This document shows, piece after piece, positions 1 to 63,780 of a stretch of DNA of 63,780 nucleotides. The notes below the pieces were generated by a model, which was not told where the DNA came from, searched no databases, and worked only from the letters and a program-made list of their open reading frames with translations. The DNA comes from Geosiphon pyriformis uo1 (Eukaryota; Fungi; Glomeromycota), in contig JAAOMT010000254.1 of the NCBI GenBank assembly GCA_016748015.1, positions 62,221-126,000 on the forward strand, written 5' to 3'. Position 1 is the stretch's first letter; each line of letters begins with the position of its first letter. The translations under genes and the position numbers were made by a program.

Positions 1-3000
1 GCCCATTGCTTTGATTGAGACTGCCAGGAAGATTCTTTCCAAGATTCTGTCTGACCATATTTCAATGGCTTGTAGCAAGTTCAATGTTCTTCAGGGTGAC
101 AACTTTTTGGTGCTGAAGGGTACATCAACGCAATCTCTGGTGTTTGCTGTCAGTTCGGTAATTGAGGATGCCATTGAAAAGGATAGGGAGTTATGATTGG
201 TCTTGCAAGATATGCAGAAAGCTTATGATTCAGTTGGGTGGCATCATTTAAGAGCTAGTTTGCAGCGTGTCAAGATGTGTGAGAGGTTCATAAGGTTTTT
301 TGGTGGTATTCATGAGGATAGAGTTAATAGGGTAATGACTGACTTTGGTTTGTCTGGTGGTTATAAGGTGCATGATAGGTTGGACTAGGGTGAGGTCTTT
401 TCACCACTTCTTTGGAGGATTTTTTACGATCCACTTTTGTGTGAGGTTAAAAGGCACGAACAATTGTGTGGATACCGAATTGATACTAAGTTTGTTTAGA
501 AATCTGGCAGGATTGAGGGCAGTGGTGGTTTGACATCGTATTTTTCGGCTGGTGCGTTTGTTGATGATACGATCTGGGTTGGAAATTGTCAGGCTTCTAC
601 TCAATATGCTCTGAATATTGCCAGTGATTTTTTGTGATCAATGACATTTCTATCAATAGTGAGAAGACGGTGGCTATTCCCATCAATCAGGGCATTAAAG
701 TTGCTTCACTGAACATTTGTGGTCAGCCAATCTCTATTGTCAAGAAAGGGGAAACACATTGGTATCTGGGTATTTTTCTGTCGACTGAAGGGCTCTCCAA
801 GCTGAGTGTTGTCAAGGCTCATGCGGATGTACGTTTCTTCATCAATGTTGTGCTTAGGAAGGCTATTACGGACAAACAATTCTCGTATCTGGTGTCAGCT
901 GTTTTGCAGCCTATTGTTAGCTATCGTACTCAGTTCAGTTTTGTCTCATCTAATGTTTGTCGCAAGTGGGATGTCTTGGTTAGAAAGGGTCTTAGGTCCA
1001 AAGCTTGTCTCCCCCATGATTTTCCTGACACTGCTTTGCATCATCCCTCATTGTATGGACTAAAGCCTTTTGAGCAGGTGCAGTCTGAAGGGAAGATTGC
1101 TGCTTTGATGGCGTTCTCTAATGCTTTTGGCATTCTTGGACGTTTGTTTAGACATAGGTTTTTGGACCTACAGGTTCTTGGTTGGGCTTCTTTAGATCCT
1201 TTGCAGTTTTCAGTCAGGTTGCGTGTTAGTCCAGTGAACAATTTTTTGGCTGGGATGGTGAAGATCTTTCTGGGCAGTGAGCTTACTTTGGTGAACAACC
1301 TCCCCACTGCATTTCGTAATCCTGGTCGGTTCCCATTGTCCTCTGTTCTTGGAAAGTCTCTGTATTTTGATTCGGTCAAATCTCTTAAGCGTTTTGGTGT
1401 CGCTTTTGGTAATCGGCTTTTTGATAAGAAAGGTGTTTTGTTGGATTGGAAAACTTTTCATTGTTGGAAGAGGTTGGATCCATGTGGCCCTGTGCCTCAC
1501 TGGTTCATGGTTTCTTCTGAGTTTTTGAAAGGTCAGGGTTACTCATTTTCTGGTTCTGTTGGCTCAGCAGAGAAGCTGGGTTTGGACATTTTGGGGTCTG
1601 GGGAATTTTCTGCGGTTAAAGATGGATTGCATGACATTTGGTCAGACTCTTTTGAAGTTTTCACGGATGGGTCTTTGAGAAATGCAGGCTCTGTTGAGGT
1701 TGCCTGTGGTGCTGCTGTGTACTTTCCGGTCTTGGATATAAGTATTGGTGTCGCTGTTCGTGGTCTTTTGTCATCTACTATGGCCAAGTTACAGGCTGTC
1801 ACTTTGGCTTTGGAGTGTGTTCCTTCTTCAAGTACTGTGGTGTTGTATCTTGACAGCCAGGCTGTCATTGACGCATGTGTGTCTGAGATGTCTTTGGGTG
1901 CTTCTGATTTCCGTAATCAATGCTGGCTGGAAAGGTGTCATATTTTCAATTTGGTCAGGGATAAGGATCTTAGTGTAAGTTGGGTTAAGGTAAAAGGACA
2001 CTCTGGGATTCCTGGTAATGTGAGAGCTGACTTGGCTGCTGGGGCTGCCTCTGGGTCTCCCTTTTCTCTTTGTGCTGATGTGCATGAACATTTTTTGGTT
2101 GCTGAGGGTGTCGCTGTTTCTGGTAATGCCCGTCATTTTGTCAGAAATATCTTTCAATCAATTCGTTGTGCTCGTTGGGAAGCTGGGCCTGGTTGTGATG
2201 TAGTTCCAGATGCGATGGTTGGTTGCATAGACTGGGTTGTCACGGCAAAGGTGTGGCATCCTGATTCTCATATGCTTGTTGGTTTCACTAGCCGCGCATC
2301 CTCATTGCTTCGCATTTATGTTATGAAGGCTGTGCACAGGAGGTTGCTGGTGGCCATTAGGAAGAGGTTGTATGATAAATGCTACCCTAGTGTGTTGTGT
2401 TTGCTTTGTGGTGAGGTGGAGTTCTCTGACCACGTTTTTACTTGTGTTCATGAGTCTGGCATTTGTGGTGAAATTTTGGCGGAGGCTTCTGCTCATTGGT
2501 CAGCTTTGTCTGGTGGTTCCTCTGCTTCTGCTGTGTTGCGGGTTTTGTCTCAATGTTCCATTGATGTTGGGCTGTACACTTTGGTGTGCAAAGGGTTTGT
2601 GCTGAAGGAGTGATATGAGGAGGCTTGCGATGTTTTTGAGAATAGAAAAGTGGCCACTGCTAGGATTGTTGAGTATGTCAGGTTTGTTGTTGGTTTACAT
2701 CGTGCTAAGATATGGTTGGCTAGAGCCAGCCACCGAGTGGTGATGGAGAAGGCTGGTCTGGTCTGTGATGTTGGTGTTGTTTCTGGGCTCCCTTGTGGTG
2801 TGTCTTCGGTTTTGTCTGACAGTGTTGTGAGATTGCTTGGTTTGACCAATTCTTTTGCTGTTAGCTTTGGTCGTCAGAAGCCTTTTTGTTTCTTTTCTGG
2901 TCTGGGTGGCAGTGTGCGGGTAGTTATAGATGTGTAGTGTTGCCTTGTCTGGCCTGAGTGGCTAGCCACATGTAGAAAGTGTGTGAGTCGTATTTAGTTT

Positions 3001-3075
3001 GAGCCTTTTAGTTTGGTTCTATGTACTAGATAGCAATTGGGCTACACTCGTTAAATGCGTTAATAATAATAATAA
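1..3075 (+). mobile_element. Non-LTR retrotransposon (LINE) copy 1, 3' part: RT - RNase H - CCHC finger, 3' UTR and (TAA)n tail; 5' part lies outside the window
   Basis: RT motifs PIALIET, LQDMQKAYDSV, G(Q)GE.FSPLL and AFVDDTIW (FVDD at 557-568). RNase H motifs FTDGS, LDSQA, KVKGHSGIPGNVRAD. CLLC..DHVFTC finger. ORF stop at 2937; TAA repeats from 3061. Confidence 0.93.
2..2937 (+). pseudogene. LINE ORF2 (RT/RNase H) pseudogene, lightly disabled
   Basis: ORFs 11-196, 197-388, 634-2613 and 2650-2937 join into one protein, broken by stops at 194 (TGG>TGA), 386 (CAG>TAG), ~498 and 2611 (TGG>TGA), and a 1-nt frameshift near 627. Confidence 0.9.
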
Positions 3076-3603
3076 TTGTTAGTATAATTATTAACTTAAT
3101 TATTAATTTCATTTTAAAAATATACAAGTAAAACTTTTTAAAGTTATAAAAATTTATTTACATTTAAATTAAATTTATTTAAAACAAAAATTAATACAAT
3201 AATATTAATTATTTTATTTTTTTTACTATTTTTTTTATTTTATTTTTTTTTAATTTATATAATTGTTGATTTTTGTAAAATATATTAAATAAATACAGTT
3301 AGATCTCTATAAAAAAAACTTTTGATAAAAAATCAATTTCTTACAAAAAACATTTTTTATAGAATTAATTAATTAATTAACAATTTTTTTTATATAAAAA
3401 TAATTTATAAAAGAACAAAAACATAATTTTATCAAACATTTATTTAAAATTTATTTTCGCATAAAAACAAATATTATGTGTTAAATGTTAATTAATAATT
3501 AAAAAAAGAGTTAAAATATATTAAATTGATTTTATTCTAACTTTTTTTTAAATTGATTTATATTAAATTTACTCTTTTTAATTTTGTCTGTTTTTATATA
3601 CAG

Positions 3604-4543
3604 TATTACAGATAATTATTTGGAATATGGAAACAAATAACAAACTTGTAACTTGGTATTTAATGGCTTGTACAATTGATAATACCTGAAAGTTTTGGTA
3701 ATTTGAAGGTTTTTGTATTTGAAGGTTTTAGGTTAGAGTTCTATGTATAATATATAGAAATTCAATAGTTGTTTTTAATAGTCTTTCAAAATGATTATTC
3801 CATCAATTTTTTTCTTTAGTGTAATGGCCAGTTTATTCTGGCAGTTATGTTTTTCTGATAAGCTACTTATTAATTTATAAATTCTATATCCTTATTTCTG
3901 GGTCTTTTACCAAGCTATTTTTAACATCAATTAATTAGCACTTAATCTTTTAAATTAGTTAATAAACAACAAACAACAAAGAAATAAAAGAAAATAAAAG
4001 AAAATAAAGAAAATAAGAAAAAAAAATAAGAATTAATATTTTGTTAATAGCTGTTATCAAAAGCTATTGTTTTAGTGTAATTAAATATTGAATATTATCA
4101 ATATAAAGTGTTAATAATAGATAAATAATGAAAATTTTCAATCAAATAACAATAACATAGATTAGATAATAATAAATATATTTATTAGATATTTTTGATG
4201 AGTTTACTTTAATTGATATTACTATTTGTGAAGTAAAGATTAATTAATAGATAAGAAAAAAAATATTCAATTGAAATTGAACTTAATTCTAAATACTTTT
4301 TTCACTTTTAATGCTAATGTTATATATATAGTTAGTGTTATATAAGATTGCTAGAATTTTGCAATTTTTTTAGAAAAATTCTGAAATTCTGAAATTCTGC
4401 AATTTTTTATGAAGAATCTTGAAATTCTGGAATTCTGAAATCCTGCAATTCTTTCAGAAAAATACTGAAATTTCTCTATTACTATGTTTATTTTTGATTG
4501 GCTATTCCTCTAACTATGATATTCTTAATTTCTATAAGTAATA
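3604..4543 (-). repeat. 3' LTR of family A' element
   Basis: Ends TATTACA / GTAATA (mutated TGTTAC..GTAACA). Reverse complement aligns with LTR 13483-14337. Internal GAATTC(T/C)G tandem repeats. Confidence 0.88.
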
Positions 4544-5117
4544 TATTTTTTTTTTTAATATTGAGCTCTATTAAAATCTTCTAAACTTTTTAGATTTCCT
4601 TCTTGAATTAACTCCATAACTTTCTTCTCTAAAATTGTTTTTGTAAATTTTATCTGCAATTCTTTAAATTAAGCATTGGTTAATTTTTCCAATTGATTAA
4701 TGATTACAGTATCCATTGTTAAATGTAATAATATTTCTGGTCTGTTTTAAAATCCTATCTATAGTCAATAAATAGCTTTTACATATGTAAATAAATTGTT
4801 CTTTCTAATAATTTGTTTAATTTGTTGTAGTTAAATTGGATCAAATTTTTTTTTTGTTTTGTTAGTATATAAGTTTTTAATGCTTAACTATTGTTCTAAT
4901 TAATAGTAACAAAAGTTTTTTTGATTTTGTTGTATCCATTGGTTCTAGTTTTCTAAGATCAATTCATCTTTTAATATTAATATTCTTGAATTTTTTAATG
5001 TTTTTTCTATTTTTTCTATTATTTTATTTACTGTATTCTTAGAAATATAATATCTAAAATATTGTTCTTTGGTTTGGTTTTTTTGTGGTATCTTTTTGTT
5101 TTTATACTGTATTATGT

Positions 5118-5870
5118 TATTATGGTTGAAACTTATACTTCTTATTAATTATCACATATATTAACCACTAATGTCATATAATTAGTCACTCTATTTTTAG
5201 ATAATGATTATTGACCTAATTAATGACTTGACCATTAACCTGATCATTGACTTAATTATTGACTTAATCAATAACCTAATTATTGACTTGATTATTGACT
5301 TAATCATTAATCTAGTTATTGATTTGATTATTAACCACTTTTTGATAGCTATATAAGCAATAAATTTCTTAGCTATAGAAAAGCATATAAAAATTAAAAA
5401 AAAGAAAATAAATAAAATAACAACTTTCATCTCAATCATTTTTTTATTGCTAATTTCTCTTTCCCTATTTTCAAATATCTGAACATCTTGGGATAAAAGC
5501 TTACTTGTTGGTTGTTTTCTACCTTTTTCCTAAAATATGTAATTACAGCATTTGAAAATTATTGAATAAAACATGACTGAAGAGTACATCTAATATCTGA
5601 TATTAAATTCTAAGAGCACCGACATGAAGCATAAAATTATACCAGTGTGTAATCATTTGTTGACAGTATGAACTATCTCTCTACTTTCAGATTCCCTAGT
5701 TATCTTTTAAAAAGTATAGCAACTAAGATATTTTATAAGACTGATTTCGCACATTGAATCCATACTCATTCAATTTACTCTTTGAAATTAAATTCTTTTT
5801 GATTTCTTTTATTATCTTACAATTCTGTTTTCCCTTGTTATTTGTTAGTTTGTTACTCCAACCCATAATA
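5118..5870 (+). mobile_element. Solo LTR, family B
   Basis: Colinear with 6144-6810. Perfect 4-bp TSD ATGT (5114-5117 and 5871-5874). Removing it restores the A' ORF3 frame. Confidence 0.9.
5205..5336. repeat. 12-bp tandem repeat (ATTGACYTRATY) inside family B LTR
   Basis: About 10 units here versus about 3-4 units in the other LTR B copy (~6232-6280). Confidence 0.8.
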
Positions 5871-6143
5871 ATGTGTTTATTAATAATAATTTCCAGGCTT
5901 GATTCTTGTTGTTGAATCAGTTGTAATAGTTGTTGTATAAGTGAGTAGATATTGTTAGTAATTTTCATTTTTTCTTGTTGTTTTTGTTACATGTGTTGGT
6001 TTTTTATATACTGTTCTGATAGATCAATTTAATGTGTTTGTTTCAATGATAATAATTAGTTCTAAATCTTGTGAAATTTTATTTGGTTCAACTAGTATTC
6101 TTTGTACTTTCAATTGTGAAATATTATTGGTAAATAATAATAC

Positions 6144-6810
6144 TGTTATGGTTGAAACTTATACTTTTTATTAATTATTATATGTATTAGCCACTGATGT
6201 CATATAAATTAGCCACACTATTTTTAGATAGTGATTATTGACCTGATTAATAACCTGACCATTGATCTGATCATTGACCACTTTTGACAGCTATATAAGC
6301 AATGAATCTCTTAGCTGTAGAAAAGCATGTTCAAAATAATCAAGAATAAATAAAATAACAACTTTTTATCTCAATTATTCTCTTATTGCTAATTTCTCTT
6401 TTCCTATCTTTAAGTATCTGAACATCTTGGGATAAAAGATTACTTGTTGGTTAATTCTTACTCTTTTTTCTGAAACATATAAATGTAGCATTTAAAAATT
6501 ATTAAATAAAATATGACTGAAAAGCACATCTGATACCTGATATTGAATTCTAAGAGTGCCAACATAAGGCATAGAATTATACCAGTGTATGATTATTTGT
6601 TGACAGTATGGACTATCCCTCTATCTTTAGATTTCCCAGTTACTTTTTAAAAAGAATAGTGACTGAGATATTTTATGAGACTGATCTTGCACATTGAATC
6701 CATACTTATTCAATTCACTCTTTAAAGTTGAATTCCTTTTGATCTCTTTCATCACCCTACAATCCTGTTCTCTCTTGCTATCTGTTAGCTTGTTACTTCA
6801 ATCTGTAACA
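6144..6810 (+). repeat. 5' LTR, family B
   Basis: TGTTA...TGTAACA ends; followed by a PBS and gag; interrupts the A' integrase. Confidence 0.9.
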
Positions 6811-6816
6811 TAAAAG

Positions 6817-6832
6817 TAGTGCTCCCTGTGAG
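6817..6832 (+). promoter_or_regulatory. Primer binding site (T[G>A]GTGCTCCCTGTGAG)
   Basis: Starts 6 nt after the LTR end and matches the family C PBS TGGTGCTTCTTGTAAGG. The complement ..CTCACAGGGAGCACCA resembles a tRNA 3' end. Confidence 0.7.
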
Positions 6833-6862
6833 ATTGTCAAAATCCACTTTGTTTCCTATTGT

Positions 6863-8900
6863 ATGGGTGATTATTTATACCTGCCACAACAATCAAAAGA
6901 ACACTTTAAAGCACACAACAAAAACGATCTAGACTTTATTAAACTCAATCCTTTGCCCTCCTGCTTGATTTGCTTCTCCATTAGAGATCAATTCAATAGA
7001 CAATTCCAAGATTTTTGGAACTGGTTCCTGAACAAGCATTCAGCTGAAATCTACACAGTCTATACAATTTATTACTTTGATCAAGCTTATTTTAAAGACA
7101 ACTTTGAAGAAAGAAACAACAGCATCAATCAACTTTTATACTCCACAACCTTTGAACAACAGCCTCCTGATTCTGAATATCTGAATCATCAAATCCACAT
7201 TTGGATTACTGCTCATCAAGCAACTGAAACTCTCTTTGAAACAGAAGAAGAAAGCTACCAAACTGCTCCTGTTTTTGATCTTTTATCAAGCAAATTAGAC
7301 TCATCTACACAAACAGTTACCCCTGAACCAATGGCTAATGATCCCATGTAAGCAAACATTCTGGCCATTCTCCAAAATATACAAACTGCTTTAGGAAGAA
7401 GAAACAATACCCCATTACCACTATTTAGAAGTAATGTACAAGATTTAATTGAATAGTTGGATGATTTTGAGAGAGCTACTACAGCCAACCAGTATGATGA
7501 AGAATACAAGTTCCAAATCATTGGTGGCTATTTCCAAAACTCTCCTGCTACCTGGTTCTTACAAGAAACAGATGCCAATGCTCAACACCAAATAATCAGA
7601 TGGACATCAACTAATGCTAGAAAAAAAAATACTTCTTTTACTACCTGGTTTAAGACCAAGTTTAGAACCTCAATATTAATATCCAAAGGTGCATGGAATT
7701 GGAAAAAAAACCCAAGGCTCTGAAGAAGTAGTAACTGAATATGCCAAAGCTATCAGAAAGCTAATCAAACATATAGACTTTGGAAGAAATTAGACAGAAG
7801 AGCAAAAAATTCATTCTTTCACAAAAAGATTAAAAACTGATCTATCATATGTTCTTTGGCCTCTCTTGGCTTTAAAAGATAACTCAACAATAGACATGGC
7901 TATTGAACTGGCACAAAAAATTAAAGATAATCAAAGGATACATTTGGGATCCATACTTCCAGTTTTTGCTTTTGCTCTTACCATGGCTCCAGCTCCACAA
8001 ATAGCTGCTGCCTCTTTTGCTGTCCAAACTCAAGACCCAAATAAACAGTTAATAAATAGACTTACAGCTAATCTTGTTTGGCTACTAGAACCTTTGGCCC
8101 AAGCAGTTAGAGAAAATCAACAACTCCAAAAACTCAGATTTGAACCCTGCTTCAATCAGCCCCAACAATCATCATATCAAAGACAGCAAAATTGTGGCCC
8201 ACCTGTGTGCTATCACTGTGAACTAACTGGACACTTCTTAAGAGACTGTAACAATCCTCCATTGCTCTCTTTAGCTCCTAGAAATAATAATATCCAGAAT
8301 AACAGACCCAACAATAATAATGTTTCCAATCAAAGACCCAATCATGCCAACATCAAATTTCTTTGAAGAGAATTCTCTAGTAGAAGCCACTGTTTATTAG
8401 CCTTTAAACTGGTAGGTGCACCTCCAAAGGGTAAGAGTGCAAGCCAACCAGAAAAAAACTCCTTTTATGCTTTTAACTTAACTAATGATGACCATAACAT
8501 GGATAAACTAGCAATCAATACTTCTGAATCAACAAGAAAAAAGAAAAAAGCCAAAGTTAATTTCGTTATAGATCCAAAGAAAGCCTTTACATCAACTGCT
8601 GATAACAATGAGCTACCAAAAGCTAAAGTTTTAAAAAATTCTCTAAAGTTGGAACCTTCAGAAATTGTACAAAAATCTGGATCATATTCTGTTGTCAAAG
8701 ATCTCATGGAAACTCCTGCTTACATTACTTTTGGCCAATTAATAACCTATCCCCAATTTAGAAAAGATCTTTACAAATTATTAATACTAAAGAAGAAGAC
8801 ACTAAAAACCAACAAATGCCCTTGTCAAGCTGGACTTGCTGACAACAGCAATATTACTCTTCTGATTTGCAAAACCCAAGTGGCTGGCTACTTTATTGAA
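6863..8900 (+). pseudogene. gag: gag of family B, truncated at the start of the protease
   Basis: Capsid-like region (LDDFERA..ANQY; VTEYAKAIRKL; IHSFTK.LKTDL). Zinc knuckle CYHCELTGHFLRDC at ~8208-8249. Ends at ICKTQVAGYFI, just before the expected LDSG. Confidence 0.85.
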
Positions 8901-11900
8901 TAATTTACACAATTCCAAAAGAAGAAGAACCAATCAGCAGCTGTAAATCGAAATCAGAGTCACTGTTCAATTCCAATTCAAACTCTGACAATGATGACAA
9001 TGAAAATAACAGTTCCAGCTCCATCCAAAATGACAACAAAAATTACGATAATTTAAACTCCAATTCAAATCCCGAACAATACATCACACTTCCTAATCTC
9101 TCTAAGGAGCAGAAACTAAAATGGTTTAGTAACAATGATGAAAGCATTATGCCAGAACATGCACATGATACTAATGCAGAATTTAATCTGAGATATCTCA
9201 GAAAAGATGCCATTAAATTGGAACCACATTCATGTACCTGTATTGATCTTAAAATAGCACTGGAAATTTTAACAACAACAATAATTCAACTAGTATTCAA
9301 GAGTAGTTTAGCAAAAAAAGGAGTCAATATTAGAGAAAGAATAATTAATGCAGAATATATAGGAAACATTATTGCAATGCTACAAAATAACTCTGAAAAA
9401 GCCTATATCATAAAGCCAAATGAAAAGATAGCACAGGCAATATTCTTATTTCTGGTAAAAATAGCTCAGCTAGTACCAGTGAGAAATAGAGAAGAATTAG
9501 GGATTACAGCAAGAGGGATACAGAGATTCAGATCCATGAGTAGAATAGATGTACCAGTTAATATGGCAGAGAAAAAAACTGTTAACAAGAGAGAAATTAT
9601 CTTCACCTATTAATTAATTTTCATTCTATCATATGACCAATACATGTTAGTTATAGAGAAAAAAGTAAAAAATCAGGTTCAAATTTTTGAGACAAAAGCA
9701 ACACTTTGTAAATCAGGAGAAATTGGATTAGTCAATCTATACATACCAGTCAAGAATTACAGTCACATAAAAATTCTCATTTACAACAACACGAGAAACA
9801 TTATTGAGATACTAAAAAGAACTACCATTGGATATTTAATCACCGAAATTAAAAAACAACCACCAAACCCTATTTCAGACTTTTCACAATTGTGTAGATA
9901 TGTGAATATTACATCACAAACAATATATGGATGAGAAAAATGTTATCTGCTCCAACCAGAACAATTGGAACAGATAAACTTGAAAAATCTAGACCCACTA
10001 CAATGTATACAGCTTAAAATATTACTTAATAATTTCAATAACATCTTTGCCAGTAAAAATGAATTTGGCAGAACTAATATAATCCAGCACCAGATCAAAA
10101 CTGGAGATGCAATGCCAATCAAACAGAGAGCATACAGAGTACCATCTGCCAGCCATGAAATTATTTATCAAGAAATCAATTAGATACTTGACAATGGGTT
10201 AATTCAACTATCAATAAGCCTATGGTCATTATCAGTAATATTAGTCTGTAAGAAGAATAGAAAAATCCGCTTTTGTGTGGATTACCAAAAACTAAATGGA
10301 GTAACAAAAAAAAATAGTTACCCAACTCCAAAGATCCAAAAACTGTTTGATGCTTTTGGAGGAAAGAAATGGTTTTCAACTTTGGACTTAGACAGTGGTT
10401 ATTGGCAAGTAGCTATAAAACCAGAAGATAAAGAGAAAACAGTGTTCACAACACAAGAAGAAAATTTCGAATTCAAAGTGATGCCATTTGGCTTGATGAA
10501 TGCTCCAGCCACTTTTCAGTGACTTATGAAAATTGTTTATACTAGACTACTATAGAAATCAGTAGTCATATACTTAGATAACACCAATGTGTTCTCAAAA
10601 ACATTTGATAATTATCTGCATCATCTCCAACAAGTATTTGAAAGACTTTGACAAGCAGAATTGAAATTAAATGCAAACAAATACTTCTTTAACAAAATGG
10701 AACTTAAGTTTTTGAGACATGTTGTGAGCAAAAATGGTATTAAAACAGATCCAGATAAGATTGAGATTGTTAAGAACTTTTCAGTACCAAATAATCTTAC
10801 AGAATTAAGAGCATTTTTGGAATTTGCCAGATACTACCACCATTTTATCAAAGACTTTTCCAAAATAACTCAACCACTACATCAATTTCAAACAAAAAAC
10901 ACCAAATATGAGTGGACTGAAATCCAACAAAAAGCCTTTGACACACTAAGAAGAAAACTTATTCAAGTCCCAGTATTAATCTATTTAGACTACAGCAAAC
11001 CATTTATCATTACCACCAATGCATTAGGCCAAGCATTGGAAGCAGTACTATCACAGAGAGAACCAAATGGAAAAGAATATTTAATAACTTATGCCAGTAG
11101 AAGCTTAAGTTCAGCTGAAAAGAACTATGAAACTCCAGTATTGGAATACTTAACAATCTATTGGACTGTCATAAAATGGAAAAAATACTTGAGTCAAAAG
11201 TTTGATGTGTATACCAATCACAAAGAATTGACTTCAATCCAGAAGTAAAAATTTGGAGACAATTGTCATGTCAAATGAAAAATAAAACTTTTACTATTTA
11301 ATTATATAGTATATTATAAAAAAAAAAAAAAAACAGAAATGCCAACAGATTGTTATGAATAAGACAAATCTAAAAACATTTCAACCCAAAAATATAACAA
11401 AAGATGAATATACAAAAATATCAACAACTCCAACATTATATAAATACCAAATTGTTCAAGGAAAAATTATCTCAAAAAGAACAAAGGAACATGAAACAAC
11501 AATTAAAATATTTTATCAACCATTAAAATATACTTTACCAGAAGAACAAAAGAAATCCAGATCAACCAACCAAAGTAATTACAGAACCAGAGAAAAAGAC
11601 AATATTATTTAACATACACTCAGATTCAACAGCAGAACATTTTTATAAAGAAACAACCATGAAAAAAACCAAAAAAAGATACTATTGGCCATCAGTGTAT
11701 CCAGACATCATCTAATATGTTCAAAATTGTGATGCTTGTCAGAGAAAAGGAGAAACAAAACCCAATGAACCATTGAGACCAATCAAAGTAAAACAACTAT
11801 TCGATCATATTGGAATTGACTTAGTCAGACTATTAACAATTACCAGCAGAGACAACAGATATATTGCAGTAGTCATAGATTATTTCACAAAATGGCCAAA

Positions 11901-12780
11901 AGCAAAAGCCATTCAAAGAGCAGATGCAAAATCTGTTACTGAATTCATTTATCAAGATTTGATCTGTCAATATGGATGTCTAAAAGAACTACTATCAGAT
12001 CAAAGAACTCACTTTGTGAATAAAACATTGGCAGAATTAAGTCAAAAATTTGGGATAAAAAGACTATTATCATTACTATACTATCCACAAACAAATAGAC
12101 TAGTTGAAAGATTTAACAGAACATTGTGTAAAGCCATTGCCAAAATCAGCCAAGAAAATTAAGATAAATAAGATTTAATTATATTATCAGTATTATTTGC
12201 TTATCAAACAATGAAGCAAAACACTACACAAGCAACACTATTTAAATTAGTATATGGTAGAACAGTGACATTACCAGTTGAGATAGAAGTTAAGACATAT
12301 TTAACAGAACCAATAACAGAAGAGAATTTTCAAAGAACATTGTTGAGAAGAACATATGACTTAATGGAAACACTAGAAAACACACAGCAAAAAACAGCTG
12401 ATAACATTCAGAAGTTACAAAAAAAACAAAAAGAAAGACATAATAACCAACTACCAGAAAAACCAGTTGAATTCAAGATTGGAGACAAAGTACTTTTACA
12501 TTGTACTAAAGCAGAAAAACAATGAAGTGGAAAATTTGACCCCAAATGAGATGAACCATTTCACATAAAAAAAATTCTTGGAAATAGAGCTTATAAATTA
12601 AGATTAAACAACAAAATCTTAACCAAAGCAGCACATAGTAATCAACTGAAACAATATTACCATATAGTATCATCATTTACCAGTAATATTTTACAATTAG
12701 AAATACAGAAAATACTAGTCAAACCAGATAAGATTCTACAAGATCTAGAACCAATTATAATCATTGAACCAAACACATAA
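8901..12780 (+). pseudogene. pol: pol of family A: linker - dUTPase - RT - RNase H - integrase, no chromodomain
   Basis: RT motifs RFCVDYQKLN, FSTLDLDSGYWQV, VMPFGLMNAPATFQ and YLD(N) at 10571. RNase H motifs KPFIITT(N)A and YASRSL. Integrase H..H/CDAC, GIDLV, SDQ.THF, QTN.LVERFNRT and GPY/F-like KFDPKW.EPF. Confidence 0.93.
9149..9542 (+). pseudogene. dut: dUTPase domain of family A pol
   Basis: All five trimeric dUTPase motifs in G>A-eroded form: NAEFNL (DAGFDL), KSSLAKKG (RSSL), RIINAEYIGNI (GIIDAGY.GNI), EKIAQ and RGIQRFRSM (RG.QGFGST). Confidence 0.88.
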
Positions 12781-12838
12781 AATTGAACAACCAAGAAATA
12801 TAAAAAGACACAGTATATGCAACAAAAAACAGCAGAAA

Positions 12839-13468
12839 ATAGAAATTACTAACAGCATTCACTTATTAACACAACAACTTTTTCAACTAATTCAACAACA
12901 AGAGATGAAAATTACAATTAACCAAAAAACTATCAGATACACAAACATCAGAAAAGAATTATGAGATAAAAAATGGAGAAAAACAAAAACCACTATGGAC
13001 AAAATAATCACAAAAGTAAAATTGGCAGTAAAAACACAACCAAAAGTCACTCAATATCAAGAGCTGACTAAAAAAACTTGGGATTGGTGAATACAACAAT
13101 TTTCAAGAAACTTTTGTTACTTTTATTTGGGACAATACTTGAAAATTTAGGGCTTGTATATGGATAAAACAAAATAATTATTTGACACAACAATATTGCA
13201 ACAACTGGAACAATTTATGAGAAAGAACAATTTGACCACACAAGCAAGAGCCATTTATCAGTTACATACTGGATTTCAAGATTGACCAGAAATCTTACTC
13301 AATCCAGAAATAAACTCCATTACCATTAACCAAATGGGAAAAATAACCAATGCTCAATTTGAAAAATTACAGAACAAGATAGCACAGGTATTTCTTGAAA
13401 AAGAAGTTCAAAAAATACTCAAAGACAGAGAATTAGAATTGGAAGATCTCAATAAAGCTCAATATTAA
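12839..13468 (+). pseudogene. ORF3 (unknown protein, ~209 aa) between integrase and PPT, family A
   Basis: One frame with 5 internal stops, most explained by single C>T/G>A changes. Start ATG>ATA; ends LNKAQY* abutting the PPT. Homologous to the equivalents in A', C and D. Confidence 0.78.
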
Positions 13469-13482
13469 AGAGAAGGAAATAA
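13467..13482 (+). promoter_or_regulatory. Polypurine tract (AAAGAGAAGGAAATAA)
   Basis: Immediately 5' of the TGTTAC LTR start. Confidence 0.85.
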
Positions 13483-14337
13483 TGTTACTCATAGAATATA
13501 GGAAGTATATTAGTATATAAATTAGCCAATTAGAAGTAACTGTAATAAATGTGGAATTTCAAGATTCCTCTTAAAGAAATTACAGGATTTCAAGAATTTT
13601 AGGATTCTCATACAAGGAATTGCAGGATTCCAGAATTCCAGGATTTCTCCCAAAAGAATTGCAGAATTTCTGGAATTCTAGGATTCTTGGTGTAAAGAAT
13701 TGAGGAATTGAGAAATCTTAATTATGTATATATAGCAGTAATATTAGAAGTAGAAAAGACAGATCTCTCTATTTAAATTTGATCTAAGCAACCTTCCATT
13801 TACAAATATTAATAAATAATTATTCACTATTTCAATTCACTCTCCACTATCAACACTTCATGTTAATAGTAATTGATACTTAATCACACTAGAACAATAG
13901 CTCTTGATCATGACTATTGATGGAATACTAATGTGCAAAATTGCCTTGGCTTATGTTTCTTATTTTTCTTTATTTTTTTTTCTTGCTTTATTTTTTTTGT
14001 TATTTGTTAAACTTAATTAAAAGGATTTACATGTAGAAATACTAATGTCAAAATAAAGTGACTGGTAAAAGACCCAGAAATAAGGGTAGAACACTCAATT
14101 AAGGATAGCTTACCAGAAGGGTTACTGGCTATTACACTGAAAAAGAAATTGACAAAACTGCAGTTTCAAGAAGCTATGAATAAAACAATCAATTAAATCT
14201 CTGTTCATTATACAAAAGACTTAACCAAAACCTTCAGAAAAACACATCTTCAAATATTACCAACAGCAGTATATCAATTAAACACCAAGTTATGGGTTTG
14301 TTATTTGCTTTAAGACCCTAAATAATTACCTGTAACA
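13483..14337 (+). repeat. 3' LTR, family A
   Basis: TGTTAC...GTAACA terminal inverted repeat, preceded by a PPT; homologous to 35416-36291. Confidence 0.92.
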
Positions 14338-15212
14338 GTGCTTAATAGCTTTTATAATTGGTAATATCTGAAAGTTTTGGTAATCTGAAGGTTTTCATAT
14401 CTGAAAATTTTGGGTTAGAGTCTTTTATGTAATGAACAGAAATTCAATAGTTGTTTTTAATAGCTTTTCAGTATAATTATTCTATTAATTTCTTTTTTCA
14501 GCATAATGGCCAGTTTATTTTGGCAGTTATGCTTTTCTGGTAAGCTATCTATTAATTTATAAATTCTAAATTCTTATTTCTAGGTCTTTTACCAGACTAT
14601 CTTTGACTTCAATTAATTAGCACTTAATCTCTTAAATCAGTTAGTAAATAAAAAAATAAAAAAAAATAAAAAAAAAATAAAAAAATAAGAATTAATATTT
14701 CATCAATAGTTATAATCAAGAGCTATTGTTTCAGTGTGATTAAGTATTGGATATTATTAACATAGAGTGTTGATAATAAATAAATAGTGAAGATTTTTAA
14801 TCAAATGACAATAACATAGATTAGATAATAATAAGTATGTTTATTAGATATTTTTAGTAAGTTTATTTTGGTTAATATTACTATTTATAAAATGAAAGTT
14901 AATTAATAGATAAAAAAAGAGATGTTCAATTAAAACTGAACTGAATTCTGAATACTTTTTTTGCTTTTAATGCTATTGCTATATATACATAATTGGTATT
15001 ACATAAAATTTCTGAAATCTTGTAATTTCTTCAGAAAAATCCTACAATTCTAGAATTCTGGAATTCTACAATTTTTTACAAAGAATTTTAGAATTCTGCA
15101 ATTCTGCAATTTTGCAATTCCTTCAGAAGAATCCTGAAATTTTTTTGTTACTATGCCTATTTTTAATTGGCTATTTCTCTAACTATAATATTCCTAATTT
15201 TTATGAATAATA
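14338..15212 (-). repeat. 5' LTR of family A' element, missing ~52 terminal bp where family A inserted
   Basis: Aligns with 3656-4543; no PPT next to 15212. Confidence 0.85.
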
Positions 15213-18200
15213 ACAATTATTTAACTTCTATTATATTCTAATTCAGATTTGCTAAACCAAATCTAATATTATTATTATAAACATATTTTCTAATAGATTT
15301 GCTAAATTATTACAATATTAGAATTTTTATTCAAAAAACAAAAATAAACAACAGTTAATAATGTTCTTTATAAAAAATTTGTTAATATTTCAAAATTATT
15401 ATGACATAAAACATAACAATATTGTAATTTACTTTAATTATAAATATTTAAAACTTTATATTTTTTGTTTAATTGTCTTTAAAATAATTAAAAAATGTGC
15501 AAAGTAGTTAAATATTAAAATTAATAAAATTTTAAAAAGATCTATTTAACACAAAAGTAATAAATTTTTATTATTAAACCAAGCTTTAAGTTATTAGGTA
15601 GAATAAATAACTATAGCCATTATTAAATTCAATAATTAACTAATTAAAAAGAAATTTGCCAAATTTTTTAATATACACAAAAATAAAATACAATTCTCAA
15701 ATACATAAAAAAATAAAATTAGTTATATATTTACTAATTTTATGATAAAATAAAAATTATATCAACTAAAAGTTTATTAAAAGAATAAAAAAATTAAAAA
15801 TCATTATATCTGAATTTAATCCTGCTATACTGATAAAACAGGATTAGTTTTTTATATAGAACTAAATTAAATATTTATAAAATATTAAAATACAAAAAAA
15901 AATTAGTATATTATATTTACTAATTGTTATTATTATATATTATTATTATATTATATTAATTGGGTTTTTTATAGAATAAATTTCGAATTATAATTTTTTT
16001 TGCTATAAATTCAATTAGATTTTACAAATTGCAATCTTTAGTAATTAACCATGTAAAAAATCCAAGATACTTTAAAAAAATTAATATTTTTAATTTACTT
16101 GTAAATTACAAATTTAATTTTAAAGCATAGATGTGCTTAAATATATAAAAAACATAACTCAAATATATAAATAAAGATTTTTAAATTCAAAAAATTAATA
16201 TATATTACTTTTAGTTAATAATATATTTAAATTAAAGAAAATTTATTTCAATTAACCAATATTATTTTGTACTATTTTTTTTTAAATACTATATTACATT
16301 TTTAATTAATAAATACTGGTATTATTAAATTTTTTAAAAGCAAATATAAGTATTTATATTGTCAAAATATTTTATATTAATTTGAACAAAAAATTAATAT
16401 TAAACAATTATGTAAGATAATATATATAATTTTATCTAATATTAATTTATTTTTTAGAAATAAATTAAACATAAAACAAACAATTGATTATGTTAGTCGA
16501 TCATGGTTTTAAGTAATATATGTTATAATTTAAAACTATTAACAAAAAACAGATATTTTTTTCTATAATTAAAAATTAGAAATTTAAGAATTTAAAACAT
16601 TAATTACTATAAATATATTCAACAATTTACCATTAAATACACAACAATTAGTCAAAAATCTCAAAAATTATACTGTAATAGTTAATGAATTATTAACAAC
16701 TGAAAATATTTTTAATAATAATAAAATTGTAAATATAATTTTAATTAATATTTAAATTAAAACCAATATAATTAATAACTTAAAAAAAAATCATAAAAAT
16801 TTTTACTTGTTATAATTACAATTACAAAAATACATAAATCATTAAAAAAAATAATTAGATTTGAAAAACAATTAGCAAAAAAAAATTTTAATATAAAAAA
16901 CCAAAATTTACTTAGAAAAAAATTATATAAATATGAAAAAATGAAAAATTTTTAAAAACAAGTAATAATTAATCAATATTTTAATAATAATAATTAATTA
17001 ATTTAATAAATAAAAATAGTTTATTTGATAATAATTATAAAACTTTATAATAAAACATCTTTAAAATAAAACATAATTTGCATATTTTAATTGTGTTTTT
17101 TTATAAAAATTTGATTGTATTTATTAAAAAATACAACTAATATTTGATATTAAATTTTAAAAATACTAATATAAAGCATAAAATTAAATAAAAAATTTGT
17201 TTTAAAAAATTAATATAAAAAATATATATTGTTTTTAATAATATTAAAATTACTGTTTTGAAATTAATTATCTTTATATATATTTTTATTATTATTATAA
17301 TAAATATAATTGTATAAATTTAAATATAAACTAATATGTACAAATATAATTTGGTTAATAAGAATAATTTTATTTGTTTATTAATTTTTAGTTTGTTATT
17401 AAATTTGTTTAATAATACAATATAATTATTTAATATTGCTAAAACATATATTATAAATTTTAGATTATATATATATTGTTTGTTTTTTTGATTTAAACAA
17501 TAATATAACAATATAAATACATAATATAGTTTTAATTGATCCAAATAATTTATTATATGTAGTAAATATATAATATTTAATTTTTTTAGTAATTATATAA
17601 GTAAATTTTTTAATTATAAAAAAATAAAATCTAAAAATAAAATACAATAAATATTTATATTACTTATTTTTTTTAATTTTTAATTTAAATATTTGTAAAT
17701 AAAAATTATTTGTTAATATTTATATGGTTTAACTTTTTTTAATTTATATTATTAAAATTAAAAAATTATTTGTTTACTTTTGTAATTTATTAAATAAAAA
17801 AATAAATAAAAAACAATAATATTTATTATTAATTTTAAAAATTACCAAATAAAATATGAAATAATAACAGTAATATTATTTTATTAACAATTATAAACTA
17901 TTTTTTTATTTTTAAATTTCTTAACAAAAATTAAGTAGTTGTAATTTTAAAACTAATTATATATATTAAATTTTTACAAATTTAAAATTTATTACTCTTA
18001 ATAGTTTTTTTTGTTATTTATTAGCTTATTATTCAAATTAGTAATAATTTAATATATAATACTTTAAAATAAATATAATTTATATATTTTTTACATATAA
18101 TTAATTATTAAAATTATGTTATATAATATTAATATTAATATTAATATATAATAAACTAATAAATTAAATAATATTAAAATATAATTCAAAAACCAAAATT

Positions 18201-18270
18201 ATATTTTTAAATTTAAAACAAAAAATTATATTATAAACAAAACTAATATTATATAAATTAATATTATTTT
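15213..18270. other. Extremely AT-rich desert, probably terminally mutated repeats
   Basis: Almost no G/C, CpG nearly absent, no credible ORF. Confidence 0.6.
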
Positions 18271-18353
18271 TTAAAAACTTTTTTCTCTTCTTTGTTCCAA
18301 ATTTCCAAAAAAAAGTCAAAAGTTTTTTGAAAGAAGTTTTTTATCATTCAGTA

Positions 18354-20193
18354 TGATAAATTCAAACTGTTTTTGCTTGATTATAAAGCCACTGTTAGTT
18401 TTAGTATTGCTATTATAAAAAAAGCTGTTAAAAATTTTGGCTCTGGTAGTAGTTTTAAGACTGTTTTGTCAAGAAAAAAAAGAAGAAATGGTGTTCTAAA
18501 AAATAGTGTTGATAACAAAAAGAGTACAAAGTAGTTATTTATGAAGTTCAGAAGCTGGTAATATCACCAAACCTGATAGTATTGATATAGAAGAGGAGTG
18601 TCTGGTAGAGGAGATTAGTTTTGATTATGGTAAGAGTAATGCTTATATTAATAAAGATTTTAATCAAATACTTAAAAATTTGCAGGTCAAAACCAAGAAA
18701 GCATTAGATAAACTATTGAAAAAAATCAATTTTTCTAATAGTGGTACTAATGATAATATTTTTTTGGATGCTCTTCTGGAACTCCTCTTTTTCTTGAAGA
18801 ATTTGGTCAATATCTTTGTATGTAAATCTTTTGTTTTGGATATTGGCTTGAATAAGGTAGTTGGGAAATCCTCTTAAGAAAAGCTAGTGGCAATTAAGAA
18901 ATTATTTTCAAAAATCAATGGTTTTGAAGGGGTTTTTACTTCCTTAAAATTTTTGGGATTATTTAAGCAATGTTCACTTCTGAATCAAGCTTGGCTCAAG
19001 CTTCTGATATGACAAAAATGGCAAAAATGGCAAAAATCTTGGTAAACACCAATCTCAAAAAATCTGTTAGACATTTAGATTAGGCTGTGGTGGTAAAAGA
19101 AATTCCAGTTGGAACATTAGCTAAGGCTGTATGCAGTGCACTATTTGAGTTTGAAATAATTAAATTAATCAAGATGCAATTGATAGAACTTTAATAAAAG
19201 GCTATAGTTGAGTTTAAGCAATTAGATTATGCTGATTTGATTACAGCAAAGTGGTTCATTTTAATTGGGAAAGATACCATATGTGTTGCTAAATCTGATA
19301 AAGACAAGAAATTTTGGAATGAAAAAAATAATTATAGAGCACTGCTTTACACTTTGTCTTTGGAAACTAATGCACATAATATTTGGAATTATGTTAGCTT
19401 AGTGAATAAAAAGACCTGTATTATTAACTATCATCCAATTACTTATGCTTGAACCAGATGTGCAATTGTTTGTTTTGACTCTGCAGCTTCTCTGGATGCT
19501 GTTATGAAAATCATACCAATGTTATAGAATGCCAATCTATATTGGTCTCAGTTGGGTTCTGCCAAATATGCTAAGTATAGGAAACTGAGTCACATATTAT
19601 TGGGCTGTGTTTTTGGTGGGAAAAATTCTTTTGGTGCTTCTTCTCATAAGATGCTATCTGAAAAGAATAAAAGCAGACTGGCTTCCATCTATGCTAAGCA
19701 TTTAGCTTTTATTGCTCACCCTGTTTTTTTTGATGATACTTCTTAAACAAAAATTGTTGGTGAGTCTTCTTTCTTTTCTTTTCTTGTATATAATGGTTTG
19801 GCTTATTCTGGTTCTTCTTTAGAAATAAAACCTCTTTTGCCTGTTGTCAATAAGTTGAAATTACATTTTGTGAACATTAAAAACAGTCTTATCAGTCTCA
19901 CAGAACAAATAAGTAAGTTGGCTAAGAGGTTGGAGTCACTTGTGCTAATGGTTTTTCAGCTTAACTCTGGATGTTAGCTATTAGTAATTCCCCCATTACA
20001 GGATCAAGTAAGCAATATAGTGATAGAAAAAGACTTAGATGAGACCACTAGTGATAAAACTATTATGGTTTTGGGTTTTTCTGCCCCCCCTAATGTGATG
20101 TAATTGGAAAACATGCTGGAAGAACTTACTGCTTTAATGTTAAGTCTGTTGACATGTTTTGACAGTTTGGTTTTGGCTAGTAATGCACTTTCT
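18354..20193 (+). pseudogene. LINE ORF1 relic (RRM-like segments + zinc knuckle)
   Basis: AVVVK.IPVGT..IKLIKMQL..KAIVEF and RALLYTL..ETNAH.IW are RRM-like. AKYAKYRKLSHILLGC is an eroded CxxC-x4-H-x4-C. Confidence 0.65.
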
Positions 20194-20209
20194 AAATCTC
20201 TTTCTCAAT

Positions 20210-23200
20210 AAATGGTTTGATGTGAAAAATTACTACATGTAATGTTAGAGAAATAAACAATTCTACAAAACAGATTGATATTATTTGTTGGCACAAAGAC
20301 ATAAACAATTTAATTTCTATTTTCACAGAAACAAAGCTGAAAGGAAAGATTTGCCCATAGATTGTCAACAAATTTAATGGCATTTAAGTATTTACTTCTG
20401 GTTTAGATTCTGAATATTTGAGTGCTGGTGTTATAATTGTCATGAATTTTTCTTTGACAAAACATATGTGTAAGATTTTTGAGATGTCTGGTCAGCTCTT
20501 TTCTGTTAAATTAGTTTTCAAAAATAAACTTTTTGTTTTGATTTTGGGGCTTTACACTGGCATTTCTTCAGTGATTCAATTTTTTCAAGCTAGTGAAATC
20601 AATTTTCTGGTTGCAAAGACTGTGAATAAGTTTTTTTTCATTATCTTAGATGGCAATTTCAATGAAAATAGTTCTCATAAGTGTGCCAGTTTCAAAAAGT
20701 GTCTTGATTTGGAGTTGATCAACTTGTTGGTTGAGAGTTTATTTACAAGATTGTCTACATAAAAAAACTTCAGAAATGTGTTCAAAACAATTAATTATGT
20801 GTTTGTTTTTTTAAATTTGGTTAATGCAATAGTGGATCATAAAGTTAAGGATGTTAGTAATTACTTTAACTCGAATTACCAAGCCATTTTTGTTTTTGTT
20901 GGTTTGGATGGCTTGTTAAATGTACATCTAAATCTTTTGTGTAAACAGGCTAATAAAAACCATTGAAAATTTGACATCAAATATGTTGATGAAACAAAAT
21001 AGATTAATTTTAAGAATACTACAGTGGCTAATATAATCTTGTTCTCTATGAGTTTATCTTTTCTAATAATTTTTTGGATCTGAATTCTATGTAAGATGTT
21101 GTTCGCAAAGTAATGATTTTTTTGGCTAAAGAAACATTTAAGAAAAAATGGTTTAAGAATTTTGATGGTGTTTTTACCAAGAACTTCTCTAAATTTCACA
21201 GACTGAAAGTTTTAATTTCGAAAATTGTTAAGACCTTTCATGTGGAGGACAATAATAAATTTGTATCTTTAATAAGCAGCTAAGAAGTTTTAAACTTTGA
21301 TAAGGCTTCAACTATTCAAGTTTTATTGGAGTCCAGTACAAGTTTTGATCATTTGAGATCTGCTCTTTTTGGCATAAGAAAAGCTTATTATGTTTCCAAT
21401 CTTGTCAAATTTCTAAAAGCTAAGAAGTTAGCTATTAGGTCTGCTATTAATAGGTGAATAAAAAGTTTTGCTTCTGATAAAAATTATATTATTAGGAGTG
21501 TATTGGAATGTCCTTTTTATAAAGTGAAATTAGATTATTTAGTCATTAATAATGAATTGATTCTTGAATCTGATCTGGTTAAGACCAAGATAGATGTGAT
21601 TATGGAGGGATGGACTAGGAAATATGTAGTGGTTTTTGATATTTTTAGTGATTGGTCTTGTCAATACCAGTTATTAAAATATGTTTTTGATGCTGTTTTT
21701 TCAGATATAATATGTCTGGTTGACTTTGATAAATTGTTTTGTGTAATTTTTGATCTGCCTGATGGCAAAGCCACTGATTTTTTTGGTATCTTAAATGAGC
21801 TTTGGAAACATTGCAACAAATCAGTTTTAGATATGCTTTTGGTGCTCTTAAACACTTGTTTGTTTCGTAAATTCATGCCCAGTTCTTGAAAAAAGACTTG
21901 GATCTTGATAATTCTCAAGCCATATGAATAAGAGTGTGTTCTTATAAATACTTGTCTTATTACTCTAATTGAAATGGCTTGTAAAATTCTCTCTAAGATT
22001 CTGTTTAATAGAATTTTGTTAATATGTAGCAACTTTAATGTTCTTTGTGAGAACAATTTTTCAGTTCTGAAAGATATGACTATGTAGTCTCCCATTTATG
22101 CAGTCGGATTTGTAATAAAAGATGCTTTGAAAAAAAACTGTAAACTCTGGCTGGTTTTGCAAAACATATAAAAGACTTATAATTTTGTTGATTGGAAGCA
22201 TCATAAGAAAGACTTGATTAGAATTAAAATGTGTAACAAGTTTATTTGTTTTTTTGGTAGTATTCATGATAATCACATCAACAAAATTATGATTGACTTT
22301 AGTTTAATAAATAGTTATTATGTACATGATGATTTAAATTAGAAAGAGATCTTCTCACTTTTTCTCTAGTGCATATTTTATGATCTCTTTCTTTGTAAAG
22401 TCAAAAAACAGAAAAGTGTGTATGGGTATAGGTTAGATTCTTACTTTATTTCAAAAAATAGTCATGCAAAATCTAGAGCTGAGTTGTTTTTCTTTTTTGC
22501 TGCTAGAGCTTTTGTTGATGATACAATTTGAGTTGGTAACAGTCAAAATGCCACTCAACATATTCTTAATGTTGCCAGTGAATTTTTTTGGATTAATAAT
22601 ATTTTTATCAATACTAATAAAACTGTAGTCATCCTTATTAATTGCAGAGTTGTCAGTTCTACTTTGTTTATTAGTGGTTCACCTATTTCTATTGCCAAAA
22701 AAAGAGAATCTTATTAATATTTGGGTATTTTTCTGTTAATTAAAAGTTTCTTGAAGTCTAGCTTAGGCACATTTTGATGTTTGTTTTTTTACCAATCTTA
22801 TGCTAAAAAAGGCCATTTTAGATAAGCAGTTTTTGTATTTGGTATTAGCCATTCTCTATTCTATTGTCAGCTACAGAATGCAATTGAGTTTTATTCTTAT
22901 TGGTGTGTACAATAAGTAAGATGTCTTGATCTGTAAAAACCTAAAATTAAAATTTGGTCTGTCTCTTGATTTTCCAAGTAATACAATCCATTATTTCTCT
23001 TTTTATGATTTAAAAACTTTTAAGCAGATTCAATTTAAGAATAAATTGGCATTGCTTGTAAGTTTTGGAAACTTTGATGATATTTTGGGTCATTTGTTTT
23101 CTCACAAGTTTTATGACTTGCAAGTTTTGTGTTGGCACCCTATTTATCTCTTAAGTTCTTCAGTTTATACTTAAGTCAGTTCTTCTAATAACTTTTTGGC

Positions 23201-24887
23201 AGGAGTGGTCTGTATTTTTTTTGATTACAATTTGTCTCTGAATGGCCTTATGTATAATTCTTTTTGTTTTTAGGACAGAGTGTTCATGTCAACTGTTCTT
23301 GGTGAGTCTAAATTTTTAAAGTTTCTTTTTTCATTCTAACATTATAGTATTGTCTTTATAAATTAACTTCATGATTGTTATGGTGATATTTTTAATTGAA
23401 AAACCTTCAGATAGTAAAAAAAGTTGGACTTTTGCAGCCCTATTTCTAACTGGTTCAATCTTTCTGTTGCCTTTCTTAATAACTTGGCTTTTTTTTCTGC
23501 TTGTTTTTTTTTTTTAAAGATAGTATTGGTCCTTTAAATGTTCTTAAGTCTTATGAATTTGAATCAATTAGTAATCAACTGTCTTGTATTAGTGCTGGTA
23601 ATTTATGTTTACATGAATAGATTTTTAAAAGACTTGGACACTATTAATAGGAGAGCTGGCACTATAGTTTTTTTGATAACATTAACTTGAGTTTGGGTGT
23701 TGGGGTTTCTGGCTTAATGTCTTCTACTTTAACAGAGTTACAGATTATTGTGTTGGTCTTTAAGTGTATTCCTTTTTTTAGCTCAGTTTGCTTATTTTCT
23801 GATAGCCAGGCTGTTTTGAATACATGCAAGTTAAAATTGTATTTGGTATGCTTGGATTTTCATAATCAGTATTGGATAAAACATTAGCATATTGTGGATA
23901 TTATTTATAGCAAAAATTTAAGAATTAAGTGACACAAGATGAAAAGTTATTCAAGTGTTTTAGAAAATAAATATACTAATGCTCTTGTTGCTGCCACTTC
24001 CCTTTTTAATTAGTATCTTCCTCTCTATTTAAGAAAACACTGTATTATAGCTGATGGTAATATTGTTTTTGGTAACTTTAGACATTTTGTTTATGATATT
24101 TTTAAATTTGTTTATTATATATGCTAGAAAGTTGGTTCTGGTTCTAAGATTCTGACAGATGATTTGCTTTCAGATATTGACTGGCTCAGTTTTTCTTTGG
24201 TGTGGCATTCTGATTTGCACATGGCTACAGATTTTACAAGCAAACTCTCTGTTGGCATATGCACTTATTTTATAAAGACTTTATATTATCAGCTGCTTAT
24301 TACTGTTCAGAAGCATTTATATGACAAATGCTACCTTAGTGTGTTATGTTTATACTATAATAATGTTAAGATTTTGGATCATGTGTTTTCTTGTAAAGCT
24401 GACAGTCCTATCTATTATTAATTGTTGGATGCCCATGCAAATTATTGAGAAGTGCTTTCTGGTCTTTTTTACTTCTTTTTTTATGTTTTTCAACTTTTAT
24501 TATTTTGTGCTTTTGATGTTTCTGTGTATATGGCTCTTTATAAGAGTTTTGTTATTAAGGATTGACTTCAAAAGACTATTTCTGTCTTCTGTGATTCCAA
24601 AATTGCAAGTTGAAGAGTTGTGAAATTTTTGTGCACTCTTTGTCTTGTTTTTAGGGATAATATCTGGTTAGTCTGCACTAAGCATTGTCTTTATGGAAAA
24701 GAATAGACTAATTCTACTTGATAATTCGGTTTCTGTTTCAGTTTCTGGGCTTTCTTCAGGGTTTTCTACTGGTATTATCAAGTTGCTTGGAATTGTTAAG
24801 ACATTTGGTATTTATTTTGGTTTTCATAGATCTTATTTATTTTTTTCAAGTATTAGTAATATGGCTTCAGTTTACATAGTTGCTTAA
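20210..24887 (+). pseudogene. LINE ORF2 relic: APE endonuclease, RT, RNase H, CCHC
   Basis: APE motifs TCNVR.IN, TETKL, LDGNFNE (GGDFN) and TINYVF (IDY). RT FVDD at 22511-22522. RNase H FSDSQA. CLYY..DHVFSC finger. Confidence 0.88.
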
Positions 24888-26562
24888 TATTATTCTGATT
24901 GGTCTGAATGACTGGTCACATGTAGTAAGAGCATGATTCATACTTAGTTTTGATTACTTATTTGATATATGATATTAGGTAGTATTTGGATCTTATTTGT
25001 AAAACATAATATAAAAAAAAATTAATATTTTTACACAAAAAAACAAAATTTTTAATCTTAACAATAATAAAACTCTTATTAATAATTAATTTTTTTTACA
25101 TTTTATTTTTAACTTAAAATTTAACAACCAAATACAATTTTTATAAATTTAATAAAATTAATAATATATTATAATATTACTAATATAATTAAATCTTTTT
25201 AATAAATTAAAAAACCAGTTTTTAAAGATAAAACTTTTTAATAATAAATATAAATATATATATATTTTTAAATATTACGTAATGTTTATATTATAATTAA
25301 ATTAACAATTAAAGTATTAAATACAAAAAATATAATTTAAAATTTTTATTATTTTATAATTAATATACAGTATAATTAAATATTTAAAATTTTAATCTTT
25401 TATGTAAAACTTATTTACTTAAAGTATAATAAAAAGATAAAAATTTTTATTAAAATTTAAAATTTAATAAATAAATATGTTTAAAATATTTAAGTTATTA
25501 TACTTAAAACTTTTTATTATTAAAAATAAATAATAAAAAATACAATATTAATTATTTTTGTATTTTAAACAGCAAAAATACAAATAATAACTTTTTAAAA
25601 TACCAAAAATAAAACTTATTTTAAAAAAACAACACATATTTTTAATAATACTGTGTTAAAGTTGTTTTAATTACTAGATTTTTTTTAATAAAAGAAATTC
25701 AATTATTAATTTAATATTAGTAATAATTAAATAAAAATACTAAATTAAAAACTTTAACTGTATTTTTATAAAAAACCTAGCAAAAAAAATAGGTTAAAAT
25801 AACACTTTTATAATATTTTATTTAATTGTTTTTACTACTAAAAAAGCATTTTTTTAATTATAACAAAATAATAATTGCTTTTTGTTTAAATTTATAAATT
25901 ACTTCCAAAATATTTTACCAATTGAAAAAGTTAAAGTCTTTAAAGTAAATTTGTTAAAAAACTGATTAAAATCAATGACATGTAAATAATTTTTAAAAAA
26001 CATGATTTATTTAAATTGAATGTACAAAAAACAAATTTTAATTCAAAATTACACAGTAACATGAAAATAAAGTTTTTCAATTATTTATAGAGGAATTCAC
26101 CTCTAATTTAGCTTAATCAAAGAATTACTTCGATTTTTGAATAACAGCTTACACTTGCACTTAGCAAACGCATAATGTAAAATTAATCTACAAAATTTTC
26201 TCATGCATCAGTATTAAATCTACAATCATAAAAGTAATTTAAAATGTCCGTTTAATAACGATCCCTAATATGGCAGAAAGAGAAATTCTAAAAGAGGAAT
26301 AATACAAGAAGCTTCCTCTATATATCTATTTACATTGTACATGACTAATAATTTATCACAACGCTGAGATTTCGAGCCTCGACTGTATAACGTCTTTTAA
26401 AGTATAAACGGTCCCTCGCATTTGCTCAAACTGAAAATAGGATTATTTCCATTCAACTATTGATCACGTTTTTGATACTTGAATCCAGTCGCACTGTATC
26501 ACTGGTTATTTAGGGAACCACTCTATATGACCTCCATTATCCTGGCTTGAAAGAGTCGACGT

Positions 26563-27909
26563 TTATCCAATAATACTGTGGTGTTCAATATCTTGTACTG
26601 AAACCACCTGGGCATCATCAAATTCCAAGCGATCTAATTCCCAATAAATTCTTCTGAGGCCAAAATCTACGATGGCCATACTCACGGTAATCCACCGTAA
26701 AACCCAGAATGGCAATTCTTGTAAAAACTCCTAAGATCCATCAAAAAATCAATTTTGATATGTTGAGACTTGAACGCTATAGATAAAGCTCGAATATAAT
26801 ACATAGGTTTTCTAAACTTACCTGTGTGGAGGCCACACGGAAAGCGGAAATGTTATAATGAAACCAGAAACATGCGACAAATAAGCTGGTATACACTAAC
26901 ACAACTTGCTTGAGTTTTCGGCGGGGATTCTCGGTGATCATATCGTACACATCGCTCATCATTGCATAAGCCGTAAAAACATTATTTAACGAGCCGAGAA
27001 AGAAGAGACCCAAATGAAGATGATGAATCTCGGGTTTACACAAAAAATCAAACCAAAACTGGGCAGTCATGATCGGTGGAAATATCCACCAAGATATAAA
27101 GGATGGGTAAAGAGAATCGAGAAGATTACTATGCCCTTCCCCAGATTCCTTGCTATTTTGTAGGGGAAACTTGAGAAAGTGAGCATCATTTGGCTTTAAA
27201 TGCTTGTTTATATTTAAAAAATGTTCTTTAGTATCGTGAATTGCGGGTTTAGAAGTACAAATCGGTGGATAAAAGGGATGAATAGGTGTCGTTTCGGGTG
27301 AAGCGGAAATGGGAGTTGCTTGCTCCATCGATATGGTTGCATTCTCCATCATCCCAGTTGTTCCCTTCAAGTATATTGGTGATGTTACAAGCATAGATAA
27401 TTTCATCAAGTAACCACAGGGAAGTAATAAAGCAATTATCAGCGCAACAGTTATTGCCATTCTGGCACCTAAGAGACAGTCAGAAAAATTGAGATGAGGC
27501 ACATTTGTGAAACTGAAATTAAAAATTGGAGCAAAACCAATTGTATATTTTACCTTTACTACTCAATATACACCCCCAAGTTGTCTTTCTCTTCAGTACA
27601 TACTTGAATTTACATATAGTACAAGAATCAAACTCTTCCTCCCTGCCGTTTGCCACCAAACGGTACCGCCATTGTGATAAACAGGTTTTATGAACGTACT
27701 TGACCGTGCCTGTGTCAATGTATAGAACAGTTAAGGTTAGATGAGCTCGAAAGCGAACTATTATTTCTCAAGGGGATGAAACCTCAAGGCTTCAAACAAC
27801 CTTGCTACATACCTCTGCAAATGCAAGGCGCGATGAGGTCCGACGGGTCGTCGTTACTCAAGCATATCCTACACACGCTAACGTACTGACAGCTCTGAAA
27901 AGTTGACAT
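26563..27909 (-). CDS. RING-CH (RINGv/MARCH-type) membrane E3 ubiquitin ligase, ~355 aa, 4 exons (27909-27813, 27709-27554, 27468-26822, 26730-26563)
   Basis: Spliced N-terminus reads CRIC..IAPCICRGTVKYVHKTCLSQW..CTICKFKY (C4HC3). GT-AG introns are phase-consistent. Several hydrophobic TM segments follow. The ORF track misses the RING exons. Confidence 0.88.
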
Positions 27910-28562
27910 AGAAGAAAGAAAGCTTTGAAAACTTCAAAGGAAATGAAATGGAGAATCTAAAGCTAGCTCCAGGTTTTGTAATTTTTCAATAGACAGGTGA
28001 CTAGATACATTGTGGTAAAGGTGATTCTCGTCAAACCTAATTTACGCGGTACGTTCTACATTAATCAGTGATCACCGTTGATGCGCATTTAGTATGAGCA
28101 TTACCTGTATTATAATCGACTGTGTAGGAATCTGTTAAACGCGTAAAAGTGACGGAAAGCATTAGAATTCGCTTTTTTACTTGCCCAAAAATTAAAAAAG
28201 TTTATTTTTTTTAAGACGGAACCAACAAAGTACAAAATGATAATAGTGTATGAATCCCTTGGGATATTCGTGTACACCTTTAAAAAATTTACAAAAAAAA
28301 AGTGAAAAGTACAAAATTCAAAATTTGACAATCGATAAGGATCTTTTGTAGAATTGCAGCTATTTGATCCTCTATCTTTTCTAACTAAAATATAAATGAT
28401 TGTAAACCTCTAGTAGGAATATAAAAAGAAACGCGTGACCCAAAATTATGATAGAAAATTTGAAAAATGAACGTATAAAAAGAATACAATTTTTTTTTTG
28501 AAATTTGGATTGATCGACCTATACATCCTCAAAAACGTATCTACATTTGAAAACTATTTCCC

Positions 28563-31087
28563 TCATTCCTTTGCCATCTCTTTCTCTTGGACAAGAATTA
28601 TTGGTCTCATATAGGGGTCTTCTTTCTTGATTCCGGGCTGTTGTTTCCCTTGGGCAGTCCACCATAAACTCCATCGTTTACGTGGGTTTCCATCTGATGA
28701 GGAATTTCTTCGTTGTGCTCGTTTCGGTGGTTCAACCGAAAGGCTACTTCTTGGTGACGAAGTTACTTCTTCACTGATGCTTGGCTCTCGTGAATGTGCG
28801 GGTGATACGGGAAGAGGTGAAAGTTGATCACCTGTTTCACCGGTAGATTTCGGGCTAGTAGGGGGTGATGAGGGAATTTTAAGATGGCCGAGTTTATCGC
28901 CAATGCTGCCTCGGAAGGGTCCGGACAGAGTTTTTCGCCGTTCTAATTTCTTGGAGGCCGCGGATTCTTTGTTTATTTCTGGGGTTTTAGTAGTGGTCGT
29001 GGTAGTAATGTTGTTTGATTTTGATTGGCTGCGAACATGGGCGAACGTGGTTGCGGTTGGTGTCGAAGGATTCGAAGGTGGCGCTCTCTTGGACCAATCT
29101 GTTGACAAAAGCTGTTCGAATCCGTCTGCCTCCATGATACGATCGAGAATTTTTTGAATGTAATTTCTCAGTACATTGTTTGCATCTTTCAAGCTTTTGA
29201 TTTCTTCTTGCATTTCTATTCAAAATGCATAAAAATCAATAAAAGTTGAAAATTTCAACAACATATGATCAAAATGTAAATCAAATCAATAAAATTATTA
29301 TGTCAAATTATGAGAAACACTTACTTTCGAAATCCACCACTTGATCACTTTCCTTTTGTACACTCTCTCCAAGAGGTGTAATATTATCAGCAGAAGCACG
29401 CTGTAATTCGGCAGCTAGATCTGTTACAATGGACTTTGGCCGAGCTTTTTTCTCGCGTTTGATGCTTTTTAGTGACATGTCCTTCTCTTTAAACGTGTCA
29501 TCAGTAGGTGATTCCTTCTGTTCACCTGGAGATTTCTTTGGCACGGCGATAGAGTCCTGTTGCCATATCAATATTAAAGAGGTAAGAATCATTTTGGACC
29601 TTTGTGATATACAAAGTCTTGGAATTTATCTTTTACCTGTGGATGAGGATTTAACATCGTCTTCTCATGCAACAATAGTTGAAGTCCTTCATTCACGTCT
29701 TCCAACGATCGTTTCATTCGTTTGACTTGTTCCAGCTCATTTTCCAAAAGATTAATTTTGAGCGAAAGACCCTTATTGAGATTTATCGTGTCGGTGGTAG
29801 CCGTTTTGGCTCTTTCGATTTCAGTTTTTAATTGGTAAATTAATCGGTCTTGCTCCTTGATAGTTCTTTGAGCGATCTTGATTTCACGAGCAGCATTATG
29901 TAGACTGGTAGTTGGAGATTCTGGAGGAGTACTTCCTTCTAGATTATTTGTTAAGAATATCAAAAAGAATATTAGATTAATTAATTTCTCGGGAAAGAAT
30001 TTTAAAATCTAAATGGTGTTGGTCAGTCAATTTGTTCACAAAACTTTCAAGAGAACACAAACCACGGGTAGTTGTCCCGTTGGTACTATGCCTATTCGAA
30101 AGTCTCGCAGAGATTGAAGAGAGTGCGTAGGTTGGGGAGAACATAGAATTCAAAAAACCAGAAGTAGGTGAACTTGGCACCATACCATTGGAACTACTAT
30201 GACTATGCTTCTTTTGAGATTCAATGTTCTGTTGTGCAAGTACACCAATAGTGTCTTGCAGAGCTTTAAGGTGATCAGCCAATTCGCTCTCACGTTCGTG
30301 CCAAGTCTGTCGTTCTTTCTCGAATGCTCTAGTCTGATCATCATAATAAATAGAGAGGTGAGTTTTCTTTTTCATAAACTCATTGGATTAATCACGCGAT
30401 AAATTAATTCTAAATTGCACAAAATTGATTTCGACTGTAAACACTAAAATTCCCGATATATAATGCTTATTTGAAGGATTCTCACCTCTTCCTTCAATTT
30501 TCTTTCAGCCTCTCTTTTATTTTTCGTCCAAGTCGAATTTTCCTTTTTTAGTCTCTCTACCTCCTGACTTTGTTGATAAAGTTCGGCCTCGAGACGTGCT
30601 ATTCCATTATGTTGGTTAGCGATATCTGCTTGGAGGGAAGTCACTTTTTTGCGCATAAAAGAGTTTTCATCCGTGAGGGTGTTATTGTCATTTTGGAAGC
30701 ATTCTAGTTGTTCACGAAGCTGTTGGTGCATATAATAGATTATGATTGGTATATTGATGTTATAAAATAACGTGATAAGCTGTGTTTTAATTAAAATCTA
30801 GAGTTCTTTAATTTATTTTTTCAGCTTCTAAGAAGTCCACCAACCAATTTATTGCTTCAACTTTCTTGGTCAAGTTGCTCTCCAAAATGAAGCGTCTTTC
30901 AATTAAACTCCTTTTTGATAGCCGGTCAGTCCGAATTTTCTTACCTACTCTCAACTCTGAAGAAAAGGGTTTGCCCGCTCAGCTCTAATCTTTGGATTTA
31001 TCATATATGAACACCTACCGTTACGTTGACTTGTTCAATATTTTCCAATTCTTGCCGTAAATTAACGACTTCTCTGTCGGGGGACAT
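28563..31087 (-). CDS. Multi-exon coiled-coil protein with a Rab11-FIP-like (FIP-RBD) motif and a Ser/Pro-rich tail
   Basis: Chain of - strand ORFs (30444-30731, 29977-30375, 29589-29963, 29308-29592, 28563-29213) separated by short GT-AG introns. Heptad-rich sequence; motifs NEGLQLLL, DLAAEL and NNVLRNYIQKILDRIM. The 5' exon boundaries are less certain. Confidence 0.78.
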
Positions 31088-32176
31088 TTTGATGAATAAA
31101 TGGAGAAAATTGATTGAAAATGTTAAACAGGCTGTATTGCTTATGTATGTGGTTGTTTGTGGGGTATTTGTTATTAAATTTTTTCAACCAAGACTTTTGT
31201 TGCTAAAAAAAACCCGAGGTGATTGTTCTTTCTTATTTACAGATTATGAAACAAAAAAAAGGCCCTTGTACGCTCTGGTTTCTTACTAGTACAAAAATAT
31301 CTTTTGTTGTTAATTATTTTGGTATAGCGTGTTGGGTATTAAAGGATAGTGTAAGTTTGATGAGGGAAGAAGAGTGGAAAATTGGCTCGGGTTTCGTTAT
31401 CGTTTCGTTAAAAAGTGGTCAATTCCAAGTGAAATATGAGAAAGTGACAATTTATACAACGTATTTAAATGTGAGCATGTGCAGAATGCATATAATTGAA
31501 TAGTAAGTTGTAGCAAAATATATATGATAGAAAGGTTGGGTACTTATTCGTTTCGTGTATTAGACCCATAGAAAACTAACCCGAGCTGGATAGACTTTGT
31601 GCTAAAAAAAAAAAAGGTGAAACCTGTTGCCGAAAATTCCTTTTTTTTTCTCTGCAGTCAAATGAAATAGAACATTTTAAAAAGTAAATCAGTTCGTTTT
31701 CTCTTAAGTTTTTGTATGATTTATAGTGGTACATGGTCAAATATAAATCGGACAAATTTGATAGAAATGCACTTTGTTGCATTGCATTCACAAGCGATAA
31801 ACGAAACAATCATGTTCGGTCAAAGTTTAGTGATTTCGCTTTAATTTAAAGATTTTATTAATCTTAAACAGGGGGCAAAGGTCAAAAATACTTACTTTGT
31901 GGTTAATCAGATGAACACAAAACTCAATCATAAACAGTCAACATTTTTAGAATAAACAGCTCGTCAATTAAAATTACTGACAAGGGAAGAGTGGGATTTT
32001 TTTTGAAGTTTAGCGTTTTGTCAGCGGTTAATATTCAAGTACAAAATAAATTTGAATTACATGGATGATGCATTAATTTCCAACCTATTGTTGCCTTTTG
32101 TGCCGATTTTGTCACACGTTTCGAAAATTTTAAATCAGCATGGTTTGATTGTGTTTCCCAATTTTATCACCAATGA

Positions 32177-32203
32177 ATGATGATGATGATGATGATGATG
32201 ATG
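32177..32203. repeat. (ATG)9 microsatellite
   Basis: Read directly from the sequence. Confidence 0.9.
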
Positions 32204-32721
32204 GTGAGCGACATTCGTTTGAAATAAAAATTGGAAGCTTAGTACGCCAAACATCATCATTCAAAATGAATTTCAACAAATAAGCTCTATTTAAATAAAT
32301 TAAAAATAAAAGGTAATAAATCAAGTTAACAATGTCAATATAAAATACCTATAATGGTAAATAATAATATAGGCGTTTTGGACTGGCCTAAATAACAAAG
32401 AGTGACAATCAATAATACTTTTGATATTAGCACGAATTATAAATTTTTCTTGCGCCACAATAGTTTTTATTTTAGTCAAAGCATCTGTTATTTCAGCTTT
32501 GAATTTCTTGACATAATTTAGCTTCCCGATAATCTGACTAGGCAATTTTGAAATCTATAAAAGATGTTAACTAATAACATATCTACAAAGAAAAAAAAAG
32601 TAAATTAATAAATTAAAGGAAATGAAATTAAATGAACCTATGTAATTGAGGTAGAAATACGGTATCTTGAGAATATTCGCGGTGAGAGGGTGAGCGCGGT
32701 ATATGTATTTCATGTTCTAAA

Positions 32722-34628
32722 TCATGTTTTAAATTTTTCTTTTATATCAGGATTTTTTTCTCGATTCTTGATTTGGTTGAGTGCCATCATGACCGGTTTG
32801 GCTGGACATCCATCAGGAGCAAAATGAACTATGAAATCACCATGTTCATATCTTTGGGGAAAAGTATTAAACGTATGATCGTCATCCGATAACAATAGAG
32901 CCTTAAAAAATTATTTTTTACGAAATCATGTTGCTTAGTTTTCGGTTGACTGTTAAATTCAAAAGAATAATTTTATTAAAAAAATCTGACATACCCCATC
33001 TTTCCATTTGGGTTCTCTCATCACATCCCATAAGGCTCGTTGCTCATAAAATTTTCCAAAATATTGCTCCTTCCTCCCTTGAACCTCTCTTAAGAAATGT
33101 GAACTCCAATCTGAGTTTCGCAATAAAAAGACACCTGCATTTATCATACCATCACCCTTGGGTTTTGCAACTATGAAATGCTTTTCTTCAAACAGTTTAC
33201 TGCCTCCGGCGATCTGGACAAACTTTTCTAATAAACTTTCTAATGTTATATCTAAATTTACTATTACCGCATCAATATCTAACCAAAATAACCAATCATA
33301 ATGGGGTAAGATCTTTTCTACTGCATCAATTTTTCCCCAAACGGTTTTTCGATTGCGGAAAATTTGCTGTGCAAATTCTGCAGATCTGGGGACAAAGTGA
33401 TACCCATGTTTTTGAGCATATTCACGTTTGTTGTCTGCGGCTGGAACTACGGCATCAATCATGCAATTATCTTTATATACAAAGCTACTAGTGGTAATAA
33501 CTATCGAAGAGGTGTTACTACTTGACTGATTAACCTGGCGAATCGAAGGTGGAAGACATATAGAAGTTTTGACTATGTTCAACTGAGTACTCAAATCCGT
33601 AAATTCTCCGTCTTGGTAAATATGTCCAACTGCAAAAGTTGTTTCAGGTGACACACTTTCTAAATTATTTGCCCATTCAATGATTCCAATTGGGTCATTG
33701 ATTATGTGGAGAGGATTTGGGTATTTCTGACGGAAATAATAATAGGCTTTAGTCAAAATATTTGTGGTGTTGATGTTGGTCATCTCCACATTTTTAGTAA
33801 TTTGGGGTAAGGCCTCAATAATAGCTGCAACAGCATTGAAGCCAAGGACAACAGCCGTATCATCGGGAAGGATCGAAAATGAACCCCAAAGAAGATTTTG
33901 CTTTTGTTCAGGTGTCAAAATCCGTTCATTCAGAATTGACTTTTCAAAACTTATTTGCAACTTTTCAAGATGTACAACTGTGTAAATATCAGCAATCACG
34001 AGTTGATTATACTCAATCTTAAGCTTGTTTGCCTACACCGATTAAATATAAGAAATTTTGATTAAATATTGAAATTTTTGGTAAAGATTCTCTCAACATT
34101 ACTCACCCAATTCAGAGCAGCTTCCTGCAATCCTGTCCCATTGACAGGATTTATTTCTTCAACATCATTAAATTCGATCGCCTCTGATTTGAAATCTCTC
34201 AATATATCTTTATTAGCCGGGTGTTTTTTATTTGGTTTTATTGCTTTAACCAAAAACTTATAATACACTTTTAGATTTCCTTGTGACCAACATGGAATCA
34301 AATTATCTTTAATTCCAAATAATTCCTTTCTTAACAATTTTCTCCTCATGATATCCTGTGTCTCCGAAACAATTACAAAAACCAAATCATATTTCCCAGT
34401 TGAATTTCCGGTATTGATTACACCCTTTGATTCTACTAACTGCTCCCGTGGTGGGGGACTAAATACATTACCCTCAGCATCGATAGTCGTATGCTCCAAA
34501 ATGGAGTTAGGCACGAGTTGCGGCGAAGTTAAAAGGAAAATGATAAAGGCCGTAATGAAACCACCAATGTAGATGTACGTTCTACGAATCCCGAATCTTC
34601 CAGCTGTATACGAGACTTCTAGGGCCAT
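32722..34628 (-). CDS. Type II membrane glycosyltransferase: GT34 (GMA12/MNN10 family) domain with an N-terminal GT31-like domain, ~579 aa, 3 exons (34628-34107, 34032-32995, 32901-32722)
   Basis: N-terminal TM anchor. GT34 motifs NKREYAQKHGY, WGKI, YDWLFWLDIDA, INAGVFLLRNSDWS, YEQRAL and GDFIVHFA. Phase-0 GT-AG introns. Confidence 0.9.
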
Positions 34629-35415
34629 AATATATAAATATAAATGTGGTTTTTTGTCTACTCATAGAAAATTTCAACTTTTACTACTTGCGGTATCCTT
34701 TCTCGATTTGGCAATCACGCACATGATAATATCAAATGAGCTTGACCTCATTGCGCTAGTGCATATTAGATTCCTTTTTAGAATTTTAATATTTATTTAT
34801 TAGTAATTCTAATAAATATTAGTTTAATTAAAATAGAAAATAACTTATTTTTATATAAAATTGAATATAGATTATATATTTAATTTTTTATTATGTCTTA
34901 AGTAATTTATAGTGTTTTATAATTAAAAACACTTTATTATGGACAGATTCAAATATTATGGTCTTGTTTTTTACAAATTTTACATTTACATATTTGAATT
35001 GAAGAAAAACCATTTTTAACAATTTTAAATTAGAATAAATTTTATTAAATATATGATTTTTAATGAGCAATATTTTGTTAAGAGTAATTTAAAGCACCTA
35101 AAAGATGTTTTCGAATTTGTTAATTAAAAAAATTCTTAATTGTAAAAGATATGATTAAAATTTAAATAAATTAAATATATATCATTTCTTGTTAATATGA
35201 AATTAAAAATTGATATATTTGATTTACTTTTTTAAACAATAGATTTAAACTTAAAATAGCTGTTAGAATATTAATTTTAGGATTAATTATTATAAAAATA
35301 CAATTTGTATTTACTTAATACCAAATAAAATAAAATTAGTATAAATAATTAATTAATAAACTTTATTTTTTAAAAATATATCTGTTTATTATAAATAGTT
35401 TTTAAAATTACATGT

Positions 35416-36291
35416 TGTTATTTATAGAATATAGAAATTATATATTAATACATAAATTAGCCAATCAGAATAGATATAGTAAAAAGTAGAATTCCAAGAT
35501 TTCTTTCAAAGAAATTGCAAGATTCCAGAATTATAGGATTCCTATATAAGGAATTACAGGATTCCAAAAATTCCAAAATTCTTGGCTAGAGAATTAAAAA
35601 ATTTAAGAAATTTCATATAATAAAATTTATATATATATAGTAATAGTATTAGAAGCAAAAAAGACAGAATTATTAGTTTAAAATCTCCAGTTCCATTTCC
35701 AGATCTATTTCTTTATATAATAGTATTCTATAACTTAAAGTGGAAATATTAAATATCAATAAAAGATTTTTCAAATATTGCAATCCATTTTTCCACTATT
35801 AACAATTCATGTTAATAATTGTTAATACTTAACTACACTAGACCAATAGCTCTTGATCATAACTATTAACAAAATACTAATTCTTTCTTGCCTTGACTTA
35901 TTTCTTTATTTCTTTTTTTTTCTTTTGTTTTGTTTTGTTTATTATTTATTAATTGATTAAAAATTAATGCAGAGAGTTACTGATGTCAAAGGAATTAGTA
36001 AAAAACCCATGAAACAAAGGTAAAACACTTATTATTGAAGATAGCTTATCAGAAGGATTACTAGCCATCACACTGAAAAAAAAATTTGATGAAATTACAA
36101 TTTTAGAAAGCTATGAACAAAACAATACTTGAATCTCTGTTTATTATACAAAAAACTCAAAACCAAAGCCTTTAGATTACAAAAACCTTCAAATCACCAA
36201 AATCTTTAAATATTACCAACTATATCACTTATTAAGCACCAAATTACAGATTTGTTATTTGTTTCTAAATCTTAAATAATCATTTATAACA
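35416..36291 (+). mobile_element. Solo LTR, family A-like
   Basis: TGTTA...TAACA ends; colinear with 13483-14337; TSD ATGT/ATAT. Confidence 0.88.
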
Positions 36292-38723
36292 ATATTATTC
36301 AAGATTTTTTTGTTGTAATACTATTAAAATTGTTTTTAATACAATATCTGTATTTAATATTTGTAAAATTAATCCTATTTGTTTAAATTTAAGTTTTTAA
36401 ATAACAGAATATTTAATAATATATTAGATAGTTTATGATTATATTATTATGATTTAAGAATTTAGCAAAAATAATATAAATTATTCAAACATAATATAAC
36501 ACAATAATAATTTTAAAAAGATAATAATTAACATAATAATAAGCATTATTTTATAATAATAGTAAATATTAGTTTATAATAATAGTTAATACTAATTAAT
36601 AATAACAGTAAATACCAAGTTAAAATATTAAAAAAAAATATTATAATATGTTTTTCATAAAATTATAAACATATATATATATAGTAACTTTAATATTAAG
36701 AAAAATAACATGTTATAAAACAATTTATTTAATAGTTTTTACTTTAATTATCTTTTAATTTTTACTTTTAATAAATATCCAAAAAAATTTTAAATAAAAA
36801 AAATTCAGAAATAATATTAAAATAAAATTATTATAATTCAAAGTATTAAGAAATTTACTTGTATTATTTACTAAATAAAATTATTATTTATTAATTGAAT
36901 CTTTTAAAAAAATAATTTCCAATTAAAATTATTCAAATTATTACTAATTAATAAAAGCTTTATTGTAAGAATTAAGAAAAACACTAAAAATTATTAATAT
37001 TTTATGTTTCTAAATTAGAGAAATATTTTAAACAATTACAAAAATAACCTTAAAAAAACCCTAAACAGTAACTAGATTTTAGTTTACCTTCTAAAAAAAA
37101 TACATATATATATATACAATAATTAAAAATTAAAAAATAATTTATATTACAATATTAAAAAAAGCTTTTAGTATAATATTAATATTATTACACAAATAAA
37201 ATTAAAAAACTTATAAAAGACTAATTGCAATTAAAATAGAATATTAATATTTAATATATTAAAAAAACTATCTTATAATAATATTTAGTATTATAAATTA
37301 TTATATACTAGTATTTATTGGCTTTAAGTAATTATTTATATATAATAAAAAGACAGTTTGTTAATTAAGTTACTGTTTTTTATTGTTAATCTTTTAATAC
37401 AAATTTTTTAAAAATATTATATTTATTTTTCTGATTATATTTAAAAATAATACAATATTATTAATAAAAAAGTGTTATTTTGTAACATATATTCTTAGAA
37501 ATATGTAAAAATATTAAAACTTTGTATTATTATTTTACAAAAATTATATAATTTTTTTAAAAATAATAATATTATATAAATATAATTTGTAATTTTATAA
37601 AAAAATATAACTATTTATAAAATTAAAAAATGACATTAAATTTATTTTAAAGTTTTTTGATTATAAACTTATTAATATGTTTTTATATATAGTTAAATAT
37701 AAAATTATAACATAAATAATATTATATGTTATAAGTAAATTAATTTAACAAAAAAAATGAATTAATTTAGTAATTTTTTTAAAAATTTATTATATTTTTT
37801 TAAAATAAATGAAAATATATAAATTAATATAAACCTATTTGTTTTATAAAAAATAAATAATATAAGCATTTTTTGCTTAACAATAATTTTAAATTTAGTT
37901 ACAGTTTTAATTCTGAATAGTTGTAAATTTTTTTAAAAGTAAATAAATTAAAAAATAAGTTAATTGTAGTAATAAATATAAAACATTACAATAAAAATAT
38001 ATACTAATTTATTAATTGCTTACAAATATTTAATATTGTTTATTAGAAAAAATTACATATTTTTATTTTATATTTACACAAAATAATTATTCTTTTATTC
38101 TAAAAGATAAACATAAAAAAATGTTTTGTAATTACAAAGAATATATTCTGTTTTTACAGATAAAATATTCTTAGTTTATAAGATATTTTTTATTTTACAA
38201 CTAATTTTTATATTATAAGATATTTGTATATTACAGCTATTATTAACTGAATAACTTAGTAAAACTCTCAAATTGGTATTAAATAGCTGATAATAGCTGT
38301 GTTTTATTAAAAAATTGGTTAAATTTAATTATTTTAAAAAAGTAAAAGTAGTAATATAAACATGATATGTATAATAAACAATAAAAATTTTTTTTGGTAT
38401 AAATAATTACATAATACAAATAAAAAATTTATTTTCAACAAATAACCAACATAAATTCCAAAAATATTTATTTTATTATTAAAATATCTTTGCTATATTT
38501 TCTTAAAAGTTTAAATAAGTGATTTATATAATTAATTAATTAATTTTATATATTATTACTATTATTTATTATCATAATTATTATATATATAATAATAATA
38601 TTATAGTTGTTTTTATTTTTTAGTTACATAATTTTTTATATAAATATAAAATTAATTTACATTAAATCTATTATAAAGTAAGAAAAAATTATTATTTTTT
38701 TATTAATAATTTAATAAATATAA

Positions 38724-39659
38724 TATTATCAACTAAAATTTGAGATATTATTTAGCATGAAATTATTTTTATAATTTCTATTATTAATTAGTACATATTA
38801 TTATTTTAATTTATTATATTAAATTATTTAAATTATTATTTAATTAATAACCTATTTATACAGAATACAAATATAACCAAATTGTAATATTCAGATATAA
38901 CATTTAAAATTCACCAAAATATTTAGTAATTCAATAAAATATTTAATATTTCATTAAAATAATCTATAATTTACAAAAATAACTTGTAGTTTGACAAAAT
39001 ATATCTTTAATTTACCAAAAAATTAAGAAAAAAAAAGTATTAAAGCATAAAATAATATTATAATAAGTTGTATAAAAAAAAAACTTCTTTCTTTAAAAAA
39101 TTTATCTTATTCAAAATTAATTTTTTATTAGATATTTTTCTTATAAATTAATTCCAATAAAAAAACACACTTTAAAAAATATAAAAATCTTAAAATATTT
39201 CTGTTTAAAATTAATTATTAATAGGTTTAGATTCAAAACAATTTTCTTAACATATTTTATTATTTTTTTTTTTAATTTAATTTATTTTTTTTAGTTTATT
39301 TTCTTTTCTTTTTTTATTTTTTATTTTTTATTTATATTATTGAATAGTTTATAGTCGAGATTTTTTGTAAAAGAGTTGACTTTTATAGCAAAGTATTTAC
39401 ACACATTTTTAAAAAGCTTACAGATAAAATTTTTTTATAAAAAAGTCGATTTTTATTATAAAATAACTATATAAATAATTGGCATAGAATTGGCCATTCC
39501 ATCATAAACCCAATAGCATATACAATCCAAAGTATAAAAAAATATTTTAGAAGAAAAATTAGCTTATTAAAAGTTTATTAACTTTTATTAATAGTAGAAT
39601 TAACAACAAAAATAGTATTAACAATATTAAGAAAAAGATAAAAAAAACTTCTAATAATA
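38724..39659 (+). mobile_element. Highly eroded solo LTR, family D-like
   Basis: Aligns end to end with the reverse complement of 58655-59623 (blocks AAATAACTTGTAGTTTG, AAGTTGTATAAAA, TTGACTTTTA, GAATTGG.CATTCCAT). Flanks ATAA/ATAA. Confidence 0.8.
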
Positions 39660-40258
39660 ATAACTCAGCCAAAAAAAAAATTATTTTATGTTTTTAAAAT
39701 TAATAATATTTAAACTATAAAATATTTAGATAAAGTAAAAATTATTTATAAAATTTATTAAAAATAATAAAAAATAATAAATAATAAACAAATCTTAATT
39801 TTATTAATAATAAACTGAAAAAAATAATAAATATAAAACATAAAATTTAAATAATTATTTTCTTTTTATATAAAATATTATTTAATAAATAGCAAAAACA
39901 GTATTAGTATTAAAGTTAAAAATAATTATTTTTTGTTATTTTAGAATTTTATATTTTTAATCTAATTATTTTTTTTAAATAATAAAAGTTTGAAATTTTT
40001 TCTTAATTTTTTTTTGTTTTTTAAGCAAAACTAATAATTTTTTAATTGTTAAATAATCTTTTTTACTTATTTCTTAATTTTTAATTTATAAGTTTGTTTA
40101 TTGTAATATTTTTTTTATTATGTGATTAATGAATGAAGTCCAATTATTATCTAGTACATAGAATCAAACTAAATGGAACACACTAAATACAGCTTATGCA
40201 TTTACTATATGTGGCCAATCACTTAGGCCAAACAAAACAATACTATACACTTATATTA

Positions 40259-43200
40259 CAGTCAGGGAAATTTTCCGATTTGTCAATGGAAATTATTCTT
40301 TTTATGGTAGTAAAAAAAATTAAAGAAGTTTCTGAAAATAATTGTAAAACACTAAACAAAATTTCTGAAATATTACTCTTTTTTTTTATAAGCCATCATT
40401 ACTATCAGAAGACAATGACAGAACTATTATATCTGGCTTGTTGTTTATGGGTATTATGAGAGTTTTAATAATAGTTAACATATAGTACAGTACTGCTGCT
40501 CTTGGTGCTTTAAAGACTGGTGGTACTTCAGAAACTGGTAGTGCTTTGAAGACTGTTTTTACAGGTATTGATGAAGTTATTCTGGATCAAATTTTGGCTA
40601 ACAAGATTACTTTTTCTCTATATTGGGAAAAGGAATTAACAGACCTACAAGCAAAAATAATGGCCTAATAGAATTCTCTGGAAACAAGTTTGTTAATATA
40701 ACATTGTTTGAGCAAATCAACTGAGAACAGAGTTTGAATTTACCTTTCCTTAAGAAGAGAAATGTGACCAATAATAAAATTCAGAGCATAAGAATTCTGA
40801 TATATACCCAATAAATACATTTTTACACCAACTTTGGCATCTGTGATTAAAAAAGGGCTCTATACTAGCAATTATATTCATTATTTGACCAATATTTAGT
40901 ATTAACAAGTAAAAGTTTGACTGATAGTTTTAAAAATGTATTAAAAATCAACTTTTTTGAAGCAAATAAATCCACATTGAATGCTTTTCATAATCCGAAC
41001 ATAATCACATAGAATGGAGATTTAGACCTAAACTCAACATATTATGTTTTAAAAATACCAATTATAAATAATAATGCATTCAATCCAACATAAACAAAAC
41101 TGTACACAATACAATATATTTTTAACTTCTTAAAGGATATTTATTAGACTGTTATACAATCAACTTAATAAGTTTCGAAAACATGATCACTTAAAAGAGA
41201 TATTAGAGAGTTAATAATAAATAATTATTGTAATTTTATTAACAGATTTACATTTTTTGATAATCTGCTTTTTTACTTGTTACTAGAATTAGTTTCCAAG
41301 TATCTAACAATGTTTTCTTAATTTGCCTTGCTTTAAGAAAGTCTATTTTTTTTATCTATGCAATTTCACTGAATTTTTTCATTTCTTTGCTTAATATCTA
41401 TTTATGGCCAATATTACAAAAAACACAATTAGAGACATTTGGATTTACAAACTGTGTTTTTTTTATCTGAACTCTAAATTGATTTGATTTAGCAATAAAG
41501 CTAGAACATGTACGAGATCTGTATATTTTACTTTTAGAATATCCAATAACATTAAAAAAGTTAGTATGCAATTTCTCAAATTTGATACAGTTATGTGCTA
41601 CAATTTCCCAATGTCATTGTGAAAGTGTAGAAAAAATCAATGATTTGAGTGTTTTGTTAATTTTTTTAAGTATTGCATTATGATCTTGATGTTGATTTAA
41701 AAGTTTAGATTGAGAAATTACAATTTTTTCTTAAATCAGCTTGTAAACTTTAGGCTTTAATTGTAATTATTGTTTTTCATTAGCAATTTTAATTAATTGG
41801 TAAATAGAATGACACCAAGCAGACCAAATTGGTGCAAACATTTGTCTAGCTACAAGTTTTAATAAAACCTATTAAAACAAACTCCAGTATAAAAGTTAAT
41901 AATTGCTTGTAAATAAAAAAAGACTTGTTCATACTTTAACCTAAACGTAGGATCTGTTTTATTTTGGGCTCATTCTAAGTAACCTTCAACAAATAGATTT
42001 TTCTTAAAAACAACATATGACCACATTAATTCAGAAGTCATTGCATGCCTATATATAATACATATTGAATTTCACAACTTATGATGATCAGGACATTTTT
42101 TAAAAAACTGCAGTTGACTTTCACTCCAATATTTTTAACATTGTGCAAAGTATTTTATATCAATATTCCAATTCAGCTCAACAAATGTTTTTAGCATATT
42201 CATTTCTTCATGAAGAGCACCCAAAACCAATATAAGTCAAAGAAAGTTTTTTTTGATTATTTGTACATGATAATAAAGTACTCTATTACATGTTACTATA
42301 ACCTATCTGTGGCTACTATCTTTAATGCCAGATAATTCTTTAATATGTTCAAAAATCTTTTGAATATTGGCAATTGAGTTTGAATTTATGGCTATTGGAT
42401 TAGAAACATATAATTGCGACATATAAACATCAATTTCTAGATACAATTGTGTATTTTCAAATGTATGAGAATAAGGAATGGGTTTTTTGGTAATGTCAGC
42501 TGATTTATTCAATTGATTTATTTTGGTGATTGTTGGTAATTTGTTATAGCATACAGGACAAACTTACTTATTATCAATGTTAGACAATTAACAAGTTGGA
42601 CATTTTTTTAGAGAACTAATTTGGCTTTAATGTTGTACTAATTCATCAATCATATTTGTTTTTTGACTTTTTTTTGCACAAAGCTCTTCTAAAATAATAG
42701 TAAGATAATTAGTAAGTTTTTTATGAATTTCATTTATCATATCTGAAGTTAAAAAAAATAATTTCTTATATTCTTTTTCGGGAAATTCAGAATACAACCA
42801 AGAGTCTATATTTTAAATATTATTAATTTAATTATAATTAAAAGCAATAAAATTCGTGACAATATTAAATATGACTGTATTATATCTGCAATCTAAGTAA
42901 TTTTTTTGACTTTTTTGTTCATTGTCAAAGGCTAAAAATAAAAATTCTTTGGGAAGTTTTAACTGTTCTATAGCCAAACTTTCTAACCAGTTAGTAAACT
43001 TTTTATAGCAACTGGAACTTATAATATGATTATTAATATTAATGACTATTTTCAATTTTGTTATTGAATATTTGATTGCTAAAGTGGCTAAATTAATAGC
43101 AAAAACATATTTTAAGTGTCTTGATTTATATATAGTATCAATTGCTACAACACATTTAAAAAGCTTTTCCCTTTCATTTTGATATTCATCTTCATTATGA

Positions 43201-44142
43201 GTAAGAGTTTTAATAAATCTTACAATAACTGGATTTTGTTTTGCAAGCCATGTTAAAGGACAATATTCTAAAAGACTATCTAAACTAAAACATTCATGCT
43301 TTTTTTTCAAACTTATTATATTATTATACAAATTATTTTATTCCTTTTTGGCAATTTTTTTTATAGATTTAATATGATCTTGTTAATTATTAAATGCTTT
43401 ATCTAATTGCTTTTTTAATGTCACATTCTCAGATAATAATTGCTGATTAATATTTTCTAACTTCTGTATTTATTTTATATAAACTTCATATATTAAATCT
43501 GACAAGAATACTTGGACTTCAAAATCAAAAAAAGGTTTTTCTAATTCTAACAATTTGTTATCATTAAAAAGTCTTGGTTTTTTTCTTTCTGTTTTTTTTA
43601 AATCTAAAAAAGTTGAAACATTTGATTTAGTAATTTATTTAATAAAAAACTTTTAAACAACAATCTGATTATAATGTCTTTTACATAAAGAGTAATTGTT
43701 TAGAGAGTCAAATAATATAGTTAATCTAAAAAATACTTAGTTATTTCTGTTATTCTTTCTGCTGCAATACTAGCTAATATATATCACTATCTTTAACTTT
43801 CTTTAATCTTACATTTTACTAATTAACTTTTGTTATATTTACTGGTAAGAGATTTCAACAAACAGGGTAAGTCTTTGATATTCATTATAAAGCAAAATGT
43901 AATTTTAAATCCAATTTAATAAAAAACTACTATGTAAAATTGTGTGAATCCTTATGAATTCTGAAACTTTGTGTTTATAAAAGTATGTTTCTACTGTTAG
44001 TTTTGATTTTTATTTGAAGTATTTGATCAATAAAGTATTATTAAATTCTCTATGTTAATAATGCTAAACACCAATTAGATTACAAGAATTTTTTGTGGAT
44101 TATTTCAGAATTGATCTATAAAATTTAAAATCTCCCTAATTG
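40259..44142 (-). mobile_element. TIR DNA transposon with a decayed DDE-type (Academ-like) transposase
   Basis: 16-bp TIRs CAGTCAGGGAAATTTT and (reverse complement) CAATTAGGGAGATTTT, with 3 transition mismatches. TATTA duplicated at 40254-40258 and 44143-44147. Inserted into LINE copy 3. Confidence 0.82.
41300..43885 (-). pseudogene. Transposase relic
   Basis: LAFDNEQ (~42920); CPTC..CPVC zinc ribbon (~42548-42603); NPIAIN.NS; VIVTC(D)(G)V(P)Y (~42275-42303); LILVLGALHEEMNML (~42192-42236). Boundaries are approximate and the superfamily assignment is from motif recall. Confidence 0.62.
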
Positions 44143-44163
44143 TATTAACAAAAGCATTACCAC

Positions 44164-45217
44164 TGTTACCTAAGTAAAAAAACCAATCTGAAGTTATGAA
44201 GAAACATGACCAAGAATGTAACATAACACAGAATAGTATGCAATAACATTAAATAATACGTTATAACTTAAGATAGTGCAGAATAACATGTTATAACATA
44301 AGATAACACAAAATAACATATAATAACACCAGATAATATGTTATAACATAGAATAATTAGTAATAATGTAAAAAAATGAAACAATAACAGAAATAACAAA
44401 GCAATAGTTAGCAATAATAAAACAATCAAAAGCAATCCTATAAAACCAAAAATATATATAAAAGCAAGTAGTTATAGAAAGTAGAAATGGCAAACAAATA
44501 GATACAAATCACTAAACAAGAATCAAATATTCTTACCTCTTCCATCATTTATTTTATTCTATCTTCATCTTCTGAAATAAATCAATTATTAAGAAATCAG
44601 AATCACAAATTCATGTTCTTGAACTTTGTAAAATTTACATGAACTAATAATTGTTTTGTATCTTTATTCCAGAATAGATGCTCTTAGCATAACTGTCTCA
44701 AACTATTAACAATTTGGACCAATCACTCTTGATCACAGTGATTGATAATACTAATTTATCTTTTTTTTTATTTTCTTTCTTTTCTTTTATTTTCTTTCTT
44801 TTCTTTTATTTTCTTTTTATTTTTCTCTTGTGAAGCAGCAACATAGTAAAATTAACTGTCTAAGAATAGACTTCATGATAGTTTAGTAAAAAAGGGAAGC
44901 TCTCTCTAAGTTTTTGGATATTAACATTATCTTGATAGCTTACTAAAAAGGCAAAAAAACACCACCAGACTCTAATGACTGTGCTTGTTAGCTTGGAATA
45001 GAAAGTTCACCTTTATAAGAAGTTGCAATCAACGAAAACCAAAACTCTGTGCCTTATAACCAAAAAACTCAATAGGTAAATTCACAACCAGTAAAATAAG
45101 ACCTTTAGAGACTGATAATCAAGATTAAGCAACCAGAATTACATAAAACATGCCTTACCAATAATTGAGAGCACTAAACATTACCATCTTCTTACTTTAC
45201 CAAGTTTACTCATAACA
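44164..45217 (+). repeat. 5' LTR, family C
   Basis: TGTTAC...TAACA; direct repeat of 53280-54314; internal ATAACA tandem array. Confidence 0.93.
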
Positions 45218-45219
45218 TT

Positions 45220-45236
45220 TGGTGCTTCTTGTAAGG
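45220..45236 (+). promoter_or_regulatory. Primer binding site TGGTGCTTCTTGTAAGG
   Basis: TGG starts 2 nt after the LTR end. Confidence 0.8.
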
Positions 45237-45284
45237 TTATAAATCCACAAAAACAGAGCACTCCAGAAATTCATAAAAGTGGTG

Positions 45285-47250
45285 ACTATTAAAACAGTAG
45301 GAAAAGACCACTTTCCATATAGAAGAGCATTATTTTAATACTTTTAAAAAGATCTAGAAATACTAGCAGAAACTGCTTACACAGAAAGTAATTTTTGTAA
45401 CTATATCAATGCAAAAATTGACTGCTTATTAGGCTGCACAACCAACACAGAAAGACTTAAAGAACAAATCCATCAAAGCTTATTAGGATACTCAACAGCC
45501 ACAACTATTTAAGCAATTGCTGAAACTCTGTACATAATTGATACAGACATTAGATATTACATGGCAAAATAATTCTCTCAAGTACAACAATCAATAGAAT
45601 CTAACTCTGAGGAATACAAAAACAAATCCAACAACCCCACAACTGCCCAAGCCAAGTCCATAGTCAACAAGAAACCAAAGTTCCTTTTCTCAACAACTCT
45701 ATTATACTATCAAATACTCCAAAGTAGAATTGTATTCAACCCACCTCCAAAAACCCAGTTGGAAACACCACAAACTTCTGGAAATCCACACCTCTGGGGT
45801 CAACACAATTGGACCAAATCATTAAGAGAATATGGATCATTGTTTGGAAATCTTATCCCAATAATTAATAAAACAGATAAAAATATGTCAACATGGAAAA
45901 CACCACCAATCCAACCCTTGACTGAATCATCAACTACTCCTTTTGAAAAAACAGCTATTCTCCAGTTCATTAAAAAAATTAACAAAAGGAAACAACCAGA
46001 ATTAGCACCAGAAAAACACCTTAACATGCAAACACCAAACTCCTTAGCATCAACCAGTAAGATTCCACCTATTTACCAGATTATGGCTTACTGAGATATT
46101 GCCAAATTAGAGAAATTCTTTAGTGAAAAAGATAATGCATATACATAGATTGCAGAAGCCAAAAAAGTCATTACTACTAACAATTGGGATGATGATAGAG
46201 CCATTCAAGCATTGTCATTTTTTCTGACTGGAACTGCAAACTTATAATATCAAAGTCTTGCAGAAAAACCAACTGACTTTGCTGCTTTTAAACTTGCCTT
46301 TCTGCAATATTTTTGTGACTCCAACACTCTCATCAGATTACAAAATCAGTTCAGTATCATAAAACAAAAAGATCATAAAACAGTAATCACTTATCTTGAA
46401 CAATTTAACCAAATCTTTTGTAAAATTTAGGCCATTGAAAGGGACTACTACACTATAATGCAAATCCTTAATCAATTCATCAAAAGATTAAAAAGCAGCC
46501 TCCTCTAATCCATAAGACTCTGCCATCTGACAAATCTACAAGAGGCAGTTACTCTTGCTCATGACTTTAAGTCAGCAAAACAAGAGACTAATCATACTTA
46601 AGCCGTTAATCTGGCTATTAATAGAATATTCAATATCAACACAAAAATTACTCAATTAAGTGAGAAATTAACTCAGAAAATTGAGGGATTTTTAGCCAGT
46701 ATCATAAGACTCTACCAGCCACTATAATAAAGGGATAGTAATAACAACAGATACTAACAACAACAGAATCATTAGCAACAACAACAATCTTAGAGATCTG
46801 ATCTCTGTAATTGTTACTATTGTTAGAAATCTAGACACATTGTCTGAGATTGCCATAAGAAAATAATGGACCAAAATTAAAAAAAATCAATATTAGCAAC
46901 CAAGATACTCTCAAAACATGGTATTCCAATACTCTGCACCTTAATATCAACTATCTTAATACTCACAACAAATTTAGTATACTTAGCAACTGCCTCAGAA
47001 CTACTATCAGTCATCACAGCCAATGGCTTAAACAACATCCCAGTATCAAAACCCTGTTAATAACCAACCTAGACATCATGCAATTGATTACAACCAAGGA
47101 TAGAAGAACTCCAACAACAATTAGATGCCAACTAACAGTATACTATCATGATCCCTAAATTATAGTAATATTCTATCTTGACCAGTACCAACCAGATACT
47201 TTAACCAAGTTTCATATCTTGGTCTCAATGAAAACCAGGATTTTTATAGC
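45285..47250 (+). pseudogene. gag: gag of family C
   Basis: IAKLEKF..NNWDDDRAIQAL.FFLTGTA capsid-like region; QFIK.LK; eroded knuckle CYYC*KSRHIV*DC at ~46812-46853; Gln/Pro-rich tail. Boundaries are approximate. Confidence 0.8.
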
Positions 47251-47429
47251 TTTATATTTTTAGAAGAAAAAAATGTAAAAGAGACTCCCAACTCTTTGAG
47301 GTAAAATTAAACCAACAATACTATTCCACCTGCCACTATCACTGAAGATACCACCCTTGCTGCTATTTTTCCTTTTGATATTGATGGTCTGAACACAAAT
47401 AGCCTTTTCAGTGAAACTACCATAAATCA

Positions 47430-50400
47430 GAACAAACCAATTATGGCACTGTATACTGATGCTAAAGTCAGAAACATAAACATTAAATTAATTCTCAATA
47501 GCAAATCAACAGGCAGTATAATAATGAAACAACTCATGGATTAATTAGGTTACCAAGTAAATCATGCTGCAACTGTCTGAATAATTATTACAGATAACAA
47601 TACCAAAACTCCAATTGGAGAAATCAATAACTTTTTCTTTAAAATCAATAGAATCCAAATTCCTATAAAAGTTCTGGTTATAGAAGCCATGCAATATCAA
47701 GCTCTTGTCAGAAATGATTAGTTGACCAAAGCCCATATCACTTTTGACTGAAACACACAGGAATTACAGATCACCTTTAATGAACAACATGTCTGAGTTC
47801 CAGTTATGTGTGGACACTTTAAAGTCCAAAGCTCGGAGGAACCACTAATTGAATTTGAAGACACTACACCACCACCAACCATAGAAACCTATCAAGTTTC
47901 GTGAATAGATGATTTCTGAACAAAGTTACTTCCACTACCAACTTGAGAAGAAAAGGGAAAGGGAAAAACAGAAGAAGAACTACAATTGGCATCTGCAGGC
48001 TATTTTATCTTAAGTCAAAGAAGTCAATAGTATCAAACCCTGAAATTAATTTGTGTTGACTGTAAGAAAAGTTATTTTTTATAGATGCATGTATCAGAGA
48101 TAACAAAAAATGGCCAATTGCCACTAAACATTATTGCAGACTTTGTGTGTTGGAAAGATTTGGCAGACCAAAATAACAAGGCAAATGAAACAATATATTA
48201 TGCTTTGTCTGTAACAAGATTCTGCCAGATGAAAAACTATAGAATAATGTTCTCAGCAGAAAAGAAACATGCAATGAAACATGTCAATACACAATTTTGA
48301 TCAATGATTGGATACAAAAAGGAACTCCAATTAATGATACCTGAAAACAAGCATTATAATGATTAGACAGGTATTCCTACAATGAACACAAGATTTGAAA
48401 AATGGTGAGTGTGAAAGCAGAGGGCACTACAACCAATGAAGTACTGAAAATCAAAAACAACCTCTTATTTCTTCCAGAACCCAAATATATTATGACTTTT
48501 GATGTCTTTGGCAATATTGAGGACGACCCAAAATACTTCCATGAGCACTACCAAAACTTGGCACTGACTAGGAAAGAGCAGAAACAAAAACTAGCTGACC
48601 TAAACATAAAACTGTACGATCATTGTTTGATTTCTTACTATTTTCAGTACTGCGACAAATGCAATATCATGTTCAACTTGCCTCCAAGAAAACTATACCC
48701 AATTACTGAACTACCAAAACCCAAAGAAAAGAGGAATTAATCATCAAGAACATGTCATTTCAAGATCCAATTGAGAATACTAAAACAGAACAGTATTTTG
48801 TGTATCTCAACCTATCTAAAGAATTAGAATTAAAATGGTACAGTGACAACAAGGAAAGAATTTGCCTAAAAAAAGCACATGACACCAATGTTGGTTTCGA
48901 CCTACAATACCCTAAACAATCAATCATAGTTATAGTCTTATATTCCTTTGTAAAAATAGATCTTAAGATAGTATTAGAAATTTCTGTTAGTACAATGGTA
49001 CAAGTTGCCTCTCAATCTAGTTTAGCCAAAAAAAAATTAACATAAAGAGAGGAATTATCAATGTTAGTTATACAGGAAACATCATAGTGATGCTACAGAA
49101 CAATTTGAACAAACTCTACAAAATAGAATCACAAGAAAAGATTGCCCAAGCTATCTTTCTACTCCTAATCAAAATGCCCAATTGAACCCAATAACAACCC
49201 AAAAAAAATTAAGCCTTACTGTCTGAGAAATTAATGGGTTTGAATCAAGTGGAAGAGAAAACGTACTAATTAACTTTATGAAGAAAGATAATAATCAGGT
49301 AGAACTTATCTATACTGACACAGTCATTTTTATTCTCTTTTATTAACAATATATCCTCAAAGTGAATCAAAAGATCCAAGATCAAGTCTTATTATTTGAA
49401 GCCAATTCTGAAATCTGTTTTTTAGCTGATGTTGCTAACTTATATCTATTGGCCAAAGTCCATAAACACTTCAAAATCTCTATTTATAACCTCACAGAAG
49501 ATGTAATTGAAATCCCCAAAGAGACTCTTATTGGTTCTATCTTACCAAACATTCAACATTCCAAAAAACCCCAGTCTATTTCAGATTTTATGCAATTGTT
49601 CTTATTTTGCAATATCACTTCACAAGTATGGAATCAGCCAAAAGAAAGTTATTTGTTTACACCAGAAGAGATTAATAAATTGAATCTCGGGAACTTAAGT
49701 ATCCTGTAGCAAATGCAATTCAAGATTCTCTTGAATCAATATGCCAATGTCTTTGCCAGTAAAAATGAATTTGGATGCACCAATATTGTAAAGCATCAGA
49801 TTGATACAAGAAATGCTTAACCTATTAAACAACAAACTTATAAAGTACCTTCATCTGGTGACAATTTTATCAAACAAGAAGTCCAATGAATATTTAACAA
49901 CAGCTTAATCAAAGAATTGTTAAGCCTTTGGTTCTCTCCAATAGTTCTGATCACCAAGAAAAATAGAAAGATACAATTCTGCATGGATTACCAAAAATTA
50001 AATAGTATCACCTAAGAAGATAGTTACTCCACTTCCCTCATTCAAGAAATCCTAGACAATCTAGAAAAAAAGAAATGGTTCTTGTTATTAGACCTAGCCA
50101 GTGGATATTGGCAGGTCAAAATGGATCTCAAAAATAAAATAAAAATGGCATTTACCATTCAAGACAAAAACTTTGAGTTTAATGTAATGCTCTTCAAATT
50201 CTGCAATGCTCCTACTATATTTTAATGTCTTATAGATGTTGTGTACAAAAGAATTTTTTGGAAATCAGTTGTAGTTTACTTAGATGACACAAATGTATTT
50301 TCTAAAATGTTTGAAAATCATCTGCTTCATCTTCAACAAGTCTTCAAATGCCTTTGAAATGCCAGATTAAAACTCAATTCTGAGAAATGTTTCTTTGAAA

Positions 50401-52447
50401 AAACCAAGTTAAAATTCCTAGGACACATAATTGGCAAAGACAGAATCAAATCTGATCTGGACAAAGTCCAAAAAGTTAAAAATTTTCCAGTCCCAATCAA
50501 CTTTTAAAAGTTATGAGGATTGGCAAGATTGACAGAATACTACCACCAATTTGTTAAAAGGTTTTCAACTATTGCAAAACCTTTTCACCACTTGTTGTCC
50601 AAATACATGCTGTACCTATGAAAAAAAAACCAACAAAAAACATTCGACTATTTCAAGCAGTGATTGATTATATTCCCAATCCTGATTTATCCAGATTTTA
50701 CTAAATGGTTTATTGTCATTACAAGTGTCTCAAAAAATGCTCTAGAAGCAGTCTTATCACAGATAAAATCAAACAATAGAGAACATCCAATTGCCTATAC
50801 CAGTCGCAACACTAGCCCAGCAGAAAAAAATTACAGCACAACAGATTTGGAATGTCTTATCATTTATTGGGCCATACAAACATGAAAACATTATCTTGGC
50901 TTGCCTTTTGACCTATATACTGATCATAAAAGACTTGTTTAATTACTTAACAATCCACAATTGGAAGAAAAATATGCAAGATAGAGTACTTATCTACAAC
51001 AATTCTTACTTAAAGTTCATTACAAAGAAGAATCCAAAAACACCAATGTCAACAGTTTGTTAAGGATGCCACAAACCTAATCCCAGACCCATGGACACAC
51101 TCACTTATCAATGACAATATTAGTACTTATTAACACTATGTTTTAAGGAGATATTATCTCAACAGAAACAAAGTACCATACAAAAACAAGCCTGAAAATA
51201 TTTTATTCAAGACAACCAACTATATCAACGAGAATGCTGAAACCACCTCACCTTACAATGAGTTATAAAGAACAATAAAAAGAAAACGATATTACATAGT
51301 ATGCATTCTAATCCAACCACAGAACACTTTAACAAAGATGCTACTTTCGAAAGAACATTAAATTTATACTATTGGCCAACAATATACAAAGACATTTTTG
51401 AATACATGCTCAATTATGATTTATGCCAGTAAAAAGGAAAAGCAAGATTAACAGAACCACTTCGACCCATTCTAGTTGAAAATCTATTTAATAAAATTGG
51501 GATTGATTTGGTTGGACCTTTCTTAATTACATCTCAAAGAAATTACTATATTGCTGTAGTCATAGACTATCTTACAAAATGGCCAGAAGCCAGAGCAATC
51601 CAAGTGGCCAATGTCAAAACAGTAGCCAAATTTGTGCATCAAGACCTAATTTGCTGACATAGATGTCTGAAAGAATTATTATCTGATTAAAGAACACATT
51701 TTGTTAATAATACATTAACTGAAATAAACCAATAATTTGGAATAAAGTGACTTTTATTATCACCATATCACTCACAAACAAACAAATTAGTAAAACAATT
51801 TAACTGAACATTATACAAAGCACTAGCAAAAATAAGTCATAAAAATAAACAAGAATAGAACTTATTCATATTTTTTATACTCTTTGTATACCAAACATTA
51901 AAACAAAAAACAACTCAATTTACACCCTTTAAACTAGTCTATGAAAGAAAAGCTATATTACCAATTGAACAAATGATACTGTCATATCCAACAGAAACAA
52001 TCAATAAAGAAAATTTTGAAGCTACCTTATACCAAAAAACGTACCAGCTAATAGAAACATTAAAGAACAACAGCTGACAATATTAGTTATGCTCAAGAAC
52101 AACAAAAAAAAAGACATAATAACTGCCTATCAGAACAACCAATGGAATTTAAGATTGGAAACCAAGTATTGTTACATCATACAAAAGCTGAGAAACAGTG
52201 GAATGGAAAGTTTGACCCAAAGTGGGACAGTCTATTCCACATATATAAAGCTTTAGGAAATAGAGCTTACAAATTATGATTGGAAGACAAGATTTTAAAG
52301 AAAGTAGTACATGGAAATTGGTTAAAAATTTATTATGCAAAACAGAAATCATTATTATCAGTACCTCAGCTAAGAACACAAATTTCATTAATCAGACCAG
52401 AAGATATACTACGAGATCTAAAACCAATCATCATTATTGAAATATAG
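47430..52447 (+). pseudogene. pol: pol of family C: protease, Cys-rich insert, dUTPase, RT, RNase H, integrase
   Basis: LILNSKSTGS is an eroded LILDSGSAGS (~47490). AHDTNVGFDL dUTPase (~48875-49250). YLDD at 50277-50288. HPIAYTSR; IGIDLVGP; KWPEARAI; KFDPKWD. Confidence 0.92.
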
Positions 52448-52513
52448 ACAATGTGCAGCAAATTAAATTAGAGAATTCAAATATATATAGTATCTGAAAA
52501 ACAGCAAGAAACA

Positions 52514-53265
52514 ATAGAACTTTTAATATAGACTTGTCAGATCAAATTCTACAACTCTCAAAACAACTATTTAACACAATTCAACAATCTTCTGCTCAAA
52601 TAAAAGTGACAATTAATAGAAAAAAAATACACTATAAAGATAGAAGCAAGAAAGGAATAGGCACAAATTCAACTAGAACTAACTATTCTCATTCCAATAC
52701 TCTGCTCAAAAAAAAAATTTTAAAAAAAGAAATTAAATTGTCTTGAGCAGAGCTTGAAAAAAGAGTAGAGGAATGAGAAAAAGTTTATAAAAAAAGATAC
52801 TTGGTCTCCAAGCTAAAAAAAATCAAAGAAGTTTTAGCTCATGAGATTAATCTCCTTAAAACAGGGGAATAAACACCAGACAATGCAAAAGAATGAAAAG
52901 AAAAACTTTTTCTAACTTATTGGTTCTACAAAATGGGTGAACAATTAGACTTAAAGACGTTATATAAAGACTTCAGCCAGAAAACTTTCAACAAAAAAGC
53001 AATGCAACAAGTAAAAAAATTCATAAGAAGAAGCAACCTAACTCTATATTACAAAGCAGCATACTAACTATATGCTGCTTTCCAATTTTGTCCAAATGTA
53101 CTGTTGTATGGATCTATAAAGATGATAACAGTTAACAACATAGGACAAATTATTAATCAACAGTTCAAAGACTTATAAAAAGCAATACTCGACACAACCA
53201 TCAAATATTACACAAATGAAAACATAGGAACAGATACATCCAATTTTGCAGAAGCTCAATTCTAA
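52514..53265 (+). pseudogene. ORF3 relic, family C
   Basis: LSDQILQLSKQLFNTIQQ..KVTINRKKIHY; YWFYKMGEQL; YKAAY.LYAAFQFCPNVL..ITVNNIGQIINQQF; ends NFAEAQF* at the PPT. Confidence 0.75.
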
Positions 53266-53279
53266 AAAGAGAGAGATAA

Positions 53280-54314
53280 TGTTACCTAAGTAGAAAAACT
53301 GATCTGAAGTTATAAAAAAACGTGACCAAGAATGTAACATAATACAGAATAGCATACAATAACGTTAAATAACACATTATAACTTAGAATAGTGCAGAAT
53401 AACATGTTATAACATAGAATAATACAAAATAACATATAATAACACCAGATAATGTGTTATAATATAGAATAACTAGTAATAACATAGAAGAATAAAGCAA
53501 TAACAAAAATAACAAAGCAATAGTTAGCAATAACAAAACAATCAGAAGCAATCCTGTAAAACCAAAAGAATATATAAAAGTGAGTAGTTATAGAAGGTAA
53601 AAACAGCAGACAGATAGATATAAACTACTAGACAAGAATCAAATATTCTTATCCTTTCTATTATTTATTTTATTCTATCTTTATCTTCTGAAATAAATTA
53701 ATTATTAAAAAATCAGAATCACGAATTCATGTTCTTGAACTTTGTGGAATTTACATGAACTAATAATTATTTTGTACCTTCATTCCAGAACAGATGTTCT
53801 TAGCATAACTGCTTTGAACTATTAACAATTTGGACCAATTGCTCTTGATCATGGTGATTAATGATATTAATTTATCTTTTCTTTTATTTTCTTTCTTTTT
53901 TTTTATTTTTTTTTTATTTTTCTCTTGTGGAGTGGCAATATAGTAAAATTGACTATTTGGGAATAAACTTCATAATAGTTTGGTAAAAGAGAGAAGCTCC
54001 TCCTAAGTTTTTAAATATTAATATTATCTTGATAGCTTACCAAAAAGGTGAAAAACCACTGCCAGACCCTAATGACTGCACTTGTTAGCTCAAAGAAGAA
54101 AGCTCACTTTTATAAGAAGTTGCAATTAGCGAGAACCAAAACTCTGTGCCTTATAACCAAAGAACTCAACAGGTAAATTCACAACCAGTAAAATAAGATC
54201 TTTAGAGACTGATAATTAAGATTAAGCAACCAGAATTACGCAAAACATGTTTTACCAATAATTAAGAGCACCAAATGTTACCATCTTTCTACCCTACCAA
54301 GTTTACCCATAATA
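53280..54314 (+). repeat. 3' LTR, family C
   Basis: Preceded by PPT AAAAAGAGAGAGATAA; direct repeat of the 5' LTR. Confidence 0.93.
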
Positions 54315-57300
54315 CTATCTAAACTAGAAAAAAAATAACACATCCTGTATCTACCAAAATTGACAACAAAGGACTCCAAAATACCAAGCATATAAACCAC
54401 TCCATCTAACAACATAGAAACCAAGCATTAAAACAAACCTGAAACCACACTATTGTCTTTGACTAAACTAACTCTATCCATATTTACTTTATGCTTGGAT
54501 TTAATAAGCTACACCCTAATATAATGCAATTTTACCACAAATTTAACATATTTAATAAGAGCCAAAACAGTTTTTCTCTTCTTTTTAAAGACCAGAGCAG
54601 TCTTAGCATATCAATCTCTTAATACAAAACTCTTATATATAGCAGTATACAGATCCAAGTCTAAAGAACATCTTAAGAGTATATGCAAAATAACCAACAT
54701 AAATGAGCAAGAGAAATCTGTTACCAAAACTCATTTTTTAACAGCTTTATTCAAAATGTTTTTATGAAGTCCAATATTACCAGGACAAGCAAAATCATAA
54801 TCAGATAATTTTATGTTATCACATAGCAAGCACAGCACTCCAGAATAACTCTTATTATACAACTTTTTCTTAATTATTTTTGACAACCATCTATGTACTA
54901 TTTTCATCAAATAAATGCACATATTAGCCAAGCTCTTGCTAGTAAACTCAGAAAACATGTGTTAATCAGGATGCCAAATCTTTGCAATAGTAGTCCAAAT
55001 TATCTTTTTAATTAAAGCATTCAAAACAACATCATAATTAGAACCAGCTTCCCAACAAGCATAGCAAATTGACTAATAAATATCATGAACAAAGTAATAA
55101 GTATTACCAAACACAGCAGTATTTTTAGCAACAAAAAATTATTCTTGAATTCCAACTGACAAAAAAAGTGAAGAATAAGTGGCTTTTTCTACCAATTCAT
55201 CAGCCTTAACATTGCTTAGAATCCCTGAATGTTCTTTAACTTTCACTCACTTAACCAAAATGTCTTTATTTTTGATAAGATTAACAATATGTAATCTTTT
55301 GATCCAGCAATAATTGTGGAATTCAAGCATGGCAAATGAAATTTCCAATACATAAGCATTAATAGCAGATTGACTGTCCAAGTACAAAATCACAACACAA
55401 AAAAATGGAATATATTCTAAGACCAAAGCAATGACTTGCAATTCAGTCAAAGTGGAAGACAAAAATCCATACACTTTAACTCCAATACTCATATTTATAG
55501 CTGAAAAATAGGCAGTCACACCACTAGTCACTTTAACAGAACCAGCACTCTTTAAAGATCTATTTGTATAAACCTCAATACAATTAGACCAAACCTCCAT
55601 TAGACTACCATAAACACAGAAAATGTCTCAGATTTTAAGACACTTAACACTGGCAATTTAGGAGTACCAGCAGATCTAATTTCTAAGAAAACATGTTTGC
55701 TCATAAATTTAGCTACTATAATAAACTAATAAAGTATGAGATTTCTCAGATCCAACTTCTTTCACCACCAAAACATTTTCTATTCCATTACCCTTTCTAT
55801 TCTGTCCAAAAGCCTATTATCAAAAGCAATGTCAAACCATCTCAAAAAAAAACAGAATCATAATATAAAAACTAATCTAAGATGTCAGACATTGGAAATT
55901 TGTCAGATCTACAAAAAGCATTGGGCAAATTATTTACCAAAGACAGTTTATTTTCTAGCAAAATTTTTACCACACCAGCCAAAAAATTATTCACTGAACT
56001 GACTTGCAACTTAACAGGATACTGTAAAAAGTCTAAAGAGAACTACTCCAAAACTTGTAAATCCAAAAATCTATGTTTAAATAAATGTTTAAGAATACTA
56101 TGGGCATTAGAAAAAAAACCAGTAAGACTAACTTTTTTTTGAATTGTACTTGCTCAAAAAGCTTTAAATTATACAAAAAAAGATGATATAAAGCCTCACT
56201 AGGAAAGTTACATAACAAACTAGTCTTAGATCTAAGACTTTTCTTGATCAAAATGTCCTACTTGTAACATATATCTGAAGAAACAAAACTAAATTGTATA
56301 TGATATTCAACTATTAACTATAAAACAGCTAAAACTAAATAAGAAAATTGCTTATCTATAATGGCTTTCTTTATTATATTAGAAAAAAACCTGATATTCA
56401 AATAAGCTTAAGCCAAACTAAACTTGAAAAAACCTTAAATAGACAAAAAAATGCCTAAGTATCTGTGCATCTCATCTTTTTTAGCAATCAAAATTGACAA
56501 ACCATTAATTAGTAGCAAAGCAGACTTAACACCTTGATTGATTAAAATAGCTACTGTTTTATTATTATTAATTGAAATATCATTGATCTTAAAAAACTCA
56601 CTAGTAATATTCAAGATATACTGTGTAGAAGTTTGACAACTTCCAACCCAAATTGTATTATCAACAAAGGTGCCAACAGCCAAAAAAAAAGTTTTCTTAT
56701 CAGTTGCTTTAACTCTGCCAGATCTTGTTACAAATCTAGTATCAATTTTGTAATTATATAAATACTTATGTCTTTTAATCTTACACAAAAGTGGATCATA
56801 GAAAATTCTTTAAAGAAGTGAAGAAAAAACCTCACTCTAATTCAAACCATCATGTACTCTATAATTATTCGAAAATCCAAAATCTGTTATTACTCTATTG
56901 ACCCTGTTCTCATAAATATTACCAAAAAACCTGATAAATTGACTACACATTTTGATATAATACAAGCTACTAAATTATAAGTTTTATGTATATCTTGTAA
57001 TACCAATTAGAGCTTTCTATTTTTTTCCAAAGCATTTTTAACAACTGACTTAATGGCAAAATAAGAGACTAAGTTAAAGTACTTTTTAACACCAAAAAGT
57101 TATCATTACAAAGAACATTAAATTTATTACAAGCCAAAAATATTCTATTGAAAAAAATTTTTGATAAAATTTTCCAGGCTGTTTTAATCAAAGCAATAAG
57201 CCTAGTGTTTGCCAAAACTTCATTTTATTTGTAAGACTTTGAAATTATTGAAACTTATGCTTTCTTTTATGGGATCAAAACTGTACCAGAAGTCAAATAA

Positions 57301-58654
57301 GCATTTAATAGCTTTAAAAAACAAGCCAACATCTCTCTACTACAATATTTCCAAAGCTCATTAAGAATTCTTGACAATTCAGCAGCTTTATTATTAGGCA
57401 AGTTACTGATAATTAAAAACAATTCACCTATGTCAATCTTCATTATTACATCAGAGAAGACATTATCATCCATATAATTCAGAAGCATATATTGATGAGA
57501 TCAGAGATTGGGCATCTTTGGAAGTACCAATTACTTCTTTGTCCATTCTTTTATGATTTCATCGACCTTAAGCTTCATTTTCTTAGGCTCAACTACCATC
57601 TCATTCTCCATTATCAAGTAATTCAAAACCATTTTGCAAAATGGATGCTTTAAAATGCTCTTTATCATATGTCTTTTGTTAGAACAGAAATCTTCTATAT
57701 AACAATTGATAACCTTCCTAATATTAGGATTCTTAGCTAATTTTAACTCATAATACTTGAACTTTTAATACTTTTTTTTCACCAGTAACAAATATAAAAC
57801 CAAATTTATCAAATTTGCACCTCCTAAAACCATATTGACAATTTTGGAAGTCTCAATTTTATCAATAGCCAGCCAAACTTTAATGAAATGGTCAAAATTC
57901 AAAAGATCTTTAAAATTCTAACATTTCATAATTTTAGTAATAAGCAGCTCCAGTTTATAAAATTTCAAAGATTGTTTGTTCCTTAAACAATTATATTTAC
58001 TATATTAACTTTTAATAAATACTCCAGTAGCAGTTTGCATTATGGCTTCTTTTAGCATCTTTTACATTATATCCAAGTTACCATTGTTTTTTATGGTCTT
58101 AAATGTGGTAGATCTGATTAACAATTTAGCAAAAAAACACTCCTTAAAATACAACTATTGAACTTCATCTGCATTCTCCAACTTGAACCTCTACTAGTCT
58201 TAGTTGGTCTGTTTGTAAGTGCTAATAAGATAAGCATCCAGAAATCCACCCAAACCAATAGAAGCTGAAATTGACTTATGATTTATATCAAAAAACTCTG
58301 ACATATTATCAACTTTGTGTGATACAATTGCAGATACCAAATTCCTACTTACAAAAATAAAATTAATCACCCTTTCAACACCTTTAGAATTGCTCTAAGT
58401 AGAAGCTTTGGCCAGTAAATGTTCATCAAAAGTGTTAACCAGGCCCAAACCCAAGCAGAACTTGAAATTTACACTCCTCTTAGATTTATTCTTATTAAAA
58501 TTACCACCCAAAATCACAAAAGAGCTGGAATTAACTGTCTTAAAAACCATAGAGTTAATATCAACAGCTTGGCCAAAATGTGTACTAACAGATACACTAG
58601 TGTAAAGACCCAAGACTGTGACTAAAAGCTTGTTTTTAAACAGAAAATGTACAG

Positions 58655-59623
58655 TGTTACTGAAGGTTTTTGGTCTCTTTTTTTGAATGTTATTAATGTT
58701 GATTTGCTGTAAATTCACGTTTTCAGAAAGTAGTTGGACCTCCAATAACTTTTATTTTCAAATTATCTCCTATAATTTGAACTGCTGGGCTTATGAATGG
58801 AATGACCAATTCCTTGCCAGTTACTTTATGTAGTTACATTGTAGTAAACATCAACTCTTTCCCAGGAATTGCTCATTTGGAAGCTCACTAAAAATGTGTA
58901 GTTACTTTGTTGTAAAAGTCAATTCATCTACAGAAATCTTGTCTGTAGACTACCCTAATAATTATGATAAGAAAATAAAAGAAAAATAAAAGAAATATAA
59001 AAGAAATAGAATTTTATTAAGGGAAACGTTTTCTATCCAGGCCTGAAGTCACTAACAGTTTATTGTAATTGGTAGCTAATCAATTTCAAAACGTTAGTTG
59101 TGTTAAGGAAATTTCAAGTGTAATAATTTAAGGATATGGTTTTTAAATATTTAATTTTTATTTGAATGTATAAAAAATGATTTGTTCTAATTAAGATATC
59201 TAAAGTAAAATACTATGTTAAAATATTATGAAAAGATACATTTTTTTGAAGAAAGAAGCTCTTCTTTTATACAACTTGTTGTAGTACTAGTCTTTGAACT
59301 TGCACTTTTCTCTTTGCTACAATTTGGGTGAACTAAAGATACATTTTGGCAAACTACAAGTTATTTCACTGAACTATTTGATTATTTCGGCGAATTTTCA
59401 TTAATTTCGGCGAATTTTGACTATATTAAATAGTTCAGGGTATTGTGTAATTTGATCATCTTAATTTCTAGAGTACAAATCGAATTATTAATTGAGTAAT
59501 AATATTTGATAATTTGATTAAATAATAAGTGATAATCAAAATAATAATATTATATGCTAATTGATAATAGGAATTATAAGGGTAATTTCGTGCTAATTAA
59601 TAGCTAAAATTTTACTGGTAACA
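58655..59623 (-). repeat. 3' LTR, family D
   Basis: TGTTAC...GTAACA; PPT (reverse complement AAGAAGAAGATTA) at 59624-59636; target flank ACAG. Confidence 0.9.
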
Positions 59624-59634
59624 TAATCTTCTTC

Positions 59635-60300
59635 TTAAGACTGAGCTCTGTTAAAGTCCAAGCACTATCTATAATGTTAAGATAGTAGTCTAAGATAATT
59701 GAAGTGATCTGATCTGAAAATTGTTGAAATTTCAGTTCTGTGAGTTTTCTAATGTATTGAATCTTCATTGGATGGAGTATTGAATTTTGTAGGACGTTTT
59801 TACAAGTATTGAATAAATTATAGAGTCTAGATGCTGCTCTAAGTTTGTAGTGGATGTTTGTTAGTCCAGCTGCTGTTTTGAATTCATTGTGAATTTGTTT
59901 TTATATAGCCTCAGGAATGATGTTGGTTGCTTCAAGTTCTAGTTTTCATTCATAAAATGTTTTTTCAATATGAAAATATCTATATATAAGAGTATGTTCA
60001 TTGTTTTGTTTATTAAAAAATAGTAGAAGTTTTTGTTGTATTGTGGCATTTGGTGGAATGTCAATAGGGGCAATTAAAAGGTTTTCTTTTAGTGCTTGCT
60101 TCAAAAGTTCTGGTAACCTATTTTCAAAGTGACTTCTTGCTTTTCTTCTATAGGAATAATAGTTCTGAGAATTATTTACTACTGGGGCTGTGTTTTTTTT
60201 TGAATGTAATTAATTTGACTTCTATTAATCATTATGAATAAGTCAGGAAGTGTTTTCAAGGCTAACATTAATTTTTAAAATATTTGTTGAATATTTCGGG
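59635..60300 (-). pseudogene. ORF3 relic, family D
   Basis: YRYFHI..TF; KLRAASRLYNLFNTCKNVL..KIQYIRKLTELKFQQF; ends DFNRAQS* at the PPT. The 5' boundary is uncertain. Confidence 0.68.
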
Positions 60301-60464
60301 GAATAATCATAATAAAAATAGTTAACTAATAAAAAGAAGAATAAAGAAAATTATTTTTGGATATGAGGTTTTATTTGTTTTTAGGTTTAGGTGTTTTTTG
60401 TAATTATTTACTATTTTTGTTTTTGTGTGTTATTAAAATAATTATTGTAAAATTATGTTAAATT

Positions 60465-63400
60465 AAGTGTTCAAGTTTGGTTGTTGTTCTATTATAATTA
60501 TTGGTTCTAAATTTCAGAGAATATCTTCAGAATTAATTAAAGGGGAATGTATACCAATTTGTGAAATTAATGATTCAAGATTGTTTCTGGAATGATAGTG
60601 TTTCAATCTATCTCCATGTGCAACTTTTGTTAGTACTTTGTCATCAAGTCTTAACTTGTATGATCCATTGCCTAAAATTTCATGAATATAAAATGGTTCA
60701 TCCCATTTATATTCAAATTTTCCACTCCATTGTTTTTCAGTCTTAGTTTTGTGTAAGAGAACTTTATTTCCAACCTTAAATTTGTTGGTAACTGGTGGCA
60801 ATTTGTTGTCATGCCTTTTTTTTTGTAGAGCTTGAGAGTGTTCAATATGAGAGGCTGTTATGTGTCTTTTTTTTTCTAATATACTAAAGAAAGTGTAAGC
60901 TTTTCTTTGGAGTGTTTCTTGAAAGTTTTTTTTATTGATTGGTTGCACTGGGTATGTTTCTACTGTGAAATTAATTGGTAATGTTGCTGTCCTTTCATAA
61001 GTAAGATCAAATGGTGTGTGTTTTGTAGTATCTTGTTTTAGTGTTCTGTATGCTAATAACACTAATAAAATAAAGATATCCCATTCTTGTTCAAAATCTG
61101 TTGAGACTTTGGCTAAAGATTCACACAATGTTCTGTTGAAATGTTCTACAAGTTCATTTGTTTGAGAGTGATAAGGTGATGATAAAGGTTTTTTGACATT
61201 GAATCATTCACAAATTTTTTGTATCAAGTTGTTCACAAAATGTGTTCTTTGATTAAATAAAAGTTTAATTGGGCATCCATGTCTACAAATAATGTCTTTA
61301 TAGATAAAATTTGCTACTGATTTTGCATCTGCTCTTTGGATGGCTCTAACCTCAGGCCATTTGGTAAGATAATCTATTGCAACTGCAATATAATAATTTC
61401 CTTGGGTTGTGATAGATAATGGTCCGACTAAATCAATTCCAATTCTGTCAAAAGGTTGTTCAACTTTGATTGGATTTAAAAATTCTGTGGGGCGAGTTTC
61501 TTCTTTTTTTTGACAATTATTACAAGATTCTATATATTGTTGAATGTCTTTTTGCATGTGAGGCCAAAAATAATGTTCAAGAATTCTTTGAATTGTTTCA
61601 TCTCTTCCCAAATGTGCTAAAGAAAGATCTGTATGCATGTTATATAGGATTGTTTTTTTTTGTACTAATCTAAGTGGTTGGTTTGGGTTTCTGTGATTTT
61701 TGTAATAAATTTTGTTATGGTGTATAAAATATTGTTTGGATTAGTGTTGTAATCAATGTTTTTTACTTGGAGACCAATTTTCTGGTATGATAAGAGTCTC
61801 CAAATAGTTTTTAAGATTGTTGTAATTTCTGGGATCCATTGTTGCTTTGTTATTTGTTGGTAAGTTGGTAAGTTGTAATAGATTTATTGATGTTATTAAT
61901 CTTGTCTCATTCTGGAAAGGCTATCAACATTTGTGTGTAATTTTCTTGGTTTGTGGTATACAATATATTTGTAATCTGCTAGGAAGTTATTCCATTGAGA
62001 CTGTTTAACACTTTGTTTAGTTTTCTTTTTATTGAGCCATTTGAGGCCAATATTGTCAGTTATAATATCAAATTTTTTTTTATTCTTCAGATATTGTTGA
62101 AAATGTTTAAGAGCCCAAATGATTGTGGCAGCTTCTAATTCAGTTAAGCCATATTTGAGTTCTGTTGATTTGAGTGTTCTACTAGCATAGACAATGACTT
62201 GCTCCTGGCCATTTTTATTCAATTGTAATAGGATGACACCAAATGCTATGTGTAAAACATCAGTGACTAGTTGAAATTATTTGTTAAAATATGGGTAAGC
62301 AAAAACTGGGGCTGTTGTTAGTTTTGTTTTGAGAGTTTCAAAAGCTTTCTGTTGTTCTTCAGTCTATTTGTATGGCACATTTTTGTTGGTGAGATAATTG
62401 AGTGGTTTGGCAATTTCTAAGAATCTTTTGATAAATTTCTGATAGTATGAGGCTAATTCTACAAATCCTTACAACTTTATGGTATTTTTGGGTGTTTGGA
62501 AGTTTTTGACAGCACTGATTGTTCCAGAGTTTGGTTTGACTCCATCTTTGCTGACAATGTGTCCAAGAAAAATTAAGCTTGTTTTTCCAAAGTGACATTT
62601 CTCAATGTTTAACTTCAATTCTGCTTTTTGTAATTATTGAAAAACTTCTCACAAGTGAATAAAATGGGCTTCAAAGCTTGGTAAGTATACATCAGTGTTA
62701 TTAAGATAGACAACTACTGATTGCCATAAGAGTCTTTTATATACAACATCCATGAGTCATTGGAATGTTGCTGATGTATTGCAGAGTTCAAAAGGCATAA
62801 CATTGAACTCATAGTTCTCTCCTTGAGTGGTGAATGCTGTTTTGAGTCGATTTTTTGGGTCCATTTCGACTTGCCAGTATCTACTTTCCAAGTCTAAAGT
62901 TGAAAAGAACTTGGCTTTTCCTAAGACATCCAACATATCATCAATTCTTGGAAGAGAGTAGGCATCTTCAATTGTTATATTATTGAGCTGATGATAATCT
63001 ACACAGAATCTGATTTTTCCGTTTTTTTTTTTAACAAGTACTACTGGTAAGGCCCAAAGACTTCTTGATGGTTGAATCAATCCATTATTGAGCATTCTTT
63101 GGACTTCTTCTCTGATAAACTAGTGGCTAGTGGGTGGAACTTGATAAGCTTGTTATTGTTTTAGCAGAGCATCTTCTGTGTGGATCTGATATTGAACAAT
63201 ATCAGTTTTTCTAAGGTCATTGTTGTCTTTTGCAAAAATATCTGCAAATTCAGCTATTAGCTGTTTCAATTGTCTTTGTTGTTGGGGTTCTAAGAAACTC
63301 ATGTTGATTCTAGAGAGTTTTTCTTCTAAAAGATGGTAGTTTTCAGTAGTAGAAATGATGTTTGGATTTGGAAGTAATGTATATCTTATAATTTCGATGA

Positions 63401-63780
63401 AATTAGAGACAATTTGAGGGTTTTCATCTTGAAAGATGTTACTGTATATGATTCTAATCTCCAATTTGTTCAATAAGACAATAGGGTAATTATTGGGGTT
63501 GTAGAATGTAACTTGAAATTTTTTCGTTCTTTTGGGAATATAAACATTTGGAATTGAGATTTCATGCTTTAAACAGATTTGTTTATTGGAATCAAAGATT
63601 TGTTGAGTAGTGGTGGGTTTTGAACAAGTGTAGATTTCGTAATGTTCACCAAAAAGTGAAATGATAATTGGTTGGAGAAGTTGAAGAATCTGGTAAGATT
63701 CATTCTGTATATTGAGAGCTATATTTACTGAGACTGTAAATCGTCCAGTTGAACCAAAACCTTGCATTTCTCTTTTACAT
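60465..63780 (-). pseudogene. pol: pol of family D
   Basis: ORFs 63153-63767, 62757-63095, 61896-62222, 61204-61638 and 60514-61128 carry dUTPase-end, RT, RH and INT motifs; YLNN (eroded YLDD) at ~62697-62708. Confidence 0.92.

Follow-up and report, generated by a model that had tools for sequence, protein, structure and literature searches.

The Ty3/gypsy elements of fungi are usually treated as carrying gag and pol only. Plants are known to have additional open reading frames (ORFs) in the sense orientation that follow pol and precede the 3' LTR (the env-like aORF-3S; PMC7264820); plant accessory transposable-element (TE) proteins are described as outpacing the core proteins in evolution, and predictions class them as interaction-prone (PMC13547354). 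In the LTR elements of bdelloid rotifers, the non-env ORF3 is a GDSL esterase or a DEDDy exonuclease (PMC5408684), and some fungal Gypsy elements are listed with a dUTPase or with an additional ORF to which no function is assigned (PMC2864245). Anti-silencing is the role of VANC, encoded by the VANDAL DNA transposons of Arabidopsis, for which binding and demethylation have been shown (PMC5735166). The ORF3 analyzed here, located in a 63,780-nucleotide stretch of Geosiphon pyriformis DNA (the window), represents, as judged from sequence, one conserved accessory gene of a dUTPase-bearing Ty3/gypsy lineage, placed between the integrase and the polypurine tract (PPT). An extra ORF at this position is thus already known as a kind, and it is the ORF3 protein family itself that is apparently new.

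Host elements in the window

The window is AT-rich and dense in repeats, and Pfam searches of its X-read frames identified the dUTPase, RT, RNase H and integrase of Ty3/gypsy elements, designated A, A', C and D. The pol order characteristic of this group (protease, RT, RNase H, integrase) is complete in C and extends from RT to integrase in A and D; a PPT is present in 4/4 elements, and C has paired LTRs, 86% identical to each other, and a TGGTG primer site. The flanks of C (CCAC and CTAT) may represent a 4-bp target-site duplication decayed at two of its four bases, A lacks a 5' LTR, and D extends past the window edge. The dUTPase lies inside pol, between protease and RT (Pfam E 8.7e-13 in A and 7e-4 in C). 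An SH3_Tf2-1 domain was found at the integrase end of A and, weakly, of C, and no chromodomain, the mark of chromoviruses at the integrase C-terminus, was detected in the decayed copies A, C or D (Pfam, E 0.01). The main features are as follows.

7330..12780, plus strand, start approximate: decayed gag-pol of A with dUTPase, RT, RNase H and integrase with SH3_Tf2-1 (Pfam; junction sequence)
12778-12780, plus strand: integrase stop of A (junction sequence)
13467..13479, plus strand: PPT of A, overlapping the ORF3 stop (sequence)
13483..14337, plus strand: 3' LTR of A, with CCAAT box, AGAATT/AGGATT-type repeats and TATA
3606..4543, minus strand: 3' LTR of A', with CAGAATT repeats in U3
44164..45217, plus strand: 5' LTR of C (TGTTAC...CATAACA), followed by a TGGTG-type primer site
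45218..52447, plus strand: decayed internal region of C, with gag, protease, dUTPase, RT, RNase H and integrase (Pfam); the integrase stop ends at 52447
53280..54314, plus strand: 3' LTR of C, with AATAACA repeats in U3
60463..63780, minus strand: RT, RNase H and integrase of D, leaving the window (Pfam); the integrase stop ends at 60463
58786..59623, minus strand: 3' LTR of D, with ATCAAAT/ATTATCA repeats

Four elements do carry the frame, as the original prediction held, but as A and A' are sister families, with integrase ends 79% identical, the number of deep lineages in the window is three and not four. A (plus strand) likely lies inside A' (minus strand) in a nested, rearranged structure; the A' LTRs, at 3606-4543 and ~14338-15215, are 81% identical and delimit the nested region (3606-15215). 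A solo LTR at 6144-6810, without a matching target duplication, bridges the integrase end of A' and the leader of A, and this junction suggests that recombination deleted the 5' LTR of A and the gag-pol of A'.

The window also contains further decayed copies of LTRs akin to those of A and D (35412-36291 and 38725-39512, 65-73% identity) and three related decayed elements (1-3000, 19000-25000 and 55000-57200), probably non-LTR retrotransposons, one of which encodes an RNase H domain within a frame of 661 codons (628-2613). One host gene on the minus strand has a Glyco_transf_34 (GMA12/MNN10) domain (32959-34032, E 5.5e-19), and a second, multi-exon and rich in coiled coil, seems to occupy ~26777-30797 on that strand.

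Position and decay of the ORF3 copies

A homologous frame occupies the interval between the integrase stop and the PPT in all of A, A', C and D, in agreement with the original prediction. Such frames had been described as ORFs of ~200-250 aa; the homologous frames are at the expected places, but internal stops interrupt every one of them, and every ORF3 copy of the window is a pseudogene.

12839..13468, plus strand: ORF3 of A, pseudogene, 209 codons, 5 internal stops (profile match)
5871..5968, minus strand: 5' piece of A' ORF3, ATG at 5968 (the A' integrase end stops at 6029)
5118..5870, minus strand: solo LTR of another family within A' ORF3, 753 bp, 4-bp target duplication ACAT
4555..5113, minus strand: 3' piece of A' ORF3, 8 stops in ~185 codons, in frame with the 5' piece by length
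52513..53265, plus strand: ORF3 of C, pseudogene, 6 stops in 245 codons, homology from ~52528
59604..60310, minus strand: ORF3 of D, ATG at 60310, frameshift near an A-run at ~60200, 2 stops in the 196-codon core, terminal stop 20 nt inside the LTR

The ORF listing of the window contains no ORF of at least 100 aa at these places except one in antisense (5197-5529). The ORF3 of A begins with ATA, where intact relatives have Met, and is 61% identical to the intact 209-aa protein P0004. The predicted frames all proved to be ORF3 homologues, with some corrections in their limits. The A' frame (5968-4555) spans 1.4 kb because of the inserted solo LTR, whose flanks add to 219 codons in frame; the C frame, given as 52514-53265, is that of 52513+3n; and the D frame, given as ~60300-59635, crosses the PPT and terminates inside the LTR, as do those of intact D relatives.

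Homology and range of the family

A profile built from 18 A-family database proteins and searched against all six frames of the window matched A (2e-99), both pieces of A' (5e-49 and 4e-7), C (3e-17) and, weakly, D (8e-4), and HHalign related the A-family and D-family profiles to each other (88%, E 2.8e-6). With the D profile, 6/8 test proteins of A, C and A' scored above the best of 900 shuffled decoys; P0006 did not, and the A' piece was absent among the 15 matches listed. The strongest homology test, an independent one, is a profile made exclusively from six non-Geosiphon metagenome proteins, which matched D (9.7e-19), C (2.4e-11) and A (7.6e-11) in the window, missed A', and gave zero matches in the reversed window used as control. 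The four ORFs therefore align significantly by profile and HHalign, as the original prediction demanded.

Outside the window, all 74 matches of the A frame (133 candidates) and the 120 matches listed for the D frame (of 192 matches, 579 candidates) are hypothetical proteins of G. pyriformis, in whose gene models intact ORF3 versions of 209-244 aa are abundant. Among 1.84 billion representative sequences, 114 matches were obtained, four of them divergent metagenome proteins (P0231, P0232, P0297 and P0298) and the remaining 110 Geosiphon-named or similar to named Geosiphon proteins, on names looked up for part of them; a second-round search returned 20 matches of 4586 candidates (13 Geosiphon and 7 metagenomic). 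No named match from another fungus was obtained in the database searches with the ORF3 family. Pairwise identity among ten subfamily representatives is mostly 13-41%, with one pair at 66%. Many G. pyriformis "hypothetical proteins" are ORF3 copies or chimeras of integrase ends, ORF3 and neighbouring repeats (integrase C-terminal sequence occurs in 13/324 proteins fetched), and well over a hundred of them can now be read as transposon ORF3 copies.

The integrase-ORF3 order of the window recurs in two metagenome contigs. In L001 (Ga0335071_10060920), RT-RNase H-integrase is followed, after a 316-bp gap, by an intact ORF3 of 230 aa, whose frame runs over the PPT and on into an LTR, and in L002 the integrase end lies ~730 bp upstream of ORF3. 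L002 has a second open frame of 137 codons in between (398-811), with no Pfam match and no counterpart in either L001 or the window; it may be one more accessory ORF.

The motif before the polypurine tract

A DNA motif, AGCTCA.T.TT(A/G)A...purine tract...TGTTAC, is common to the five elements compared (A, A', C, D and L001).

13440-13483: motif site of A
53239-53280: motif site of C
59664-59623: motif site of D
4584-4543: motif site of A'
L001 3075-3125: motif site of L001

D and L001 read this DNA in another frame, as EL(S/N)L...IMLP. The terminal (D/N)F..AQ.* that had been taken for a conserved protein ending is consequently no evidence of protein conservation, being shared DNA read in different frames, and AGCTCA.T.TT[AG]A directly upstream of the PPT is a probable cis signal for plus-strand priming.

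Selection on ORF3

Five ORF3 pairs were compared by NG86 with bootstrap intervals. The dN/dS is 0.29 (0.16-0.47) for A-A' and 0.34 (0.17-0.64) for L001-L002, against 0.23-0.26 for integrase; the A-L001 pair is saturated, with an interval of 0.16-0.79 from 105/200 resamples, and the intervals of D-L001 and D-L002 include 1. The ratio, which a lack of constraint would place near 1, is thus below it by bootstrap interval in 3/5 pairs, the two exceptions being those with D. In a further comparison of five ORF3 pairs, codon position 2 is the least changed in 5/5. We infer that post-insertion decay has raised these values. The claim that conservation of the frame implies selection is borne out, since A-A' and L001-L002 show purifying selection. 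Protein identity is 15-26% for ORF3 where that of integrase is 58-69%, and these comparisons together indicate a constrained yet fast-evolving accessory gene.

These data bear on the proposal that ORF3 is a captured host gene or a neutral relic with no function for the element, which we regard as highly improbable. It would agree with the broken state of all window copies, with the most distant relatives (P0297, P0298, P0301, P0307 and P0308), which lack the PPT-derived tail and are known from proteins alone, and with an ESM Atlas cluster of 98 hypothetical Mucoromycota members at 0.94, which could be cellular. Nevertheless, the integrase of the same window copies is as broken as ORF3 (Pfam on decayed frames), the same position is kept across lineages whose proteins are ~20% identical, and dN/dS is well below 1 in the best-aligned pairs; selection already goes most of the way to refuting this proposal.

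Properties of the protein

A hydropathy scan, used as a proxy for membrane segments and signal peptides, gave a top 19-residue value of 0.27-1.29 in 9/9 intact ORF3 proteins, which have no hydrophobic N-terminus and 1-3 Cys; no signal peptide or transmembrane anchor was detected in any of the nine by this proxy. AlphaFold gave a confident helical core. The predicted product is soluble and helical: a small N-terminal helix with a hairpin comes first, then a flexible linker of basic character, then the compact helical core at about residues 80-200 of P0232. The original characterization as helical, unanchored and not a typical env thus agrees with both analyses. A highly diverged envelope or fusion protein would fit the position and orientation of ORF3, but is extremely improbable: the absence of a transmembrane segment contradicts it, unless splicing adds one, and no fusion glycoprotein or env family was significantly matched in Pfam, PHROG or PDB sequences.

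No known family gave a significant match in Pfam, PHROG, NCBIfam, PDB or the fold search, so that a confident match to a described retroelement domain, an outcome that would have spoken against novelty, was not found. DUF1016_N reached Pfam E 0.12 in 1/25 members and HHalign 2.7% over 15 columns, and the one DUF3102 protein compared did not score. The single Retrotrans_gag match (E 0.007) falls on P0250, a gene model that has lost its alignment to the ORF3 family in the tail; intact ORF3 had no Gag match in Pfam. Invariant residues among the ten subfamily representatives are G, R, F and L only, the invariant Arg being located in a basic helix. The family has no conserved catalytic Ser, Asp, Glu or His and no Pfam match, and does not qualify as a GDSL or DEDDy enzyme.

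Possible functions of ORF3

Set against the three functions originally proposed (silencing suppressor, transactivator or movement factor), the pattern of residues, with an invariant Arg, a basic helix and no catalytic residue conserved, agrees best with a nucleic-acid-binding regulator; the results give no sign of a hyphal movement factor. We tentatively propose that ORF3 is a DNA-binding trans-regulator of its own element (an activator or anti-silencing factor) acting on family-specific LTR repeats; the grounds are the basic helix with its invariant Arg and ParB/KorB-like fold matches at noise level in the structure search. Kinship with ParB/KorB found no support at profile level (HHalign 0.3%, below the best shuffled control, with 30 ParB proteins and no secondary-structure term). 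ORF3 begins 58-730 bp past the pol stop, hence it would be translated from a subgenomic or internally promoted transcript; the helix with the invariant Arg would bind short repeats, specific to each family, that precede the TATA box of the LTR, and binding would keep the element transcribed against host silencing, an action like that of plant VANC proteins without ORF3 being a VANC.

Short U3 repeats upstream of the TATA do vary with the family: A' has CAGAATT, C has AATAACA, D has ATCAAAT and L001 has CTTAATT. Repeat content exceeds all 100 shuffles in 6/11 LTRs and fails to do so in 5/11, among them A's own LTR. Such U3 repeats recall the targets of VANC (PMC5735166), but they are also ordinary host-factor sites, and a repeat motif matching the ORF3 subfamily is expected from descent alone. 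The fuller version, in which the lineage has its own sequence-specific DNA-binding anti-silencing factor or activator, with a fold unmatched in the PDB and co-evolving with the LTR repeat arrays, is unlikely; if true, it would give retrotransposons an equivalent of VANC and might account for LTR elements occupying ~40% of the Geosiphon genome.

It is somewhat doubtful that ORF3 acts instead by protein interaction in the particle cycle (with Gag, integrase or host transport), in RNA export, assembly, nuclear entry or inter-nuclear movement in the coenocyte. The conserved positions are mostly hydrophobic core residues and charge differs among subfamilies, as would suit such a factor; the fast-evolving, predicted interaction-prone plant accessory proteins (PMC13547354) and the comparable jobs ascribed to retroviral accessory factors (PMC7264820) are in line with it, but no positive evidence points to a partner, and contact with nucleic acid would account for the invariant Arg and the basic columns no less well. 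It is quite unlikely that ORF3 suppresses RNA silencing by binding RNA, or regulates RNA in the manner of Rev or Tat: the protein is soluble and of small size, it evolves fast and is basic in the majority of Geosiphon subfamilies, and the elements are greatly expanded (LTRs make up 41.2% of the G. pyriformis genome; PMC11952901), but no dsRNA-binding or known suppressor family was matched in Pfam, PHROGs, PDB or BFVD. The abundance of these element families argues against self-restriction, that is, copy-number control of its own or related elements, which is very unlikely even for a selected, non-enzymatic, element-encoded protein. Yeast Ty1 provides the precedent of self-encoded copy control, but its factor is derived from Gag, to which intact ORF3 shows no match.

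ORF3 is a concrete candidate for the means of escape from host control in a genome where LTRs cover 41% (PMC11952901), and the intact natural versions P0232, P0004 and P0139 make function directly testable.

Comparison with known systems

The proposal that ORF3 is an undescribed gene family has held: no catalogued family was matched, and no published description was found in a literature search covering mainly open-access main texts. The available parts of a fungal LTR survey (PMC3248453), an AMF TE paper (PMC11952901) and a metazoan env paper (PMC13524379) do not mention it. The family is real and apparently undescribed, an accessory gene of one fungal Ty3/gypsy lineage; as a selected third gene in at least ten subfamilies and in the elements of other organisms, it amounts to a new protein family whose confidently modelled core has no match.

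ORF3 resembles the plant aORF-3S in position, orientation and retention in most copies; those described often have transmembrane segments (PMC7264820), which the ORF3 family lacks, and no sequence match was found. Rapid evolution is shared with the plant accessory TE proteins (PMC13547354). The rotifer elements are likewise dUTPase-bearing and retrovirus-like with a non-envelope ORF3, but theirs are recognisable enzymes, in contrast to the Geosiphon protein with its lack of conserved catalytic residues and Pfam matches (PMC5408684). The fungal Gypsy elements share the Ty3/gypsy type, a dUTPase between protease and RT, and an extra ORF; that survey deals with elements that bear a chromodomain (PMC2864245), which was not found in the ORF3 elements. 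VANC belongs to a DNA transposon and ORF3 to a retrotransposon; the binding shown for VANC (PMC5735166) would be a predicted property of ORF3, and no similarity between the two was detected on the basis of the Pfam search. The likeness to VANC lies in the proposed mode of action, in which an element-encoded protein would recognize family-specific tandem targets in the non-coding DNA of its own element (PMC5735166).
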